A stretch of DNA of 64,000 nucleotides, from the NCBI GenBank assembly GCA_965249275.1, contig CBDFLQ010000005.1:195030-259029 (forward strand). The letters run 5' to 3'. Source of the stretch: Dehalococcoidia bacterium. GTDB taxonomy: Bacteria > Chloroflexota > Dehalococcoidia > Plut-88900. The position numbers were made by a program, and so were the translations under genes. Below the pieces are notes generated by a model, which was not told where the DNA came from, searched no databases, and saw nothing but the letters and a program-made list of their open reading frames with translations. Below are positions 1-64,000 of this stretch, one piece after another (position 1 is the first letter of the stretch; the number at the start of each line of letters is the position of its first letter).

Positions 1-1
1 A

Positions 2-277
2 ACCGAGCATCGGAGCTGCAAGGAAAACGTTCTGGAAGCCCTGGCAACGCTCGATGTTCACCCCCCCGTAACCCCCGAGGTCTTCAACATCTTCCAGAAC
101 AGCAGCCCCGACGACGATGGCAACCTTTCCGTGAAGGAGCCCGTCTCCCGGGCCGGCGACTACGTAGTCCTGCTGGCCCTCGACGACCTGATCGTAGCCG
201 GTTCGGCCTGTCCCCAGGACCTCAACCCCTGCAACGGGTTCAACCCCAGCGACCTCACCCTGGAGGTGTACGACTAG
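2..277 (+). CDS. DUF1989 (urea-carboxylase-associated) family protein, C-terminal fragment; 5' end outside window
   Basis: Frame 2 is open from the window edge to TAG 275-277. The tail ...RAGDYVVLLALDDLIVAGSACPQDLNPCNGFNPSDLTLEVYD parallels the C-terminus of the complete paralog at 8690-9301 (...KAGDYVLLRVEMDCWVCVSACPQDQNATNSG...). Confidence 0.7.
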   Translation, partial: TEHRSCKENVLEALATLDVHPPVTPEVFNIFQNSSPDDDGNLSVKEPVSRAGDYVVLLALDDLIVAGSACPQDLNPCNGFNPSDLTLEVYD

Positions 278-293
278 GGGACGGGCATCGCCA

Positions 294-1295
294 ATGAAAG
301 CCATGTCCTTCAGCGCTCCCGCATTAGTGGAGCGTAGGCCCCTCCAATTGACGGAGTCCCTGGCCCCCGAGCCCGGCCCCGGTCAGGTACTCGTCCGGGT
401 CACGGCTTGTGGCGTCTGCCGCACCGACCTCCACATCATCGAAGGTGAGCTCCCGCCCAGAAAATCCCCCCTGGTTCCCGGTCACCAGGTAGTCGGGACC
501 GTGGAGAAGTTGGGCCCCGAAGTTGAAGGCTTCGAAATCGGAGCCCGAGTCGGCATCCCGTGGGTACATCGGACCTGCGGCTGCTGCGCCTTCTGCCAAC
601 GTGGCCGCGAGAACCTCTGCGAGTCCGCCCTCTTCAACGGCTACAGCGTGAACGGTGGCTACGCCGATTACATCCTGTCTGATGAGAGTTTCACATTCCC
701 CATCCCCGACGCCTTCCCCGACCTCCAGGCCACCCCCCTCCTCTGCGCCGGGGTCATCGGCTACCGCGCCCTCCGCCTCGCCGATGTCCCAACCAACGGC
801 AGGCTCGGCCTATACGGTTTCGGAGGTTCGGCCCACGTAGTCATACAGATCGCCGTCCACATGGGCCTCGAAGTCTATGTCTTCTCCCGCAGCGAGAAGC
901 ACGGTGCCTTGGCCCGAGACCTCGGCGCAGTGTGGGTCGGAAGCGCGAAGAAAGGCCCACCCCGAAAGCTCGACGCCTCAATCATCTTCGCCCCCGCCGG
1001 CGAGCTCATCCCCCTCGCCTTGGAACATCTCACAAAGGGCGGTGTCCTCTCCCTCGCCGGAATCTACATGACCCAAGTCCCGGCCCTAGACTACACCCGA
1101 CAGCTCTACGACGAAAAGGTCATTCGCAGCGTCGCCAACAGCACCCGCCAGGACGTGAAAGAGCTGCTAACCCTCGCCGCCGAGGTCCCCGTCCGCACCC
1201 GAGTCCAACCCTTCCCCCTGGAATCCGCCAACGACGCCCTAATAGACCTAAAACAAGGCCGCATCAACGGCGCCGCCGCCCTTACCCTCACCTAA
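294..1295 (+). CDS. zinc-dependent alcohol dehydrogenase (MDR superfamily)
   Basis: 333-aa ORF with catalytic-zinc region CGVCRTDLH...PGHQVVGTVEKLG, structural-zinc motif CGCCAFCQRGRENLC and nucleotide-binding GLYGFGGSAH. Confidence 0.9.
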   Translation: MKAMSFSAPALVERRPLQLTESLAPEPGPGQVLVRVTACGVCRTDLHIIEGELPPRKSPLVPGHQVVGTVEKLGPEVEGFEIGARVGIPWVHRTCGCCAFCQRGRENLCESALFNGYSVNGGYADYILSDESFTFPIPDAFPDLQATPLLCAGVIGYRALRLADVPTNGRLGLYGFGGSAHVVIQIAVHMGLEVYVFSRSEKHGALARDLGAVWVGSAKKGPPRKLDASIIFAPAGELIPLALEHLTKGGVLSLAGIYMTQVPALDYTRQLYDEKVIRSVANSTRQDVKELLTLAAEVPVRTRVQPFPLESANDALIDLKQGRINGAAALTLT

Positions 1296-1333
1296 CCCCT
1301 CCCCCTATCCGTGTCACCCTCTATTCTTCTACT

Positions 1334-1370
1334 GTCATCCCGAGGCTCCGCGAGGGATCTAGGACTTGCC
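1334..1370 (+). repeat. 37-bp dispersed REP-like repeat, copy 1
   Basis: GTCATCCCGAGGCTCCGCGAGGGATCTAGGACTTGCC, one mismatch to the copies at 7090, 9456 and 13226. Lies between convergent genes. Confidence 0.85.
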
Positions 1371-1417
1371 CTCTCACTTACCTACTTCATTCCACTTCCC
1401 TTCTCCCCTTAAACAAA

Positions 1418-1458
1418 GCGATATGGCTGATGCTGCTTAGCAGCATCAGCCATATCGC
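1418..1458 (-). terminator. intrinsic terminator hairpin downstream of the DinB-family gene
   Basis: Perfect 19-bp stem GCGATATGGCTGATGCTGC / GCAGCATCAGCCATATCGC with a 3-nt loop. On the minus strand it is followed by TTTGTTTAAG. Confidence 0.7.
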
Positions 1459-1520
1459 ATCAAACAGGGCGGGTGGGTGGGAACCTATTTTCCCGCCGTA
1501 GGGGCACTTTCTAAGCTAGT

Positions 1521-2042
1521 CTAGTAAAACCACCCCAACCCCTTGTGCAGCCCTCGCAGGTAGGCTATCTGCCCTCCGTGCACCATCGCCTCGTTCACAA
1601 TGACCTGAACGATGTTTGCCAACGGCACCGTACCATCGCCCATCATCGAAGGCACCTGCTTGTCCAGGTCCTCGGAACTCAGCGACGCCAGGTACTCCGC
1701 CACCTTCTTCTCCGTTTGCCCGAAGTACTCCTTCAGTGCATCCACTGACCCCACACCAAACGACTCCAGGTCCTCCGCCTTATGTCCGAAGCCCATACCC
1801 TTGGTTTCCTCGGAAATTCCGCACTTCTCCGCCCATCCATCGTTCCACAACTCCGCCGACCCGTCCAAAGACGATACTAACCCGTCCTCCGCCCGAGCCA
1901 GGTGCCACAGCAGCCAAACCATCGAGTTGCATTCCGAATTCGGCCTGGTCGCAACCTCCTCATCCGAAAGGCCGCCCAGGGCCTTTCTAATCATGCTCCG
2001 GTTCCCCTTCAGCAGATTCGTCAGCAGCTCATTGGCTTCCAT
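1521..2042 (-). CDS. DinB-family (DinB_2-like) protein
   Basis: 173-aa ORF. Helical-bundle pattern with WLLWHLARAED and C-terminal HGGQIAYLRG, typical of DinB/YfiT-like metal-dependent proteins. Confidence 0.6.
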   Translation of the reverse strand: MEANELLTNLLKGNRSMIRKALGGLSDEEVATRPNSECNSMVWLLWHLARAEDGLVSSLDGSAELWNDGWAEKCGISEETKGMGFGHKAEDLESFGVGSVDALKEYFGQTEKKVAEYLASLSSEDLDKQVPSMMGDGTVPLANIVQVIVNEAMVHGGQIAYLRGLHKGLGWFY

Positions 2043-2165
2043 ATCCCCTCCGAATTGTTGCTCTATCTAGACTTCTGTTGCGCTCCCCGCGGTCGAACCC
2101 CGATTTTAACATAGCCATCCCGTCCCCCGATCCGACTAACGAAGTACGGTTATCCATGCCTTGAC

Positions 2166-4280
2166 CTACCTCACAAAAACCGACAACCCTATAAGTTGCT
2201 CACTAAGGAAGCCCTCACCTGTGTCCCGCCAGACGGTTACCGTGTACACGCCGGGCTTTTGGATAAGCCCACTCACGTCTGCCGAGAAACTGAATCTTTC
2301 ATCGGTCTCACTCCAAGAATCTGCGACTACTTCATTGCCGTCTAGGTTTGAGTAGTGCCACCCCGGTTCAGGGGGTTCAAGTATACGTATGACCGGATCG
2401 CCACATCTCGTCGTCTGCCCTCCCCCGACACAATAGCTGTCCAGTCTCTCTATCTGTGCCACAGACATCCGCACAGGTGTGGGATCGTAGTAGATGCTCA
2501 CTACTTGCCCAATGTCGATTCCCCGCTCTCGTTTTACGAGTTCCAAGGAAAGAGTCCCATTCCGAGTAAGCGTGGGCCTCGACCGAACAGTTACTGCTCC
2601 TCCCTCGAAGTGCTGTACGAATGCCACTCTCTTCTTGTTCCAAAAGATGCCTATGTTGACTGCCCTGTGGCTCTCCCCAAGTATGTTATCCCGATGGCCC
2701 CAGTCCGCATGCGCATCGTCGTACATCATCGCCCACTGGTGATTAGTTATTGCTTCCTCTGGGTCTGATAAATTGCACCTCACCAACCACGAATCGCAAT
2801 TTTGAGTTTGCCATCTTTGGTCGGTCCACCCACTGAAGGCCGCATTCTCGCTCGCGTAGCTCGTGCCCCCGTTCTGTGTGTAGACCATATATGGCTTACG
2901 GCCATCCACCCACCAGTGGCCCAGATAACCATGTTCGACCATGTCTTGGGCATGGAGCTGGGCAGCAATGTTGGAGCCCAAAACTACAGTTGATAGTCCA
3001 TATTTGGCCCTGTCCTCGTTAATCAACTTCAAAGCATGCTCTCGCAAACACTCTATGTCGTTACTGCATGGCCGAGGCGTCGCAGTAGGCCGTGGTGTTG
3101 CCGTCGGAGCAGGAATAGTGGTGGGCCTTGGCGCAGGCGTGGGCACGGGTGTAGCGGTGGGAGTTGGGAGTGGAACAGGTGTAGAAGTGGGTATCGGGGT
3201 GGAGGTCGGTACCGGAGTTGAGGTCGGTATCGGCGTCGGCGAGGGCACCGGCGTCGGCGATGGCACAGGCGTGGGCACGACGCTGCACGACGGCAGTCCG
3301 AGGGTGTTCAGATCGTCGTCGTAGATAGCAGCCTGCAGTTCCTCCGATATGCACCCTGACAACGGGTTCCCCTCCACCAGCAGGCTGGTCAACCTGCCCA
3401 TGTTGAACAGGTTGATTGGCACTACACCATTCAAGTTGTTGTCGATCAGATACAGGAGGGTGACCCTGCCATCCGAGTCCGTATCCACCCCATACCACTC
3501 CCTAAGGGGCGCGTCGCTGAGCCAGTTGCGATTGTCCGTCCAGTTCGAACCATCGGTGGCTTCATACAGCCGGACGAGTGCCTCCCGGTCGGTGGCCGGG
3601 GATTGCACGTCGGGTGGGAGGGGGAAAGGCACCGGAGTTGGGGTGAGAACCGGGGTAGCAGTAGGGCCAAGGGTTGGCGTCGGGGGCAGGGCTGTTGGAG
3701 GAGCCGGCGTAGACGTTGGGGACGGGACCGCTTCTTCTCCCTCATCAACAAAGTACGGCAAGGCCAAGTAGACCCGGACAACCCCTCCGGCAATCAACAA
3801 GACCAGACAAGCAAGAATTAGGCATCGCCGTATTTGCTTACATCCCCGATGTTGACCTCTTCCAGCATCTGTCTTACGTCCTTGAGTTTCTTCGGCAGGA
3901 CGTCTATCTCCACCCCTCGAGGCTGATTCCCTAGCCCTCCGTTCCGCCCCGGCCTTTCGTGCGACTTCCCTTGCAACCCGAGCCTTCTCTACTGCGTCTT
4001 CCGCTTGACGTACAGTTTCCTTATCTCTCCGCTTACTCTGTGCTTCATGAGCAGCTTCCCTTGCTCTGCGGGCGGTTTCACTCTTTTCGCCTGACTTATA
4101 CTCCCCACCATGCCGTCTCACCGGTCCCGACAGGAACCCTTTCCCAAAACACCTGGGGCAGCGCACCCACCGTCCGCCGGGATCACGACTCGCGTACTGC
4201 CCATGCACTCTGCCATGACCACCGCACAGGTCGCACTCGTACAGAAAAATCTCGTGACCCTGGTCTCGGTGCTGGCCCAC
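2166..4280 (-). CDS. membrane-anchored multidomain protein: N-terminal CxxC zinc-ribbon, charged coiled region, TM helix, Pro/Thr linkers, LRR N-cap-like module, CAP/SCP (YkwD-like) domain
   Basis: 704-aa ORF with CDLCGGHG...CPRCFGKG, TM segment CLILACLVLLIAGGVV and PT-rich linkers. [37 protein letters not shown] is shared with the other LRR proteins here. LINEDRAKYGL...HAQDMVEHGYLGHWW is CAP/YkwD-like. Confidence 0.6.
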   Translation of the reverse strand: MGQHRDQGHEIFLYECDLCGGHGRVHGQYASRDPGGRWVRCPRCFGKGFLSGPVRRHGGEYKSGEKSETARRAREAAHEAQSKRRDKETVRQAEDAVEKARVAREVARKAGAERRARESASRGGDRRPAEETQGRKTDAGRGQHRGCKQIRRCLILACLVLLIAGGVVRVYLALPYFVDEGEEAVPSPTSTPAPPTALPPTPTLGPTATPVLTPTPVPFPLPPDVQSPATDREALVRLYEATDGSNWTDNRNWLSDAPLREWYGVDTDSDGRVTLLYLIDNNLNGVVPINLFNMGRLTSLLVEGNPLSGCISEELQAAIYDDDLNTLGLPSCSVVPTPVPSPTPVPSPTPIPTSTPVPTSTPIPTSTPVPLPTPTATPVPTPAPRPTTIPAPTATPRPTATPRPCSNDIECLREHALKLINEDRAKYGLSTVVLGSNIAAQLHAQDMVEHGYLGHWWVDGRKPYMVYTQNGGTSYASENAAFSGWTDQRWQTQNCDSWLVRCNLSDPEEAITNHQWAMMYDDAHADWGHRDNILGESHRAVNIGIFWNKKRVAFVQHFEGGAVTVRSRPTLTRNGTLSLELVKRERGIDIGQVVSIYYDPTPVRMSVAQIERLDSYCVGGGQTTRCGDPVIRILEPPEPGWHYSNLDGNEVVADSWSETDERFSFSADVSGLIQKPGVYTVTVWRDTGEGFLSEQLIGLSVFVR

Positions 4281-4407
4281 GTGCGACCTGCAGAGTAGCC
4301 TCCAGTCCGTTTGGCAGTAGCAATACGCCGGAAGCCCGCAGCGAGGAACACTGCAATAGAAGCCCTCGCTCTGTTGGAACGCATTGAAGCGACCTTATCC
4401 TAGAACA

Positions 4408-5538
4408 TTAAGCCCCGTTAATCGGCGGCCCCCCCTCCCCTTCTGACCCCGCCACCTCGCTCGGGTACACCAGCTTCCGTACCGGGTAGTTGATCTCGAT
4501 CCCTTCCTCCCTGAACCTCCGGTGCACTCCCCGGATGATCTGGTCCCTGAGTAAGTACTGATCCACGAACCCCTTCACCTTATAGATGATCGAGAAATCG
4601 ATGTTTGAATCTCCAAAGTTGCTGAACCTCACCGCCGGTGTATAGCTCATGTCCGCCCTGTCCGTCCGGCTTAACACGTCGTTGACAACCTCCAGGGCCA
4701 CGTCGTTTACGTGCTGCAGGTCGCTCTCGTAGCTTACCCCTCCCTTCACTATCGCAAAGACAGAAGGATCGGGCCCCTGGTAGTTCGTCACCAACGACTC
4801 CGATAGCTTCCCGTTCGGTATGATCATCATGTTGTTCCAGAACGTCCTTATCTTCGTCGTCCGCCACCCCACGTGCACCACCCACCCTGACGCTCCGCTC
4901 TCCATCTCGATGTAGTCTCCTACCCCGATCCCACTCTCCGTCACCGTATACGTACCCGCTACAAAGTTTGCCAGCGTCGGCTGAATCGCCAGGGCCACGG
5001 CCAACCCGCCGATGCCTAGTCCGGCAATCAGAGGACTCACGTTCAACCCCTGCGACTGCAGGACCAGCATCACCACGAGGCCATAGATCACCACGCTGGA
5101 CACCCGTTGGACCAGGGGCAGCACCCTGTCGTCCCAAGTGGCCGCCGTTTTCCCGGCAATCTCCTGGCCGTACCAGATGATCACCGCATCGATCACCCGC
5201 TTTATCAAGTAACCCACTACCAGGATCAGTGCGGAAAGCAGGCCTCTGTCTACCAGTTCCTGGTGCTCGTCCAGAAAAGTGGTGGCTGTCAAACCTATGT
5301 ACGGGCCGAAAACCAGCACGAACAGGAAGACCGGCCGGCCTATCGCGCTGACCAGGAGGTCGTCCAGAGACGTGCTCGTCCTGCCCGTCGCCTTCCTGAC
5401 TACCTTGCTGACAATGAAATACACCAGGAAGGCCGCCACTATAGCCACCCCGAAGTAGGCCGCTCCGAATGCGGCCTCCAACCCCGCCGACCCTACCGCA
5501 AATTCCGGAAGCAGGTATGTTGCCTCATTTTCGTTCAT
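4408..5538 (-). CDS. mechanosensitive ion channel family protein (MscS-like)
   Basis: 376-aa ORF with N-terminal TM helices and pore-helix region PLIAGLGIGGLAVALAIQPTLANFVAG, followed by a beta-domain. Confidence 0.85.
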   Translation of the reverse strand: MNENEATYLLPEFAVGSAGLEAAFGAAYFGVAIVAAFLVYFIVSKVVRKATGRTSTSLDDLLVSAIGRPVFLFVLVFGPYIGLTATTFLDEHQELVDRGLLSALILVVGYLIKRVIDAVIIWYGQEIAGKTAATWDDRVLPLVQRVSSVVIYGLVVMLVLQSQGLNVSPLIAGLGIGGLAVALAIQPTLANFVAGTYTVTESGIGVGDYIEMESGASGWVVHVGWRTTKIRTFWNNMMIIPNGKLSESLVTNYQGPDPSVFAIVKGGVSYESDLQHVNDVALEVVNDVLSRTDRADMSYTPAVRFSNFGDSNIDFSIIYKVKGFVDQYLLRDQIIRGVHRRFREEGIEINYPVRKLVYPSEVAGSEGEGGPPINGA

Positions 5539-5634
5539 AGCTTTTTATCCCGTTCATTGAGAGTCCTTGGCCACTTCAGGCCATTATACTTAGCCGCCCT
5601 ACTAAGGCGAAGGCCAAACCCCCTCTGGTCATCC

Positions 5635-5672
5635 CCCACCCCAGGGCGACCGGCCGGTCGCCCTGGGGTGGG
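5635..5672. repeat. 38-bp perfect palindrome in a divergent intergenic region
   Basis: CCCACCCCAGGGCGACCGG|CCGGTCGCCCTGGGGTGGG, two exact 19-nt arms. Preceded by GTCATCCC, the same 5' octamer as the REP-like repeat. Confidence 0.9.
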
Positions 5673-5754
5673 CCCCCTGTTTCGTTCTCAATACCGGAAC
5701 GTTAGAATAGGTGCCGCGCCTATAGAGCGCCGCCACAAGTAACCGGAGGTCTCC

Positions 5755-6273
5755 ATGCCCGAACCCACCCAAGATATGGGGCTCGTAACCACCTTCATCG
5801 CCGAGTCCATCGGCCAGCCCGGCAAACGTACTTTCCGGCTCCTCTTGGGTTCGGATGCGGGCACTGCCGTCATCTGGCTTGAAAAAGAGCAGCTCCTGGA
5901 GCTAAGCCTCCATCTCAAACGGACAGTCGGCATGCTCGACGAGACCGAGCAGCCCCCCACCCCCAGCCAAGAATACCCGGGCCCCGAGACCCCCGTCGTA
6001 GAGTTCAAGCTCGGCAAGCAAGCTATAGAGTTCGACGAAGAGCACTCTGTCTTCCGTTTCTGGAACTACGACGTAGAAGATGAGTCCAACGTAGCCTCCC
6101 TGGTCTTCGAAGCAACCATAGCGCAGGTCGAGCACTTCTCCGATGAAAGCCTCAAGGTCTGCTCCTCCGGTCGACCCATCTGCCAGCTCTGCCACCAACC
6201 CATCGATCCCGACGGCCACTTCTGCGCCCGCTCCAACGGCCATCCCATCAACGCGGTCGAGAGGTTGCAGTAA
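5755..6273 (+). CDS. DUF3090-family protein
   Basis: 172-aa ORF. FIAESIGQPGKRTFRLLL N-terminus and C-terminal Cys/His cluster CQLCHQPIDPDGHFCARSNGH. Immediately followed by an SCO1664-family gene, the usual partner. Confidence 0.7.
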   Translation: MPEPTQDMGLVTTFIAESIGQPGKRTFRLLLGSDAGTAVIWLEKEQLLELSLHLKRTVGMLDETEQPPTPSQEYPGPETPVVEFKLGKQAIEFDEEHSVFRFWNYDVEDESNVASLVFEATIAQVEHFSDESLKVCSSGRPICQLCHQPIDPDGHFCARSNGHPINAVERLQ

Positions 6274-6274
6274 C

Positions 6275-7045
6275 GTGGCACGGGAGGATGAGGGCACCGA
6301 GAGCCCGGCCCCGCCTAGCATCGACCCTAACCTCCACCCCGATATCTGCCGCGACCTAATCCGTTCCTCCGCAGTCAAATGCGATCAGATTCTCCGGGGT
6401 TCTAACTACACCTTCCTGGTCGAACTCACCCTTGACGGTAAGCCCTTCGAATACGGCGTCTACAAGCCCCAGCGCGGCGAAAATCCCCTCTGGGACTTCC
6501 CCATCGGCACCCTATACAAACGGGAGGTCGCCGCCTATGTTCTCAGCGAAGCCCTCGGCTGGCACTTCGTCCCTCCCACCGTCATATGGGATGGCCCTTA
6601 TGGTGAAGGCTCCCTGCAGCTCTTCATCCGCGACTCCCATACAACCCACTATTTCGAGCTTCGCGACACTCACCCTGAGCAGGTGAAGCCCATCGCAGTT
6701 TTCGATCTGATGGTCAACAACACCGATAGAAAAGGGGGCCACTGCATCAAGGACCCGGGTGGCAAGGTATGGGGCATCGACCACGGCCTGACTTTCAGCA
6801 TCGAGTCCAAGCTCCGCACCGTGATCTGGGACTTCGGCGGTGAGAAGATCGCGCAAGACACCCTCACCCCGATAGCCCGGGAACTGGCCCGCTTCTACAA
6901 CCCCGAGGGCCTTGCTACCATGCTCCACCCTCTCCTAGACTCCGACGAGATCGACAGCCTGGCCAGGAGAATGCAAGCCGTCCTCCAGGACCCCGTCTTC
7001 CCCATCCTCAGAAGCCGCTATGAAGTCCCCTGGCCCCTGGTCTAA
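6275..7045 (+). CDS. SCO1664-family protein (PI3/4-kinase-like fold)
   Basis: The track ORF 6143-7045 overlaps the upstream gene. An in-frame GTG at 6275 follows the upstream stop. Conserved GSNYTFLVEL...GVYKPQRGENPLWDFP...REVAAYVLSEALGW...NNTDRKGGH. Confidence 0.7.
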   Translation: MAREDEGTESPAPPSIDPNLHPDICRDLIRSSAVKCDQILRGSNYTFLVELTLDGKPFEYGVYKPQRGENPLWDFPIGTLYKREVAAYVLSEALGWHFVPPTVIWDGPYGEGSLQLFIRDSHTTHYFELRDTHPEQVKPIAVFDLMVNNTDRKGGHCIKDPGGKVWGIDHGLTFSIESKLRTVIWDFGGEKIAQDTLTPIARELARFYNPEGLATMLHPLLDSDEIDSLARRMQAVLQDPVFPILRSRYEVPWPLV

Positions 7046-7089
7046 ACCCCCCTCGCCCCGAGCCCGCCGAAGACCCCACCCTGCTCTGT

Positions 7090-7126
7090 GTCATCCCGAG
7101 GCCCCGCGAGGGATCTAGGACTTGCC
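7090..7126 (+). repeat. 37-bp dispersed REP-like repeat, copy 2
   Basis: GTCATCCCGAGGCCCCGCGAGGGATCTAGGACTTGCC, between convergent genes. Confidence 0.9.
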
Positions 7127-7175
7127 CACTCACTTACCTCCTACTCACGTCGTCCAACCCCCCGTGGTCACACCC

Positions 7176-8084
7176 CTAAGAACTTCCCCCAAAAACCCCC
7201 TTCACCTTATCCACAAGCGTCTCGTGTCTCGCGTACCGCGCCAGGTACCGCACCATCTCCTCACTGCCCACCATTATCGGCGAGTGCCAGTCCCTTAGGC
7301 GCGCGCCACCGCCCTTCCCCTCCCCCGACGCATTGCCAAACCTGCAAAACTCATGCCACTGCTTCTTTGCCCTGTCGTACGTCAGCACCGAGCCTGCCGC
7401 CTCTTTCGCCAACGCTATGCCCGCCGCCACGTCCCAGATCCGAGGTGCTGTGAACACCGAGTATTGGAAAACTCCGCTCGATGTCAGGGCCATTTCGTAA
7501 GCCAGGCTCCCGGGCCCACGCGCCTCGCCAATGGGCGCACTAGCGCCCGCATTCTTGCCGTACAACAGCCTGAAGTCTCGATGAAAAATAGCCAGTTGAC
7601 CGGGCTGTGGCACCGAGTTCGATCGCACGGTAATCGGCGTCTCGTCCATAAATGCCCCACCACCCTTGCAGGCGTGGAACAGCGCTCCTTCGGCCTTCGC
7701 CGGCCAGGGCGTCCATATGCACCCTACCTCGGGCACACCTCTGTTCAATACCCCTATCGAGACCGCGTATATAGGCAGGCCGTTAATGTAGTTGAGCGTG
7801 CCGTCCAGCGGGTCCAGAACCCAAAGGAAGTCGGAATCCTCGGGCTTCTCGTCCGTCCCCTCTTCACCCACTATCCCGTGGCCCGGGTATCGACGCCTGA
7901 TCTCTCCCTTCAGGTAAGCTTCGCTCTCCTTGTCCGCCTCCGAGACCAGGTCCGACTTGCTTCCCCCCTTCCCATGCACACCTCCCACGTGGCCAAAGTG
8001 CGACTCCAGTATCCTGGCCGCCCCTTTCGCCATCTCGATGGCCGAGTCTTTGATATCTGCCAGCGAGATGGCTTCTTGTCCCAT
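7176..8084 (-). CDS. inositol monophosphatase family protein
   Basis: 302-aa ORF with IMPase motifs LVSEADKESE and WVLDPLDGTLNYINGLP. Confidence 0.85.
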   Translation of the reverse strand: MGQEAISLADIKDSAIEMAKGAARILESHFGHVGGVHGKGGSKSDLVSEADKESEAYLKGEIRRRYPGHGIVGEEGTDEKPEDSDFLWVLDPLDGTLNYINGLPIYAVSIGVLNRGVPEVGCIWTPWPAKAEGALFHACKGGGAFMDETPITVRSNSVPQPGQLAIFHRDFRLLYGKNAGASAPIGEARGPGSLAYEMALTSSGVFQYSVFTAPRIWDVAAGIALAKEAAGSVLTYDRAKKQWHEFCRFGNASGEGKGGGARLRDWHSPIMVGSEEMVRYLARYARHETLVDKVKGVFGGSS

Positions 8085-8100
8085 TCCTTTTTCTACGCTC

Positions 8101-8583
8101 CTACAGCCCGGTATCCGAGTCCAGCAAAACGTCCCGAAGCAGCTCTACTGCAGCCGCCGACGCCATCTCCCGGTTTTCAGCCCGATCGCCGGAAAACCGC
8201 CGTTCTACACACACGTCTATCTCATTCCCCACAACCGCTACGAAGAATAGCCCGACCGGCTTGGCCCTTGTACCGCCCGTCGGGCCCATCACCCCCGTCG
8301 CCGAGACCGCCAGGTCAGACCCTATTAGCCGTCGGGCCCCTTTGGCCATTTCCCGCGCCGTCACCTCCGAAACCGACCCCTCACGAATCATTACTTCTTT
8401 GGGAATGCCCAGCACATTCTCCTTTATATCGTTGGCATACGCCAAAACTCCCCCAACAAAGAACCTCGAGCTCCCCGGCACGCTGGTCAGCTTGGCCGCT
8501 ATCAACCCCGAGGTACATGCCTCCGCCACGGACACCGTAAGCCCTCGCTCCTTCAGAATTCCTGCAACTTCCTCTTCGATCAA
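8101..8583 (-). CDS. CinA C-terminal domain / nicotinamide-nucleotide amidohydrolase (PncC-like)
   Basis: 160-aa ORF with AEACTSGLIAAKLTSVPGSSRFFVGGVLAYAN, matching the ESCTGG...GG.V.Y.N pattern of CinA-C. Confidence 0.8.
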   Translation of the reverse strand: MIEEEVAGILKERGLTVSVAEACTSGLIAAKLTSVPGSSRFFVGGVLAYANDIKENVLGIPKEVMIREGSVSEVTAREMAKGARRLIGSDLAVSATGVMGPTGGTRAKPVGLFFVAVVGNEIDVCVERRFSGDRAENREMASAAAVELLRDVLLDSDTGL

Positions 8584-8689
8584 ATCTCCCCCTTCAATGC
8601 CCGTTTTTTATTACCTCCCCAATTATAGCCCCCAAACCTCCTCCTTCCCCTTTCCGGCACCCCGTCCCGGAGCCGTAATCGATCCCCAC

Positions 8690-9301
8690 CTAAGACCCCA
8701 CCTCCACACTGATATCCGTAGGCGTGCCGCTATTCGTCGCATTCTGGTCCTGCGGACACGCCGACACGCACACCCAGCAGTCCATCTCCACCCTGAGCAG
8801 CACGTAGTCCCCTGCCTTAGTCTCCGGCGCCGCTATGTCCATCCTACCGTCTATAAACACGCGAAAGTTGGTGAACAGGTTAACCGGCTGCGGTATCTCC
8901 ACCCCTGGCACCCCGATGGCCTCCATACACTTCCGAAGGTTCTCCTCACAGCTGGCATGCCACCCCTCCACCCCCAATTCCCGGTACCTGCTGGGATTGC
9001 ACGACGCGTACAGCAAGTCGTGAATTCCGGGGCTATGGTCCTCGACAAGCGTGAGGATAGGTCGGCGCTCCTGGGTATAGAACGCCTCTTCCTCCTTCGG
9101 AAACAGCCTGGAAATGGAGGGCCTCGTATGTTCGGCGCTCAGGTACTCTTTCACGTTCTCCACGTTGAAGGCAAACAGGTCCACGGCCTGCCCGCCATGC
9201 AGATCTATCACCTTAACCAGCTCACCCTTACTTGCCCGAAACGCCTTCCCTTCCCGAGCCGGTACATGGTAATCCAATCGTTTCTGCCTTAGCTCCGTCA
9301 T
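8690..9301 (-). CDS. DUF1989 (urea-carboxylase-associated) family protein
   Basis: Start moved to the ATG at 9301, which is preceded by GGAGGTG. YHVPAREGKAFRASKGELVKVIDLHGGQAVD and C-terminal ACPQD, as in the fragment at 2-277. Confidence 0.75.
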   Translation of the reverse strand: MTELRQKRLDYHVPAREGKAFRASKGELVKVIDLHGGQAVDLFAFNVENVKEYLSAEHTRPSISRLFPKEEEAFYTQERRPILTLVEDHSPGIHDLLYASCNPSRYRELGVEGWHASCEENLRKCMEAIGVPGVEIPQPVNLFTNFRVFIDGRMDIAAPETKAGDYVLLRVEMDCWVCVSACPQDQNATNSGTPTDISVEVGS

Positions 9302-9455
9302 CTGCTCACCTCCGCTCTCGATTCGCTTGTTTCCCATGACAGTTTAATCCGTCCAAGCTCCCGCATACACCCCCACCCCCTCAACCATCCCGATAACCTC
9401 ACCAACACTTTTCAGACATCCTTTGCGACCTACCCAGCATCCCACTCTTGACTGT

Positions 9456-9492
9456 GTCATCCCGAGGCCCCGCGAGGGATCTAGGACTTGCC
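9456..9492 (+). repeat. 37-bp dispersed REP-like repeat, copy 3
   Basis: Exact GTCATCCCGAGGCCCCGCGAGGGATCTAGGACTTGCC. Confidence 0.9.
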
Positions 9493-9581
9493 CAACCACA
9501 CCCTTCCCCCTTTACGCCTTCCCATTCCTCGTGGTTGCCCTACCCCCTCCCCACTGCCCCCCAATCAAAGGATCACCCTAT

Positions 9582-9622
9582 GTGACACCAACCCCTTGAC
9601 TCCATCAGACCATACGTACTAA
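9582..9622 (+). promoter_or_regulatory. conserved promoter-like module, copy D (degenerate -10)
   Basis: GTGACACCAACCCCTTGACTCCATCAGACCATACGTACTAA aligns with the modules at 36891 (+), 41172 (-) and 56009 (-). TTGACT at 9596-9601. Confidence 0.45.
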
Positions 9623-10043
9623 CCTCCTCTTGGTCCCCGTCTGCACAGCCGACTCACTACCGCCGACATCCTCACCTCTTCTTTCCGAACGGTTTTCCCT
9701 CCGACCCAACAACCCCATACACCTAATCCTGAAGGACCTTGCCCAATTCTTAAACTCCAGCAGCCATTCCAACACCCCTCTCCCCGAGAATTTCTCCTTC
9801 CCTGGCCTATGATTCAAATTCCCTCCGACAAGCAGACAATCAGAATTCGTGCCTGCTGCCCGCAAACAATCAAACACAAAGCTGATTCCTTTGATTGCCC
9901 CCTTCGACTTTGATAGTAGTATGTCAACTTGCCCCCACGCCTTGCCTCCCACCCCCTATCCGCCTAAACTATCCCAGCATCTCTGGTATAACATTGTCTA
10001 ATACACACAATAACCAATTGCATGGATTCACACCCTGGGGAGA

Positions 10044-10277
10044 ATGGACATAGAAGGAGACATAGCAGTAGCCGACCACTGGGACGCCGGTCACATGGGC
10101 TGCGGTGAGGTTGTCATCATGCTCAGGATGCGATTTCAACCCCTCGCTCCTGGCCAGGTCTTCAAGCTCACGACCCAGGACCTGGGCGCCCACGAAGACA
10201 TCCCCGCCTGGTGCCGGCTCACGAGTCGCCGCCTCCTCAAAGCCGACCACCCCCACTACTGGATCGAGCAGAAATAG
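10044..10277 (+). CDS. TusA/SirA-like small sulfur-carrier-fold protein
   Basis: 77-aa ORF. DAGHMGCGEVVIMLRMRF...PGQVFKLTTQDLGAHEDIPAWCRLT parallels the TusA layout (Cys-loop, then ...D..A..DIP.WC). The Cys sits in a CG context rather than CP. Confidence 0.6.
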   Translation: MDIEGDIAVADHWDAGHMGCGEVVIMLRMRFQPLAPGQVFKLTTQDLGAHEDIPAWCRLTSRRLLKADHPHYWIEQK

Positions 10278-10295
10278 ACCTTGGAAGGAGTCGAC

Positions 10296-10658
10296 ATGTC
10301 CGGAAAGTTCTGCGTCAGCCTCACCCATGCCAAGGACAACACCGACAAAGCCACCGTGGCCTTCGTAATAGCCAACGCCGCCTTGGGTTCGGAGAAGGAG
10401 ACCATGGTCTTCCTCAGCACCGAGGGAGTTCGTGTTGCCGAGAAGGGTTATGCCGACGACATCAACGAGGAAGGGTTCATGCCTCTCAAGGATCTGATGG
10501 ACAGTTTCGCCGCATTCGGTGGTGATATCTACGTCTGTGCCCCGTGCTTCAAGAAGCGCGGCCTCGACGAGAACAACCTCGTTGACGGGGCCACGATAGT
10601 AGGAGGCGCCAAGCTCGTAGAGTTCCTCTCCGATAACAGCCCTTCCGTCTCTTACTGA
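10296..10658 (+). CDS. DsrE/DsrF-like family protein
   Basis: ATG at 10296 is preceded by GGAAGGAG. KATVAFVIANAALGSEKETMVFLSTEGV...IYVCAPCFKKRGL is typical of DsrE/F-like sulfur-relay folds. Confidence 0.65.
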   Translation: MSGKFCVSLTHAKDNTDKATVAFVIANAALGSEKETMVFLSTEGVRVAEKGYADDINEEGFMPLKDLMDSFAAFGGDIYVCAPCFKKRGLDENNLVDGATIVGGAKLVEFLSDNSPSVSY

Positions 10659-10679
10659 CCTCCCGCACCCGAGCCTCTC

Positions 10680-12200
10680 ATGGACCCTATCGAACGTCAC
10701 GTATACCAGCCCGACGTCAGCTTCGACGGCGGTGATCTCGACTGCGGCGGCGGTCTGCTCCTGCTCATCCGCCGTCACATCGACCCCATGGAGCGCGGCG
10801 GCCTCCTGGAGATCCTCTCCACCGACTCCACCGTCGAGGTCGAGCTGCCAGCCTGGTGCCGCATGACCAAGAACGAGATGGTCTCCTGGACCAAGAGGAA
10901 TGGTCAGCGCAGCTTCCTGGTCTGCAAGGGTCTTATGGAAGAGCGTCGGCCCACGGCCACCCTCCCACCCCCCGCCTCCATAGGCGAACAGCTGCGCGTG
11001 AAGGTCACCATCCCCGACTCCCTCCCCCCACCCTCCCCTGCTCCCGAAATCACGCCTTTGTCGGTCATGGGTATCGGGAGTTGGCCCCGGCCCCGCTGGA
11101 TGCTCCAGGCAGTCCACGACAGGCTGGAAGGGCGCCTCAATGAAGAGGACTTCCAAGCCACCGCTAACGATGCCGCTCGACTCTCCATCGACACCCAACT
11201 TCGCGCCGGTGTCGACGTGGTCACAGACGGCGAGCAGCGCCGCGACAGCTATGCCAGCTTCGTAGGCGGCCTTCTCGACAACTGCCAGCTCATCCCACTA
11301 ACCGATCTCACCGCTATGGTCGACGACCCAGACAAGTTCGAGAAGGAGCTGCGCGCCCTCGATGTGCCCGCTGGCGACGTACGCCACCCTGTCGTCTACG
11401 GCAAGCTCGGCCGAAGCAAACCCCTCGCACTCCACGAGCTTGAATTCGCCGCCCAATGCACCGACAGGCCCATCAAGGTCGCCCTCCCCGGCCCTTACCT
11501 CCTCACCCGTACCATGTGGCTCGACTGCCTCACCGACCTCCCCTACGAGACCCGTGAAGACCTAGCCCAAGACGTCGTCCGGGTCCTCCGCGAAGAGCTA
11601 CACTTCCTTCTTGCATCCGGTGCAGCCCTAGTCCAGTTCGACGAGCCCGTTCTCACTGAGGTCGTATTCGGCGCCCCAAGCGGCAACCGCACCTTCATGT
11701 GCGGTGCCCTCAGCGAAAAACTGGCCCCTGCCGCAGAGCTTGATTTTGCCGCAGGCCTCCTCAACGACGTCGTTACCGGCCTCCCACCCGACCGCCTTGG
11801 CCTCCATATCTGCCGCGGCAACTGGACTCGCGACGAGTCTGCCGCCCTCTCCGGCGACTACCGCCCCCTCCTCGACCTTCTCGAACAAGTCCAGGTAGGG
11901 ACCCTATTCCTGGAGCTCTCAACCCCCCGCGCCGGTGAAGCTGCAGTTCTCCGTTCTCTCCCCGACGACAAGCGCATCGCCATCGGCGTCGTCAACCAGA
12001 AGCTCGACGCTGTGGAGAGCCCCGAGGACATCAGCCGGAACATAGACCTCGGCCTCAACCTCTTCGGAAGTGAACGCCTTCTCCTCACCCCTGACTGCGG
12101 CTTCGCAACCTTCGCCGACAACCCCGTCGCCTCCGCCACCATCGCCGAGGCCAAGCTCCGGGCCATAACACAATCCCGAGACCTGGTACCTGCATCATGA
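10680..12200 (+). CDS. fusion protein: N-terminal TusA-like domain plus cobalamin-independent methionine-synthase-like (MetE C-terminal, Meth_synt_2) domain
   Basis: 506-aa ORF. N-terminus DLDCGGGLLLLIRRHI...LEILSTD...ELPAWCRMT. The C-terminal ~370 aa have GSWPRPRW, DVVTDGEQRRDSY, FDEPVL, the zinc motif LHICRGN and a second zinc Cys in TPDCGF. Confidence 0.7.
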   Translation: MDPIERHVYQPDVSFDGGDLDCGGGLLLLIRRHIDPMERGGLLEILSTDSTVEVELPAWCRMTKNEMVSWTKRNGQRSFLVCKGLMEERRPTATLPPPASIGEQLRVKVTIPDSLPPPSPAPEITPLSVMGIGSWPRPRWMLQAVHDRLEGRLNEEDFQATANDAARLSIDTQLRAGVDVVTDGEQRRDSYASFVGGLLDNCQLIPLTDLTAMVDDPDKFEKELRALDVPAGDVRHPVVYGKLGRSKPLALHELEFAAQCTDRPIKVALPGPYLLTRTMWLDCLTDLPYETREDLAQDVVRVLREELHFLLASGAALVQFDEPVLTEVVFGAPSGNRTFMCGALSEKLAPAAELDFAAGLLNDVVTGLPPDRLGLHICRGNWTRDESAALSGDYRPLLDLLEQVQVGTLFLELSTPRAGEAAVLRSLPDDKRIAIGVVNQKLDAVESPEDISRNIDLGLNLFGSERLLLTPDCGFATFADNPVASATIAEAKLRAITQSRDLVPAS

Positions 12201-12880
12201 CCGGCCCGGCTGGCCCTCCACCCACCGACGACGAGGCCATCCAGGTCCAGGGCTACCAGCGGTTCCGTGCCCCGGAAGGCCATTCCGGCCAAGGCATCCT
12301 GATCAACACCTCCCGCGGCAGCATATTCAGTCTTTTTCACCCCACCGAGACCATGGACGCCGCCGTCCTTTGGGTCTGGGGCGCCAGCGGGGGCGTCACC
12401 GGCCCCGCCGACAGCATTTACGTCCGCCTCGCCGAGCGCCTCGCCAGTGAAGGCATAGCCTCCCTCAGGCTCGACTACCGTTTACCCAATGACCTCTACG
12501 AATGCGTACTCGACACCCTCGCCGGGACAACCCTGCTGCTGGGTGTTGGCTTCAAGCGATTGGCCTTGGTTGGCCACTCATTCGGAGGGGCTGTGGTCAT
12601 AGCCGCCGCCCCCTACAATGACAAGATAGTAGCCGTAGTGGGTCTGTCCAGCCAGAGCGCAGGTGCGCAACGTGTTTCGGAAGTCGCCCCCAGGCCCTTG
12701 CTCCTGGTCCACGGCGCCGACGACGCCATAATCCCCGTCCGAGCCTCCCAGTTCATCTATGACCTCGCCGATCAACCCAAGGAACTCCGCTACTTCCAGG
12801 GCGCGGGCCACGGCCTGAACGAGTGCCGTGAAGAGCTGGACGAACTCCTTCACGGCTGGCTTAGGGATAAGCTGGCTTAG
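12197..12880 (+). CDS. alpha/beta hydrolase (dienelactone-hydrolase-like)
   Basis: 227-aa ORF with nucleophile elbow GHSFGG, and later HGADD and GAGH. The ATGA overlap with the upstream stop suggests translational coupling. Confidence 0.7.
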   Translation: MTGPAGPPPTDDEAIQVQGYQRFRAPEGHSGQGILINTSRGSIFSLFHPTETMDAAVLWVWGASGGVTGPADSIYVRLAERLASEGIASLRLDYRLPNDLYECVLDTLAGTTLLLGVGFKRLALVGHSFGGAVVIAAAPYNDKIVAVVGLSSQSAGAQRVSEVAPRPLLLVHGADDAIIPVRASQFIYDLADQPKELRYFQGAGHGLNECREELDELLHGWLRDKLA

Positions 12881-12890
12881 GGACTAGCAG

Positions 12891-13304
12891 ATGAAGCTAA
12901 AGTACGCTGTCGTCTATGAACAAACGCCCAACAACTTCTGCGCCTACGCTCCTGACCTGCCCGGTTGCGTCAGTACGGGCAAGACTTGGGACGAAGTCCG
13001 AGAGATGATGCGGGAGGCAATCGGATTCCATTTAGAGGGAATGCTGGAACATGGCGAATCCGTCCCGGAACCGCGAATGTCCATTGAAGACGCTAAGGCC
13101 TATCACAACGACCCTCTCTCCAAGCAAGAGCAAAAGGCCCTTGCAGCCTACGGCGCTGATGCTCCCAACCTGTCAACCACTTTCGACATGGCAGAGATTG
13201 AGGTAAACCTCGCCCCTACCCCCATGTCATCCCGAGGCCCCGCGAGGGATCTAGGACTTGCCCCTTCACATCCCTCTCGACCATCCCCTCCCTACCCCTC
13301 CTGA
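12891..13304 (+). CDS. HicB-like (UPF0150) antitoxin-fold protein, orphan; C-terminal tail encoded by the REP-like repeat
   Basis: N-terminus MKLKYAVVYEQTPNNFCAYAPDLPGCVSTGKTWDEVREMMREAIGFHLEGMLEHGESVPEP is a typical HicB N-domain. The last ~27 codons read through the repeat at 13226-13262 (MSSRGPARDLGLA). Confidence 0.65.
   Translation: MKLKYAVVYEQTPNNFCAYAPDLPGCVSTGKTWDEVREMMREAIGFHLEGMLEHGESVPEPRMSIEDAKAYHNDPLSKQEQKALAAYGADAPNLSTTFDMAEIEVNLAPTPMSSRGPARDLGLAPSHPSRPSPPYPS
13226..13262 (+). repeat. 37-bp dispersed REP-like repeat, copy 4
   Basis: Exact GTCATCCCGAGGCCCCGCGAGGGATCTAGGACTTGCC. Confidence 0.9.
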
Positions 13305-14539
13305 TTACACACATCCAGCGCCGTAGCTGCCATCACCTTGGCGCAGGTGACCATGTCGCTGATGCGGACGTAGTGGTCCGGTTCATCTTCCCGTGCGTCC
13401 CAATCGCCCCCGGGTCCGTAAAGCACGCACGGAATGCCTGCCTTCCACATGTGGGTGGTGTCGTTCCCCGAGTAGGAGTTCGGGGTCTTGCTCCCGACGT
13501 AGGCCAACTCGCCCCCCGTAACCGCCCTGAACCCCCGAGCCACTGCCTTCACGATCTCCTCGTCCGTGGGCATGTTCATCGGCTCCATCACCGTGCGAAG
13601 AACTCTGTAATCTGCCGGGGGCGGCATCTCGATCTCATAGTCGAACTCGGGGTCCGACGCTTTGACTCCATCCAACGCCCGCCTCACCTCTTCCAAAACA
13701 CCCGCAGAGGTCTGCCCAGGGACCATGCGCCCGTCAACTAGCGCCGTGCAGAAGTCCGGCACGAAGTTCGGGCCGTTAATAACATGGTTCCTCCCCTGTC
13801 CCCCGATAACCGCCCCAACGTGCAGCCGAGGCAAGGATGGCAGAGCCGCAAACGGTGTGTGCGAAAGCTCAAGCCCATTTATCGCCTCAATGGCCTTGGC
13901 CATCTTCTGAATGGCGTTGACCCCGCTCTCTTTCTGGCTTATATGCCGAGACTCGCCCAACACGTGTACCGCCATCTCCAGCCATCCCGCGTGGATCGTG
14001 AGTACGGTGTCCGCATCGTTCGGCTCCGCCACTATCGCCATGTCGGGCCGGTACCCGTGCTCCAGGGCGTACTCCGTCCCCACCCCTCCCTGCAGCTCCC
14101 CGACAACGCACGCCACCTGTAGGTCACCTTTAAGTGACGCCTTGGCCCGGCGCACCGCCTCAGCCGCCGCCACTATCGACGCAACACCGCCCTTCATGTT
14201 GTATATCCCCGCCCCATACAGCCGGTCACCTTCCACCGAGGACTTCCACGGGTCACGCTTCCAACCCATTGAAAGCGGGTCCTGGTCTATGTGCCCGTTC
14301 AGCATCAGGGTTTTCCCACCTCCCGTGCCCCGCAGCGTAGCAATGACCTGGTATCGGCCCGGATCGACCTCCTGAAGGTCGACCTCATATCCCCATCGCC
14401 GGAAGTTCGATGCCAGGAACAGCGCTATCTGAGATTCCTCGGTCTTGAAGCTGGGTATGTCGATTAGCTTCTTCGCAAGCCCGACAACCCAGTCTTCCTT
14501 TACCCGATTCGTTACTCTGTCTAAAGTTGTTGCAGCCAT
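13292..14539 (-). CDS. M20-family metallopeptidase / deacylase (ArgE/DapE/ACY1-like), paralog 1
   Basis: 415-aa ORF with LMLNGHIDQDP, GAGIYNMKGG, VVGELQGGVGT and SYSGNDTTHMWKAGIPCVLYGPG. Confidence 0.85.
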   Translation of the reverse strand: MAATTLDRVTNRVKEDWVVGLAKKLIDIPSFKTEESQIALFLASNFRRWGYEVDLQEVDPGRYQVIATLRGTGGGKTLMLNGHIDQDPLSMGWKRDPWKSSVEGDRLYGAGIYNMKGGVASIVAAAEAVRRAKASLKGDLQVACVVGELQGGVGTEYALEHGYRPDMAIVAEPNDADTVLTIHAGWLEMAVHVLGESRHISQKESGVNAIQKMAKAIEAINGLELSHTPFAALPSLPRLHVGAVIGGQGRNHVINGPNFVPDFCTALVDGRMVPGQTSAGVLEEVRRALDGVKASDPEFDYEIEMPPPADYRVLRTVMEPMNMPTDEEIVKAVARGFRAVTGGELAYVGSKTPNSYSGNDTTHMWKAGIPCVLYGPGGDWDAREDEPDHYVRISDMVTCAKVMAATALDVCNQEG

Positions 14540-14554
14540 TCTCGACCTCCCCGG

Positions 14555-15799
14555 CTAGGCCGGCAGGTTACAGACTTCCAGTGCCGTTAGGGCGTGAGTC
14601 TTTGCACACTCGACCATTTCGCTCACGTTGACGAAGGTATCGGCCTCTCCACCGAGCGACCTGTCGCCCCCCGGCCCGTTCAGGACACACGGAATGCCCG
14701 CCTTCCAAAGGTGGCACGTGTCGTTGCCCGCGTAGGACCGAGGCAGTATCGCTCCGACATTCTCGGGTGGCGCACCCATGTGCCCTTCAATGGCCCGTGA
14801 CACCGCCCCGACTATGTACTCGTCCTTCGGGATGTCCACCGGGTCCATGGTCACGGCTACTCCCTTGTATTTCGCAGGCGGTGGTATCTCCAGCTCCCAT
14901 TTCAGTTCCGGGTCCTCGGCGCTCAGGCCGTTCAGGACCTTCCTCACGTCCTCCTCTACGGTCTCGGCGGTCTGTCCGGGGACTATGCGCACGTCCCAGA
15001 TGGAGGTGCAGAAGTCGCTCACGTAGTTGGGGCCCTTCAGGTCGTGGTCCCGGCCCCGCCCCCCGATAATTGCCCCACAGTTTATCCTCGGCAGCCCCGG
15101 CAGTTCGGGGTGCGGCGTATGCCTCAGTTCGACTTTGTCCACCGCATCGATCACCTTCATCATCTTCCCAATCGCGTCGACCGCCTCTTCCCTCACCGTG
15201 ATGTGCTTGGAGTACCCCAGGACGTTGATCGCCATCCCGATAACTCCGGCATGGATAGTCATGATAGTCTTCGACCCGAAGGGCTCGGCTACAATGGCCA
15301 TGTCCGCCGTCACCCCGCTTTCGAGAGCGTGGACCGTCCCCACCCCTCCCTGCAGCTCTCCCACCACGCACGCCACTACTATGTCTCCCTTAAGCTCCAC
15401 CTTAGACTTACGAATAGCCTCCGCCGCCGATATCATCGAAGCGACTCCACCCTTCATGTTGAAGGCTCCACCCCCGTACAGCCGGTCCCCTTCCCAGCTG
15501 GGCGTCCACGGGTTCCGTTTCCAGCCCATCGCCAGCGGGTCGATGTCTATGTGCCCGTTCAACATCAGGCTCTTCCCCCCACCCGACCCCTTAAGCGTAG
15601 CTATGGTCTGATACCGCCCCGGCTCCACTTCCTGTAGATCGACCTCATATCCCCTCCGCCGGAAGTACGTGGCGAGATACTTGGCTACCTTCTGCTCTTC
15701 CGTCTTGAAGCTCGGTATGCGGAGGATCCTGCTGCACAGGTCCACCACCTCCCGATCCTTGATCTTTCCCAGAACCCTATCCTTCACTGCTGCATCCAT
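14555..15799 (-). CDS. M20-family metallopeptidase / deacylase, paralog 2
   Basis: 414-aa ORF, collinear with 13292-14539 (LMLNGHIDIDP, NMKGGVAS, VVGELQGGVGT). Confidence 0.85.
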   Translation of the reverse strand: MDAAVKDRVLGKIKDREVVDLCSRILRIPSFKTEEQKVAKYLATYFRRRGYEVDLQEVEPGRYQTIATLKGSGGGKSLMLNGHIDIDPLAMGWKRNPWTPSWEGDRLYGGGAFNMKGGVASMISAAEAIRKSKVELKGDIVVACVVGELQGGVGTVHALESGVTADMAIVAEPFGSKTIMTIHAGVIGMAINVLGYSKHITVREEAVDAIGKMMKVIDAVDKVELRHTPHPELPGLPRINCGAIIGGRGRDHDLKGPNYVSDFCTSIWDVRIVPGQTAETVEEDVRKVLNGLSAEDPELKWELEIPPPAKYKGVAVTMDPVDIPKDEYIVGAVSRAIEGHMGAPPENVGAILPRSYAGNDTCHLWKAGIPCVLNGPGGDRSLGGEADTFVNVSEMVECAKTHALTALEVCNLPA

Positions 15800-15842
15800 C
15801 GGTTTCTCCGTAAGCTATTGGGCTGGCAGCCTCACTCACCCG

Positions 15843-16529
15843 TTATTCTTCTACCTTTGTGACCGGCTTTGACAACTTTTCCTTCAACGGATTTGTTGGC
15901 CTGACGGGATACAAAGAGTCTAGGCTTTCCAATTCCGAGAGCACCTTCACCAAAGCACGACGCGTGGTAGGCCTGCAACCCTGTATCGCCTTAATCAGTT
16001 CCCGAACGGTTTTGTCGCTAGTCTCCTTCTTATTTTGTGCGAAGTCGTTTTGCGCATAGTTGATGGAAAACTTATCCATGCTGGTCAGCGACCCGAATTT
16101 GGGACGCCACCAAGTGGGACACAAATTCAGAAGGTCGACTTCTTCCCTAACCGTAATCACCACCACGTCAACGCCTCGCTTGCGTAGAGTATCCAATTTC
16201 CGGCATTTCTCTTCGCTGGGCGGACTGCTGACAACCACTTCGATGATTCTGAGCGGCTTGACTTCGTCGTCGCCGTAGAGGATGAGATCAGGCACGATGC
16301 CTCCCACACTGTCCCACTCCGGGTCTGGAACCTTGACACTCCCAACTCCGGCCCGCAGGTCGTGCGACAGCTCCCCGTCCGGTTCAAGTCTCGCCCGAAT
16401 CTCCTCTCCCCTATCTAAGTCAGGGCGCGTCAACTCGTCGTAGAGCAGAGCTACAGCCCGTTCGTGCAGAGCACTGACAGGCCAAGCCTGCGTTCCGACA
16501 TTCCTGGCCATGTCCCCGTTCTCGCTCAT
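15843..16529 (-). CDS. hypothetical protein with possible PD-(D/E)xK (CoiA-like) nuclease core; lower-GC insert in the M20 array
   Basis: Start placed at MSENGDM (16529) to avoid overlapping the upstream gene. Segment GIVPDLILYGDDEVKPLRIIEVVVSSPPSEEKCRKLDTLRKRGVDVVVI resembles a D...(I/V)E(V)x.S nuclease core. Visibly less GC-rich than its neighbours. Confidence 0.4.
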   Translation of the reverse strand: MSENGDMARNVGTQAWPVSALHERAVALLYDELTRPDLDRGEEIRARLEPDGELSHDLRAGVGSVKVPDPEWDSVGGIVPDLILYGDDEVKPLRIIEVVVSSPPSEEKCRKLDTLRKRGVDVVVITVREEVDLLNLCPTWWRPKFGSLTSMDKFSINYAQNDFAQNKKETSDKTVRELIKAIQGCRPTTRRALVKVLSELESLDSLYPVRPTNPLKEKLSKPVTKVEE

Positions 16530-16546
16530 TGGGATACCCCCCTCCC

Positions 16547-17797
16547 CTACTTCTCCTGGTTGCACCAGTCCATCGCCGCCAGGGCATACGTCTTCGCCAG
16601 CTGCACCATGCTCGGCACTATGACGTAGGAGTCGGGCTCACCCTTCTGGTCCCGGCCGTTCTCGGCGCCCATCAGGCACACTGGAATACCCGCCTCCCAA
16701 ATGTGGCAGCTGTCGTTGCCCGCATAGGATTGGGTCAGTATCGCCCCTATCTTGTCCGGCGCCCGACCCGAAACCTTACGGTAGGCCTTCTCCAGGTTCT
16801 GCACTATCACGTTGTCTTTGGGCACGTCCATCGGGTTCATGAACACCGTCATCACCTTGTACTCCGGCGGCACCGGCGTCACGATTTCGTACTCGAAGGT
16901 CGGGTCCTCTTCCTTGATCTTGCTCAGTGCCCGGTCAAGGTCTGCCTTGACCGTCACGTGCGACTGCCCAGGCACGATCCTCGCATCGACTATCACCGTG
17001 CAGTAGTCACAGGTGAAGTTCGGCCCTTTCAGGTCGTGGTTCCTCCCCCTCCCCCCGATTATCGTCCCAGCGATAATCCGTGGCAGATCGGGCAGGTCGG
17101 GCCTGTGCTCGTAGGTGAATTCTACGTTCTTGATTGCCGGTATGGCCTTTGTCATCATCTCCAGGGCGTCGACGGCCAGATGAGAGCGGCTCACGTGCTG
17201 CGACTGCCCGACGGTGCTGATAGCCAGCTCCACGACTCCTGCGTGAGTCGTCATTATGTTGTCTCCGTCGCCCGTGGGCTCCGCGACATACGCTCCGTCA
17301 GTTCTCAGTCCTTGGTTCAAGGCGTAGACCGTCCCCACCCCTCCCTGTAGCTCCCCGACAACGCACGCCACGACAAGGTCGCCCTTCATCGGGGCCTTGG
17401 CCTTCCGAATAGCCTCGGCAGCGGTGATGATCGCCGTCACGCCGCCCTTCATGTTGTTGATCCCAGCACCGTACAGCCGGTCCCCTTCCCAACTGGGAGT
17501 GAACGGCTCCCGCACCCAGCCCATCGCCAGCGGGTCGATGTCTATGTGCCCGTTCAGCATCAGGCTCTTGCCCCCACCCGACCCCTTCAGCGTCGCTATC
17601 GTCTGATACCGACCCGGCTCCACTTCCTGCAAATCTACCTCATACCCTCTGCGACGGAAGAACCCGGCCAGGAACCTTGCAACTTTCTGCTCTTCCGTCT
17701 TGAAGCTAGGCATGGAGATCAGGTCGCTGGCCAGCTTGACTGTCTGCTCGGTCTTGATCTGACGAAGGACGCGTTCCTCGACCGCTTGGTCAACCAT
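16547..17797 (-). CDS. M20-family metallopeptidase / deacylase, paralog 3
   Basis: Start moved to the ATG at 17797, preceded by GGGAGGT. Collinear with the other two paralogs (LMLNGHIDIDP, NMKGGVTA, VVGELQGGVGT). Confidence 0.85.
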   Translation of the reverse strand: MVDQAVEERVLRQIKTEQTVKLASDLISMPSFKTEEQKVARFLAGFFRRRGYEVDLQEVEPGRYQTIATLKGSGGGKSLMLNGHIDIDPLAMGWVREPFTPSWEGDRLYGAGINNMKGGVTAIITAAEAIRKAKAPMKGDLVVACVVGELQGGVGTVYALNQGLRTDGAYVAEPTGDGDNIMTTHAGVVELAISTVGQSQHVSRSHLAVDALEMMTKAIPAIKNVEFTYEHRPDLPDLPRIIAGTIIGGRGRNHDLKGPNFTCDYCTVIVDARIVPGQSHVTVKADLDRALSKIKEEDPTFEYEIVTPVPPEYKVMTVFMNPMDVPKDNVIVQNLEKAYRKVSGRAPDKIGAILTQSYAGNDSCHIWEAGIPVCLMGAENGRDQKGEPDSYVIVPSMVQLAKTYALAAMDWCNQEK

Positions 17798-17931
17798 TCT
17801 TACCTCCCGAGACACATGGGTTCTTTAGGAAGAAGGACTGTTTGCCCTTCTCAAGGACGAGGCGAGTATATTATCAGCCCCGACCACAAACAAGCCGAAA
17901 CGCCACTCCACCCCCGTAGGTGCACCCCCTA

Positions 17932-19589
17932 GGAGCCTGTCTCACAAGTGGGGTGGGGTGTGGCAAGAGTGAAGGGCTAGATGGGGTGTCATTTGAGCAA
18001 TGATCGGTCACGACGACTCATGCCGGGTGGCCGATGATTGAGTTGCGCACCAGCGATGGGATGAGATTGCGGCCCCATATGCGGGTTGTCCGGCCGTGCC
18101 ATACCCGCCACAGGGTGCGCAGATTGAAGGCCGAGGCCAACAGGCCCCACTCGGCGGCCACGTTGTTGAGGCCCCGCAGCAGGAACCTACGCGCCGCCTG
18201 TTGCTCTTTGATGATCCCGAACACCGGCTCTACCAGCCCCTTCCTGCGACGGTACAACTCTCTGGCTTCATCGCTGCCCATCCAGGACCGATGACGACGC
18301 AAGGCTGTGTCGTGGGGCCCTATCTCAAGCCCTCGCCCATGTCGGCCGTCCCTCGTACACACCCCGAAGACCGGGCACCCTCGGCAGATGGCCCCCGAGG
18401 CCCGGTAGAGCCTCATCGGCATCCCACGGGTGCGCTTGATTCGGGTGAAGCGTAGTCGTTGTCCTTGCGGACAGATGTAGCTGTCGGTATCCTCATCGTA
18501 GGCGAATCGGTCCTTGTGATAGGGGCGGCCCAGTGCCCGACGCTGTGCCTCAGGCATCACAACTTTCTGCTCTCTGCGCCCACACTGCTGCAGATTGCTC
18601 CCTGAGTGATAGCCCGCATCGGCCAGCGTCGTCTCAGACCTGAGGCCGGTGGTCTCCTCCGCCCTCTGAAGCATTGGAACGAGTTGGGAATGGTCGTCGG
18701 GATCATCGGCTACCTCTACTGCAGTGATCAACATGCCCTTCCCGCCTGTGTCGGTCTTCGTCGGCGATACCATCGCCTGTGCGTTGTAGCAGGGCGCTAT
18801 CCCCCGGCGAGTCCTCATCAGACGTGCGTCTTTATCCGTGAGGTTTATCTGTTTGATCTCACTGCGCTCCGAGAGTTCGTCCATAGCTCGGCGCACCTTC
18901 TCTCTCAGCGCCGTCTTCTCGGTCAACTCATCAGGCAGATGGACGGGTGCGGCATCCTCCCCCGTCTCGTTCTCAGCCTCCAGTTCCTTCAGCGACTGCT
19001 CCACACGCCTCAGCAGACGCTCCAATCCTTCTCCATCCAGGCTCCTGTCTCCCGTCGCATTCGCACCCACCTTCGTGCCGTCCACTGCCTGCAGCGTCAG
19101 GTCGATAAGGTCCATCCCGAGCGCCGTTTGCACTGTGCGCTTCAGCAGTTTACGCATCGACTGGCGATTGCTCTTGTAAAACCTCCACAGCGTGTTGTGA
19201 TCTGGACGCTGCCATCCCGTCAACCATAGATACGGTATCTGGTCACGGCAGGCCCCCTCCAGCTTGCGGCTCGACCTTACCCCCGTCATGAATCCGTACA
19301 GCCACACCCCCAACATTGCCCTGGGATGGTACGCCGGCGCTCCCGTCCAGCTTCCGTCAATGTCTACTCCCATCTCTGCCCAGTCCTCCCGTCCCAGTGC
19401 ATCGACGAACTCCGCCACGAACCGCACAGGATGATCTTCCGGCACCATCTCATCCAGGGTCGGTGGCAGCATCCACACCTGCTCTCGTCCCATCGGTCTC
19501 AGTGGCATCTCCATAACCTCCACTCAGAGCTTCTCCCCTCCTAGTTTACCCTCATGCATAAACCTCCACTCCCTTTTGAGACAGGCTCC
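17932..19589 (-). mobile_element. IS1182-family insertion sequence (~1.66 kb) with imperfect ~25-bp terminal inverted repeats
   Basis: Left end GGAGCCTGTCTCACAAGTGGGGTGG. The right end reverse-complemented reads GGAGCCTGTCTCAAAAGGGAGTGG. CTA sits immediately outside both ends (17929-17931, 19590-19592). Single transposase ORF inside. Confidence 0.85.
18018..19523 (-). CDS. IS1182-family (IS5-like DDE) transposase
   Basis: 501-aa ORF. N-terminus LPPTLDEMVPEDHPVRFVAEFVDAL (transposase DUF772-type) and C-terminal DDE region with ADAGYHS and VEPVFGIIKE. Confidence 0.85.
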   Translation of the reverse strand: MEVMEMPLRPMGREQVWMLPPTLDEMVPEDHPVRFVAEFVDALGREDWAEMGVDIDGSWTGAPAYHPRAMLGVWLYGFMTGVRSSRKLEGACRDQIPYLWLTGWQRPDHNTLWRFYKSNRQSMRKLLKRTVQTALGMDLIDLTLQAVDGTKVGANATGDRSLDGEGLERLLRRVEQSLKELEAENETGEDAAPVHLPDELTEKTALREKVRRAMDELSERSEIKQINLTDKDARLMRTRRGIAPCYNAQAMVSPTKTDTGGKGMLITAVEVADDPDDHSQLVPMLQRAEETTGLRSETTLADAGYHSGSNLQQCGRREQKVVMPEAQRRALGRPYHKDRFAYDEDTDSYICPQGQRLRFTRIKRTRGMPMRLYRASGAICRGCPVFGVCTRDGRHGRGLEIGPHDTALRRHRSWMGSDEARELYRRRKGLVEPVFGIIKEQQAARRFLLRGLNNVAAEWGLLASAFNLRTLWRVWHGRTTRIWGRNLIPSLVRNSIIGHPA

Positions 19590-19961
19590 CTAGCGGTTGC
19601 TCGTCCCTTCAGCTCCATCCAACTCCACGGCCTGCCGGATTATCCCTCCAAGGGCCGGTGCCTCCAGGTCCTCCACACTCCTGAGCTTCACGTGCCTCAT
19701 CCGCTTCCCCGTGCCCTCGATCAAACCGTCGGGGTTCGGGAGCAAGGCTCCTTGCCACAGCCCCAGGGTAACGTATTTGTCCGCCTGTGAAGCTATGTAG
19801 AAGATCCTAACCTTCTTTTCAAAGAACGGGTTGCCCCACTTAATCGACTCCCGTAAGTCGAGCCCAGCCTCCAGGAACATCCGACGTAGCTCTACTGCCA
19901 GAGGCCTCAGCCGCGTATCCACCTCAACCAACCAGTCGTCAAAACTCTTCTTAGACGGCAT
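19590..19961 (-). CDS. DUF1801 (YdhG-like) domain protein
   Basis: 123-aa ORF with ESIKWGNPFFEKK...YIASQADKYVTLGLWQG. The stop codon TAG (19590-19592) coincides with the IS flanking repeat. Confidence 0.6.
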   Translation of the reverse strand: MPSKKSFDDWLVEVDTRLRPLAVELRRMFLEAGLDLRESIKWGNPFFEKKVRIFYIASQADKYVTLGLWQGALLPNPDGLIEGTGKRMRHVKLRSVEDLEAPALGGIIRQAVELDGAEGTSNR

Positions 19962-19978
19962 AGTCGTATCCCTGTGCC

Positions 19979-20938
19979 CTATTTCGTGCCGGGAACCAGC
20001 GTGAGCAGGAACTGCAGCACCAGGTTGGCAGCGAGAAGCGAGGTTATTTCAGAAATATCGTAGGCGGGAGCCACCTCCACGATATCAAACCCAACCGCCC
20101 CGATACCCCTCAGGCTCTTGACCAGGGCCATCGCTTCCCGGCTGGTGAGCCCCGCCACCTCCGGGGTCCCGGTTCCCGGGGCGAAACCAGGGTCCACGCT
20201 GTCGATGTCGTAGGAGATGTGCACCGGACGACCCTTTGTGGCCGACCTTATCTTCTCGATAGTGGCATCGACACCCGTGTGCCAGAACTCCTCGCCCGTG
20301 ATCACGGTAATGCCCGCGGCCTTTACCTCCTCGACTATCCCCATTGAGGGCCGTCCCCGTATCCCCACCTGCACTGACGTCGCCGGGTCCATGATCCCCT
20401 CATCCGAGGCGATGCGGAACATGGAGCCGTGGTGTATAGGCATATCCTTGGGCGGCTCCCAGAAGTCGGGGTGTGCATCGAAATGGACGAGGGATATCTT
20501 CCCGTGCTTCTTGTACAGCGCCCTCAGAATAGGAAGAGAAACCGTGTGGTCTCCCCCGAGGCACACCGGGAAGACGTCCTGGGAGATGATATCCGTGACG
20601 ACAACCTCTATGCGCCTGACCGCCTCTTCAATGTACCCATAGGTGAGTTCGATATCTCCATAATCTACGATGCGGAGGCTCTTGAAGGGCTCGGTCAGCT
20701 CCGCCGCCTCCAGCCCGTGCTGCCCGACGTGCATGGACGCAGTACGTATACCCCTAGGCCCGAACCTCGCCCCCGAGCGAATGATGGTCCCCAAATCCAG
20801 CGGAAGCCCGACTATCGCCACGTCGGCTTTGGACAGGTCCCGGCTCCCGGGAATCTGCATAAAGGTGCTTGGGCTCCCGTATCGGGGCCCGTTTTGCCAC
20901 GCTTCAGGCATCAATCGATTTTCTTCAGTGTTACCCAT
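19979..20938 (-). CDS. agmatinase / guanidino-acid ureohydrolase (arginase family)
   Basis: 319-aa ORF with arginase-family Mn motifs LGGDHTVS, HFDAHPD and SYDIDSVDP. Confidence 0.85.
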   Translation of the reverse strand: MGNTEENRLMPEAWQNGPRYGSPSTFMQIPGSRDLSKADVAIVGLPLDLGTIIRSGARFGPRGIRTASMHVGQHGLEAAELTEPFKSLRIVDYGDIELTYGYIEEAVRRIEVVVTDIISQDVFPVCLGGDHTVSLPILRALYKKHGKISLVHFDAHPDFWEPPKDMPIHHGSMFRIASDEGIMDPATSVQVGIRGRPSMGIVEEVKAAGITVITGEEFWHTGVDATIEKIRSATKGRPVHISYDIDSVDPGFAPGTGTPEVAGLTSREAMALVKSLRGIGAVGFDIVEVAPAYDISEITSLLAANLVLQFLLTLVPGTK

Positions 20939-21056
20939 AAACCATTACTCCGGTTCTTGTCTGGTCACTTCCGGCATCGTTGCCGGAGATGTTAGCATAT
21001 CGCTGGAACATCCCGGTGCCGTGCGACTAGAGGTGGACAAACTCAGGAGGTGACCC

Positions 21057-22187
21057 ATGGCAACTTCTCTTATTGGAAGCTACGTTTCTGCGGATGGACA
21101 CGTCGTGGAACCGAAGGATCTGTTCTCTTCCCGCATGGACCCGAAGCTCGTGGAAAAGGCCCCTCACATCGAGTCCCGGGACTCCGGCGACTTCTATGTC
21201 ATGGAAGGCTTCGGAGAATTCGCCATCGGCCTTTCCGGCGAGGGCAGTGCAGCCACAGACAAAGCCGAGGGCAAGGAAATCCACATGGCTGGCCTCCGCT
21301 ATGATGACACCCGACCCGGCGCCTGGGATCCCGCCGCACGGCTCAAAGATCAGGACCTGGACGGCATCCGCGCCGAGGTCATGTACCCCGGTGTCTTTGG
21401 CCTCTGGTGCTATAACGCCTCCGACGCCGACCTACACATCGAAATCGTCCGCGTCTATAACGACTGGATCGCCGAGTTCAGCGCCTCCGCCCCCGACCGC
21501 CTGGTTGGCGTCGGCATCCTGCCTATGAGAGGTTCGACCGAAAGCAAAGTCGCCGAAGTGGAAAGGGTCGCCAAGCTTGGGCTCAAGTCAGTGATGCTTC
21601 CCCTGGAAGTGGAGGGCGGCTACGTCAACATGGAGGGTGGCGACCGGCTTTGGGCTGCCCTTCAGGACGTCGGGCTGCCCCTCGGATTTCACGTCGGCTC
21701 CAGCACCAAGTCGGTCAGCGCTGACAAGTACCGGAGCCTGGGAGTAGGCGTAGCCGTAATCGAGCAGAAGATCTGCGCCGTGGCCCGTGGCCTCACCGAC
21801 CTCATCCTCTCCGGCGTCCCCCAGTCCTTCCCCGGCCTCCGGTTCGTCATGGCCGAGGGCGGCATCGGCTGGATACCTTCAGTCCTACGTCTCAACGACC
21901 ACTGGTGGGAAGACCACCGGCACTGGATGGAGCCCAAGCTGGAAGAGGCGCCGAGCAGCTACTTCTTCCGCCAGTTCTGGGCCACTTTCGAAGACGACCG
22001 CGCCGGCCTCCTCACCCGGGAACTCCTCAACGTCGACCACCTGATGTGGGGGTCCGACTACCCCCACCCCGAGGGTGTCTTCCCCTTCTCAAGACAGCAG
22101 ATCGCCAAGGACTTCCACGACATCCCCGAACATGAAACGGTAAAGATCGTCGGCGACAACGCAGCGGCGCTGTACGGCCTGAATTAG
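21057..22187 (+). CDS. amidohydrolase-2 family protein (ACMSD-like metal-dependent hydrolase/decarboxylase)
   Basis: 376-aa ORF with N-terminal SADGHVVEP, LDGIRAEVMYP and C-terminal MWGSDYPHPEG. Confidence 0.75.
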   Translation: MATSLIGSYVSADGHVVEPKDLFSSRMDPKLVEKAPHIESRDSGDFYVMEGFGEFAIGLSGEGSAATDKAEGKEIHMAGLRYDDTRPGAWDPAARLKDQDLDGIRAEVMYPGVFGLWCYNASDADLHIEIVRVYNDWIAEFSASAPDRLVGVGILPMRGSTESKVAEVERVAKLGLKSVMLPLEVEGGYVNMEGGDRLWAALQDVGLPLGFHVGSSTKSVSADKYRSLGVGVAVIEQKICAVARGLTDLILSGVPQSFPGLRFVMAEGGIGWIPSVLRLNDHWWEDHRHWMEPKLEEAPSSYFFRQFWATFEDDRAGLLTRELLNVDHLMWGSDYPHPEGVFPFSRQQIAKDFHDIPEHETVKIVGDNAAALYGLN

Positions 22188-22383
22188 GATCTCCATCCGT
22201 AAACTTGGGGAACTGCTCGCCCTAAGCCTGTCGAAGGGTCGAGCGTAAGCGCATGCCTAGTGCGTCATTCCTGCGGAGGGCACATTTGTGCCTCTGGTAT
22301 ACAGGCTGCAAGTACGCCAAGCTGAAAGTTTTCCTCCGGCGGAGCGTGAGCCCATCCCCCCACTTGTATGCTACCCTCAACGC

Positions 22384-24540
22384 ATGAGAACTGCTTCCTT
22401 GGCCCTCCTTTTCCTCATCGCCGCCGCCCTCCTCTCAGCCTGCTCCACCGACCCGACGCCCACACTCATACTCACACGCACAGCCACTTCCCCGTCCCCC
22501 ACCCCTGTGCTGCCGGACACGCCAACACCCGTGCGTGCCGTTCCCCACATCCCAATCCCGACCAGGGAACCCACGCCGACGCCTAATGTACAGTCCACCT
22601 TGCCAACCCTCACACCCACGCCGAGCACCAGCGGAGAGGCGCGCGCTCTCCTTGCGTCGGGTGCAGCGGCCCTCAGCGAAGCCAAAGGTGCCGCCTTTCA
22701 AATAGACGCCACACTTCAAGCCGGGACCGAAAACTTTTCCATTAATTATTCGGGGGACTTTGCTGTAATACAGTACGTTTCCACAATTGCCACCGTGACA
22801 ACTCCTGAGGGAAACGTATTCAAGAGTCGCATAATCTCAGGATTCCACGAGTTCTATTTTTTCAATGAGACGACTCGAGAGTGGGAATCTTCAGACTATA
22901 GGGACGCGCCGTTTGTCACCAACATTGGCGCCCTTTTCGGATGGCGATGGGATATGCTTACCGGCTTGTCCCTCGGAGACCGAAAGACAATTGAGGGCGT
23001 TGAGTCTCAGGCGGTGTCGGGCCGACTGGATTCGCTACAGTTTAGTGGCCATCGTGGAGACTTTGAAGCTACTTATTGGTTCGGCGTGGAAGACAACCAT
23101 TTGAGGAAGGTCTCTCTATCGGGCATCATCCAACTCGACGAAGAATATTCAATTGTTGGTGTCGACGCTCAGCCCGGGGCCCAATTGTCCTTGGAATTGA
23201 CCGCCCGAGTGTTCGATCACGGCAAAAGAGTTCCCGTGCTTACACCGGACCCCTACTTTCCTGTCTATTCCGGTCACAAGGGGATACTGCTGGACGACGG
23301 CCGGGTCCTTATGGCGGGAGGATTTACCGGCTTCGTAGCCAACAACAACCTCATCATTCCCTCTCCTGTCGGTCCCGTCCAGATATACAACCCATCCACT
23401 GAAGAATGGGCTTTATTAGAGCCTATCGAAGGCCCAGGACTGCTCTATTCCATAGTCGAGCTGGTCGATAAGAAAATTCTCATGGTCGGAATGCGCAGTG
23501 ACGAAGAAGGCGAAGTTGTCCCTATGGCCTCTTTGTTCGATGCCGCCTCGGACTCTTGGACCGCCGCCCCGCGGCCCACTGCCCTGAGAGCCCAACCTAA
23601 CTTACTGCTGCTTCAGGACGGACGCGTCCTGATGACCGGAGGATGGGCCGTCACCGATAACGATGCCATGTTCTTCGCCGATCCCGAAAACTTGAACTCA
23701 TCCGAGATTTTTGAACCCTCCACCGGACTATGGACGCAAGCGGCGCCCACTCACAAGGTGATGGAAGGACAGAGGTTATCCTTATTGGAAGACGGCCGCG
23801 TCCTGGCGATCGGGACGGCAGGGGATGCATATGCCCCGACATCTCATGCAGAAGTATATGATCCCGCAACGGACGAATGGAGCGTCTTGGAAAGCTTGGA
23901 CCCCCACTATGTGCCCACCAATGTGGTCAGACTCGCCGATGGAAGGCTGCTGGTGACGGGCGATTACACCGCAACGGATAATGCGAGCATCGTACATCGC
24001 GCTGCTGGAGTAGTCACTCTCCAGCTTCCCGACGGTACCCTCCTAACCTTTGAGTATGACGACACCGGGATACAATCTGTCCAGCTTCCCGACGGCACCC
24101 GAATATCCAATGCGGACTTCGGGGCCCGGTTCTTTGGGGCTAAGTTGTATGATCCCTCCATCGACCTTTGGGCCCCCGCGGGAATGACGGCCCCTGCTGG
24201 ACTGATGATCCACCCACGAGAGGCAGCCACTTTGACCCTACTATCCGACGGACGAATACTAGCCGCTGGAGGGGTGAAAGTGGTTCTACCGTGGAGATTC
24301 TTCCGCACTCAAGACCCTTCTAGCGAAGACCCAACATTGATCTCCTTCACCGAAATCTTCGATCCGGTTACCGGTCTGTGGTCATTGGGGCCTGAGCTCT
24401 CCGAACCGCGAGTGGACCACTCTGCAACCGCGCTGCCCGATGGACGCGTGTTGATTGCCGGCGGCATCGGCTTAACTCGGACAGAGAACCCGGAGATTTA
24501 TCCGCTGGCTGCGTCCGAAGTTATAGACCCTAACCCTTAA
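22384..24540 (+). CDS. lipoprotein with Kelch-type beta-propeller repeats
   Basis: Start placed at MRTASLALLFLIAAALLSAC (lipobox). PT-rich linker, then repeated DGRVLMAGG / DGRVLMTGG / DGRVLAIG / DGRLLVTG / DGRILAAGG / DGRVLIAGG blades. Confidence 0.7.
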   Translation: MRTASLALLFLIAAALLSACSTDPTPTLILTRTATSPSPTPVLPDTPTPVRAVPHIPIPTREPTPTPNVQSTLPTLTPTPSTSGEARALLASGAAALSEAKGAAFQIDATLQAGTENFSINYSGDFAVIQYVSTIATVTTPEGNVFKSRIISGFHEFYFFNETTREWESSDYRDAPFVTNIGALFGWRWDMLTGLSLGDRKTIEGVESQAVSGRLDSLQFSGHRGDFEATYWFGVEDNHLRKVSLSGIIQLDEEYSIVGVDAQPGAQLSLELTARVFDHGKRVPVLTPDPYFPVYSGHKGILLDDGRVLMAGGFTGFVANNNLIIPSPVGPVQIYNPSTEEWALLEPIEGPGLLYSIVELVDKKILMVGMRSDEEGEVVPMASLFDAASDSWTAAPRPTALRAQPNLLLLQDGRVLMTGGWAVTDNDAMFFADPENLNSSEIFEPSTGLWTQAAPTHKVMEGQRLSLLEDGRVLAIGTAGDAYAPTSHAEVYDPATDEWSVLESLDPHYVPTNVVRLADGRLLVTGDYTATDNASIVHRAAGVVTLQLPDGTLLTFEYDDTGIQSVQLPDGTRISNADFGARFFGAKLYDPSIDLWAPAGMTAPAGLMIHPREAATLTLLSDGRILAAGGVKVVLPWRFFRTQDPSSEDPTLISFTEIFDPVTGLWSLGPELSEPRVDHSATALPDGRVLIAGGIGLTRTENPEIYPLAASEVIDPNP

Positions 24541-24575
24541 TTTCCTAAAACCCTATATAGCCTAATGAACAGGCT

Positions 24576-25409
24576 CTAAGGCCGCCAAGCCTCGGGAATC
24601 GGGCCGCTGGGCGGGTATCCACCCTGGTCGTCGTGGGTCTCCTCTCCAACCAGCGGAGGATTGAACACGCTCATCAGGTAGAAATCGGTGTTCGCCTGTA
24701 TCTGGTGCCGGTCCTTGGGCCCGACTACGTATACCGTCCCCGGGGCAAGGTCCCACTCCTCCCCTGTCGTCTGGTCCTTCACAGAACCTTCGCCCTCCAG
24801 GATGTAGTTAGCCTCCACGTGGTTCTGGTACCAGAGGACAGTGCTCTTGCCCGCAGGGGCGCGGGGCGTAGATATTGTGAAGCCGCACCCGTCTTCCTGG
24901 GTGAGGTATCGATAGGCGTTCGCGCGGCCGTGGCCTATTACGATTACCGGGATGTCTTCCAGTCTTTTCACGTACATAGTTCGGCCCGCATCACCCTGCC
25001 AGGCAGGGGGGATATCGCCGGTTGGGGGGAAGGCGCCGTCCGCGTCGTGTCTCTCATTACCCATCACGGCGGGGCTGAAAATACTGACCAAGTGGACATC
25101 AGTCTTGGCCGTTAGACGATGTCTATCCTTAGGCCCGACCACGTACAGTCCTCCGTCCTCCAGGTCCCAACTATTGCCGTTGCTCAGGTCTGTCACCTCG
25201 ATGACCCCTTTGATGATCAGATTCCCCTCCACGTGGTTCTTGTAGTGAAGGTCGATGGAGAATCCCGCCGAGAAACGGACGTCGGCAAGGGAGAAGCCGC
25301 AACCGTCGGCCTTAGTCAGGAGACGCCTGGCATGCAACACCTTGTCGCCGTCGCGTCGCACCATCTCTTTGTCGGTCCCGGCCAGATCATCCAGCCTTCT
25401 TGCGAACAT
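24576..25409 (-). CDS. fused di-EctC (two ectoine-synthase-like cupin domains), tandem copy 5
   Basis: 277 aa. Both halves align to the EctC pattern (M.VR.L.DL.GTD...HYKNHVEG...GLYVVGPKDRH...VF.P...G.E.HD.DG.YPP). GGAGGTG lies upstream of the ATG. Confidence 0.8.
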   Translation of the reverse strand: MFARRLDDLAGTDKEMVRRDGDKVLHARRLLTKADGCGFSLADVRFSAGFSIDLHYKNHVEGNLIIKGVIEVTDLSNGNSWDLEDGGLYVVGPKDRHRLTAKTDVHLVSIFSPAVMGNERHDADGAFPPTGDIPPAWQGDAGRTMYVKRLEDIPVIVIGHGRANAYRYLTQEDGCGFTISTPRAPAGKSTVLWYQNHVEANYILEGEGSVKDQTTGEEWDLAPGTVYVVGPKDRHQIQANTDFYLMSVFNPPLVGEETHDDQGGYPPSGPIPEAWRP

Positions 25410-25514
25410 AATTGCACCTCCAAATGATGTGGCCGCTCATATGTCGACCCCCCAGCGGAGGATCTTGGGCAGTACGAGCGGCCACCTGGTCCGCGGAATT
25501 TTCTGCCTATCGCG

Positions 25515-26348
25515 CTACGGCCGCCACCCCTCGGGGATGGGGCCGGTGGGTGGGTAACCTCCCTGGTCGTCGTGGGTCTCGCCACCGTATATTGGCGGGT
25601 TGAAGACACTCATCAGGTAGAACCCGGTGCTGGACTTCAACTGGTGCCGGTCTTTAGGCCCGACCACGTACAGCGTGCCCGGGTACAGGTCCCACTTCTC
25701 GCCAGTTGTCTTGTCTTCGACGGAACCCTCGCCTTCGAATATGTAGTTGGCCTCGACGTGGTTCTGGTACCAGAGGACGATGCCATCGCCCGCAGGGGCG
25801 CGGGGCGTGGATATAGTGAACCCGCACTCGTCATCATGGGTGAGGTAGCGGTATGCCTTGGTGCGCCCGTGGCTTATGCCGACCACGCGGGTCTCCGAGA
25901 GCCTTCTTACGAACATGGTCCGGCCGGATTCTCCCTGCCAGGCGGAGGGAATCTCGCCGGTAGGCGGGTAGGACCCGTCGGCGTCATGCCTCTCGTTGCC
26001 CATTGTAGGGGGGCAAAACACGCTGACTATGTGCGCATCTGACTTGGCCGTACCCCGGTGCCGGTCCTTCGGGCCGACAACGTAAAGGTCCCCGGGGCCC
26101 AGGACCCAGCTGTCGCCGCTGGTCAAGTCAGTCAACTCCATTTCGCCGGTAACGATGAGGTTTCCCTCCACGTGATTCTTGTAATGCAGGTCTGTGGACA
26201 TGCCCGCAGAGATGCGGACGTCGGAAAAGGAGAAGCCACAGCCGTCAGCCTTGGTGAGCAGGCGCCTGCCCTGAAGTTTCTTGTCGCCGTCGACCCGCAG
26301 CATCTCCTTGTCCGTTCCGGCCAGGTCTTCCACTCTTCTAACGAACAT
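25515..26348 (-). CDS. fused di-EctC protein, tandem copy 4
   Basis: Start moved to MFVRRVEDLAG (ATG at 26348, GGAGGTG 6 nt upstream). The track ORF extension to 26447 overlaps the upstream gene. Confidence 0.8.
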   Translation of the reverse strand: MFVRRVEDLAGTDKEMLRVDGDKKLQGRRLLTKADGCGFSFSDVRISAGMSTDLHYKNHVEGNLIVTGEMELTDLTSGDSWVLGPGDLYVVGPKDRHRGTAKSDAHIVSVFCPPTMGNERHDADGSYPPTGEIPSAWQGESGRTMFVRRLSETRVVGISHGRTKAYRYLTHDDECGFTISTPRAPAGDGIVLWYQNHVEANYIFEGEGSVEDKTTGEKWDLYPGTLYVVGPKDRHQLKSSTGFYLMSVFNPPIYGGETHDDQGGYPPTGPIPEGWRP

Positions 26349-26370
26349 AACTACACCTCCGGGTTTGGTC

Positions 26371-27204
26371 CTACGGCCTCCACGCCTCTGGGATGGGACC
26401 GTTGGGCGGGTAATTGCCCTCTTCGTCGTGAGTTTCGCCCCCGACAAGGGGCGGGTTGAAGACGCTGAGCAAGTACGTATCGGTGAACTTCACGGTCTGG
26501 TGTCGGTCCTTGGGCCCGACGAAGTACATGGTGCCGGGGGCCAGGTCCCACTTCTCGCCGGTGGTCAGGTCTTCCACCGTCCCTTCGCCTTCCAGGATGT
26601 AGTTCGCCTCCACATGGTTCTTGTACCAGAGGACGATACCCTTGCCCGCAGGGGAGCGGGGTGTCGACATGGTGAAACCGCAACCGTCCTCCTGGGTGAG
26701 GTAGCGGTAGGCCGTGGACTTGCCGTGGCTGATACCGACTACCCTGGTGTCCTCCAGGCGCTTCACGAACATAGTCCGCCCATTCTCTCCCTGCCATTCG
26801 GGTGGGATTTCGCCGGTGGGCGGGTAGGAGCCGTCCGCGTCGTGCCGCTCGGTGCCGAGGGTCGCGGGGTTGAAAACGCTGACGATGTGGATGTCGCTCT
26901 TGGCGGTGATCCGGTGCCGGTCCTTGGGCCCGACCACATACAAACCTCCGCCGCTCACGTCCCAACTGTTGCCGTTGTTGAGGTCTTCCACCTTCAAGTC
27001 GCCACTGACCACCAGGTTCCCCTCGACGTGGTTCTTGTACCAGAGGTCGATTGACCATCCCTCCGATAGCCGAACGTCCGACATTGAGAAGCCGCAAGCG
27101 TCGGCCTTGGTGACCAGGCGCCTGGACTGCAATCTCTTGTTGCCGTCGACGCGCACCATCTCCTTGTCCGTGCCGGCGAGCTCCTCCAACGTTCTTACGA
27201 ACAT
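26371..27204 (-). CDS. fused di-EctC protein, tandem copy 3
   Basis: 277 aa, collinear with the other copies, with an SD-like GGAGGTG upstream. Confidence 0.8.
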   Translation of the reverse strand: MFVRTLEELAGTDKEMVRVDGNKRLQSRRLVTKADACGFSMSDVRLSEGWSIDLWYKNHVEGNLVVSGDLKVEDLNNGNSWDVSGGGLYVVGPKDRHRITAKSDIHIVSVFNPATLGTERHDADGSYPPTGEIPPEWQGENGRTMFVKRLEDTRVVGISHGKSTAYRYLTQEDGCGFTMSTPRSPAGKGIVLWYKNHVEANYILEGEGTVEDLTTGEKWDLAPGTMYFVGPKDRHQTVKFTDTYLLSVFNPPLVGGETHDEEGNYPPNGPIPEAWRP

Positions 27205-27295
27205 AACTTCACCTCCAGATCCTTTTCATATATACGGGTCTCGGGGGACAGTCTAACTTAAACCGAGAAAGCGGACACTCACCATTGCCGGCTCT

Positions 27296-28129
27296 CTACG
27301 GCCTCCAGGCCTCAGGGATGGGGCCGGTGGGGGGGTAGCCGCCCTGGTCATCGTGGGTCTCATTGCCGACGAGGGGCGGGTTGAATACGCTCACCAGCGC
27401 GAAGGCCGTGTTGAAGGACATCAAGTGCCTATCCTTCGGGCCAACGAAGTACATCGATCCGGGAGCCAGGGCCCACTTTTCCCCCGTGTTCAGGTCATCG
27501 ACGGAACCCTGGCCCTCCAGAACGTAGTTGGCCTCGACGTGGTTCTGGTACCACAACTCCTTCCCGTGGCCCTCCGAGGAACGGGGGTTAGAGATGGTGA
27601 AGCCGCAGCCGTCGGCCTGGGTGATGTAGCGGAAGGCTTGGGCACCCGTGCCCCGGACGCCGACGGCCTGGGCATCGGACTGTCTCTTCACGATCATGCT
27701 GCGGCCCGACTCACCAGCCCAGGCAGGTGGAACTTCACCGGTTGGGGGATAAGCGCCGTCTTCGTCAGGGGTCTCATCGCCTTTGAGCGCTGGGTTGAAA
27801 ACCGTGACGGCGTGCAATTCGGTCTTGGTCGAGACGTGATGCTTGTCCTTCGGCCCGACCACGTACAAGTCCCACGCCCCGACCTCCCAGCTCTTGCCGG
27901 TGGCGTACTCCGTAACCGTGGCACTGCCGGAGACTATGAGGCTTGCCTCCACATGGTTCTTGTAGTGACAGTCGATCTCCCAGCCAGCGGAGAGGGTGAC
28001 GTCGGCGAGGGAAAAGCCGGCGCCGTCATCCCTGGTTACTAATCGGACGGCCTTAAGCCACAGGTCTCCATCCTGCCATTTGACTTCCTTGTCGGTGCCT
28101 GCGAGATGGTCAAGGGTTCTTACAAACAT
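27296..28129 (-). CDS. fused di-EctC protein, tandem copy 2
   Basis: 277 aa, same two-cupin layout (HYKNHVEASLIV...; WYQNHVEANYVLEG...). Confidence 0.8.
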   Translation of the reverse strand: MFVRTLDHLAGTDKEVKWQDGDLWLKAVRLVTRDDGAGFSLADVTLSAGWEIDCHYKNHVEASLIVSGSATVTEYATGKSWEVGAWDLYVVGPKDKHHVSTKTELHAVTVFNPALKGDETPDEDGAYPPTGEVPPAWAGESGRSMIVKRQSDAQAVGVRGTGAQAFRYITQADGCGFTISNPRSSEGHGKELWYQNHVEANYVLEGQGSVDDLNTGEKWALAPGSMYFVGPKDRHLMSFNTAFALVSVFNPPLVGNETHDDQGGYPPTGPIPEAWRP

Positions 28130-28192
28130 GTCGGGTGTCCTCCGGCAGATATTTCGTATAAGGGGATAAAGACTAGTCCGGCCTCAACTCTC

Positions 28193-29035
28193 TCATGCGT
28201 ACCTAGGTATCCACGCCTCGGGGATGGGGCCGGTGGGCGGGTAGCCGCCCTGGTCATCGTGGGTCTCATTGCCGACGAGGGGCGGGTTGAATACGCTTAA
28301 CAGGTAGAAGCCGGTGGTGGTGTTAACCTGGTGCCTGTCCCTGGGGCCCACAAAGTACATGGACCCGGGGAACAGGTCCCATTTCTCGCCAGTGGTCAGG
28401 TCTTCGGCAGTCCCCTCGCCCTCAATTACATAGTTAGCTTCCACGTGGTTCTTGTAATGGAGCACGATGCCGTCTCCCGCAGGAGAGCGGGGGGTGGAAA
28501 TGGTGAAGCCGCATTCATCTGCCTGGGTGAGGTAGCGATAGGCCTTGGCAGCGCCATGGCTAACGCTGACTTCACGGGTGTCCGCAAGTCTCTTGAGGAA
28601 CATCGTCCCTCCCGAATCACCGGCCCATGCGGGTGGGACCTCGCCCGTCGGTGGGTATGCGCCGTCCTCATCGGGTTTTTCGTTGCCGATAAGCGCGGGG
28701 TTAAATACGGTGACGGCGCGCATCTCGGTTTTAGTTGACACGTGGTGCTTGTCCTTCGGCCCGACCACATACAAGTCCCCCGGGCCCACGTCCCAGCTTT
28801 TGCCGGTGGCATATTCCGTTAGCGTCGCGTTGCCGGAAATGATGAAGCTGGCTTCGATGTGGTGCTTGTAGTGGCAGTCTATCTCCCATCCTGCAGAAAG
28901 CCGGACGTCGGCGAGGGAGAAGCCGACAAGGTCGCTCTTGGTCACAAGCCGCGCGGCTCTGAGCCACAGGTCTCCGTCCTGCCATCTGCCTTCTTTGTCG
29001 GTACCTGCGAGTTGGTCAACGGTTCTTACGAACAT
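28193..29035 (-). CDS. fused di-EctC protein, tandem copy 1
   Basis: 280 aa, same layout, with a slightly extended C-terminus. Confidence 0.8.
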   Translation of the reverse strand: MFVRTVDQLAGTDKEGRWQDGDLWLRAARLVTKSDLVGFSLADVRLSAGWEIDCHYKHHIEASFIISGNATLTEYATGKSWDVGPGDLYVVGPKDKHHVSTKTEMRAVTVFNPALIGNEKPDEDGAYPPTGEVPPAWAGDSGGTMFLKRLADTREVSVSHGAAKAYRYLTQADECGFTISTPRSPAGDGIVLHYKNHVEANYVIEGEGTAEDLTTGEKWDLFPGSMYFVGPRDRHQVNTTTGFYLLSVFNPPLVGNETHDDQGGYPPTGPIPEAWIPRYA

Positions 29036-29164
29036 AGGGTCACCTCCGGTTTGATTTTTCGTGTGGTATGGGTCTGCCGTGAGTCGTTCAATTTAAAGCG
29101 ATGATTCGGGTCGGGAAACTATATTAAGAAATATCCTCACTCACTATTCTGTCTCTAAGTTGCA

Positions 29165-30337
29165 TCAGCCTTGACTAAACATTTGCTCTAAAACCCACGG
29201 ATTTGCAGAATCCATTAGTAGTTTATCTATTCTCAAACGGTCTTCTTTGTGTAGCAATTGAAGTGAATCAGGTGACATTGCAGCAACGCCAGAGGTTTCG
29301 CGCATCAACCTTTCCATGAAGCATACTCCAGAGGCATCCTCGGGCATTGATATCATTTCACTATAGCGAAGTGCTTCCAGCAGATCACTAAAATGCTTTG
29401 ATCCTTTGGTCCAAGAAACTACACTGATTTTGTGCAAATTGTCTTGCCCGGGCAACACGGTTACTGAGACATCCTGCTTATAAGTGAGGGAAGCAGCAAA
29501 ATGCAGCGTTGATCGAAAGGACTGTACACATTTGTCGGCAATGGGTAACGGGCGGTCTCCATAAGAGCTTTTCTTATACCAACTGATTCCCAGTCTTTTA
29601 GCAAGTTCATTTAAGCTTCTCTTTGTATTGAAGAACCTCCTCTTGTAGGTTATCCATACTGTGCGCGCCGCTCGGTTTTGGTGCCTCATTGTCATTCTGT
29701 CCCAGTGGTTTAGGAATGATTCACCTTGAGGAATTAATGCTGTATCGTACAGAACAGCGCGATATCCAGCTAGGAAACTGACACTATGGTCTGCGAAATC
29801 CAAGTCTTGGAGGTCTATCCTGTTGAACTGTTGATCATGTTGCTTACAAGCAAAAGTGCCAGTGCATGCTTTGTCTATACCGATTGGCTGTGGTTCAAAT
29901 ACGGATGGATTTGACAAGTCTATCGGATGCTCCGGACTACTCTGCATGAATAGGTGAGTCCAGTTTTGAGGACTCCAGTTGAATTCCAGTACCTTGCCAG
30001 AAATGTCTTTGAATAATCCCAGGACATTTCGTTTCGAGATGGCGTGACAGTTAACCGCCGGTTCAGAACAGAGTTTTCCATCCTCGTTAATCACGAACAA
30101 GCAATGACCACGATAATTCTGAAATGAGCTTCTTAATTGACCGAACCTTTTTGCTGCAACAGGTTTCTTATCCTTAGGTACGTATGTATCTCTTCTTTTG
30201 TTTAGTCCCAATTCCCTGCTGTGCCTACTTTCTTGGCGGTTTATCTCTGATCCTTTATTGGAACCCTGTTTTTCATTTTTTCGAGATGAATCCTCATATA
30301 CCAGCCATGAAAGGCTGGATGTGTTGTGCCGTCCCAT
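29165..30337 (-). CDS. hypothetical protein, low-GC orphan
   Basis: 390-aa ORF in a clearly AT-richer ~1.3-kb block. The ATG overlaps the upstream stop as TAATG. Lys/Arg/Ser-rich N-terminus and scattered Cys/His motifs (AVNCHAISKR, CTGTFACKQHDQQF). No family recognised. Confidence 0.5.
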   Translation of the reverse strand: MGRHNTSSLSWLVYEDSSRKNEKQGSNKGSEINRQESRHSRELGLNKRRDTYVPKDKKPVAAKRFGQLRSSFQNYRGHCLFVINEDGKLCSEPAVNCHAISKRNVLGLFKDISGKVLEFNWSPQNWTHLFMQSSPEHPIDLSNPSVFEPQPIGIDKACTGTFACKQHDQQFNRIDLQDLDFADHSVSFLAGYRAVLYDTALIPQGESFLNHWDRMTMRHQNRAARTVWITYKRRFFNTKRSLNELAKRLGISWYKKSSYGDRPLPIADKCVQSFRSTLHFAASLTYKQDVSVTVLPGQDNLHKISVVSWTKGSKHFSDLLEALRYSEMISMPEDASGVCFMERLMRETSGVAAMSPDSLQLLHKEDRLRIDKLLMDSANPWVLEQMFSQG

Positions 30338-31536
30338 TAAGTGTCCTTGCTCAAAAACTCCAACGGCAGCTTGGACAGCAGTTCCAGCCCCGACTCCGTC
30401 ATGACGAAAGTGTCAATGAGCCCCGCGGACCGGGCATCCTTGCCCCGAGAAAATATCTCGTAGTTGGTGACAAATCCCGGCTGCATCGGCTCGTCGACGA
30501 ACCCGCCACCCACGACACGCGTGTGCCCCACCCAGTCGGGTGGCAAAGAGAGGCCAACATCGTAGCCTCCGCGGTCCACCTCACCGGCCAGCCCTAAGGA
30601 TGCGAGATATTCATCAATGTTCTTGCCGATAGCCGTGGGCGGGTCGCCGGGCTTGACCCGATCCTGGACGTAGGGGATGCTCTCCGCGAGGGCCTTCATG
30701 CGCTCGCTAGCCTTCTCGGTGGGCTCACCGAGACAAAAGAAGCGGCAAAGGTCGGCGTGGTAGCGATTGTAGACGCCACACACGTCGGCAAAGATAGTCT
30801 CCCCAGCCTCCAGGCGCATCCGGGTGGTGGGCTTGTGGGGCATACGGAACCCCTCCTTGCTGACGACGCATCGGATGGCGGTTTCCTCGCCGCCGGCCTT
30901 GGCCATGGCGTACTGCATAGCGCCGTTGACCTCAAGCTCTGTAATACCGGGGGCGGCGGCTTCCAGCCCCGCCATGATTCCGATGTCGGCGATCTCGGCA
31001 GCCTTCCTCACACAGGCGACCTCCAGCGGCGACTTGGTGAGTCCCACGGTATCTACAATCCATGACCCGTCGACAACACGAGCCCCGGCTCCCGACATGC
31101 GCTCCTCCATAGCCTGCATCATCGCAGGCGAGGGTGCGTAGGCCCACTTTTCAATGCCGACGCAGCCGCCGAGCAGGCCTCGGTCTTTCATGGAGTCGAT
31201 GACCGTTCCCAGCTGTGGCCCCATCGGGTGGAATGGGAAGGTAGCGTAGAAGACGGCCTCGTCGATGTAGCAGAAGTCGTTGACCATGCGCTCGTGGTAG
31301 GAGTCAAAGAAGAGAACCTTCTCGGAGTCGGCCCGGATGACGAGCCCCGTGGGCGAGGCATGGTAGAACCAGATTATGTCGAAACCCGTGAGGTAGGTGA
31401 TGTTCCTGGGCGAGCTGACGTAGAGGACGTCGATCCCGCGGTCAACCATTCTCTGGCGCACCTTGGCTCGGCGGGCGTCATATTCGTCGTTGGGAAACAC
31501 GGCCCCAAAGGTCCTTTCGTTGGGCAAGTCAGTCAT
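30337..31536 (-). CDS. M24-family metallohydrolase with creatinase-type N-domain (creatinase / Xaa-Pro peptidase / DoeA-like)
   Basis: 399-aa ORF. N-domain ...RRAKVRQRMVDRGIDVLYVSSPRNITYLTGFD; pita-bread domain with FADVCGVYNRYHADLCR and later acidic ligand positions. Confidence 0.75.
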   Translation of the reverse strand: MTDLPNERTFGAVFPNDEYDARRAKVRQRMVDRGIDVLYVSSPRNITYLTGFDIIWFYHASPTGLVIRADSEKVLFFDSYHERMVNDFCYIDEAVFYATFPFHPMGPQLGTVIDSMKDRGLLGGCVGIEKWAYAPSPAMMQAMEERMSGAGARVVDGSWIVDTVGLTKSPLEVACVRKAAEIADIGIMAGLEAAAPGITELEVNGAMQYAMAKAGGEETAIRCVVSKEGFRMPHKPTTRMRLEAGETIFADVCGVYNRYHADLCRFFCLGEPTEKASERMKALAESIPYVQDRVKPGDPPTAIGKNIDEYLASLGLAGEVDRGGYDVGLSLPPDWVGHTRVVGGGFVDEPMQPGFVTNYEIFSRGKDARSAGLIDTFVMTESGLELLSKLPLEFLSKDT

Positions 31537-31691
31537 TGTCGTCTCCTTATTAACTCACTTTGATGGCACTGGGTTATTCGAAGAATTCAAGAGAGTCTTC
31601 GAGGCTAACCAGGGTTAGGCCTCAGGCGAAAGAGAGCAAGGAATCATGGAACTTACAATACCGTCAGCCGACCGCGCGGGGCAAGGGGGAG

Positions 31692-34283
31692 ATGGCGCAG
31701 TGGCAGTGTTATCATTGTGCAGATGCTAAGGGATTCGCGAAAATGAACGAAGCTACAGCACGGATAAAGATCAACGGACTGCTTGAGAAGGCAGCTTGGC
31801 GTTTCTTCCCTGAAGGGGATAACCCTGCCAACATTCAGCTTGAGCCGGGAGTCGCGCTCAAGCCATCCGACCTGGACCAAATTGGGAATGATTTTGAGAA
31901 AACAGAGAAGGGATTCATAGATTACCTTCTTCTGGATGAGCGTGGATTCCCCCTCGTTGTGCTCGAAGCCAAGTCAGAAAAGTTGCAGCCGCTGGCCGGA
32001 AAGGAGCAGGCCCGGAGATATGCCCGCTCCAAGAACTGCCGCTTCGTCATCCTATCCAATGGCATCCTGCACTATTTCTGGGACTTGGAGCGGGGCAATC
32101 CCTACATAATCACCAAGTTCCCAAAGCCGGAGTCGGTTGCTGGGTACAGTAAGGTTAATCCCGACCCAAAGCGATTGATTGCCGAAAAGGTAGATGCCGA
32201 CTACATCGTTCTCAGCCAGCGGCCCAACTACCTTTCCGAGGCAGCGTGGAAGAACGAGGCCGAGCGACAAAACTTCATTAGCTCCAACAAGCTTCGCTTT
32301 CTCCGAGACTATCAGTCGAGGGCCGTCCATGCCCTTCAACGGGCCGTTAAGGACGGTAATGACCGCTTTCTGTTCGAAATGGCAACTGGCACCGGGAAGA
32401 CGCTTACCGCCGCGGCCGTCATAAAGCTGTTCCTCCGCTCGGGCAATGCATACCGGGTCCTGTTCTTGGTGGACCGCCTTGAACTCGAGGTGCAGGCCCA
32501 TAAGGTCTTCACTGACCTCCTATCGGCCGATTTCCAAACCGCCATATACAAGGAGAGGCGCGACGACTGGCGTTCGGCTGAGATCGTGGTCACCACCGTC
32601 CAATCCCTGCAATTCAACAACAAGTACCAGGCCCTCTTCTCTCCCACCGACTTCGACCTCGTGATTTCCGACGAAGCCCACCGCTCCATCAGCGGCAACG
32701 CGCGAGGGGTGTTTGACTACTTCGTCGGCTATAAGCTTGGCCTCACTGCGACGCCCAAAGACTACTTGCGAGGATCCGACAAGACCGGTCCCAACGTCCG
32801 TGACCCGCGCGAGGTGGAGCGGAGGCTGCTGCTGGACACCTACCGCACATTCGGATGCGAAAGCGGTCAGCCAACCTTCAGGTACTCACTTCTTGATGGA
32901 GTCAAGGACGGATACCTCATCAACCCCACCGTAATAGACGCTCGGACCGAGGTGACTACACAACTCTTGGCAGAAGACGGCTTTGTAGTTTCTTCCACCG
33001 ATGATACCGGCGAAGAGCATGAAGAGACTTTCAAGCAGCGGGAGTTCGAGAAGCGGTTCTTCTCCGATGCGACTAACCAACTATTCTGCAAGACGTTCTT
33101 GGAGAACGCACTAAAAGACCCGGTAAGCGGAGAGATCGGCAAGTCCATCATCTTCGCTGTGAGCCAGAACCACGCCGCCCGACTCACTCAGACCCTGAAT
33201 GAGATCGCCGACGCCATGTTTCCGGGCAAATATCAGTCCGACTTCGCCGTTCAAGTCACCTCCCGAGTTCAGGACGCTCAGCAGTTCACAATCAATTTTG
33301 CCAACAACAATCTGATGGGCTCGGGCAACTTGCTGTCCTCATACCGCACCAGCAAGGCTCGGGTCTGCGTAACCGTCGGCATGATGACCACGGGCTACGA
33401 CTGCACGGATATCCTGAACCTTGGCATGTTCCGTCCCATCTTCTCCCCCACCGACTTCGTACAGATCAAGGGGCGGGGAACACGTAAGCATAACTTTCTT
33501 GAGCATCTGCATGATCCCGACGCCGCAGATGCCGTCGCCGACCCCGAAAAGACCACTTTCAAGCTCTTTGACTTCTTTGCCAACTGCGAATACTTCGAGA
33601 CCGAGTTTAACTACGACCAGGTAATCCAGTTGCCGCGGCCTCAACCTCGCAGTGACGGGGGTGGAAACGGAGGGGACGACCCGCCCCCGACGATCTTCAG
33701 TGGCTACGAGCATATGGGCGAGGACATCCTAAAGGAAATCAAGGAAGTGCAAATCGGGTCTGAGGGCATGAAAATCGACCGCATGTTTTTTGACCGGTTC
33801 GCGGACGCCGTCAAATCGGACGACGCTGTCAAAGAAGCAATCGAGGCCGGCCAGTGGGACCGGGTCATCGACTACGTGAACCGGGAGGTCTTTGACAAGC
33901 CCGAGGAATACTACTCCCTGGAAAAGCTCCGTAGAGCCGCTTCCGTCGACCGCCGCCTCAGCCTGCGGGAAATTCTTGAAAAGGTCTTCGACCTCATTCC
34001 CGCCTTCAAGTCCAAAGACGAACTGTTGGAAGAGGAGTTCAACAAGTTCGTTGCCGACCACAAGCCTGACCGCTCCGCTTCCATTCTCGCCATCAAGACC
34101 TTCTTCAAGGCGTATATCACCAACGGGATCACCCGAGAGGCTGTTGACAATAAGGAGTTCAACTGCCTGGCTACCAACGCCGCGTTTACTATGAAAGACT
34201 ATAGGGCGGTCCCCGAAAAATACCAGGAGCTCGTTCCAGAATACATCAAGGACTACGTCCCACTGAACCAGTTCGCAGCGTAA
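31692..34283 (+). CDS. hsdR: Type I restriction enzyme R subunit
   Basis: N-terminal nuclease domain (IDYLLLDERGFPLVVLEAKSE), SF2 helicase motifs (FEMATGTGKT, VISDEAHRS, QIKGRGTR) and a long C-terminal helical domain. The start is uncertain: ATG at 31692, 31743 or the track start 31560. Confidence 0.85.
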   Translation: MAQWQCYHCADAKGFAKMNEATARIKINGLLEKAAWRFFPEGDNPANIQLEPGVALKPSDLDQIGNDFEKTEKGFIDYLLLDERGFPLVVLEAKSEKLQPLAGKEQARRYARSKNCRFVILSNGILHYFWDLERGNPYIITKFPKPESVAGYSKVNPDPKRLIAEKVDADYIVLSQRPNYLSEAAWKNEAERQNFISSNKLRFLRDYQSRAVHALQRAVKDGNDRFLFEMATGTGKTLTAAAVIKLFLRSGNAYRVLFLVDRLELEVQAHKVFTDLLSADFQTAIYKERRDDWRSAEIVVTTVQSLQFNNKYQALFSPTDFDLVISDEAHRSISGNARGVFDYFVGYKLGLTATPKDYLRGSDKTGPNVRDPREVERRLLLDTYRTFGCESGQPTFRYSLLDGVKDGYLINPTVIDARTEVTTQLLAEDGFVVSSTDDTGEEHEETFKQREFEKRFFSDATNQLFCKTFLENALKDPVSGEIGKSIIFAVSQNHAARLTQTLNEIADAMFPGKYQSDFAVQVTSRVQDAQQFTINFANNNLMGSGNLLSSYRTSKARVCVTVGMMTTGYDCTDILNLGMFRPIFSPTDFVQIKGRGTRKHNFLEHLHDPDAADAVADPEKTTFKLFDFFANCEYFETEFNYDQVIQLPRPQPRSDGGGNGGDDPPPTIFSGYEHMGEDILKEIKEVQIGSEGMKIDRMFFDRFADAVKSDDAVKEAIEAGQWDRVIDYVNREVFDKPEEYYSLEKLRRAASVDRRLSLREILEKVFDLIPAFKSKDELLEEEFNKFVADHKPDRSASILAIKTFFKAYITNGITREAVDNKEFNCLATNAAFTMKDYRAVPEKYQELVPEYIKDYVPLNQFAA

Positions 34284-34291
34284 ACCAGGTC

Positions 34292-36094
34292 ATGCTGGAC
34301 TCAGACACCAAACGCCGCATAGATACGGCCCGGGACATCCTGGTGGGCAAGGTGCCCGACCCCAAGAGCCAGGTCGAGCAGATCACCATTGCCCTCATCT
34401 ATAAGTTCATGGACGACATGGACGCCGAAAGCGAAGAGCTGGGCGGCAAGCGGACATTCTTCGCCGACGGGTTCGCAAGGTACGGCTGGGCCAAGCTCAT
34501 GAGCCCCGGCATCGGAGGGCACGAGACGCTGAACCTCTACGCCGAGGCCATAACCAAGATGCCGGAGAACCCCGGCATTCCCCAACTCTTCCGGGAGATC
34601 TTCAACAACGCTTATCTTCCCTACCGGGACCCCGAGACCCTACGCTCCTTCCTGAAAGTTATTGACGGGTTCAGCTATGACCACTCGGAGCGGTTGGGCG
34701 ACGCATTCGAGTATCTCCTCTCCGTCCTGGGCGCCCAGGGCGATGCCGGGCAGTTCCGCACCCCGCGCCACATCATAGACTTCATGGTCTCCGTCATAGA
34801 CCCGAAGAAGGATGAAGTGGTGCTGGACCCCGCCTGCGGCACCGCCGGCTTCCTCATCTCATCATACAAGCACATCCTGGTCTCCAACACCGGCGAAGAC
34901 GGCAGCAGCACGCTAACTCCCGACGACAGGGGCCGGATGGCCTCCAACTTCAAGGGCTACGACATCTCTCCCGACATGGTGAGGCTATCCCTGGTAAACC
35001 TCTACCTCCACGGATTCGCCGCTCCCCAGATATACGAGTACGACACCCTGACCAGTGATGAGCGGTGGAACAAGTACGCCGACGTAATCCTTGCCAACCC
35101 GCCCTTCATGTCTCCGAAGGGCGGCATCAGGCCGCACAACCGCTTCTCCATCCAGTCAAAGCGCAGCGAAGTCCTGTTCGTGGACTACATGGCGGAGCAC
35201 CTAACCGCAAAGGGCAGGGCAGGCATCATAGTCCCCGAGGGGATAATATTCCAGAGTCAGAACGCCCACAAACGGCTGCGCAAGATGCTGTTGGAGACAT
35301 GCCTGGTGGCCGTAGTCTCCCTGCCGGCGGGCGTGTTCAAGCCTTACTCCGGGGTCAAGACCTCCATCCTGATACTCGATAAATCACTGGCGCGAAGGAC
35401 GGACAGCGTAGCCTTTTTCAAGGTGGAAAACGACGGCTTCGACCTCGGCGACCAGCGGCGTCCTATAGACGCGAACGACCTGCCACAGACGGCCCGTGCG
35501 GTCCGGGAATGGCTGGATGGCCTCCGGTCAGCGCAAGGGGCTATGGTGCGGGAAGAAAGCGCCGTCTACACAGCCGGGCCCGGCGAGCATGGCATGACCG
35601 ACCTGCAGGTCCTTATGGAGAGGGGGGCCGCTCTCTCGGCGAGCAAGGCGGAGATTGCCGCCGACGGGGAGTGCAATCTGAGCGGGCAGCGGTATCGAGA
35701 AAAGACTCTTCAGCATTTGTCAAAGTGGCCTATGGTGAAGGTCAGGAGCATCTGTAAAGAGATTCTCAGCGGAGGCACTCCGTCAACAAAAAACGAGGAT
35801 TTCTGGTCAGGTTCTATCCCTTGGATTACAAGCGCCGATATTGTGGATATCAAGACTGCCATTCCACGCAGGCATATAACCAAGGACGCTATTGCAACTA
35901 CGGCAACAAACCTGATTCCGAAGGGTAATGTGATAGTCGTTACGAGAGTCGGACTTGGGAAACTGTTCCGGAACAACTTTGACGTCTGCATAAGCCAGGA
36001 TTCTCAGGGGCTGATACTTAAGGACTTGGCTGATGCTGACTACCTCGTACATGTACTGCAAAGAGCTGTCGTGGCATTTAAAGAGCTAGGCTAA
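34292..36094 (+). CDS. hsdM: Type I N6-adenine DNA methyltransferase (HsdM) running without a stop into an HsdS target-recognition domain
   Basis: HsdM N-domain, AdoMet motif VLDPACGTAGF and catalytic NPPF (ILANPPFMSP). From ~35732 (MVKVRSICKEILSGGTPSTKNEDFWSGSIPWITSADI) the sequence is a typical HsdS TRD. Terminated by TAA 36092-36094. Confidence 0.85.
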   Translation: MLDSDTKRRIDTARDILVGKVPDPKSQVEQITIALIYKFMDDMDAESEELGGKRTFFADGFARYGWAKLMSPGIGGHETLNLYAEAITKMPENPGIPQLFREIFNNAYLPYRDPETLRSFLKVIDGFSYDHSERLGDAFEYLLSVLGAQGDAGQFRTPRHIIDFMVSVIDPKKDEVVLDPACGTAGFLISSYKHILVSNTGEDGSSTLTPDDRGRMASNFKGYDISPDMVRLSLVNLYLHGFAAPQIYEYDTLTSDERWNKYADVILANPPFMSPKGGIRPHNRFSIQSKRSEVLFVDYMAEHLTAKGRAGIIVPEGIIFQSQNAHKRLRKMLLETCLVAVVSLPAGVFKPYSGVKTSILILDKSLARRTDSVAFFKVENDGFDLGDQRRPIDANDLPQTARAVREWLDGLRSAQGAMVREESAVYTAGPGEHGMTDLQVLMERGAALSASKAEIAADGECNLSGQRYREKTLQHLSKWPMVKVRSICKEILSGGTPSTKNEDFWSGSIPWITSADIVDIKTAIPRRHITKDAIATTATNLIPKGNVIVVTRVGLGKLFRNNFDVCISQDSQGLILKDLADADYLVHVLQRAVVAFKELG

Positions 36095-36127
36095 GGCTCA
36101 ACCATAAGGGGTGTAACCAAGAAGCAA

Positions 36128-36865
36128 TTGGCGGACCTAAGCATTCCGCTCCCCCCGCTTCCCGTGCAACGGGAGATAGTGGAGGAGATAGAGGGGTATC
36201 AGAAGGTGATAGACGGGGCGAGGGGGGTGGTGGACAACTACCGGCCCCACATCTCGGTTGACCCGGACTGGCCACTGGTGCCAATCAAGTCAGTTGCGGA
36301 TGTCGAAAGTGGATTTGGCTTCCCTATCGCTTTCCAAGGCAACCTCAATGAGGCTATTCCATTCCTTAAAGTCAGCGACATGAACTTACCAGGCAACGAG
36401 ACGGTGATTACCTCTTGGAACAACTCAATCTCCAACGACGTTTTGAGGGAACTTAGGGCCAAGTCATTCCCCAGCGGGACTGTAATTTTCCCGAAGATCG
36501 GTGCCGCTATTGCTACTAACAAGAAACGTATCCTCAGTCTTGAGTCCACTTACGATAACAATGTAATGGGCATAGTTCCCAATACGCAAAAGCTGTTATC
36601 GCGCTTCTTGTACAATTGGTTGATTGGATTTGACCTGTCCCATTGGGCTAGTGACAGTCAACCGCCATCAATGAGAAAGACGATGGTTGAGCGGCACAAC
36701 ATTCCCTTCCCACCCCTCCCCACCCAACAAGCCATCGTCGCCGAGATCGAAGCTGAGCAAGAGCTTGTCAACGCCAACCGGGAACTGATAGCCCGCTTTG
36801 AAAAGAAGATTCTGGGCGTGATTGACCGGGTGTGGGGAGCGTCCTCCCCCGGCATTCCCGAGTAA
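36128..36865 (+). CDS. hsdS: Type I specificity subunit remainder (central conserved region + TRD2 + C-terminal conserved region)
   Basis: In the same frame as the upstream ORF. Across the TAA the sequence reads ...FKELG*GSTIRGVTKKQLADLSIPLPPLPVQREIV... The only nearby start is a weak TTG at 36128. The second conserved helix is IPFPPLPTQQAIVAEIEAEQELV. Confidence 0.7.
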   Translation: MADLSIPLPPLPVQREIVEEIEGYQKVIDGARGVVDNYRPHISVDPDWPLVPIKSVADVESGFGFPIAFQGNLNEAIPFLKVSDMNLPGNETVITSWNNSISNDVLRELRAKSFPSGTVIFPKIGAAIATNKKRILSLESTYDNNVMGIVPNTQKLLSRFLYNWLIGFDLSHWASDSQPPSMRKTMVERHNIPFPPLPTQQAIVAEIEAEQELVNANRELIARFEKKILGVIDRVWGASSPGIPE

Positions 36866-36890
36866 TCGGGCCGTAGGCTCGCCTCGGCGA

Positions 36891-36933
36891 GTGACATCTC
36901 CCCTTGACCCGATAAGAACATATGTTGTATATT
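36891..36933 (+). promoter_or_regulatory. conserved promoter module, copy C (TTGACC-18-TATATT)
   Basis: GTGACATCTCCCCTTGACCCGATAAGAACATATGTTGTATATT aligns, spacer included, with the modules upstream of the two large ncRNA candidates. Confidence 0.6.
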
Positions 36934-37021
36934 CCCACCCATGACCACCTCTCTCCAACTCACCTTTCGTCCTGCCCCTTCGGCCCCGCGAAAAACTTTC
37001 GCGAACCTTCTAGGCGTCATT

Positions 37022-37112
37022 CAATCAAAACAGCTACGAATTCAATCAACCTTCAATCAAGTTCAATCGACTTTCAATCAAGACCAATCATCCTCCAATC
37101 AATCGTCAATCA
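37022..37112 (+). repeat. array of eight direct (T)TCAATCA repeats at 10-11-bp spacing
   Basis: CAATCA (one CAATCG) starts at 37022, 37043, 37054, 37064, 37075, 37085, 37096 and 37107. The array sits between two convergent genes. Confidence 0.9.
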
Positions 37113-37126
37113 AAGGGACGGCTCGC

Positions 37127-38425
37127 CTAAAGAGTCTTCCGCCAGTCCGCCGAGTCCCCCTCCTGGAAGCGGGTGAAACGGAAGGGGTGAAGATCGACGC
37201 TTGGTGTCTCTCCCATGACAAGCTGAGACATAACCAGCCCAGCCCCGGGGCCCATGGCGATCCCGTGGCCGCTCATCCCCGTGGCGAAGTAGAACCCCTT
37301 CACGCCGGGGACCTCCCCCAGAACAGGCGTAGCATCAGGGCTGGCGTCTATCCTGCCCGCCCACGTCCGCTGTATGCCCAGATCTCCAACCGAGGGCAGC
37401 AGCTTTCTCAAATGGCTAATCGACTGCTCGACAAACCGGCCATTGGGCTCAGGCTCAACCCCGACAGTGTGTGCGAAGGGGTGGGCTTTGGCCGGGGAGC
37501 CGGGCAGTGCCCTCAGCACATCATCGAACAGTTCCTTGCCGACGTGAACATTCATCGTCTTCTTCACCCGCAGAAAGTTGCGTATGAAAAGCCCGAAATT
37601 TTGCAAGGATTGAAGATCGACGTAGTAGTCTGACCTCGTGCCGTTCGATATGTAGAAGGTCCCGTCCCGCTTCTGCCGAAAAGTCACGTCCGGGGTCATC
37701 ACCGTGCAGTGGGAGATAATGTCGGTGGGCTCGGTGCAGACGACGGTGCCTTTCACCACCCGCTGGGGCAGGTGAACTCCCACCATCCGCCCAACCTTCG
37801 ATGCCCAGGCCCCCGCCGCGCAAACAACCTTATCCGTTTCAATTCGACCCTTGTCGGTGACGACGGCTTTAACGGCGCCACCCTCCACTTCTAACCCTTC
37901 CACAGCGCGCCCGGTGTGTAGAGCGACCCCACTTTCTCTAGCGGCCCAGGCTATCGCCTCGGTTGCGCGGCGGGGCTCGGTCTGGCCGTCGGAGGGAGTG
38001 TGGATTCCACCAACGAACGGTCCCTCGAGCGCGGGTATCTCGCGCTTAACTTCGTCCCTGGTTAGGACCCTGGTGTCGAGACCCAAGACTCGGGCCTCCC
38101 GGGCCCAGTCCTCGAAGTGAGAGAGGTCCTCTTCCGTGTAGGCCAGCTTGAGGGACCCTTCCTCAATCCATTCAACGTCCGCGCCTATTTCGTCGGTGAG
38201 CCCCGACCAAAGGCCCTTGGAGAACGTGACAAGGGGAAGCTCTCTCGGGTTCCGACCCTGCTGCCTGACCCAGCCCCAGGCTCGGCTGGACTGCTCGCCT
38301 GCTACCTCACCCTTCTCCACGATTGCAACTTTCACGCCTCTCTTGGCGAGGTAATACGCCGTGCAGCACCCGACAATCCCCGCCCCGATGATGACCACGT
38401 CGGCTTTGGAATCGTTAGTTGTCAT
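37127..38425 (-). CDS. FAD-dependent oxidoreductase (DAO family; sarcosine/D-amino-acid oxidase-like)
   Basis: Dinucleotide fold DVVIIGAGIVGCCTAYYLAKRGVKVAIVEKG and C-terminal GFYFATGMSGHGIAMGP. Start is at 38425 (GAGGAGG upstream) or 38455. Confidence 0.8.
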   Translation of the reverse strand: MTTNDSKADVVIIGAGIVGCCTAYYLAKRGVKVAIVEKGEVAGEQSSRAWGWVRQQGRNPRELPLVTFSKGLWSGLTDEIGADVEWIEEGSLKLAYTEEDLSHFEDWAREARVLGLDTRVLTRDEVKREIPALEGPFVGGIHTPSDGQTEPRRATEAIAWAARESGVALHTGRAVEGLEVEGGAVKAVVTDKGRIETDKVVCAAGAWASKVGRMVGVHLPQRVVKGTVVCTEPTDIISHCTVMTPDVTFRQKRDGTFYISNGTRSDYYVDLQSLQNFGLFIRNFLRVKKTMNVHVGKELFDDVLRALPGSPAKAHPFAHTVGVEPEPNGRFVEQSISHLRKLLPSVGDLGIQRTWAGRIDASPDATPVLGEVPGVKGFYFATGMSGHGIAMGPGAGLVMSQLVMGETPSVDLHPFRFTRFQEGDSADWRKTL

Positions 38426-38484
38426 AGCCTCCTCGGGCCCGGGCTGGTTGTCCATACATCAGCCGCAACGATTTGGAGAGCAAT

Positions 38485-38561
38485 TGGTACCCCCAACGGG
38501 ATTCGAACCCGTGATCTCCGCCTTGAAAGGGCGGTGTCCTTGGCCGCTAGACGATGGGGGC
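38485..38561 (-). tRNA. tRNA-Glu (anticodon UUC), CCA encoded
   Basis: The minus strand reads GCCCCCATCGTCTAGCGGCCAAGGACACCGCCCTTTCAAGGCGGAGATCACGGGTTCGAATCCCGTTGGGGGTACCA. It folds as a cloverleaf with anticodon loop CTTTCAA and T-loop TTCGAAT. Confidence 0.95.
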
Positions 38562-38680
38562 GCGCGAAAACCGGTCGGCTGAAAATCGCCCGCCGTATGA
38601 AAACACACGCAAGGTCCAGTTGCAACCGGGGAGGGGGCGCTGTCCTTGTGAATCAAGCGGGCATGGCCTATCATCCACCT

Positions 38681-38896
38681 ATGCGGGGTCACGAATTCGT
38701 CGACCGCCTGCGCAGGATTGGCAAGGCGAGAGGCGTCGATATCTTTGTGAATCCGGAGCAGGGCAAAGGAAGGCATGTAACTCTTTACTTTGGTGGCCGC
38801 TTTACGACTTTCTAAGCCCCTCGTAAGGAAATTGGCCCCGGCCTTCTATCAGCCATGATCCGCCAGCTAGGTCTTACTCGCCAAGATTTCCGGTAG
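38681..38896 (+). pseudogene. hicA: hicA toxin gene interrupted by an in-frame TAA
   Basis: MRGHEFVDRLRRIGKARGVDIFVNPEQGKGRHVTLYFGGRFTTF*APRKEIGPGLLSAMIRQLGLTRQDFR*. The TAA at 38813-38815 is in frame and the HicA-like sequence continues to TAG 38894-38896. Confidence 0.75.
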
Positions 38897-38916
38897 TCAA
38901 CAAGGACAATATAGCG

Positions 38917-39354
38917 ATGCGTTTTGTTTATCCTGCACGACTGCGGCGTGCCTCCGCCGATGAGATAGTTGTCTCCTTCCGGGACCTCCCCGAGTGCCTG
39001 ACCTCCGGCAGGGACGAAGCTGAAGCCCTGTTCGAGGCTCAGGACGCCCTCGAAGAGGCTATCGCAGGCCGCATTGACGATGCCGAGTGTATCCCCATAC
39101 CGAGCCCCAGGAAGAACGGAGAACGGCTGGTAGCCGTACCCACCGCTACAGCCGCCAAAGCCGCCCTTGCCCTTGCGCTACGGGACAGCGGTCTCTCTCA
39201 TGCCGAGTTCGCCAAACTTTTCCGCACCGACGAGGAGTCCGTCCGTCGAATGCTCGACCCGCGGCACCGTACATCATCTGACCGAATCGGGAAAGCGCTC
39301 CATGCCCTGGGCCGACAAATCGCCCTAGAGCTTCGGGAACTGACTCCCGCCTAG
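38917..39354 (+). CDS. hicB: HicB-family antitoxin with C-terminal HTH-like region
   Basis: 145-aa ORF. YPARLRRASADEIVVSFRDLPECLTSGRDEAEALFEAQDALEEAI is a HicB N-domain. The C-terminal ...LSHAEFAKLFRTDEESVRRMLDP is Xre-like. Confidence 0.75.
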   Translation: MRFVYPARLRRASADEIVVSFRDLPECLTSGRDEAEALFEAQDALEEAIAGRIDDAECIPIPSPRKNGERLVAVPTATAAKAALALALRDSGLSHAEFAKLFRTDEESVRRMLDPRHRTSSDRIGKALHALGRQIALELRELTPA

Positions 39355-40382
39355 GGGAACAGGGCAAGGGATTCGAGTCCCATCTCCTCGGGATACCCGG
39401 CCATCACGTTCATGTTCTGGATTGCCTGACCTGCCGCGCCCTTGACCAGATTGTCGATGCAGCTGACCACCATCACCCGCCCCGTCCGAAGGTCGAGGGT
39501 TGGATATACCAGGCAATAGTTGTTACCCCAAGTCTGCTTGGTCTGAGGTGGCGCATCCACGACCCTGACAAAAGGCTCGCCCGCGTAGAATTCTCGATAT
39601 AGTCCTGTTAACTGCTCCCTGCCCTTCTCATCGACCGAAATGGAGGTGCCCGAAAGGGTGGCGTAGCAGGAGCTCAAGATTCCCCGGGTCATGGGTATCA
39701 GGTGTGGTAGGAAGGTGATCTGAGCATCGAGACTGGAGTCCAGCAGCGACACCTCCTGCACGATTTCCGGCAAGTGCCTGTGCCCGTCTATCCCGTAGGC
39801 CTTGACGTTCTCGTTCACCTCGGAAAAGTGGGTGTTCAGGCTGAGACCCCTCCCCGCCCCCGACACCCCGGACTTGCTGTCTATGATTAAGACTGGCTGG
39901 ACAAGCTTCTCCTTTATCAGCGGGGCAAGACCGAGAATCGCCGAGGTCGGGAAGCAGCCGGGGTTGGCAACCAACCGGGCTGACTCAATCTCCGATCGAT
40001 AGAGCTCGGTGAGACCGTAGACCGCCTCCTCCTGAAGCGCGGCGCTTGCGTGGGGGGTTTTGTACCACTCCTCGTACTCGGCAGGAGAGCGTAGACGGAA
40101 GTCGGCGCTAAGGTCCACGACCCGCGAGCGGTCCTCCACTAAGGGCACGACCCTTTCGCCACTGGACTTGTGGGGCAGGGCAGAGAAGACCATCTCCTCC
40201 CCATTTGGCTCGGCTTCGATAACCAGATCGATGTCGGAAAGATGGGGGAACACTTCTCCCAGCTTTTGTCCCTGGGCGCTGCGGCCCGTGATCGAGGTAA
40301 GCTCGATTTCGGGGTGGTTGTGAAGCAGCCGGGCCAGCTCGGCCCCCGCGTAGCCGGTTACGTTTAGAATTGCAGTCTTCAA
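39351..40382 (-). CDS. argC: N-acetyl-gamma-glutamyl-phosphate reductase
   Basis: 343-aa ORF with N-terminal NVTGYAGAEL Rossmann region and active-site NPGCFPTS. Confidence 0.9.
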   Translation of the reverse strand: MKTAILNVTGYAGAELARLLHNHPEIELTSITGRSAQGQKLGEVFPHLSDIDLVIEAEPNGEEMVFSALPHKSSGERVVPLVEDRSRVVDLSADFRLRSPAEYEEWYKTPHASAALQEEAVYGLTELYRSEIESARLVANPGCFPTSAILGLAPLIKEKLVQPVLIIDSKSGVSGAGRGLSLNTHFSEVNENVKAYGIDGHRHLPEIVQEVSLLDSSLDAQITFLPHLIPMTRGILSSCYATLSGTSISVDEKGREQLTGLYREFYAGEPFVRVVDAPPQTKQTWGNNYCLVYPTLDLRTGRVMVVSCIDNLVKGAAGQAIQNMNVMAGYPEEMGLESLALFP

Positions 40383-40491
40383 CTCAGCATCTCCCTAGGC
40401 TAAGGAAAGAGGCTACAGTCTGACAATATCCGGTGGGGAAATCAAGGCAGTGTACTCGTTCGGTAGATTAGTGACACACTGGCCTTTTCTT

Positions 40492-41123
40492 CAGTTGTGG
40501 GGGTTCGGTTTCAGTTCTGTCTGTTAGGTTTTGGGTTGGCGATGAAAGACGCTTGCTGGATTCGGCTCCCTATCTTTAGATAATGCGGGCTAGGAGGCGT
40601 CCCGGGAACGTGGGGACGGGGCTCCGCCGCCGCCTAGACCTGGAAGTATGGTCGGACATACGGGTCCGTCATCCGTCATAGGCTCCAATGAAGGTTGGCT
40701 GCGCTGTCCGCCGTAGGCGGATGCAGGAAGGGGAAAGTCCAGGGTCAGTTCCCCTCGCAGGAGTACGGGGTATCCAGTTCGCCGCCTGTATCCAGGAGCC
40801 GGGAGTGGCGGACAGTCCAGTTTTATTTGAGGAAGCGGACGGAGAGCCGAGCGGGCCTCGGCTACGGGCCGCCCCGTTCCGCTCCATGGGACGAGAGCTC
40901 CGAAAGGAGCCATAGGGACAATTACGGTCCAGGGCGTCTTCCATCGCCTGGGGTCAGGGAAGGGGGCGCGGGGCCCGGTAAGAGGAGATGGCGGCGTTTG
41001 CTTGAGCCGCGGGCCCCGTGTATGGGCCGTTGGGATGGGCTTGGACGTTGAGTCCTCGTTGTGGGCCGGGTGGGCTTCCCTGGGTGTTGGTTTCCTCCTT
41101 AAGGTGGGTGTCGGGTCTAGACT
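40492..41123 (-). ncRNA. candidate large structured ncRNA (unclassified), copy A
   Basis: ~630 nt with no credible ORF. Homologous in blocks to 55306-55959. Consensus promoter at 41130-41172. Long-range helix 40538-40552 with 40934-40948, plus several conserved hairpins. Ends are approximate. Confidence 0.6.
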
Positions 41124-41129
41124 GGTCCA

Positions 41130-41172
41130 ATAATAGAACATGTGTCTTATGAAGTCAAGGGGGTGATGTCAC
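41130..41172 (-). promoter_or_regulatory. conserved promoter module, copy A (TTGACT-17-TATTAT)
   Basis: The minus strand reads GTGACATCACCCCCTTGACTTCATAAGACACATGTTCTATTAT. Confidence 0.7.
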
Positions 41173-41309
41173 CCCTCTATGTGAACGGGATCAGCTACTA
41201 TCCTCACCATGACACCATCTTATGTGTCACCAATCTTTGTGAATGCCTTGACAGATATGGACTAGTGTTTTATTCTGCGCCGCAGGATTTTTTCTAACAA
41301 GGTTAGCAC

Positions 41310-43619
41310 ATGCCTCACGTCCTGCGAGCGTCCTACACGTTTGGAATCTTCGCCATCATCGGGATTGCCCTGTTCTTTGCAGTCGGAGTCTTTGCCGACG
41401 ACCATAATCCCGTGGACCTCTACCCTTCCGTTTCATGGGAGGGGGAGGAGATCACCCAGCCGGTTGTCGGGGAGTTCCTAACGGCAGCCCTGGTTGCCAA
41501 AGACCCGACCGGCATGTCCTGGCAGTGGGCCCGCTCCCAAGATGGAGAGGGCGGATGGGAGGACATTGAGGCTGCAACCTCTACGAAGTACATCCCCACC
41601 AATGATGACGTAGGGCGCTACCTCCGGGCAACAGTCTCCTATACCGATGGAGACGGCAACACCCAGAGTGCAGAGGCAAGCACCACCGATCAGGTGGTGC
41701 TAGAGAGGAGTGGTGTCCGCTGCCCATGGTGCGAACCTGAGCCGATATGGACGGCGACCTCCGTGCCCACTAATACACCCGTGCCCACTAATACACCCGT
41801 GCCCACCAGTACACCCGTGCCCACCAATACACCTTTACCCACCTCGAACCCTGACCCGTGTGACAGCACCAGGCACGCTCACGATTGCCACCCAGGGTAC
41901 GAGACGCCAACACCGCAGCCGACATCCACGGCCGACCCATGTGACAGTACCAGGCACGCTCACGATTGCCATCCAGGGTACGAGACGCCAACACCGCAGC
42001 CGACATCCACGGCCGACCCATGTGACAGCACCAGGCACGCCCACGATTGTCACCCGGACTATGAGACACCCACTCCCACACCGACTCCCACACCCACTCC
42101 CACACCGACTCCCACACCGACTCCCACGCCTACTCCCACGATCATGCCTTGTGCAAATTGCCCCACCCCGACCCCTATTCCGACCGCCACGCCAACGACA
42201 ACCCCATCTCCAACGCCTGACCCGGACGAGGAGGAAGAGACCGACGACAGCGAGCCGACGGGCGATTGCGCCGTGGCGATAGCCGCAAGTAGGTGGAGTG
42301 ACTATAACACCGCGGCCCTTGAGGATGAGTGTGGCGTCCTGCTTGCCATCAGTGATGCCTCCCGGGGGTCCTCCAGCCTCAACTGGACGGGCGACTCGTC
42401 CTTTGACAGGTGGACTGGGGTGTCGGTCAGTTTCGTGAGCGATGTGCCCCGGATAATTGGCATCTACCTGAGCAACCGGGGGCTGGAGGGACAACTGCCC
42501 TTCCAGTATGGCCAACTCCGTCAACTCACGACTCTGTATCTGGATGGCAACAACTACTCGGGGGCTGTCCCGTACGAGATCAGTTCCCTGCCCAATCTTC
42601 TCTTCCTTAACCTGGCGGGGAACGCCCTCACCGGTAACATACCGGTCCCAAGTTCACGGACCATCCAGCTCCTCATGCTTTCCAACAACCAGTTCAGCGG
42701 GTCGATCCCGGGATCCCTGGGTACGAAAGTGTCCCTGCGACTCCTCGACCTCTCGAACAACAACCTGACGGGGTCAATCCCCTCGGAGCTGACACAGTTG
42801 GCAGACACGTTGATGAGCCTGCGGATCGCCGGCAACAACTTCAGCGGGTGCGTGCCACATGCCATAGCTCTGGCCTTGGGACAGATTCGCAACCATGACC
42901 TTGGACATCTCAACATACAGGTCTGCTACGCAGACATCATCGAGTCCCCGGGGCACGCAGCAAACTGCTTTAGTCTCGTGTCTTGGTCGAGCGGCCAGGG
43001 GGTCAGTGAAACCGTAAGGCTGACCTCCCCCAGCGGGTACGACCACGAGTTCCACGTCGAATCGTATGGATCCAACGGCGTCCTCCTAAGCCGTCAATGC
43101 CTGCAAGCCCGATTCGTGGGGGTTTCGACACCCGGGGCCCAAAGGCTTGAGTGGGGCGGGACCGTACACTACGTCCCGCCGAGGTTCTTCACGCTGTCCC
43201 TTAGTGAAATAACGAACCTTAATGCGAGTAGTTTCCGTGCTTCTCTCAACAATGACCTGCCCGCAGGCGCTGACTCGCAGGTCCTGTCCGTCGATACCTC
43301 CTGTACCCAATGTAGAGGAGGCAATGCCCAGCCTACACTTGGTCACTGGGTTGACTTGAAGCACAATAGTTACATGATGGCAGTGTATGGGTACTATACG
43401 TTTACAGTAGGCAACGTTAGCCAGACATTGAGGGCGTCTCACGAGTGGTCGCTGGAACCGCCCCACACCATCCCGACCCACTGGGGCAACCCCCTGCTCA
43501 CTGCCGCAGAGCAAGCTATTGCGAACCAAGCGTGGGAGCTGGCTACCTACGCAATTCATCTGGGGTTTGATGCATTGGTCGCCGAATTGCAAGAGCAGTA
43601 TGAGGACTGGATTAATTAG
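41310..43619 (+). CDS. membrane-anchored/secreted protein with Cys/His-rich tandem repeats, PT linker and plant-type leucine-rich repeats
   Basis: 769-aa ORF. N-terminal TM segment, 3 x DPCDSTRHAHDCHPGYETPTPQPTSTA, (TP)n, then LRRs (LDLSNNNLTGSIPSELTQL etc.) and an unassigned C-terminal domain. Confidence 0.7.
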   Translation: MPHVLRASYTFGIFAIIGIALFFAVGVFADDHNPVDLYPSVSWEGEEITQPVVGEFLTAALVAKDPTGMSWQWARSQDGEGGWEDIEAATSTKYIPTNDDVGRYLRATVSYTDGDGNTQSAEASTTDQVVLERSGVRCPWCEPEPIWTATSVPTNTPVPTNTPVPTSTPVPTNTPLPTSNPDPCDSTRHAHDCHPGYETPTPQPTSTADPCDSTRHAHDCHPGYETPTPQPTSTADPCDSTRHAHDCHPDYETPTPTPTPTPTPTPTPTPTPTPTPTIMPCANCPTPTPIPTATPTTTPSPTPDPDEEEETDDSEPTGDCAVAIAASRWSDYNTAALEDECGVLLAISDASRGSSSLNWTGDSSFDRWTGVSVSFVSDVPRIIGIYLSNRGLEGQLPFQYGQLRQLTTLYLDGNNYSGAVPYEISSLPNLLFLNLAGNALTGNIPVPSSRTIQLLMLSNNQFSGSIPGSLGTKVSLRLLDLSNNNLTGSIPSELTQLADTLMSLRIAGNNFSGCVPHAIALALGQIRNHDLGHLNIQVCYADIIESPGHAANCFSLVSWSSGQGVSETVRLTSPSGYDHEFHVESYGSNGVLLSRQCLQARFVGVSTPGAQRLEWGGTVHYVPPRFFTLSLSEITNLNASSFRASLNNDLPAGADSQVLSVDTSCTQCRGGNAQPTLGHWVDLKHNSYMMAVYGYYTFTVGNVSQTLRASHEWSLEPPHTIPTHWGNPLLTAAEQAIANQAWELATYAIHLGFDALVAELQEQYEDWIN
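41853..42080 (+). repeat. three tandem 81-bp coding repeats
   Basis: Units start at 41853, 41934 and 42015, nearly identical at the DNA level. Followed by an ACNCCN (Thr-Pro) microrepeat to ~42140. Confidence 0.9.
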
Positions 43620-43631
43620 AGAGAGGAACCC

Positions 43632-44309
43632 ATGAAGAAAAAAGCCCTTCTGCTTATGGCGGCATTAGCCATGGTGGTGGTAATGTCCTGCTCTACGCGT
43701 TTGGGGGCCCAGGATCTACGGGTCCAGGCCTGTCAAAGCGCCGAGGCGCTTACGGACTTCGATGTGGAGTCAACGGTAACGAATTACGAGGACGGGAAGG
43801 TGGTCATGACAGCCACGGCTGTTCTCCAGGTCGATGCTCCTAACTGGCACAGAGTGGACTCCGACGAAGAGGGGGTTAAGCGAGGCGAGTTCCTGTTGTA
43901 TGAGGGCGACCTGTACTGGCAACAAGGAGATGAGGGGTGGACAAAAGTCGGAGATGAGTCCACCCAGGAAGGCCAGGACGAACTGCGCTTCCCCATCGGC
44001 CCTACCTCGATCTGCCCAACGCTGACTGCCTTCAGCTATGACGCTGACGAGAAACTGGGCGAGGAAACGAGCAAGCGGTTCTCCGCCCCATCACTAACCG
44101 GGCAGGAGTGGGGAGATGACGCCCCGACGAACTCCCCTTACCAGGCGAACTTTATCATCTGGATAGATTTCGATGGGTACATAGTCAAGTCGCAGTGGGA
44201 CTTTATTTACCCTTCCACCATGTGGGATGAGCCAACACCGGACCGCTACATCAGGGTTACCAGTGTGCATTCAGGGCACGGTGAACCCAACATCCTGCCG
44301 ACGCCATAA
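43632..44309 (+). CDS. hypothetical lipoprotein
   Basis: 225-aa ORF with signal peptide and lipobox MVVVMSCS. No family recognised. Confidence 0.5.
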   Translation: MKKKALLLMAALAMVVVMSCSTRLGAQDLRVQACQSAEALTDFDVESTVTNYEDGKVVMTATAVLQVDAPNWHRVDSDEEGVKRGEFLLYEGDLYWQQGDEGWTKVGDESTQEGQDELRFPIGPTSICPTLTAFSYDADEKLGEETSKRFSAPSLTGQEWGDDAPTNSPYQANFIIWIDFDGYIVKSQWDFIYPSTMWDEPTPDRYIRVTSVHSGHGEPNILPTP

Positions 44310-44311
44310 AG

Positions 44312-44602
44312 ATGGACAGGAAGTACATCTGGCCGTTGGTCCTGTTCGTAGCCCTACCTGCCGTAACGGCCTTGGCATTCCAAGTAATGGAGGTGGCCTT
44401 CTTTAGATCGCTGCTCAGAGATTTGCTGGGGATTCCACGATACCTTTACATTGAGTGGGTCTTTGCGCTCATCTTCATTGCCGTCTACCTGCGTCTGATC
44501 CTGAGGCCGCCCAGCCCGATATTCCGTCCACTTGCGGGCATTGGGCTGACCCTGCTGATAATCCGCACGGCATGGGCGGACACCCGGCCGGCCACACGAT
44601 AG
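44312..44602 (+). CDS. small hypothetical membrane protein
   Basis: 96-aa ORF with three hydrophobic segments, starting 3 nt after the upstream stop. Confidence 0.4.
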   Translation: MDRKYIWPLVLFVALPAVTALAFQVMEVAFFRSLLRDLLGIPRYLYIEWVFALIFIAVYLRLILRPPSPIFRPLAGIGLTLLIIRTAWADTRPATR

Positions 44603-44939
44603 ACTCCCGGACCCCAGTGTGGACACCGGCGCGGTCGGGGTGATCGGACTATCGTTGGAGAAGCGGGCTCCGCTCCGGGTTGCCCTAAGCGCCCTGGAAG
44701 ACCGAATCGCCGAGAACCTCTCTAGGCCGAACGGCCAATAAATGTCCGCGCCCGCCCTCCGTGCCACGACACTTCGGGCAGGGTCTTCGCGATGAAATTT
44801 CCCAGGGGGATATTGATAGTAGAATGCGACAGGCAAAGCTTTAGATTTGGGAAGGGAGGGCGCGAATATTTAACAGTTGGTTATGAAGTAACGAGGAGTC
44901 GTTAGCACTACACTGGCCTTTTGGCCGGACTATGAGGTA

Positions 44940-46391
44940 ATGAAATTGATTGATGGATCGAATCGGACTTTCCGGGGCGCCAAGAAACAAAGGATGGCCC
45001 TGGGTCTCCTAAGTATATTTCTAGTACTGGTCATGGTGGCCGCGGCCTGCGGAGAGGCGGCTACGCCAACCCCGGCGCCCCCAACGTCGGCCCCCGCTAC
45101 GGCGGTTCCCGCTACCGCAGTGCCTCCCACCTCGGCGCCCGACACTTCGGAGCCCGACACTTCGGAACCGGCCACCGCAATGCCCGAGCCCGCAGCGACA
45201 ACTGCGCCTGCCCCGGCAGCGACTGCCACGTCTCAGCCACCCACTGCCGTTCCCGAGCCGGAAATAACCCTCAGACCTATTTCTGAATGGACTCCGGAGA
45301 ACCCAGCGACCCTGGAGGAGATAGAAGCTGAATTAGAGAAGCGCAGAGGTGAGACCTTCACCTTCGTATCTGCAGGCGGTGCATACCAGGCGGCCGAAAG
45401 GCAGGCATGGCTGGACCCGTTGCGGGAGAAGTTCGGCCTTGTGATAATCGAGGATAGTCCAGAGCCGAGCGTAGCCCAAACGCGATCTAATGCGGAGACC
45501 GGCAACATCGTGTATGACATAATACCCATGGGCGGCGCCAACGCTGCTGCCCTTCTCAAAACCGATAGCTTGGGACAGTACGATCGGGCTATCGTGGATG
45601 ACAGAGATCTGCTGGACATCTTTACGGCACAGGGACCGTACCTTGCTGGCGGAGCGATCACCTGGTCTACAGTTCTTGCCTATAACACGGATGTCTACCC
45701 TGGGGATACCGGACCCAAGAGTTGGGCCGACTTCTTTGATCTGGAGCGATTCCCCGGCCGTCGCGCTCTGCGGAATGCGGTCGCCTACGGGGGACAGTTG
45801 CAGATCCAGAGACTGGCCCGAGAACCCGAGTTGCTGAGCGGCCAAGAAGGAAGGCGGTCGGTCGCTACACCTACTCAGGAGGAGATGATAGAAGACTTCG
45901 CATGGTTTGACGAATGGACCGATGAGGCAGGAAGCGACATCGTTTACTGGTCATTGGGCTCTGAGTGCCCCGAGTTTCTAATAGCCGGTGAAGTTGACAT
46001 GTGCTCCGCCTGGAACGGCAGAATATTCGATGCCGCCCAGACGGGGGCGCCCATAGCGGTCTGCTGGGAGTGCGGATTCATGACGGGGATTTCCGCCTAT
46101 ACAGTAGCGAAGGGCCTCAAAGAGCAGGACCCGGAGCGGTACGAGCTAGTCAACTTAGTTATCGCCTGGATCACGTTCCCCGAAAACAACGTGAGAATAT
46201 CCCAGTTCATCACCTACGGTCCCGGTAACAGGAAATCATTCGCATTCATGGATGACCCGGCCTACGATCTAGTCCGGGACGAGCTGCCCACCTCGGGTTC
46301 AAACATCTCGTACGCCATACTATGGGATGAGACCTGGTTCGCAGCCAACTCGGACTGGGCCAGCGAACAGTTCGAACAAGCGATCCAATAG
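44940..46391 (+). CDS. ABC-transporter periplasmic substrate-binding lipoprotein (PotD/polyamine-type family), orphan
   Basis: 483-aa ORF with signal/lipobox LVMVAAAC, a Pro/Ala/Thr linker and an SBP_bac_1/8-like body. No permease or ATPase gene is adjacent. Confidence 0.7.
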   Translation: MKLIDGSNRTFRGAKKQRMALGLLSIFLVLVMVAAACGEAATPTPAPPTSAPATAVPATAVPPTSAPDTSEPDTSEPATAMPEPAATTAPAPAATATSQPPTAVPEPEITLRPISEWTPENPATLEEIEAELEKRRGETFTFVSAGGAYQAAERQAWLDPLREKFGLVIIEDSPEPSVAQTRSNAETGNIVYDIIPMGGANAAALLKTDSLGQYDRAIVDDRDLLDIFTAQGPYLAGGAITWSTVLAYNTDVYPGDTGPKSWADFFDLERFPGRRALRNAVAYGGQLQIQRLAREPELLSGQEGRRSVATPTQEEMIEDFAWFDEWTDEAGSDIVYWSLGSECPEFLIAGEVDMCSAWNGRIFDAAQTGAPIAVCWECGFMTGISAYTVAKGLKEQDPERYELVNLVIAWITFPENNVRISQFITYGPGNRKSFAFMDDPAYDLVRDELPTSGSNISYAILWDETWFAANSDWASEQFEQAIQ

Positions 46392-46466
46392 TGGGAGTGT
46401 GCCGGGGGCCAAGGACCGCGGCCTTTAGCTAACAGCATCCCGTAACGGCCTGCACATACAAATGAG

Positions 46467-46498
46467 GCCCCCGGCCCTGAACATTCAGGGTCGGGGGC
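46467..46498. terminator. hairpin between convergent genes (likely bidirectional terminator)
   Basis: GCCCCCGGCCCTGA-ACAT-TCAGGGTCGGGGGC, a 14-bp stem with one G-T pair, followed by TTCAGCTTTA. Confidence 0.6.
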
Positions 46499-46626
46499 TT
46501 CAGCTTTATCCCGGGTTGATCAAGAGTTCCCTAGAGGGGCTCTTGGACTGGTCCACTTGCGGTTGCTTTGTGGGCAACCCTCTCCCCTGGCCGGGTGAGA
46601 AGGAGCAATAAGAACAATTGGGGAGT

Positions 46627-47361
46627 CTATTTGCCTTTGCGCCGTAGCTCGCTGGAAGGGCACTGGTCCTCCAGGACACACAAGTCGCAAAGGGGCCTCT
46701 GCGCCTTACATACCTGCCTGCCGTGAGCGATGATGTAGATGTGCGCCCCGAGTACGTCATCGGGCGGGACCTTAGCCTCCAGAATGTCATGGGCGTCGTC
46801 CGCCGACACTTTGGCCCCGATCAGATTCAGCCGTTTCGCCACCCTGTGGACGTGGGTGTCGACGATCATCGCAGGCATGCCGAGGGAGAAGAGCAGAACA
46901 CACCCCACCGTCTTGGGCCCGACCCCCGGCAGTTCCAGCAGCCACTTCTTCGCCTCTGCCAGCGGCATTTCGGCCAGGAAGGAGAGGTCCCAGGAGCCGT
47001 TTCGCTCAAGCACAGCAGAAAGAATTTCCTGGAGTCTCGGGGCCTTGACCTTGGCCAGCCCTCCTATCCTGATCGAGTCGGCTAGCGCCTCGATGTCGGC
47101 ATTCAGCACGTCCTCCCAGGTCGGGAAGGTCTCCGTCAGCTTGGCAAAGGCCCGGTAGGAGTTGATGTCCGAGGTGTGCTGGGAAAGTACAGTGAAAATG
47201 AGCTCCGACAACGGGTCGTAGGGGCGAGGAGCGGTAGGCGGGCCATAGACGGGGCCCAGCCTCGCCATCAGCTCTGCAATTGGGATGTGCTTTACGGTGC
47301 GGCCCCTCAAGGGGGATGGTCTGCGGCGTCGGGCCGGGGGCTTGGTCTTTGGTGTAGGCAT
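46627..47361 (-). CDS. nth: endonuclease III
   Basis: 244-aa ORF with HhH-GPD region LLELPGVGPKTVGCVLLF...VDTHVHRV and a 4Fe-4S cluster motif CKAQRPLCDLCVLEDQC. Confidence 0.9.
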   Translation of the reverse strand: MPTPKTKPPARRRRPSPLRGRTVKHIPIAELMARLGPVYGPPTAPRPYDPLSELIFTVLSQHTSDINSYRAFAKLTETFPTWEDVLNADIEALADSIRIGGLAKVKAPRLQEILSAVLERNGSWDLSFLAEMPLAEAKKWLLELPGVGPKTVGCVLLFSLGMPAMIVDTHVHRVAKRLNLIGAKVSADDAHDILEAKVPPDDVLGAHIYIIAHGRQVCKAQRPLCDLCVLEDQCPSSELRRKGK

Positions 47362-47893
47362 ATGTCAACAAACCTGGACTATAGTCCACTCTATTCTACC
47401 GCTTGAGCGTTGGACTATCGAAGCATTACTAAAGGGTAGGCAGTCGCGATGCAGGTCGTCAAAGCTAATGGAACCAAGCCCCCTCGGCTAGTTCAAGCTT
47501 ATCGCTGACTCTGCAGCGTTCGCCTGCGACCTCCTCCCACCGTCATTCCCGACCACGATCGGGAATCCAGGGTCGGGAGTCCGCCAAAATACGAACGGAC
47601 AATAGGCCAATTGTGACATGGGCCTATTGCCTCGACCCCACACCACCACCCTATAATGGCGTATGTCCTTCCTCTTCCTTATCACTGTACCCTCCACCCA
47701 AGGGAACCGCGGAAAGTTTTCCCTCATATCAATCAAACAGGCACGGTTTTTTGATAGTCTCAATCAAATGCCCTATTTATGACAAGCAACTGCTCCCGTT
47801 CATCGAACGCTTACATCCTCTGGTCTAGAAACCCCAGACCCTGTTAAACTGCCTTTCCTGTCATTTGAAGTTCGACCCTCCGGAGGGAGCCCC

Positions 47894-49261
47894 ATGCCCG
47901 ACCTGCGTGACCAGATATCCGAAGCCCTGAAGGGTCACGGCGCCGACTACGTGGAGGTCCGTATAGAGGAAGGGGAGTCGACACGGCTGCTGTATAGGGG
48001 CAGAGAGCTGGAAGACGTGGGCATGACCACCAGCCTGGGAGGAAACGTCCGGGCGCTGGTGAACGGAGGATGGGGGTTCGTCAGCTTCAACAATATCGAA
48101 GGTCTGAAAGATCGGGTGGAGAACGCGGTGCGGCAGGCAAGGCTGGTCGGGCACGAGAAGAGCGAGTTGGCAGGCGTCGACCCCATCGTTGACATCGTTG
48201 GACCACAATTGGATAAAGACCCTCGCTCCTTGACACTGGCTCAGAAGAAAGACCTGATGGACCAGTACAACGGCATCATGTGGGAGGTTGAGGGCATACA
48301 GACAACGCTGATAGGGTACGGGGACGGCCACAAGCGGGTAGTCTTCGCCAGTTCGGAAGGTACCTACATAGAGCAGCAGAGAGTCGACGTGAGCCTGCGA
48401 TTGTCGGCTACGGCACGGGACGGGGCGGAAGTGCAGCAGGCCGGCGTCAGTCTGGGCAGCAACGGTAACTTCTCCGTGGTGGAAGGACTTCACCAGCAGT
48501 CCCGTGACATAGCAGAGAAGGCAGTGAGCCTGCTATCGGCGCCCAAGGTCCGAGGCGGCGAGTACACCGTAATCCTCGACCCCGTACTGGCTGGGGTTTT
48601 CACCCACGAGGCCTTTGGCCACCTCTCCGAGTCTGACCACGTCTACGAGAACGACCGGCTCAAAGAGGTAATGGTCCTCGGGCGGCAGTTCGGGGGCGAA
48701 CACCTGAACATAGTGGATGGGGCTGCCGTCCCGGGCCTGAGGGGCAGCTATAAGTACGATGACGAGGGCGTCCCTGCAACTCGGTCGTACCTGATCAAGG
48801 AGGGGGAACTGGTGGGTCGGCTCCACTCCCGGGAGACGGCGGGCAAGATGGGCGAGCCCCTCTCCGGCAACGCCCGTGCCATCGACTTCAGATTCGAACC
48901 CATAGTTCGAATGACAAACACGTTCATCGAGCCCGGCTCCACAACGTTCGAAGAGATGATCTCCGACGTGAAAGAGGGCGTGTATGCCTGCGACTGGTAT
49001 GGCGGCATGACCAGCATGGAGATGTTCACCTTCTCAGCCCGGGAGGCGTATATGATCCGGGATGGGAAAGTCGCCGAGCTTTTACGCCCTGTGACCCTTT
49101 CTGGCAACGTCTTCGAGACCCTTAAGAACCTGGACGCTGTAGGCAACGACTTGGACATGAACCAGGGCGGCGGCTGTGGAAAGGGCGGGCAATCACCGTT
49201 GCCGGTGTCGAACGGCAGCCCACACATACGAATAGCAAAATGCCTGGTTGGAGGCGCGTAG
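47894..49261 (+). CDS. tldD: TldD/PmbA-family metalloprotease (TldD-like)
   Basis: 455-aa ORF with HEAFGHLSE metal motif and C-terminal GGGCGKGGQSPLPVSNGSPHIRI. Confidence 0.8.
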   Translation: MPDLRDQISEALKGHGADYVEVRIEEGESTRLLYRGRELEDVGMTTSLGGNVRALVNGGWGFVSFNNIEGLKDRVENAVRQARLVGHEKSELAGVDPIVDIVGPQLDKDPRSLTLAQKKDLMDQYNGIMWEVEGIQTTLIGYGDGHKRVVFASSEGTYIEQQRVDVSLRLSATARDGAEVQQAGVSLGSNGNFSVVEGLHQQSRDIAEKAVSLLSAPKVRGGEYTVILDPVLAGVFTHEAFGHLSESDHVYENDRLKEVMVLGRQFGGEHLNIVDGAAVPGLRGSYKYDDEGVPATRSYLIKEGELVGRLHSRETAGKMGEPLSGNARAIDFRFEPIVRMTNTFIEPGSTTFEEMISDVKEGVYACDWYGGMTSMEMFTFSAREAYMIRDGKVAELLRPVTLSGNVFETLKNLDAVGNDLDMNQGGGCGKGGQSPLPVSNGSPHIRIAKCLVGGA

Positions 49262-50569
49262 TTGGAAGAGATTTTAAAGGCGGCCCTTAAGGTCGCAGAC
49301 GCCGCTGACCTGTTCTGGGTGGAGAGCCGCTCCACCCCCGTAGCTTTCGAATCGAACCGTCTGAAGCATCTCCAGACCAAAGAGTCCCGGGGAGTGGGGC
49401 TGAGGATTATCAAGGACGGTCGCATCGGCTTCTCCGCCACCAACCGGATGGAGGACGTCGACGGCATAGTAGGCAGGGCCTTGGAGGTATCTCCCTATGG
49501 CGCCAGGGCTGAATTCAGCCTACCCACAACTGCCGAGCACCCCCAGGTTCCGACCTACGACCCCGAAGTTCCGCAGGTATCCATCGAGAAGATGGTCGAA
49601 CTGTCTCAGGCCATGGTGGAGGGCGTCCTTGCCGACCATCCGGACGTGCTGTGTGACGCGGGCGTCTCGCAGTCTGTGGTCAAAGTGAGGATACTGAACA
49701 GCAAGGGGCTGGACGCTTCATACGAGAAGACGGTTTTCTCCCTGGGATTGGGAGGCACCCTCGTGCGGGGCACTGACATGCTCTTCGTCGGAGACGGAGA
49801 GAGTTCATGCCGGCCCATAACTGACGCCTCGGAGATCGTGGCCCGCGTCACGGGCCAGCTGGACCAGGCTCATGATATGGCCGAGGTCACCACGGGCAGC
49901 TTCCCAGTGGTATTCACCCCCGACGCAGTCGCCGGTCTGCTCCTATCTCCCCTCCTGGTTGGCTTCAACGGGAAGACCGTGCTGCAGGGCTCTTCCCCAC
50001 TCGTGGGAAGGCTCGGCGAAAAGATTATCGATGAGCGTTTCTCCCTATATGACGACGGCACTATCGCCTACCGCCCCGGGAGCCGTCCCTGGGACGATGA
50101 GGGGATACCCACCAGGATAACGCCCCTAATCGAGCATGGTGTAGCCCGAAACTTCATCTACGACCTCAAGACGGCTGCCCAGGCGGGAGCAGAGTCCACG
50201 GGGAACGCTTCCCGCGGTGCGGGGTCACTTCCTTCCCCTTCCACGAGCGTTATTTCCATCGCCGAAGGCGACATGTCCTTCGAAGACATGGTCGCAGACA
50301 TGAAAGAGGGCCTCGTCGTCGAGCGGTTCCTGGGCGCTGGGCAGACCAACATATTGGCCGGCGATTTCAGTGGCAACGTCCTGCTGGGCTATAAAGTTGA
50401 AAACGGGCGCATGGTGGGCCGAGTTAAGAACAGTATGCTCTCCGGCAACGTATACGAAACGCTCAACAACCTGATAGCTATCGGCAGCGAGGCGAGGTGG
50501 CGGGGTGGCTCACTCCGGACACCACACCTCTATTGCAGTAACGTATCGGTGGCCAAGACGGAAGGGTAG
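49262..50569 (+). CDS. pmbA: TldD/PmbA-family protein (PmbA-like partner)
   Basis: 435-aa ORF directly abutting tldD (TTG start), collinear with the PmbA family (...GNASRGAGSLPSPS...). Confidence 0.7.
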   Translation: MEEILKAALKVADAADLFWVESRSTPVAFESNRLKHLQTKESRGVGLRIIKDGRIGFSATNRMEDVDGIVGRALEVSPYGARAEFSLPTTAEHPQVPTYDPEVPQVSIEKMVELSQAMVEGVLADHPDVLCDAGVSQSVVKVRILNSKGLDASYEKTVFSLGLGGTLVRGTDMLFVGDGESSCRPITDASEIVARVTGQLDQAHDMAEVTTGSFPVVFTPDAVAGLLLSPLLVGFNGKTVLQGSSPLVGRLGEKIIDERFSLYDDGTIAYRPGSRPWDDEGIPTRITPLIEHGVARNFIYDLKTAAQAGAESTGNASRGAGSLPSPSTSVISIAEGDMSFEDMVADMKEGLVVERFLGAGQTNILAGDFSGNVLLGYKVENGRMVGRVKNSMLSGNVYETLNNLIAIGSEARWRGGSLRTPHLYCSNVSVAKTEG

Positions 50570-50666
50570 ACGCAAGAAACGAATCAATACAGTTCTGCAA
50601 ATAATTGACCACAATATGCGGCATACCTAAAATCTAGTCAGGAGTAGACCTACGAGCAACGAATCC

Positions 50667-51092
50667 ATGAAGATCGCCTACCCGGTTTCCGCCGGGGGTG
50701 TCGTCTATCGGCAGAACGGGGATGGGGTTCAGATCGCACTATGTGGGCATGTCCGCCCCACCAGTTGGCGATTGCCCAAGGGTACCCCGGACCCCGGTGA
50801 GACCCGGGAAGAGACGGCCCTGCGGGAGACGCGGGAAGAGACCGGCCTTGAAGTTGCAATAGAAGAACAGCTGGGGAGCGTAACCTACTGGTTCGTGGCC
50901 TCCGGTGTTCGAAATCACAAGACCGTCCATTTCTATCTGATGCGGGCCACAGGAGGGTCGACGGACCTGCACGATCCCGAGTTTGACGTCGTAAGGTGGT
51001 TCGACTCAGATGAAGCACAGAAGGCGTTGACTTACAAGAACGAAGAGAAAGTAGTGGCCGAGGCGCTCGGCAAGATCAGGGACCGGCAGTGA
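50667..51092 (+). CDS. NUDIX hydrolase
   Basis: Nudix box GTPDPGETREETALRETREETGLEV. Confidence 0.85.
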   Translation: MKIAYPVSAGGVVYRQNGDGVQIALCGHVRPTSWRLPKGTPDPGETREETALRETREETGLEVAIEEQLGSVTYWFVASGVRNHKTVHFYLMRATGGSTDLHDPEFDVVRWFDSDEAQKALTYKNEEKVVAEALGKIRDRQ

Positions 51093-51670
51093 TATTACGC
51101 GGCGACAAGGTGGTGCTTAGGGAGAAGAGGCTGGAAGACGCCTACCAAGACTACCTCTGGCGCACCGATGATGAGCTGGCCCGCCTGGACGCCACGCTGC
51201 CTTTACAGACTCGCTTCACCAGCTACAGGGCTTTCTACACCGACGAGTTGCAGTTTCCACAGCCCTTCAAGTACAAGTTCGCAATCGACAGCCTGAAGGG
51301 CAGACATATAGGCAACTGCATGTACTATGACCTTGATCCTGACAGGGCCCAGGCCGAGGTGGGCATCATGATCGGGGACAAGGACTATTGGGGGCATGGC
51401 TACGGCGCCGACGCCGTTCGCATACTGGTCAAGTACCTGTTCAACGTGGAGGGCTTGAGGACCGTATATCTTCACACGCTGGAATGGAACGTGAGAGCGC
51501 AGCGCTCCTTCGAAAAGTGCGGGTTCATGGCCCGGGACAAGGTTAGGAGAGACGGCAAGACCTTCATCTTCATGGAGCTATCCAGGGCCAGGTGGGAGAG
51601 GCTCCCGATTTTGATTAACGGGCAGGCTGAGGCTGAGCCGTACTCAGTGGTCCGGGAACCTCATTCCTGA
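51089..51670 (+). CDS. GNAT-family N-acetyltransferase (RimJ/RimL-like)
   Basis: 193-aa ORF with GIMIGDKDYWGHGYGADAVRILVKYLF acetyl-CoA-binding region. 4-nt overlap with the upstream gene. Confidence 0.75.
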   Translation: MILRGDKVVLREKRLEDAYQDYLWRTDDELARLDATLPLQTRFTSYRAFYTDELQFPQPFKYKFAIDSLKGRHIGNCMYYDLDPDRAQAEVGIMIGDKDYWGHGYGADAVRILVKYLFNVEGLRTVYLHTLEWNVRAQRSFEKCGFMARDKVRRDGKTFIFMELSRARWERLPILINGQAEAEPYSVVREPHS

Positions 51671-51698
51671 TTTAGCCCAAAAACAGGTTAAAAAACGA

Positions 51699-51728
51699 GG
51701 GGCCGCCGGTTATCTAACCGGCGGCCCC
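51699..51728. terminator. bidirectional intrinsic terminator
   Basis: GGGGCCGCCGGTT-ATCT-AACCGGCGGCCCC, flanked by AAAAAAC upstream and TTAGTTTT downstream, between convergent genes. Confidence 0.8.
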
Positions 51729-51762
51729 TTAGTTTTCATTCGGGGCTTTATGGATACGAAGC

Positions 51763-52686
51763 CTACTTCCTGGGAGGCTGGGGTGGGCCGGGGTTAACCA
51801 GGTCCTCACCGATGGCTACCGGGAACTCACGAGCGATCTCGTCGAAAGTCCAGCGGCCCGACTGCTTGTACAGGTCTTTCACCTCGTCGGGGTGGCTCAT
51901 CAGGCCAACGAATCCACCAGCAACGTGGAGGATTTCGCCATTGAAGTTCTGGGCCTGGTCGGTGCAGAGGAAGGCCACTGCTGGAGCTACGCCCTCGGGC
52001 GGGTCCAGCCTCTCGTCTTCGGCACCGCCCTGACCTGCTGCGGCGCGGATCTCTCGAGCTTTTCTGACCTCTTCGGTCAGCGTCATTCGGGTGGCGGCTG
52101 AGGGAGAGATTCCGTTGCAGGTGACGCCGTACTTGCCCAGGTCCTGGGATACGCAGCGCACTATACCGGCAATTCCATCCTTGGCCGCGCCGTAGTTGGC
52201 CTGCCCGGAGTTACCGAACAGCCCCGACGTGGAGCTGAAGCAGACTATGCGTCCGCCTCTCTGCTGTCTCATCAAAATGGATGCGTGCTTTATGCACGTA
52301 AAGGTCCCCTTCAGGTGGACGGCTATAACGTCGTCCCATTCCTGCTCTGTCATGTTGAAAACCATCCGGTCCCTGAGGATTCCAGCCACGCAGACCAGGA
52401 TGTCGACCTTGCCGAAGTTGTCGACGCAGGTCTGGATGATGCTCTCGCCGCCTTCCATGGTGGCGACGGAATCGTAGCAGGCGACGGCCTCGCCACCGTT
52501 CTTCTTAATCTCAGCGACGACCTCGTCTGCAGGGCTCTGGGAGGCCCCAGACCCGTCAACCTCGCCGCCAAGGTCATTCACTACTACCTTGGCGCCTTCT
52601 GCGGCCAGAAGCAGCGCAATGCCACGGCCAATACCGCGGCCCGAGCCGGTTACGACGGCCGCTTTCCCTTTAAGTGTGTCTGTCAT
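51763..52686 (-). CDS. short-chain dehydrogenase/reductase (MFE-2-type hydroxyacyl-CoA dehydrogenase-like), paralog 1
   Basis: TGSGRGIGRG cofactor motif and catalytic YGAAK. 307 aa. Confidence 0.8.
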   Translation of the reverse strand: MTDTLKGKAAVVTGSGRGIGRGIALLLAAEGAKVVVNDLGGEVDGSGASQSPADEVVAEIKKNGGEAVACYDSVATMEGGESIIQTCVDNFGKVDILVCVAGILRDRMVFNMTEQEWDDVIAVHLKGTFTCIKHASILMRQQRGGRIVCFSSTSGLFGNSGQANYGAAKDGIAGIVRCVSQDLGKYGVTCNGISPSAATRMTLTEEVRKAREIRAAAGQGGAEDERLDPPEGVAPAVAFLCTDQAQNFNGEILHVAGGFVGLMSHPDEVKDLYKQSGRWTFDEIAREFPVAIGEDLVNPGPPQPPRK

Positions 52687-52723
52687 TCCGTTCTCCCTGA
52701 TGTTCTAGAATTTAGCGTCCGTC

Positions 52724-53638
52724 CTACGAGGCTTTCCCTACGTACTGGTTCTTCACCTTCTTACCGAAGGAATTGGGGATAGCCTCCAGAAGCTCGTCGA
52801 CGCTCCAGAGTCCATCCTTGGAAATTGCTCCGATGATTCTCGGCTGGGAGACCAGGGAGATCAGCCTGCCCCTGACGGAGAAGGTCTGACCGTTGACGTT
52901 GGCCGCCTTGTCGCTGGCGAGGTAGCAGAGGAAGGGAGCTATGTCCTCGGGATCCTGGGGCTCGTCGGAGAACTCTTCGGGGAGGCCTGCGGCCTGGCGG
53001 ATTTCCCGGGCTTTACGCACTTCTTCGGTCAGAGTCATGCGGGTGTCGGCGGACGGGAGTATGGAGTTGGCAGTCACGCCGTACTTGCCCAAGTCCCGGG
53101 CCACGACCTTGGTCAGACCGGCGATGCCGGACTTGGCCGCACCGTAGTTGGTCTGGCCGGTAGTGCCCATAACACCACTGCTGGACGAGAAGGTGATGAT
53201 CCTTCCGCCGCGTTGCTGCCTCATCAGAATCGATGCGTGCTTCACGCACGTGAAGGTACCCTTCAGGTGAACGGCTATGACGTCGTCCCATTCCTGTTCG
53301 GTCATGTTAAAGACCATACGATCTCTAAGGATTCCGGCGACGGTAACCAGAATGTCGATCTTTCCGAAGTTGTCGACGCAACTCTGGATGATGTGCTCGC
53401 CGCCTTCCATCGTGGCAACGGTGTCGTAGCAAGCGATGGCGTTGCCGCCTGCTGCCTTTATCTCATTGACGACTTCATCGGCAGGGCCTTGGTCTCCGCC
53501 GGAGCCGTCAAGGGCTGCGCCGAGGTCCGCGACCACTACGCTAGCGCCGTGGGCTGCCAACGCTTTGGCTACACCGCGGCCGATACCCCTTCCACCACCA
53601 GTCACCACCGCTGCTTTTCCTTCTAAAGGTTGGGCCAT
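52724..53638 (-). CDS. short-chain dehydrogenase/reductase, paralog 2
   Basis: TGGGRGIGRG and YGAAK, collinear with 51763-52686. Confidence 0.8.
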   Translation of the reverse strand: MAQPLEGKAAVVTGGGRGIGRGVAKALAAHGASVVVADLGAALDGSGGDQGPADEVVNEIKAAGGNAIACYDTVATMEGGEHIIQSCVDNFGKIDILVTVAGILRDRMVFNMTEQEWDDVIAVHLKGTFTCVKHASILMRQQRGGRIITFSSSSGVMGTTGQTNYGAAKSGIAGLTKVVARDLGKYGVTANSILPSADTRMTLTEEVRKAREIRQAAGLPEEFSDEPQDPEDIAPFLCYLASDKAANVNGQTFSVRGRLISLVSQPRIIGAISKDGLWSVDELLEAIPNSFGKKVKNQYVGKAS

Positions 53639-53746
53639 ATTTTCCTCCTGCTCCCCATTCAGGGGCGGCCTGACGGCCGGTTTGGATCTATCTCTACTTA
53701 TTTAATCCGATTCATAATTCGGGGTCGGGTATAAACCCGGTGCGCT

Positions 53747-54175
53747 CTAGCCTTTGGAAGGAAGAGCCACGGTGGCCTTGCCGGGGGTGGTGGCTTTGCC
53801 TTCGTTGTTCTCACCCCAGATCTCGCACTCTACAAGATTCTCGCCGCCTTCGACTGACTTACCGACGACCTTCCCCTTGATGTACATGGGTACGCCGGGG
53901 ACGTCCATGCCTCGGTACTGGCAGCTGAGCTTCTTGAGCACGCCTTCATCGCCGATCCAGTCGGTTACGACCTGGCCGAGCCATGCGTTCTTGAGAGCTC
54001 CGTGGATGATGGGGCCCGGGAGTTCGTTGCCGATTGCGTAGTCCTTGTCGTAGTGGATCTCGTAGAAGTCGCCCGATGCGCCGGCGTACTGGACCAGCTG
54101 CCGGGGGGTGGGGTTCTTCTCAAGGGTGGGGATTTCCATACCCTCGGTCACATCTTCAAAATAAACCTGTCCCAT
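53747..54175 (-). CDS. MaoC-family (R)-specific enoyl-CoA hydratase/dehydratase (HadB-like)
   Basis: 142-aa hotdog protein with hydratase motif YAGASGDFYEIHYD. Confidence 0.75.
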   Translation of the reverse strand: MGQVYFEDVTEGMEIPTLEKNPTPRQLVQYAGASGDFYEIHYDKDYAIGNELPGPIIHGALKNAWLGQVVTDWIGDEGVLKKLSCQYRGMDVPGVPMYIKGKVVGKSVEGGENLVECEIWGENNEGKATTPGKATVALPSKG

Positions 54176-54224
54176 GCTCTTTCCTCCTGGTGTTCAGCCT
54201 TGCCCTAGATAGGTCTTCGATATT

Positions 54225-54641
54225 CTAGTAGTAGATGCCCGTGTCACGGCGGGTAGCGACCATCTCCCCATCTTGGTTGGTGAAGGATATTTCCTTGACC
54301 TGGAAGGTCATCGTGCCCAGGCGGCCCTCTTTTTTGAAGACATTTGCAACCTTCGAAACTACGGTGATCTGGTCGCCGGGCTTGATAGCCTTGAAGTATT
54401 CGTACTCACTGCCACCGTCGAGCACCCGCTCATCGGGGTTACGGGGCTGGCTCTCGTCCTCATCACTGGGAATGAAGGCCCGGTTGAATGTAGGGGGGAC
54501 GGAGACGCCCTGCCAGAGGTGGTTATCGTCACCAATAGCCTCGGCAAACCGTTTAATGTGACCCTTCTCGACGTCGTAGGTAACTGGGGAAGTCGCCTTG
54601 CCCAAATCCTTGATCATACGCTCGTAAATGGCATCGCTCAT
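54225..54641 (-). CDS. MaoC N-terminal-like / UPF0336 hotdog protein (HadA/HadC-like)
   Basis: 138 aa with YDVEKGHIKRFAEAIGDDNHLW, characteristic of the non-catalytic hotdog partner. Confidence 0.65.
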   Translation of the reverse strand: MSDAIYERMIKDLGKATSPVTYDVEKGHIKRFAEAIGDDNHLWQGVSVPPTFNRAFIPSDEDESQPRNPDERVLDGGSEYEYFKAIKPGDQITVVSKVANVFKKEGRLGTMTFQVKEISFTNQDGEMVATRRDTGIYY

Positions 54642-54663
54642 TTTGGCAACCTCTCGAAAATGG

Positions 54664-55086
54664 CTAGTAACTAATGTTTACGGTCTTCTCGGTAGCGACC
54701 AGCTCACCGCGCTGGTTGACGAAGGAATTCTGCCGAGTCTCTATCAGCATGGCCCCCAGCCTGCCATGCTTCTCGCTAAAATCGATAATCTGCTGGGTGA
54801 CGGTGATGGTATCTCCGGGGCGGACAGGGACGGAATATTCCCACTCGCTGCCACCGTCCAAGCCTCGGGAGAAGGGCATTTCGAGCTCTTCCAGCTCGTT
54901 GGGGATGCACATACGGAGGAAGGTGGGTGGGGTCACCATATCCTCGCCGATCCATCTGGGGTTTGAGTCCCCAATGGCCTCCACGAACCGTTTCAAGTGC
55001 CCCTTCTCCACGTCATAGTGGGCAGGGGCGGAAGAGACGCCTACGGCGTTCTTCATCGCCTCAGAGATCAAGGGTTTATCTGTCAC
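54664..55086 (-). CDS. MaoC N-terminal-like / UPF0336 hotdog protein, paralog
   Basis: 140 aa with YDVEKGHLKRFVEAIGDSNPRW. Confidence 0.65.
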   Translation of the reverse strand: MTDKPLISEAMKNAVGVSSAPAHYDVEKGHLKRFVEAIGDSNPRWIGEDMVTPPTFLRMCIPNELEELEMPFSRGLDGGSEWEYSVPVRPGDTITVTQQIIDFSEKHGRLGAMLIETRQNSFVNQRGELVATEKTVNISY

Positions 55087-55245
55087 GTACTCCCCTAAGT
55101 GGGCCGAGAATCTTATACACTCAAGGCCGCCGGCGCGTCCCTCCGTTGCTTAGAATCCTCCAACGGTACATTGTAGGGCGCAAACCGGCGCGAAGTGTAC
55201 ATTACCGGTATTTTAGTGTCAAGATTTGGGGTAGTGGGCGGGTGG

Positions 55246-55284
55246 GGACACCGCCCCAGATTCCTCGCAGGGCATCGGAATGAC
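55246..55284 (-). repeat. divergent relative of the REP-like repeat
   Basis: The minus strand reads GTCATTCCGATGCCCTGCGAGGAATCTGGGGCGGTGTCC, with the same GTCAT..CCGA...CGAGGRATCT.GG frame as the 37-bp repeat. Confidence 0.5.
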
Positions 55285-55305
55285 AGGGGGAGGGGGTGGG
55301 TTATT

Positions 55306-55959
55306 CAGTTGTGTGGTTTCGGGTTCCGTTCTATTTGTTGGGGTGGTTGGCGATGGAAGACGCTGGCTGGACGCTGCCCCCGTTCCTGTGCTTCGGGTGC
55401 TCCGACGCCCTGGAGCAAGGCCGCCGGCCCGCTTTTGCCGCTGCTGCGGCCTGTGGCCCTGTATACGCTGGACGTGGGCAGGGACCATCAGGGCCACCAA
55501 GTCCGAGCCCGACTCCGGGGGGTTGGCTGCACCGCTATAGGGCGGCAAGGAGGCCCGTCCAGCGTCCGATGCCGGGCCTCTTGCAGGCGTAATGTGTCCA
55601 AGTTTGCCGGTGCGACCCGGAGCGCGTAGACCACCGGCTCCCGGCTTGATTAAGCGGACGGTGTACCGAGAGGGCCTCGGCGCCGGGCCTATCCGACCGC
55701 TATTCCGCTTGAAGGAGCGGCATCTCCGTTAGGAGCCTCACATGGAACGATAGCGAACCAGGGCGTCTTTCCATCGCCTGGGGGGTAGGGAAGGGTGCAC
55801 GGGACCCGTGGGGATGAGGAGATGGCGGCGTTTGCTTGAGCCGAGGCCGGGCAATGCCGACCTACGGGATGGGCTTGGACGTTGAGTCCTCGGGTGGGTC
55901 GGGTGGGCTTCCCTGGGTTTTTGGTTCCTCCTTGAGATAGTTAGGTTGGTGTTCGAACG
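55306..55959 (-). ncRNA. candidate large structured ncRNA (unclassified), copy B
   Basis: ~650 nt with no credible ORF. Shares end blocks and internal islands with copy A. Promoter at 55966-56009. Long-range helix 55349-55363 with 55763-55778. Ends are approximate. Confidence 0.6.
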
Positions 55960-55965
55960 GTGGGG

Positions 55966-56009
55966 ATAATAGCACGGATGTTCATAACGGGTCAAGGGGT
56001 TGATGTCAC
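55966..56009 (-). promoter_or_regulatory. conserved promoter module, copy B (TTGACC-18-TATTAT)
   Basis: The minus strand reads GTGACATCAACCCCTTGACCCGTTATGAACATCCGTGCTATTAT. Confidence 0.7.
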
Positions 56010-56092
56010 ACTTTGAGGGGTGGGGAATGTAGAATACTGGGAGTAAGCGCGCGGCCGGTCTGGTGGCGTGCCGCCAGACCGAAGGAGATAAA

Positions 56093-56764
56093 TTGAAAGA
56101 AAGATTCAGCGATCATTTAAGGAGTCTAGGCAGCTCGATCTGGGAGGCCCAGCATAACCATCCATTTGTCACGGGGGTCGGGGACGGGACCCTGGAGATT
56201 GAAAGGTTGAAGTTCTGGGTGCGGCAGGACTACTTGTACCTGATCGACTATGCCAGAGTCTATAACCTGGCCGCGTCCAAGGCCCCGGACCCCGAGCTTT
56301 CCGGCTGGCTCACCTTCCACGCCGACTTCACTCTAAACAAAGAGATGGCCCTGCATCGCTCCTACGCCCGTGACTTCGGAATAGGGGAGGAGGAGCTGGT
56401 GGCCGAGCAGAAGTCTCCAACATGCCAGGCATACACGGACTTCCTGATGCGTACGGCCGCCGTCGAACCCTTCGAGGCGATCATTGCTGCTCTTCTCCCC
56501 TGTTTCTGGGGCTACTACGAGATGGGCAAGTCCCTGGAAGAGCGTGGGTCTCCTGACAACGAGCTATATGTGAGGTGGATAGAGCAGTACACGGACCCAG
56601 GATACGGTGAGGAGGTGCGGAAATGCCGGGAGTTGACGGACCGGCTGGGCAAGGAAGCGTCCGCATCAACGGTAGCCCTGATGGAAGAGGCATTCGTGAC
56701 CAGCAGCCGGTACGAATACCTATTCTGGGAGATGTGCTACAGTATGGAAAGATGGCCGGTGTAA
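56093..56764 (+). CDS. tenA: TenA-family aminopyrimidine aminohydrolase (thiaminase II)
   Basis: Start set at the TTG at 56093, preceded by GAAGGAG. HPFVTGVGDGTLEIERLKFWVRQDYLYL and C-terminal YEYLFWEM are typical TenA. Confidence 0.8.
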   Translation: MKERFSDHLRSLGSSIWEAQHNHPFVTGVGDGTLEIERLKFWVRQDYLYLIDYARVYNLAASKAPDPELSGWLTFHADFTLNKEMALHRSYARDFGIGEEELVAEQKSPTCQAYTDFLMRTAAVEPFEAIIAALLPCFWGYYEMGKSLEERGSPDNELYVRWIEQYTDPGYGEEVRKCRELTDRLGKEASASTVALMEEAFVTSSRYEYLFWEMCYSMERWPV

Positions 56765-56765
56765 A

Positions 56766-58565
56766 TTACAGGCCATCGGCCGTGGGCAGGGTCCGGACGA
56801 TGGGTGTGTACCAGTAGGTCTGCCGCATCCGCACCATGTCCTTGACCCTGCCGGAGGTCGTAGGTCTATCTACGCCGGGGCTCTGAAGCGTCGACACGGT
56901 GAGCGTTACCACCTCCGGGCGGTCCTCCGAGGCTACAGCCTCTCGGCGGAGCCCACCGTCGCCTTGCTTGTCGAACACACCGCTCCGACCTATGTAATCG
57001 CCTCCGCACCGGTTGGCGAAAGCGACGAAGGCATTGTTCTCCTCGCTGCGGGAGCGGAGCAGGTGCCAATGCACATCATTGGCTTCCCTGAGGATGGGCT
57101 CTTCAAATGGAACATCAGTGGACCCCAGGCTCGTTACCCGGGGATATTTGAGGGCCGCAGGCACGCATATCAAATCGGCGCCCTTGACGCCGAAGGCCCT
57201 CGCCGCCTCTGGGAACATGGCGTCGTGCCCCACCATCAACCCAACCCGACCAGCAGGGACATCGAACACGGGGAACCCGCCGTCTCCAGGCGAGGCCCAT
57301 GCTCGGTCATCCATCGACAGGTGCACCTTACGGTAGTTTCCAACCAGTCCTTCCGGGCCGACCAGCAAGGCCGTGTTGTACATGCGCCCCGAGTCCCGCT
57401 CGACGACGCTGGTTACCACAAAGGCGTCGTTGTCTCGGGCCAATGCGGTCAGCAGCTTCACCGAATCACTATCACGTAGAACTTCTGCCAGGGTGCGGGC
57501 CTGGGACTCAGTGGTTACAGGGCCGGATAGAGCGAGTTCAGGCAACACCAGGACTTCGAAGGGCGTGTCCAGGCCGTCAATCATTTGCCGGAGTGCTGCG
57601 AGGGTCTCCTTCCGAGTTCCCAGACTCCCTTCCATCTGGCAGACGGCGATAGTGGACTCCTTCCCTGCCGGAAGTCCATCCTGCCCGTAGAGGCTGAAAT
57701 ATTCGTCGGGGTTGAATAGGTAGGTGTTGAGGACCGAGTCGGAGTAGTGAGTCGGGCGCCGTTCGAGCAGCTTGTCTCCGGTCTCGTTGGCAGCGAACTT
57801 CTTGTCCCGGGCCTTGGCAATATCGATGTATCCATAAACGATTCCGTTCCCCGTGTCCCGGTAGGACTGTATGGCTCCGTCGGGGTCGATGACGGCGCTG
57901 CCCCCGGAGAACTCCACCGTGCGTTCGTTGCCCCAGCGGTCGGCGGCCACGAGGTAGACTCCGTTTTCAAAGGCGCGGGTTATCCAGGCCGGGGCGGGCG
58001 CCTTTTCGAGAAGCCAGTTGGTGGGAAAGCAGATCACGTCGGCGCCGCGCAAGGCGAGAACTCGCGCCGTTTCCGGGAAGGATGCATCCATGCAGATGAG
58101 ACCGCCCAGGTTTCCGAGCTCCGTCCGAAATACAGGTAAATCCAGGTCCCCGTCCTTGGCCCAGGTGTTTTCGGAGATGAAGGAGTGGGTCTTGCGGTAC
58201 TTTCCGACCACACCCTCCGGCCCGACCAACGCCAGCGAGTTGTAGTAGATGTCCGTCTCGGGGTCGACTTCCGGCATGCCTACTACGATGTAGCAGCCGT
58301 ACCGAGCCGCCAGTTCCCCGAACCTCGCCGTCGTGGGGCCGGGAATGGGCTCGACGTAGGGGGCGATCTCAGCGCGGTCGAAGAAGCAATAAGCGGTTGT
58401 GGCCATTTCGACGAGTACGATGAGCTTGGCGTCGTTCTTCGCTGCCTCTTCCACCATCTCCAATTGCTCCAGCAGATTTCTCTCCTTTTCGAATAGGGTG
58501 GGGGCGTACTGGATGGCGGCGGCTTTGTAGACCGGGGTCTGGGGGAGGGGCTGATTATTGGGCAT
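56766..58565 (-). CDS. protein with two tandem carbon-nitrogen hydrolase (nitrilase-superfamily) domains
   Basis: 599 aa. The first domain has KLIVLVEM...GGLICMDASFPE; the second has EVLVLPEL...VGLMVGHDAMFPE (Cys replaced in the second). Confidence 0.7.
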   Translation of the reverse strand: MPNNQPLPQTPVYKAAAIQYAPTLFEKERNLLEQLEMVEEAAKNDAKLIVLVEMATTAYCFFDRAEIAPYVEPIPGPTTARFGELAARYGCYIVVGMPEVDPETDIYYNSLALVGPEGVVGKYRKTHSFISENTWAKDGDLDLPVFRTELGNLGGLICMDASFPETARVLALRGADVICFPTNWLLEKAPAPAWITRAFENGVYLVAADRWGNERTVEFSGGSAVIDPDGAIQSYRDTGNGIVYGYIDIAKARDKKFAANETGDKLLERRPTHYSDSVLNTYLFNPDEYFSLYGQDGLPAGKESTIAVCQMEGSLGTRKETLAALRQMIDGLDTPFEVLVLPELALSGPVTTESQARTLAEVLRDSDSVKLLTALARDNDAFVVTSVVERDSGRMYNTALLVGPEGLVGNYRKVHLSMDDRAWASPGDGGFPVFDVPAGRVGLMVGHDAMFPEAARAFGVKGADLICVPAALKYPRVTSLGSTDVPFEEPILREANDVHWHLLRSRSEENNAFVAFANRCGGDYIGRSGVFDKQGDGGLRREAVASEDRPEVVTLTVSTLQSPGVDRPTTSGRVKDMVRMRQTYWYTPIVRTLPTADGL

Positions 58566-58638
58566 TGGGATGCTCCTGGCGGTTAGGGGATCGATGAGAG
58601 GCGATGTACGCGATTATTGTATCCGAGAATGCTACAGG

Positions 58639-60510
58639 CTAGCGGATAGGGCTGGGGATGTTGCCACAGGAAACCGGCGGGTCACTCACCTGATCCGTGC
58701 CGCTCACGACTACAACGTAGGACGGGCTAAACTGGAAGAACTGAGCGGGTGTGTCCACCATACTTATGGACTTGCCGTCAACGATGTCAAAAAGGAGATA
58801 CTCGAACTGGCCGCTGGGCTCCCCACCTTCGGAGGGGCAGCTGCCCCGGCGGATGGCAGCGGCGAAGGGCCCGGGGCCCGCATCATGGAGGGTGACCGTG
58901 ACCCTGGTCCACCAGTGGATCTGGACAAGGTGCAGGGCACCGTTCAGGCCCCCCTCTCCCACGGCGACCATGTCCGCGGAGCTTGCCGTTTTAGCTATTC
59001 TCTCGTCGCCCGTCCATTCCTCGGGGAGGGGCGGTGCGGCGCACAGTTGCAGGCCGGCGGCCTGAAAGTCTCTATCCGGGATATCCGCCAAATCATGGGG
59101 GATGCATCCCGTAAAGCGATTACCGCTGAGGGACAGCGACTGCATATGGGAGAGGCGGCCCAGTTCCGACGGTATCTCTCCGCTTAAGTGGTTATTGTCA
59201 AGGTTTAATCCAGCGAGGTAGGCAAGACTACCCAATTGCGGTGGTATCTCTCCGCTCAAATCATTCTCGCTGAGGTTCAGCCACTCCAGGTTGGAGAGGC
59301 GGCCCAGTTCCGACGGTATCTCTCCGCTCAACTCGTTCCCGTTGAAGGACAGCCACCTCAGGAGGGAGAGGCGACCCAGTTCCGACGGTATCTCCCCGCT
59401 CAACTCGTTCCCGAAGAGGGAGAGCGATTGCAGTTTGGAGAGAGTCCCCAGTTCCGGTGGTATTTCTCCACTCAACTCGTTCCTGCTAAGGTGCAGCCGC
59501 TCCAGGCGGGAGAGACTGCCCAGTTCCGGCGGTATTTCTCCACTCAACTCGTTCCTGTGTAGATCCAGCCGCTCCAGGCGGGAGAGGCGACCCAGTTCCG
59601 ACGGTATCTCTCCACTCAACTTGTTCCCGTGGAGGTACAGCGATTGCAGATTGGAGGGGCCTCCCAGTTCCGGTGGTATCCCTCCGCTCAACTTGTTCGT
59701 GTGGAGGCCCAGCCCTTGCAGATTGGAGAGGCCACCGAGTTCAGACGGTATTTCTCCGCTCAACTCGTTCTCGCTGAGGGACAGCGATTGTAGATTGGAG
59801 AGAGCCCCCAGTTCCGGCGGTATTTCTCCGCTCAACTCGTTCTCGCTGAGGGACAGCACCCTCAGTAGGGAGAGGCGGCCCAGTTCCGACGGTATCTCCC
59901 CACTCAACTTGTTCGTGTGGAGGCCCAGCGATTGCAGATTAGGGAGACCCCCGAGTTCCGACGGTATCTCCCCGCTCAAATGGTTCCTGCTGAGGTCCAG
60001 CAATTGCAGATTGGAAAGACTGCCTAGCTCCAGTGGTATTTTCCCTCTCATCCCATTAAGAAAAAAGTCCATCTCAGTGATGCGGCCGCTTTCATCGGTG
60101 GTGATTCCAGACCATTGGCCGATAGGCGCATCGGTCAGCCAGTTATTGTTATCGCGCCAGTTCTGGCCGTTAGTGGCGTGATAGAGGGCAACTAGGGCCT
60201 CCCTGTCGGTGGCTGGGGATTGGGCCGGGACAGGGATGGGTGTTGGGGTCGGTGTAGGCGTGGGAGTTGAAGCAGGTGTCGGGACTGGCGTAGACGTGGG
60301 AGCAGGGGCAAGCGTTGGGGTAGGTGTAGGCATGGGAGTTGGGGCAGGCGTTGGGGCAGGCGTTGGGGTTGACGTAGGCATGGGAGCAGGGGTAAGCGTT
60401 GGGGACGGTGACAGTGTGGGCGTCGGGGTTGACGCATCGGAACAGGCGGAGACCAATATCAAAAGGAGTATTGCGGTTGCACTGAGCGGTCCTAAGATCG
60501 GCGCTGGCAT
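58639..60510 (-). CDS. secreted leucine-rich-repeat protein (about 14 plant-type 24-residue LRRs)
   Basis: Signal peptide, PT linker, cap [37 protein letters not shown], then repeats of the form [24 protein letters not shown]. C-terminal ~150-aa domain unassigned. Confidence 0.8.
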
Positions 60511-60755
60511 TCCCCACCTCCAGCAAACGGGCCATCCATGGATTCTGGCGCTATCAGCTTACCTTCTGTAACGACATGACAGGGCATTTCGTTCCTGTGG
60601 TGTGAGGCCCGTCACGGCTCGTTCGGCTCACCACGAACGGATTCTCGTTGAGGGTAGGCGCCGGGGGACAGAGTGTCCAGGGTAGAGTCGGGATATATAC
60701 TATCACTGATCCCAAGGGATGGTGGCCTGAAACATTGGATTTGAAGGGAAAGGGC

Positions 60756-61169
60756 ATGGCTGAGACAGTAGCGATACCTGCTAGAAAAGAGTTCCCGAGG
60801 ATTCTGCAACACACCCTGGAGCTTACGGGCAAAAAGGTGTCGGCGGAGAGTGTCGGGAAGCTCTACAAGATATTCAAGACGCTGCGCTGGGATTTCCCGG
60901 ACTACGAGATGTCGGCGTACACGGTGCTGGACGCTGAAGGCGCTTTCGGGTATGCAGAGTCGATTGAGGGAGCGCCGGACGCACGGATAACTATGGACGC
61001 GGAGCGGCTGCACCAGGTGGTCTATGGTCGGGGGAACATGGCAAAGATGTTCCTTTCGGGGCAGATCAAGCTGAAGGGTGTGCCGATGTACAAACTGATG
61101 AGGTTCGTTCCCTTGCTGGGGCCTTTTCTGGACAGCTACCGGGAGGCGTGCGAGGAGGCATCCAGGTAA
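60756..61169 (+). CDS. SCP2 sterol-carrier-like domain protein
   Basis: Start set at MAETVAIP (60756). ...ITMDAERLHQVVYGRGNMAKMFLSGQIKLKGVPMYKLMRF is the SCP2 C-terminal signature. Confidence 0.7.
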   Translation: MAETVAIPARKEFPRILQHTLELTGKKVSAESVGKLYKIFKTLRWDFPDYEMSAYTVLDAEGAFGYAESIEGAPDARITMDAERLHQVVYGRGNMAKMFLSGQIKLKGVPMYKLMRFVPLLGPFLDSYREACEEASR

Positions 61170-61258
61170 TGTTAATCTAGCCGCACCCTGTGGACAGTCA
61201 ACGAGGGCAGGCCATATAATGAGCCATCCTCATCGGTGACGGCGGTGCCCCAACTACA

Positions 61259-62152
61259 ATGACAGAAGCCTCTACTAAACACGTCTCGACTTCCAGCACC
61301 CCTGCCAAAGCATCCGTGGCCGATGACCACCACGAGATCCCCCGACTCACCGTCGGGGAGATGGGCAGCCTGACCCAGACCATCCGCCGCCACATCGTTC
61401 GTATGACCGCGGCTGCGGGAAGCGGCCACCCCGGCGGCTCTCTATCGTCGGTCGAAATACTGACAAGCCTCTATTTCAAAGTTCTGCGGCACGATCCTCG
61501 GGACCCGGACTGGCCGGGACGCGACAGATTCATCCTGAGCAAGGGCCACTGCACCCCGGTCCTCTATTCCACACTGGCTGAAGCGGGATACTTCCCCGTA
61601 GAGGAACTGGCGACCTTCCGGCAGGTGGACAGCCGACTGCATGGCCATTGCCACAACACCACGCCGGGCGTCGAGCAGTGCTCGGGGTCCCTGGGGCAAG
61701 GGCTCTCAGTAGGGGTGGGGATAGCGTTGGCTGGACGGCTGGACAACAGCCCGCACAACGTCTACGTGCTACTAGGGGATGGGGAATGTGACGAGGGACA
61801 GATATGGGAAGCGGCCATGGCTGCCTCGCACTTCGGGCTGGACAACATTACGGTCATAGTAGACCGGAACGGCATCCAGAACGACCGGTGGACTCACGAG
61901 GTCATGAACCTGGAGCCCTTGTCCGACAAATGGCGGGCATTCGGTTGGGACGTGCATGAGGTTAACGGACACGATCTTGGCCAGATGATGGAGGCCTTAA
62001 GCAACGCTTCGCAAAGGGACGGGCAACGGCACGCCATCATAGCTGCTACGGTGAAGGGTAAGGGCGTCAGCTTCATGGAGAACAACCCCGCCTTCCACGG
62101 TAAATCTCCCAACCCTGACGAGCTGCGGCTCGCGCTTGAGGAGCTGGCCTGA
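61259..62152 (+). CDS. transketolase, N-terminal (TPP/PP-domain) subunit
   Basis: GSGHPGGSLS, SKGHC and LLGDGECDEGQIWEA motifs. Split-type transketolase. Confidence 0.85.
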   Translation: MTEASTKHVSTSSTPAKASVADDHHEIPRLTVGEMGSLTQTIRRHIVRMTAAAGSGHPGGSLSSVEILTSLYFKVLRHDPRDPDWPGRDRFILSKGHCTPVLYSTLAEAGYFPVEELATFRQVDSRLHGHCHNTTPGVEQCSGSLGQGLSVGVGIALAGRLDNSPHNVYVLLGDGECDEGQIWEAAMAASHFGLDNITVIVDRNGIQNDRWTHEVMNLEPLSDKWRAFGWDVHEVNGHDLGQMMEALSNASQRDGQRHAIIAATVKGKGVSFMENNPAFHGKSPNPDELRLALEELA

Positions 62153-63104
62153 CACCTTGGTTACGAAAGTCGCCACCCGGGAAGCATTTGGCAAGACCTT
62201 AGTCGAACTGGGGCATGGCAACCCAAATATAGTCGTCATCGGCGGGGACCTGAACAAGTCCACCATGACCACTCTCTTCGCTAAGGAGTTCCCGGACAGG
62301 TTCTTCGACTGCGGGGCGGCAGAGCAGAACATGATGGGGATCGCCTCGGGGCTGGCGGCTTCCGGGAAAATCCCGTTTGCGAGCACCTTCGCTGTGTTTG
62401 GCTCGGGGCGGCCTTTCGACCAGATTAGGATATCGATAGCCCAGGCGCGGGCCAATGTGAAGATAGTAGTGACTCACGCCGGGATTATCACGGGCCCAGA
62501 CGGTATGTCGGCGCACGGGATTGAGGATTTAGCCCTGATGTGTTCCCTGGTGGGGTTCACGGTGGTCGTGCCCGCCGATGCGGCGGAGACAGTGCAGGCG
62601 GTGCGAGCCATGGCCGATATGGACGGGCCCTGCTACCTGCGGCTCAGTCGCCCTGCGACGCCCATAGTCTGCCCGGAAGACTACCAGTTCCAAATCGGCA
62701 AGGCGACGGTATTCAGGCCGGGGAACGACGTCACCATCATGGCCACGGGCATAATGGTGGCAATGGCCCTGGAAGCTGCAGAGAACTTGGCCCGGGAATC
62801 CATCAAGGCCCGAGTACTTAACGTGTCGACGCTCAAGCCGTTTGATTTGGAGACGGTGGTGCAGTGTGCTCGGGAGACGGGGGCGGTTGTGACGGCGGAA
62901 GAGCACCTGAGGCACGGGGGTCTGGGAAGTATTGTGGCCGAGGCGTTGGGGGAGCACTGCCCCGTGCCCATGTCCGTTGTGGCAATCGACGATGTCTACA
63001 GCCCTTCCGGGGAGGCAGAGGAGCTATTGAAAATGCGGGGCCTTACCCCCGAACGGATAGCTGACGCGGCCAAAAGCGTAGTTACAAGAAGGAAATCGCT
63101 CTAG
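62136..63104 (+). CDS. transketolase, C-terminal (Pyr + C-domain) subunit
   Basis: ATREAFGKTLVELG, FFDCGAAEQNMMGIA and HAGIITGPDGMSAHGIEDLA. Exact start unclear; the ORF overlaps the upstream stop. Confidence 0.8.
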   Translation: MRSWPDTLVTKVATREAFGKTLVELGHGNPNIVVIGGDLNKSTMTTLFAKEFPDRFFDCGAAEQNMMGIASGLAASGKIPFASTFAVFGSGRPFDQIRISIAQARANVKIVVTHAGIITGPDGMSAHGIEDLALMCSLVGFTVVVPADAAETVQAVRAMADMDGPCYLRLSRPATPIVCPEDYQFQIGKATVFRPGNDVTIMATGIMVAMALEAAENLARESIKARVLNVSTLKPFDLETVVQCARETGAVVTAEEHLRHGGLGSIVAEALGEHCPVPMSVVAIDDVYSPSGEAEELLKMRGLTPERIADAAKSVVTRRKSL

Positions 63105-63279
63105 CTAAACAATAATCTTGGAAAAGAACAACTCAGGGAATGTGGGGACGCAGTGTAGGGTAGATGATGCTTCATGTTGGGAGAGGAGGGCAGTGTATGG
63201 AAGTCTATCGGCCAGAGGGGAGTAAGTAGGGACCGTGAGCACGGGAGACTGGCTTACGGTCAGATGGGGAGGGAGTCGA

Positions 63280-64000
63280 ATGAGAAATGAAGCAAAGAGA
63301 ACAGTCCGAAAGGTAAAGGTACGAAGGACTGCCCTGGGTTTTCTGACCATCCTGCTGGTCTTGGTTTTGGCAGTTGCGGGCTGTGGCGAGGCGGCAACTG
63401 CTACGCCCGAGCCCGCTGTGCCAACGGCGGCGCCCCAACCCACTGCAACGACACCACCCTCCGAGCCGGCGACTGCCGAGCCCGACGAGCCAGAGACAGC
63501 AATTAGACCTTTGTCCGAATGGACCGTGGAGAACCCCGCCACCCTGGAGGAGATAGAGGCGGAACTGGAGAAGCACAGGGGTGAGACCCTCTCGTTCATA
63601 TCCGAAGGCGGTGCATTTCAGGCAGCCATAAGACGGGCATGGTTGGACCCTATGCGGGAGAAATTCGGGCTGGAGATAGTTGAGGAAAGCCCGGGGCCAG
63701 GCATAGCCAGAGTTCGAACCCAAGCCGAAACCGGAAACATTTCGTGGGACATAATAGACTTGGGTACCGACCAAGTAGCTGCCCTGCTAAAAACAGATAG
63801 CCTGGGCGAATACGATCCTGCAATTGTAGACGCCAGGGACCTCCTGGACATTGTTACGGCGCCAGGGCCATACATCGCCGGAGGGGGCATCACATGGTCC
63901 ACTATTCTTGCCTACAACACAGATGTCTACCCGGGAGATACCGGCCCTAAGAACTGGGCTGACTTCTTCGATCTGGAGAATTTCCCAGGCCGTCGCTCCC
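63280..64000 (+). CDS. ABC-transporter substrate-binding lipoprotein, paralog of 44940-46391; 3' end outside window
   Basis: ATG at 63280 after GGGGAGGGAG. MRNEAKRTVRKVKVRRTALGFLTILLVLVLAVAGCGEAATATPEP...IRPLSEWTVENPATLEEIEAELEKHRGETLSF is collinear with the other SBP. The frame is open to the window end. Confidence 0.7.
   Translation, partial: MRNEAKRTVRKVKVRRTALGFLTILLVLVLAVAGCGEAATATPEPAVPTAAPQPTATTPPSEPATAEPDEPETAIRPLSEWTVENPATLEEIEAELEKHRGETLSFISEGGAFQAAIRRAWLDPMREKFGLEIVEESPGPGIARVRTQAETGNISWDIIDLGTDQVAALLKTDSLGEYDPAIVDARDLLDIVTAPGPYIAGGGITWSTILAYNTDVYPGDTGPKNWADFFDLENFPGRRS

Follow-up and report, generated by a model that had tools for sequence, protein, structure and literature searches.

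The intergenic region upstream of argC and its relatives

The window (the whole 64,000-nt stretch of Dehalococcoidia DNA that was analysed) carries, between argC and an LRR gene, a minus-strand unit that we call copy A, and a second, homologous unit, copy B. A sequence-only reading had proposed an unclassified large structured RNA at the first of these loci, and our analysis supports that proposal. Its size estimate of ~630 nt was too small, since the unit extends over 743 bp (41193..40451). The two copies and their 5' features are as follows.

41193..40451, minus strand: copy A, whole unit, 743 bp, non-coding and homologous to copy B
41130..41158, minus strand: the element's own sigma-70-type promoter, -35 TTGACT (41158-41153), then 17 nt of spacer, then -10 TATTAT (41135-41130)
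41092..41100, minus strand: Shine-Dalgarno (SD)-like AAGGAGGAA, nearly invariant in 93 distinct sequences, with no start codon downstream
55287..56010, minus strand: copy B, with a type-B middle domain; promoter -35 at 55995-55990 and -10 at 55971-55966; left repeat degenerate, right inverted repeat (IRR) absent
55937-55771, minus strand: copy B core, matched by covariance model R1 at 167 bits
55778-55763 with 55363-55349, minus strand: copy B closing helix, with the tail ending near 55301

The near-consensus promoter that had been read on the minus strand is present at 41158-41130 and matches the consensus at 10/12 positions. Two promoter-like sites were found, against 0.4 expected, and transcription would begin near 41123, judging from promoter spacing alone. 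The -35 and -10 hexamers are conserved in about 94 copies of the family, with spacer sequences that differ.

As the sequence-only reading had held, the gap between argC and the LRR gene contains no believable open reading frame: a codon-usage gene finder called nothing in 40383-41309, nor did it call a gene in the copy B region (55087-56062). An unrecognised protein-coding gene, for example one for a Pro/Arg-rich small protein, could draw on the 183-aa ORF in copy A and on stop-free runs that are long on both strands (sense-strand median 122 codons), as expected for G+C-rich DNA. That ORF, however, begins within the -10 box and has no conserved counterpart in copy B, no Pfam match was obtained with the ORF translations, and the 5' domain shows 917 indel runs, of which 798 (87%) are not multiples of three. 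Moreover, the 15 nt that follow AAGGAGGAA lack U, so that no AUG, GUG or UUG is possible there. With no conserved reading frame apparent from gene calls, indel phase or Pfam, we consider a protein-coding origin so improbable that it can be set aside.

The second locus, previously placed at 55306-55959, is real and extends over 55287..56010 on the minus strand. By blastn the two copies are 82.7% identical over 179 nt at the 5' end and 81% identical over 74 nt at the 3' end; in a global alignment they are 78% identical, with long invariant blocks. Seven strain variants of copy B are 91-93% identical, and a small hairpin repeat takes the place of the IRR in its 3' flank.

Beyond the window, a pattern scan recovered at least 93 copies in eight Dehalococcoidia metagenome-assembled genomes (MAGs), of which at least 27 are dispersed over one 3.4-Mb chromosome (OZ240215.1), and no gene was called inside 53 of 56 full copies. 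A pattern scan of metagenomes gave 83 matches, of which 77 were chance matches; the six real ones all came from one project (LXNJ01). Phage and plasmid collections held no similar DNA. Some soil Dehalococcoidia carry dozens of copies in each genome, and the family as a whole is confined to a narrow clade of this class. Other small intergenic repeats are also abundant in the genomes that harbour it.

The predicted RNA fold

All copies share one architecture, consisting of the invariant AAGGAGGAA, a multi-helix core of ~165 nt, a long-range closing helix and a CA-rich tail. The closing helix encloses a variable domain of 200-545 nt, for which at least 10 sequence types exist across the family. 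In copy A these parts were assigned as follows.

40941..41104, minus strand: conserved 5' core domain, matched by covariance model R1 at 146.7 bits (E = 1.7e-31)
41082-41075 with 40962-40955, minus strand: helix P1, with compensatory changes
within 41074-41062 with 40978-40967, minus strand: helices P1a/P1b, with compensatory changes
41057-41043, minus strand: P2 hairpin, weakly supported
41042-41030, minus strand: conserved junction AAGCCCAUCCCAA
41029-41010, minus strand: P3 hairpin, with compensatory changes
41009-40992, minus strand: P4, weakly supported
40993-40982, minus strand: anti-SD-like CGCCAUCUCCUC
40934..40948, minus strand: closing helix, 5' strand GGCGAUGGAAGACGC, whose extension covaries by sub-family
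40538..40552, minus strand: closing helix, 3' strand GCGUCUUUCAUCGCC, from sequence, RNAfold and family comparison
40553..40933, minus strand: variable middle domain, type A, containing the nested hairpins; conservation of ~90% or above between paralogues and between species
40485..40537, minus strand: CA-rich, G- and U-poor tail AACCCAAAACCUAACAGACAGAACUGAAACCGAACCCCCACAACUGAAG, conserved

Each of the helices noticed in the sequence-only reading was recovered. The 15-bp long-range helix pairs GGCGAUGGAAGACGC (40948-40934) with GCGUCUUUCAUCGCC (40552-40538) through one G-U pair, and RNAfold predicted it in both copies; the second helix, CAGGGAAG (41082-41075) with CUUCCCUG (40962-40955), covaries across the family; and the nested hairpins GGAGCGGA...UCCGCUUCC around GCCGAGG...CUCGGC are present in both copies. 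The core fold is predicted to be capable of forming a pseudoknot. In 49 tails the composition was A 42%, C 39%, G 12% and U 7%.

We examined covariation in about 100 aligned homologues, and compensatory changes support both the core helices and the closing helix. In the R1-based alignment of 103 distinct sequences, which was fitted to the model and therefore favours structure, 85.4% of cells were paired (77.5% in shuffles), double-sided changes occurred at 20 of 29 pairs, and compensatory (double-sided) cells numbered 207 against 56.6±6.1 in shuffles (0/500). The covariation score was 0.244, compared with at most 0.071 for slid partners. The extension of the closing helix switches among GACGC/GCGUC, GGUCC/GGACC and GAAGCCC/GGGCNUC classes, and cognate strands pair at -17.0 kcal/mol versus -8.4 kcal/mol for strands of other classes. 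Judged from these alignments, the helices are kept by compensatory substitutions, as is generally asked of a structured non-coding RNA. A local hairpin, CCAGGCG...CGCCCUGG, was considered in place of the long-range helix and rejected because GGUCC-type copies that lack its 3' half keep the long-range pairing. A CUAG/CUAG hairpin in the 5' region showed no consistent covariation, and P2 as GAGG/CCUC and P4 as drawn were both weakly supported.

The assignment to the minus strand is backed by the conservation of the -35 and -10 hexamers across about 94 copies and by strand-specific folding: the minus strand folded better than shuffles (z = -3.87) and the plus strand did not (z = +0.54). A further argument for this strand, from a G-U wobble that would be an A-C mismatch on the other, fails family-wide. 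We counted 164 G-U and 178 A-C cells and, given this lack of asymmetry, dropped it as strand evidence.

The helices might, in principle, also arise in single-stranded DNA or from the opposite strand, and a purely DNA-level selfish repeat, with helices that are transposition hairpins or chance G+C-rich complementarity and with no functional RNA, would account for the absence of strand bias in these counts. It would also fit the abundance of other small repeats in these genomes and the repeat-like homogenisation and module shuffling of the family: paralogues of the same type show almost no differences, whether in one genome or across genomes, and orthologous sites can hold elements of different types, as in one pair with 66% identity beside a gene that is 94% identical. 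Against this stand a conserved promoter with correct spacing, located in the same position in about 94 copies, nested long-range helices (200-545 nt) that keep compensatory changes far from the ends, better-than-shuffle folding on the promoter-sense strand only, and an RNA region that stays intact where the ends degenerate. We regard this explanation as very unlikely.

None of the 4227 families in Rfam 15, including RNase P, tmRNA, 6S, SRP, group I/II introns and riboswitches, matched the element, in agreement with the sequence-only reading. At gathering thresholds the whole window yielded only a tRNA (38488-38561), and 18 related loci yielded only neighbouring RNase P, SRP, 5S and tRNA genes; at E<=10 the copy A locus gave only a chance match to mir-207 (19.5 bits, against a threshold of 88 bits). 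Nothing relevant emerged from the literature, whether searched by topic or by sequence string. The element thus appears to be previously undescribed, its predicted structured RNA matching no family described in Rfam 15.

Element ends and host promoters

Homology among copies stops upstream of a 31-bp left inverted repeat (IRL), and the following features delimit copy A.

41194..41198, minus strand: left 5-bp target-site duplication, GTAGC, 2/5 identical to the right copy; decayed or replaced here
41163..41193, minus strand: IRL, TGATCCCGTTCACATAGAGGGGTGACATCAC, matching the right end, read as its reverse complement, at ~20/31 positions; carries a GTGACA box upstream of the -35
40451..40481, minus strand: IRR, ending ...CAGTGTGTCACTAATCTACCGAACGAGTACA; the hairpin formerly proposed as terminator
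40446..40450, minus strand: right 5-bp target-site duplication, CTGCC
40440..40445, minus strand: host -35-like hexamer TTGATT, adjoining the duplication on its downstream side and ahead of argC (start codon 40382)

The hairpin followed by TTGATTTCC, which had been read as a possible terminator, is in our analysis the IRR, succeeded by the 5-bp duplication and then by the -35 of the next promoter; it is not a demonstrated terminator. Copy A belongs to an end sub-family with imperfect terminal inverted repeats of ~31 bp and TG...CA tips. Only in this sub-family, at 13 loci of which some are orthologous, can inverted repeats and duplications be demonstrated; they are lacking in copy B and in many other copies. 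Across the 13 loci with both ends, 52 of 65 duplication positions were identical, compared with a mean of 22.2 and a maximum of 39 in 5000 permutations. In orthologues of copy A the duplications match at 4/5 (L076, CAGCC/CTGCC) and 3/5 positions (L190, CAGAC/CTGCC). Elements with intact ends measure 743-872 bp.

The right ends are placed with precision relative to the next promoter. A -35-like hexamer (at least 4/6 match to TTGACA) begins exactly at +6 from the right tip in 14 of 21 elements with an IRR, neighbouring offsets scoring 0-1, and 13 of the 21 have a -10-like hexamer 16-18 bp after the host -35; before argC the -10 is weak. With the right tip exactly 5 bp upstream of the host -35, the elements sit immediately upstream of host promoters and in promoter orientation.

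These observations bear on an alternative in which the RNA belongs to a stand-alone, non-mobile ncRNA gene family spread by ordinary duplication and recombination, the 31-bp repeats being regulatory modules that bind a GTGACA-recognising factor before the RNA's own promoter and that of the next gene. Promoters with a GTGACA box also occur without the RNA core in the window, at 9582 and 36891. In another locus (L032) the groESL promoter is preceded, at a distance of 4-5 bp, by a solo left repeat, which could be a deletion scar or, if the repeat is such a module, a promoter-upstream regulatory element. Both observations favour the alternative, as do the many copies without recognisable ends and the persistence of orthologous copies across species. 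It leaves unexplained the 5-bp flanking repeats, whose identity exceeds the permutation maximum, as well as the TG...CA tips and the exact +6 placement of the -35; furthermore, 58 of 61 GTGACA boxes in the sequences examined are followed by the RNA core. We consider it quite unlikely.

Candidate routes of spread were also compared. Two interruptions were evaluated as a 'master copy': a 2.6-kb one (L064) is an IS21 insertion, and a 1.3-kb one (L052, L041 and L021) is an unrelated rve-type insertion sequence with different ends. An unrelated rve-type insertion sequence in these genomes shows the same promoter geometry, which hints that the promoter itself, as sequence or as bound polymerase, is recognised. 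The sequences examined contained no autonomous partner sharing the element's ends. SINE-like retrotransposition of the transcript was rejected because copying extends to the promoter and the left repeat, both of which lie before the inferred start, and an IS200/IS605-like element fits poorly since duplications and TG...CA tips are present. At the argC locus the element is present in a relative with 97% identity; in relatives whose argC is 68-75% identical an HhH-GPD gene lies directly upstream of argC with no element, and the neighbourhood also differs. Among argC homologues, whose neighbourhoods differ, no precise empty orthologous site was recovered.

The next gene downstream is co-oriented with the element in 46 of 60 non-redundant contexts and convergent in 14, and the upstream gene is divergent in 66 of 88. 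The co-orientation would suit a cis-acting expression cassette, in which transcription from a strong promoter continues through an SD-like stabiliser and a structured leader into the next gene and the RNA serves as a portable 5' leader or transcriptional insulator, a proposal partly compatible with a mobile element. It is also consistent with the lack of an intrinsic terminator with a U-tract after the RNA and with the weak or absent intervening promoter before argC and before an isolated 5S rRNA gene (L015). Most copies, however, are followed by a separate, well-formed host promoter, in one case driving a tRNA gene, and the convergent contexts also count against it. The downstream genes (GlnRS/GluRS-type, LeuRS, SdhA/FrdA, NuoE-like, FolD, RibF, Lgt, MoaA, AdoMet decarboxylase, MetE-like and stable RNA genes) have no functional theme in common. 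A riboswitch or cis-leader would be expected in the 5' UTR of genes with related functions and without a promoter in between, which is not what we found. A covarying 600-nt fold would also be needless in a stabiliser or insulator. On balance we think this proposal unlikely, if worth keeping in mind.

A proposed mobile element with a predicted structured RNA cargo

Taken together, we favour the interpretation that the family consists of non-autonomous transposable elements that target promoters and carry a new, predicted large structured RNA as their cargo (probability about 0.7). Its members appear to be protein-less mobile DNA elements of ~0.74-0.87 kb where ends are intact, resembling a mobile insertion cassette (MIC) or an oversized MITE, and a conserved promoter just inside the left repeat faces a non-coding region of ~550-800 nt with conserved architecture.

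The likeness to MITEs and MICs lies in terminal inverted repeats (in the copy-A-type sub-family, not in copy B), short target-site duplications, the lack of a transposase gene and many dispersed intergenic copies, and like Correia, BOX, RUP and ERIC repeats the element can carry a promoter and adjoin genes. In contrast to typical MITEs it is far larger, holds a complete conserved promoter together with a ~600-nt fold kept by compensatory changes, and is inserted 5 bp upstream of -35 hexamers in fixed position and orientation. TG...CA tips, 5-bp duplications and orientation-specific insertion at a recognised site are shared with DDE transposons such as Tn7-like and Tn5053-like elements, IS3 and IS481; here the recognised site is the -35 hexamer at +6, where Tn7 uses attTn7. 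Unlike these, the element has no transposition genes, and it is directed not to a single locus but to promoters as a class of site.

The predicted RNA resembles OLE, ROOL, GOLLD and raiA in size (~600 nt), ornate secondary structure and invariant junction nucleotides, and, like HEARO/omega RNA (IscB/TnpB) and the IS110 bridge RNA, it lies inside a mobile element, but none of these Rfam models matches it. It further differs from these large and transposon-borne RNAs in that no partner protein is encoded next to it, its copies in one genome run to dozens, its middle domain can be exchanged, and only a narrow clade carries it. STAB-SD 5' mRNA stabilisers, as in Bacillus thuringiensis cryIIIA, carry a strong Shine-Dalgarno sequence near the 5' end with no start codon after it. 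By analogy the element has an SD-like sequence in the same position, but at the head of a non-coding RNA, where it may instead pair with an internal CCAUCUCCUC.

We propose that the element would spread by means of a DDE-type (retroviral-integrase-like) transposase encoded elsewhere, which would make 5-bp staggered cuts beside -35 boxes. The internal promoter would then transcribe the RNA, the presumed selected cargo. Its SD-like AAGGAGGAA probably protects it in the manner of a STAB-SD, through binding of the 16S 3' end or the 30S subunit, the alternative being the pairing with CCAUCUCCUC. The C-rich, G-poor tail probably loads Rho, such that transcription would stop before the host promoter, or it may act as a binding platform. 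Copies such as B, with degenerate ends and an intact RNA, suggest that the RNA has kept a trans-acting role beyond the mobility of its own copy. A more speculative possibility, which we rate as rather improbable, is that the RNA is itself active, either as a cofactor guiding a trans-encoded integrase-type transposase to promoters (possibly RNA-polymerase-bound) for insertion 5 bp upstream of the -35, or as a new large ribozyme or ribosome-binding RNA spread by the element. RNA-guided promoter homing, if true, would be a bacterial counterpart of Ty3-style homing, or a form of RNA-assisted targeting distinct from CAST, omega-RNA and bridge-RNA systems.

The narrow distribution of the family limits its generality. 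If the computational picture holds, the RNA would represent a new class among the few large ornate bacterial RNAs, amplified to dozens of promoter-equipped copies per genome, and its carrier would be a transposable element that inserts at the upstream margin of promoters, always in one orientation and with base-pair precision. Such a 'safe-haven' insertion strategy is known from Tn7 and from yeast Ty elements; to our knowledge it has not been described for bacterial promoters. The system would thereby bear on how mobile DNA chooses promoters, on why an element should carry a folded RNA cargo of 600 nt, and on how the intergenic regions of uncultured Chloroflexota are built up from repeat modules.

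Copy A and its locus

Copy A, which the sequence-only reading had taken for a large structured RNA (40492-41172), occupies a gap of 927 bp on the minus strand between argC and a repeat-rich gene. Comparison with related loci from other genomes and assemblies (L numbers below) placed its ends beyond those coordinates:

39351-40382, minus strand, argC
from 41310, start of the repeat-rich gene
41193..40451, minus strand, copy A, full element
41198-41194 and 40450-40446, duplications flanking copy A, decayed (2/5 identical here; 4/5 in the orthologous L076)
40445-40440, host -35-like hexamer TTGATT beside copy A

The gap had been described as free of any believable ORF, and a codon-usage gene model trained on long ORFs of the window and related loci calls zero genes there. 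The 183-aa ORF of copy A was rejected as a gene: its start lies inside the -10 box and it has no counterpart in copy B, the second homologous locus (56010..55290, minus strand). Most indel runs in the 5' domain (798 of 917) are not multiples of three, and a Pfam search of the ORF translations gave no match.

The minus-strand promoter proposed for copy A, TTGACT-17-TATTAT, is present at 41158-41130 with 10 of 12 consensus positions. Homology between the two copies was also borne out by blastn (82.7% over 179 nt and 81% over 74 nt), and global alignment gave 78% identity, with long invariant blocks between variable hairpins. Both helices of the sequence-only reading, the long-range one joining 40948-40934 with 40552-40538 (one G-U) and a second formed by CAGGGAAG and CUUCCCUG, are legible in the sequence and found by RNAfold in both copies. 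Compared with dinucleotide shuffles, folding of copy A is better on the minus strand (z = -3.87) and no better on the plus strand (z = +0.54). As that reading expected, no known family in Rfam 15 matches.

Copy A adjoins a variable region (41310-46391; compared with L101, L103-L105 and L190). In the window genome this region holds ~5 kb of extra genes, one of which encodes a 769-aa protein whose proline/threonine-rich tandem repeats are at 41743-42149. In relatives, argC is directly preceded by HhH-GPD, and a 97% relative has a solute-binding-protein gene alone in place of the ~5 kb.

A conserved, covarying fold

Every copy begins at its 5' side with a GTGACA box, followed by CCCC and TTGAC-N17-TAnnnT. 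About 30 nt after this promoter stands an invariant AAGGAGGAA, downstream of which no start codon is possible. The ~165-nt core that every copy shares consists of a long interrupted helix (P1/P1a/P1b) around hairpins P2, P3 and P4, and encloses two invariant single strands, AGCCCAUCCCAA and CGCCAUCUCCUC. A conserved closing helix, in which GGCGAUGG and an extension pair with an extension and CCAUCGCC, bounds a middle domain of 200-545 nt with at least 10 unrelated sequence types. The conserved tail of ~60 nt is 42% A, 39% C, 12% G and 7% U, and small CCGCC-UNN-GGNGG hairpin units recur in variable number in the P4 loop and 3' of the tail.

To evaluate the fold, a covariance model was built from 93 distinct 5' domains and 104 matches were realigned. 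In this covariance-model alignment, which is fitted to the model and holds related sequences, standard pairs fill 85.4% of cells (77.5% in shuffles), 20 of 29 pairs change on both sides (14.6±1.1 in shuffles), and 207 cells are compensatory (56.6±6.1 in shuffles; 0 of 500 reach 207). The covariation predicted for a larger set of homologs is thus present; its score is 0.244 and falls to at most 0.071 when partners are slid by 1-3 columns. P1, P1a, P1b and P3 carry the signal, and P2 and P4 as drawn are weak. RNAalifold proposes an AGGAG:CUCCU pairing that would form a pseudoknot with P1, for which covariation is uninformative because both strands are invariant.

The closing-helix extension switches as a unit between sub-families (GACGC/GCGUC, GGUCC/GGACC, GAAGCCC/GGGCNUC), and its strands pair at -17.0 kcal/mol with their cognates versus -8.4 with strands from other classes. 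This class-wise switching excludes a local hairpin in place of the long-range helix. The sequence-only reading had also drawn the strand from a G-U where the other strand has A-C; family-wide the two kinds of cell are equally frequent (164 vs 178), which leaves covariation silent on the strand. The minus strand was assigned from the conserved promoter together with the folding z-scores.

Promoters with the GTGACA box also occur elsewhere. At 36880-37120 (plus strand), GTGACATCTCCCCTTGACC-N17-TATATT lacks the RNA core, has a TCGCCTCGGCGA hairpin on its 5' side and, in the gap leading to a convergent gene, faces ~200 nt of non-coding sequence in which a UCAAUCAA-like motif occurs eight or nine times; this stretch could be a small multi-motif RNA. 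A third, GTGACACCAACCCCTTGAC-N17-TACTAAC at 9560-10043 (plus strand), has a shortened left-repeat-like sequence upstream and faces ~420 nt of C-rich non-coding sequence, then a 78-aa ORF at 10044. These ~420 nt are unrelated to the family core, and only the small hairpin repeat within them recurs in the DNA examined.

Ends, putative target sites and insertion sequences

Homology within the copy-A sub-family begins at TGATCCCGTTCACATAGAGGGGTGACATCA and stops at ...GTGTGTCACTAATCTACCGAACGAGTACA. These two ends are imperfect inverted repeats (~20/31 identical) with TG...CA tips, and the five bases before TG recur as the five bases after CA. What had been read as a terminator hairpin plus TTGATTTCC is really the right repeat, the duplication and the host -35-like hexamer. 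Over 13 loci, 52 of 65 duplicated positions are identical, against a mean of 22.2 and a maximum of 39 in 5000 permutations.

Duplications at individual loci (left / right)
L099: TCAGC / TCAGC
L009: TTTCG / TTTCG
L079: CACCG / CACCG
L030: CTCCC / CTCCC
L008: CCCTA / ACCTA
L076: CAGCC / CTGCC

Exactly at +6 from the right tip, 14 of the 21 elements that possess a right repeat show a hexamer agreeing with TTGACA in at least four of six positions; at other offsets from -3 to +8 such a hexamer appears in at most one element. The right tip therefore lies 5 bp upstream of host -35 boxes, with the element co-directed with the promoter. A -10-like hexamer follows 16-18 bp beyond in 13 of the 21, and one such host promoter precedes a tRNA gene that it is predicted to drive.

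Sequence-level tests for a non-autonomous transposon are positive in one sub-family only. In copy B and many others the left repeat is truncated and the right one absent; judged by their sequences, these copies look like immobilised derivatives that retain promoter and RNA intact. No transposase-bearing partner was found in the window or related loci, and no clean empty site was recovered among the argC relatives compared: where argC is 68-75% identical, HhH-GPD stands directly upstream of it, and in the 97% relative the same argC junction is occupied by the element. In L032 (~6198-6090, minus strand), the groES-groEL promoter TTGCGA-N17-TAAAAT has a solo left repeat with CCCC 4-5 bp upstream of it and a CIRCE operator (TTAGCACTC-N9-GAGTGCTAA) after it. 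This solo repeat could be what recombination between an internal and a host promoter left behind, or a hint that the repeat doubles as a regulatory site.

Insertion sequences have entered some of the elements. An unrelated ~1.3-kb insertion sequence sits at the same position on the 5' side of three (L052, 3355-4640; L041; L021), its own 5-bp flanks directly abutting the internal -35, and its product is a 423-aa rve-domain transposase weakly similar to IS481/IS3. Its target geometry is the element's own, so in these genomes more than one mobile element appears to be drawn to the site 5 bp ahead of a -35. L064 (3076-5661) is split by an IS21-family insertion encoding 527-aa IstA-like and 265-aa IstB-like proteins.

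Further repeats were seen. The small hairpin repeat TGTCATYCCGAKGCCCYGCGAGGRATCTRGG occurs at 1333-1414, 7089-7170, 9455-9536, 13225-13306 and ~55245-55285 and in many related loci, and replaces the right inverted repeat 3' of copy B. Two more families often lie 40-100 nt directly upstream of elements (L012, L023, L033, L051, L065, L080, L093 and others): a long palindrome, CCCCCTCTCCCTTAA..TAAGGGAGAGGGGG, then AAGGGGGTGAGGGTTCCCC; and GGCCGCTCACCCTGAGC..GTCGAAGGGTCGAGCGGGG. In these genomes the intergenic regions look as if pieced together from repeat modules. Within the window there are also five tandem paralogous genes of ~278 aa each (24576-29035; repeat families D2-D6) and a 72-nt tandem repeat array (59048-60400) inside gene 58639-60510.

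Distribution, context and proposed working

A scan with AGGACTCAACGNNNNAGCCCATCC of one representative genome per species matched at least 93 loci, and all matches listed sit in 8 MAGs labelled Dehalococcoidia; chromosome OZ240215.1 has at least 27 dispersed copies. An independent two-block pattern gave 83 hits in a metagenome collection, of which 6 were real, all from project LXNJ01. Phage and plasmid collections held nothing similar, and searches of the literature, by topic as well as by sequence strings, yielded no description, so the family is abundant inside a narrow clade and apparently undescribed so far. Which blocks are truly invariant emerged from seven strain variants of copy B, all from a single ENA soil assembly and 91-93% identical. 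In four copies on OY764147.1 (L025, L059, L072, L085) a portion of the 5' core is internally duplicated in tandem, and each gives two matches to the search pattern, 85-87 nt apart.

After flanking proteins were clustered to remove orthologous and strain redundancy, the downstream gene was co-oriented in 46 of 60 distinct contexts, a bias that arises because the element points the same way as the adjacent host promoter; the upstream gene was divergent in 66 of 88. No common theme was found among downstream genes, which include two class I aminoacyl-tRNA synthetases, SdhA/FrdA, a NuoE-like protein, FolD, RibF, Lgt, MoaA, AdoMet decarboxylase, MetE-like proteins and ArgC.

RNA genes near elements
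L015, 2418-2535: isolated 5S rRNA gene, ~300 nt downstream; no obvious promoter in between
L033, 3431-3502: tRNA gene, downstream, behind its own promoter
L072, 5056-5402: RNase P RNA, ~1 kb downstream
L018, 3695-3961: SRP RNA gene, divergent, upstream

Thirteen contexts are common to two to four species, and some copies are therefore old. At orthologous sites the divergence of the element equals or exceeds that of the adjacent gene (88% vs 92%, 91% vs 95%), and some elements have swapped type (element 66%, adjacent gene 94%). Same-type paralogues, by contrast, show almost no differences, whether they come from one genome or from several. A repeat family whose copies recombine with one another behaves in this way.

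What the sequences show is the repeats, the duplications, the co-oriented placement beside promoters, the conserved internal promoter and the covarying fold. Its description as a whole, a mobile element with an RNA cargo, has in our estimate a probability of about 0.7; any specific role for the RNA is much less secure. A DDE transposase encoded elsewhere would cut with a 5-bp stagger beside -35 boxes, and the internal promoter would transcribe a stable RNA of ~600-700 nt. The SD-like sequence may act as a 5' stabiliser by binding the 16S 3' end, or it may pair with CCAUCUCCUC inside the RNA; Rho may load on the tail, which is rich in C and poor in G, so that transcription would stop before the host promoter.

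In its working the element would resemble a MITE or mobile insertion cassette that an integrase-type transposase mobilises, and in its choice of site it is similar to Tn7. In size and ornateness the RNA is like OLE, ROOL, GOLLD and raiA, and it falls outside every Rfam family; its likeness to omega RNA and bridge RNA is that it is borne on a transposon. As far as our searches show, nothing described so far unites a complete promoter with a large covarying RNA and homing to promoters at base-pair precision. The RNA probably acts in trans, since it persists in copies whose ends are dead and at sites common to species.

Follow-up and report, generated by a model that had tools for sequence, protein, structure and literature searches.

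A candidate family of mobile, base-paired non-coding elements with their own promoter in one group of Dehalococcoidia

The 64-kb window (the whole stretch of DNA analysed here) holds two related non-coding loci, copy A and copy B. Copy B occupies 55301-56009 on the minus strand, with tenA upstream and FAS1_DH/MaoC hydratase genes downstream, the neighbours given by an earlier sequence-only reading of this DNA, which had proposed a large RNA with a paralogue in the same window. When positions were rechecked in the window, the sequence features listed in that reading were found where it had put them, with two corrections. The motif that it read as AAGGAGGAAAC in copy B is AAGGAGGAACC; and AAGGAGG, reported about 30 nt from the predicted 5' end, is present and is indeed followed by no start codon, but lies ~25 nt from the predicted start. 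In the direction of its promoter, copy B is laid out as follows, with copy A given last.

56004-56009, minus strand: GTGACA motif adjoining the -35 box on its upstream side; in the 41-copy alignment it forms the inner portion of the left terminal inverted repeat (TIR) of the family
55966-55995, minus strand: sigma-70 type promoter, TTGACC, 18-nt spacer with TG, TATTAT; score 10/12
55927-55933, minus strand: AAGGAGG, ~25 nt past the predicted start, followed by no start codon
55780-55926, minus strand: constant 5' domain, an outer helix AGGGAAG/CUUCCCU around nested helices and three hairpins; covariation helices 2-9
55866-55888, minus strand: 23-nt block GACUCAACGUCCAAGCCCAUCCC, which includes the hairpin GGAC-UCAAC-GUCC
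55844-55863, minus strand: variable hairpin Hb, in copy B AGGUCGG-loop-CCGGCCU with one U.G pair
55816-55842, minus strand: hairpin with UCAAGCAAAC loop, then CGCCAUCUCCUC; CUCCU is complementary to AAGGAGG, a possible pseudoknot
55762-55778, minus strand: long closing helix, 5' strand GGCGAUGGAAAGACGCC; helix 10 in the alignment, with 97.5% of cells paired
55364-55761, minus strand: central multi-helix domain, variable, type B, one of 11 interior types in the family
55349-55363, minus strand: long closing helix, 3' strand GCGUCUUCCAUCGCC, pairing with 55762-55778
55301-55348, minus strand: 3' tail, C/A-rich, G/U-poor and unstructured, ending in CACAACUGAAUAA; 97.2% identical to the orthologue L046
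40451-41193, minus strand: copy A, a complete element, with right TIR 40451-40477, left TIR 41167-41193 and promoter from 41158 to 41130

Copies A and B are paralogues that have in common the promoter, AAGGAGG and the long closing helix, with hairpins swapped between them. On the minus strand, positions 55306-56009 can be aligned with copy A (about 40480-41170) over their full length, with a mean column identity of 78%. Long identical stretches fall in the 5' third and close to the 3' end, on either side of a divergent middle. The 64-kb window contains exactly two occurrences each of the longest two of these, GAGATGGCGGCGTTTGCTTGAGCC (55819-55842 and 40985-41008) and GGGCTTGGACGTTGAGTCCTCG (55871-55892 and 41037-41058), where shuffled sequence gives an expectation of 0. 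The promoter of copy A is TTGACT, 17 nt, TATTAT. The swapped hairpin noticed earlier holds: AGGCCGG-loop-CCGACCT (55844-55863) replaces GGCCC-loop-GGGCC of copy A at the equivalent place, and bases 55847/55860 form C-A when read on the plus strand, G-U when read on the minus. So does the long-range helix (55349-55363 with 55762-55778; 15 bp and one bulged base), which is kept in 41/41 copies examined. A search of the promoter strand for an intrinsic terminator found none after the tail of copy B and none at copy A.

Where the sequence-only reading had counted two unlinked paralogues, the family is multicopy and its members carry TIRs and target duplications. An 18-mer from the conserved 5' part, used as the key to scan a database of one genome per species of bacteria and archaea, returned 46 loci, of which 39 align to the element. 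All 39 are in six Dehalococcoidia MAG chromosomes (15 in OZ240215.1, 13 in OZ244800.1, 6 in OY764147.1, and 5 in the other three together). An independent two-block pattern matched 35 metagenome loci; only 6 were true members, all on LXNJ01 contigs from one data set, suggesting that the family is narrow in phylogenetic range, with many copies per genome. Viral contigs, scanned for the RNA 18-mer and also for the TIR pattern, yielded chance matches only, without similarity to the element. Rfam 15 gave no match at the gathering score anywhere in the window, and chance matches only to copies A and B (E 0.95-7); 16 loci covering the other interior types gave no match inside the element. The families without a covariance-model match include OLE, ROOL, GOLLD, HEARO, raiA, RNase P, tmRNA, group I/II introns, riboswitches and small ribozymes. 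A literature search found no description of this element, the nearest concept being 'putative mobile promoters' (PMC3575422). We therefore regard it as a candidate for a previously undescribed family of base-paired non-coding elements of ~0.7 kb, each with its own promoter, in one Dehalococcoidia group.

Read in the promoter direction, members have a common architecture. An upstream block, TGRTCCCGTTCACATAGAGRGGTGACAT, precedes the promoter (CCCCTTGAC, 17-18 nt, TAYTATWNT), both hexamers of which are conserved in all copies of the 41-copy alignment. A C/A-rich leader of ~25 nt ends in AAGGAGG, found in nearly every copy and replaced by AAAGGAG in two. The constant 5' domain (~150 nt) comprises the block GACUCAACGUCCAAGCCCAUCCC, a hairpin of variable stem and CGCCAUCUCCUC. 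The first 18 nt of GACUCAACGUCCAAGCCCAUCCC served as the search key and are constant by construction; its last 5 nt are also the same in all retrieved copies. Hairpin Hb has at least five unrelated stem sequences across the family. In the copies of OY764147.1, one module of the 5' domain occurs as a tandem duplicate. The closing helix pairs GGCGAUGGAAGACGCC with GGCGUCUUCCAUCGCC or, in another subgroup, ...GGUCC with GGACC..., and encloses a central domain of 326-510 nt that falls into 11 sequence types with short core motifs common to them. The tail (~55 nt; A 0.43, C 0.40, G 0.10, U 0.07) has a single point at which 0-6 REP-like hairpins (UCCGCC-UNN-GGNGGA) are inserted in many copies, and the last block of the element is GGTGTGTCACTAAYCTACCGAACGAGTACA.

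The element is non-coding, as had been proposed. Copies have no ORF in common and no 3-base periodicity, and variable columns are evenly distributed over the three codon phases (71/78/66, 68/82/63 and 92/92/80). A decayed protein-coding gene could account for long ORFs such as the 183-aa frame in copy A, which look like chance; since the copies keep no common frame, substitutions are flat across phases, indels are mostly not multiples of three, and nothing resembles the IS481-like transposase gene described below, we give this explanation negligible weight. We attach equally little to an invertible DNA switch, in which the two arms of the long helix would act as inverton repeats. At many loci a segment of 330-510 bp does lie between perfect 16-bp inverted repeats, whose sequence is common to all loci, but an all-against-all comparison of 41 interiors found no match in opposite orientation, and the promoter lies outside the segment.

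Nor is the element the leader of one particular gene, in agreement with the earlier argument from differing contexts: in the nearest downstream proteins of 36 copies, the commonest Pfam family is represented twice. The downstream genes are unrelated metabolic and housekeeping genes, ~2/3 in the same direction as the element and ~1/3 convergent, and those downstream of copy B differ between orthologues. We found no transposase or reverse transcriptase gene consistently near the element, and no IscB or TnpB gene near it.

Both TIRs were found in 13 copies, including copy A; they are ~27 bp, imperfect, with TG...CA ends. Left and right repeats match at 18/27 positions (shuffle p = 0 in 2000). A direct repeat of 4 nt or longer brackets 11 of these 13 two-ended copies, against an average of 1.3 for permuted flank pairings, none of which (0/727) reaches 11. 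The best model is an element with TG...CA termini and a 5-bp target duplication. In copy A both TIRs are retained and the target duplications are degenerate. Two copies in one genome, L024 and L027, are 97.5% identical at separate sites with differing duplications, indicating that transposition has been fairly recent. Two TIRs, a target duplication, the lack of an internal transposase gene and many copies at unrelated loci are all typical of MITEs; the TIR-to-TIR distance of 695-1034 bp exceeds their usual size of <~600 bp.

The insertion site is itself patterned. In 10/17 distinct flanks, TTGAC (at least 4/5 positions) starts at an offset of exactly 5 from the right end, and a -10 hexamer usually follows 16-18 nt on. 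Because TTGAC comes directly after the right-end duplication, the element mostly lies immediately ahead of host promoters, its orientation fixed with the right end facing the promoter.

A plausible source of mobility came from a repeat search among the retrieved loci, which identified a 1056-bp insertion sequence in three copies in OZ240215.1. Its 320-aa protein has integrase-core (rve) domains, and the best NCBIfam model is IS481 transposase (E 3e-54, with a score below the curated cut-off). The insertion sequence makes 5-bp duplications, and its 28-bp TIR matches the right TIR of the RNA element at 20/28 positions (shuffle p 0.0005), so that the two are related, not identical. The TIR match and the same duplication length make an IS481-type transposase the likely mobiliser of the RNA element. 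Beyond the TIRs we found no similarity between the two elements, and none between the RNA element and the transposase gene. The insertion sequence targets REP-like GTCATTCC units, not promoters. It is probably related to the true partner and not itself that partner.

We analysed base pairing in a set of 22 copies covering four interior types, for which RNAalifold predicted 123 pairs in 28 helices. Standard pairs formed in 86.6% of cells against 82.4% after shuffling (22 sequences, 123 pairs), 122 cells had changed on both sides against 62, and the covariation score was 0.170 against 0.116, falling to 0.035-0.075 when partners were slid by 1-3 columns. None of 500 shuffles reached the observed pairing, double-change or covariation values. 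Compensatory changes, the core of the earlier claim, are thus commoner than in shuffled and slid controls, and they are located in the variable hairpin, the closing helix and several core helices; because the shuffle ignores the relatedness of the sequences, this covariation is good, not final, evidence. RNAalifold also paired the leader AGGAG with CUCCU of the 5' domain, the would-be pseudoknot. Both partners are essentially invariant, so covariation is not available for this candidate, nor for AAGGAGG as the putative anti-SD mimic or structural element of the sequence-only reading. Together with the promoter present in all copies, covariation above controls bears out the proposal of a conserved base-paired element with its own minus-strand promoter.

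The strand argument fared less well. The sequence-only reading had taken a strand-specific G-U pair as a sign of an RNA on the minus strand, but where helices are predicted on both strands, G.U and A.C account for 37 cells each, and the closing helix contains G.U and A.C alike. Equal frequencies of G.U and A.C are unusual for a true one-strand RNA. We found no usable G.U/A.C asymmetry in symmetric MFE helices, symmetric hairpins, symmetric alignment helices, the closing helix or the both-strand helices, and three noisier strand tests were uninformative because the C- and A-rich composition confounds them. Classic GNRA and UNCG tetraloops are rare, and a tetraloop census was likewise uninformative. 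The C-rich composition of this RNA is atypical for structured RNAs. Folding z-scores against dinucleotide shuffles favoured the promoter strand in two of the three copies tested: they were -1.92 on the promoter strand and +0.73 on the opposite strand for copy B, and -4.59 and +0.87 for copy A; for L006 (-5.15 versus -4.39) both strands folded better than shuffles, with no discrimination. We assign the strand from the promoter, which is conserved, with no conserved promoter facing the opposite way. That wobble asymmetry is missing is the chief weakness in reading the element as an RNA, and an unexplained one.

These data bear on whether the functional folded molecule could instead be the opposite, G-rich plus strand, as RNA or as single-stranded DNA. 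The lack of a G.U excess over A.C on the promoter strand would fit, as would a lower absolute folding energy on the plus strand and one conserved hairpin with GNRA loops only on that strand. Set against these are the lack of a conserved promoter in that direction, plus strands that in the window copies fold no better than shuffles (z +0.73 and +0.87), and TIRs and target duplications that indicate a double-stranded DDE mechanism, not a single-strand one. We consider this reading very improbable.

Copy B allows constraint on the interior to be separated from constraint on the ends. A search permitting up to 4 errors found no TIR there; the outer left repeat and the right repeat are absent, and copy B is an immobilised, degenerate member that has lost both terminal repeats and kept only the inner GTGACA. 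The sequence-only reading had listed descent from a decayed mobile element among the outcomes that would tell against it: the mobile element is real, but the copies are conserved instead of decayed. L046, the orthologue of copy B, likewise has tenA and CN-hydrolase genes beside it, at 90% DNA identity to those next to copy B; the synteny break just downstream of L046 is explained by a copy of the same IS481-like insertion sequence. Between the two elements, identity is 94.0% in the central domain, 97.2% in the tail, 86.9% in the 5' domain and 85.7% in the promoter, and much of the 5'-domain difference arises because the variable hairpin stem differs. For the same genome pair, third codon positions are 69.5% identical in tenA and 81.5% in the CN-hydrolase gene, and the intergenic DNA on both sides of the element is about 53% identical. 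As neither copy B nor L046 has terminal repeats, their constraint cannot serve transposition. Sequence comparison thus indicates that the element is under purifying selection even where the repeats have been lost.

Other comparisons are less one-sided. Between the closely related OZ240215.1 and OZ244800.1 the picture is mixed (elements 92-98%, flanks 82-98%), and in one orthologous pair, L004/L014, the element is conserved less well than the flanking DNA (93.2% vs 95-98%), which counts against the RNA-gene reading. Separately, for copy A and its counterpart L040 the neighbouring LRR gene could be aligned over only ~320 nt, so no neutral rate was derived.

The strongest rival is purely selfish DNA: a long, MITE-like IS481-type element whose palindromes act at the DNA level or are irrelevant and whose transcript is incidental. 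TIRs, target duplications, many copies and recent transposition are what such an element would show; the free insertion of REP-like hairpins fits too, as do the symmetry of G.U and A.C mismatches and an orthologous pair, L004/L014, that evolves faster than its flanks. Yet the TIR-less copy B and its orthologue are 92-94% identical where neutral positions are at 70-82% and the flanking intergenic DNA is unalignable. Transposases require the element ends only, not a 650-nt interior, compensatory changes exceed controls, and a near-consensus promoter is retained in every copy. We judge this reading unlikely, while giving it real weight.

The insertion pattern suggests a further alternative, a mobile promoter with a long cis-acting leader, inserted upstream of host promoters to add or modulate downstream transcription. 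It would account for insertion exactly 5 bp upstream of -35 boxes in a fixed orientation, for nearest downstream genes that are co-directional in ~2/3 of cases, and for the terminator that we did not find in the window copies. It also has a precedent in the 'putative mobile promoter' repeats known upstream of unrelated genes in prokaryotes (PMC3575422). However, the host promoters remain intact downstream, so genes keep their own start sites; ~1/3 of downstream genes are convergent; the gene downstream of copy B varies between orthologues while the element is conserved; downstream genes have no functional theme in common; and the C-rich, G-poor tail resembles a Rho entry site, which would insulate the downstream gene. 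In our view this is quite unlikely.

We favour, with modest confidence, the reading that the family is a non-autonomous transposon, spread by an IS481-like cut-and-paste mechanism, whose cargo is the gene for a stand-alone structured RNA that acts in trans and is expressed from the promoter strand. As such it would be a candidate for a new class of mobile large RNA gene. The product would be a structured RNA of ~650 nt, its transcription being predicted from the promoter. Its 3' end would probably be set by Rho-dependent termination on the C-rich, G-poor tail or, alternatively, by trimming of the transcript back to inserted REP-like hairpins. Speculatively, all copies may use the constant 5' domain to bind one shared partner, while the variable core may give each paralogue its specificity.

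A bolder version, which we hold to be highly improbable, makes the RNA a working part of the life cycle in a new kind of RNA-assisted, promoter-homing DDE transposon. The RNA might, for example, hold the transposition complex to RNA polymerase or sigma at promoters, and the exact 5-bp distance between insertions and -35 boxes would then be accounted for; or it could control the IS481-type transposase, with the 11 variable cores serving as specificity modules.

Several known systems resemble the element in part. It resembles promoter-bearing MITEs (for example the Correia elements of Neisseria) and mobile insertion cassettes in its TIRs, target duplication and lack of a transposase gene; many intergenic copies, an internal promoter and a folding transcript (predicted here) are further points of likeness to MITEs and Correia elements. 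At 0.7-1.0 kb its length is five to eight times that of Correia elements, and it differs from both in a 650-nt interior that is conserved across species and covarying, in TIR-less copies that are still conserved, and in insertion at a fixed distance from -35 boxes. With the IS481 family it has in common TG(T)...CA termini, 27-28 bp TIRs with inner (G/T)TGACA and 5-bp duplications, but unlike IS481 elements it has no transposase gene.

The predicted transcript can also be set beside known RNAs. HEARO, the IscB omega-RNA, is likewise a large structured non-coding RNA of a transposable element with high copy number in some genomes; here, however, the Rfam HEARO model is unmatched at E up to 10, no IscB or TnpB lies nearby, the mechanism is of the TIR/TSD (DDE) type and not that of IS200/IS605, and no guide segment is evident. 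OLE, ROOL and GOLLD are similar in size (~600-800 nt), in their many helices with highly conserved single-stranded stretches between them and in having their own promoter, and ROOL and GOLLD also in their association with mobile DNA. The present family differs from all three in its 13-15 or more diverged paralogues per genome (in the two top genomes), its constant 5' domain and variable core, its C-rich composition and its confinement to one Dehalococcoidia clade.

To our knowledge, very few large structured bacterial RNAs have been described, and most of them (OLE, ROOL, GOLLD) have no assigned function. The present element combines two known kinds, a non-autonomous transposon and a large ornate RNA, and there is a real chance that it is more than that. 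A functional RNA would mean that a whole layer of RNA genes in Dehalococcoidia genomes has escaped annotation; a non-functional one would leave the strong conservation of the TIR-less copies in need of another explanation. The family would likewise be a bacterial transposon homing to a set location ahead of promoters, a 'safe-haven' strategy for which the known examples are mainly eukaryotic retroelements. What it would add to the known RNAs is an unusual design, in which a 5' domain that stays constant is joined to a core that varies and each genome carries a dozen or more paralogues; its clear means of spread also lends it to comparative study.

Two copies of the element retrieved from other genomes, L020 and L031, share one insertion site, with identical flanks, an identical target duplication and a tRNA gene downstream, but carry central domains of different types (E and A, respectively); to judge from the sequences, this mismatch at a common site suggests that paralogues have exchanged sequence by recombination or gene conversion. 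In the copies on chromosome OY764147.1 (L011, L016, L017, L035, L036 and L045), we found a tandem duplication of the 5'-domain module that spans GGACUCAACG, the hairpins and CGCCAUCUCCU; it lengthens these copies by about 130 nt and gives them an additional, second CUCCU. The element may also be reduced to one end: the 39 nt at L006:6160-6198 (-), TGATCCCGTTCACATAGAGGGGTGACATCACCCCCTTG, match without difference the left end of copy A, a complete element in the window, and are joined at the -35 box to a groES-groEL promoter that also contains a CIRCE operator. This locus looks like a solo left end, the putative remnant of a deletion between two -35 boxes.

Intergenic DNA in this group of genomes is rich in small REP-like palindromes, at window 55246-55300 (-) and many other loci.

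REP-like palindromes, examples
GTCATTCCGA...GGAATC
GGGGCGGTGTCCCC
UCCGCC-UNN-GGNGGA
CGCCTCGGCG

Within the element, REP-like units have three favoured insertion points: the tail, a loop of the 5' domain and the junction between the left-TIR halves. REP-like units (GTCATTCC...GGAATGAC) are themselves the insertion sites of an IS481-like insertion sequence of 1056 bp, which encodes a 320-aa transposase, is bounded by 28-bp TIRs and makes 5-bp duplications (ATTCC, GGAAT).

IS481-like insertion sequence, 1056 bp
L046:25-1080
L041:5844-6899
L042:3388-4437

Because of this insertion in L046, synteny is lost downstream of the orthologue of copy B, a TIR-less member of the family.

The promoter module of the family also occurs at other sites in the window. 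At 36870-37110 (+), a REP-like hairpin precedes the module (GAGTGACATCTCCCCTTGACC, 17 nt, TATATT), which would drive a C-rich non-coding stretch, unlike that of the element, with a tandem array of about nine degenerate TTCAATCAA units at its end. L029:2212-2458 is homologous to this region at about 72% identity. From its sequence, the stretch looks like a separate candidate repeat-motif small RNA or sponge. A third occurrence of the module, GTGACA...CCCCTTGAC, lies at window 9582-9640 (+), and the sequence beyond it is C-rich for several hundred bases.

Some copies of the element have an RNase P RNA gene or tRNA genes 0.1-2 kb downstream, and in L020 and L031 a tRNA promoter lies directly downstream of the element.

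RNase P RNA and tRNA genes downstream of copies
L016:5056-5402 (+)
window 38488-38561 (-)
L020:6144-6217 (+)

Plus-strand GC skew is strongly negative over window 1-20000 (-0.14 to -0.38 per 2-kb window) and weakens to about zero in the window's second half.
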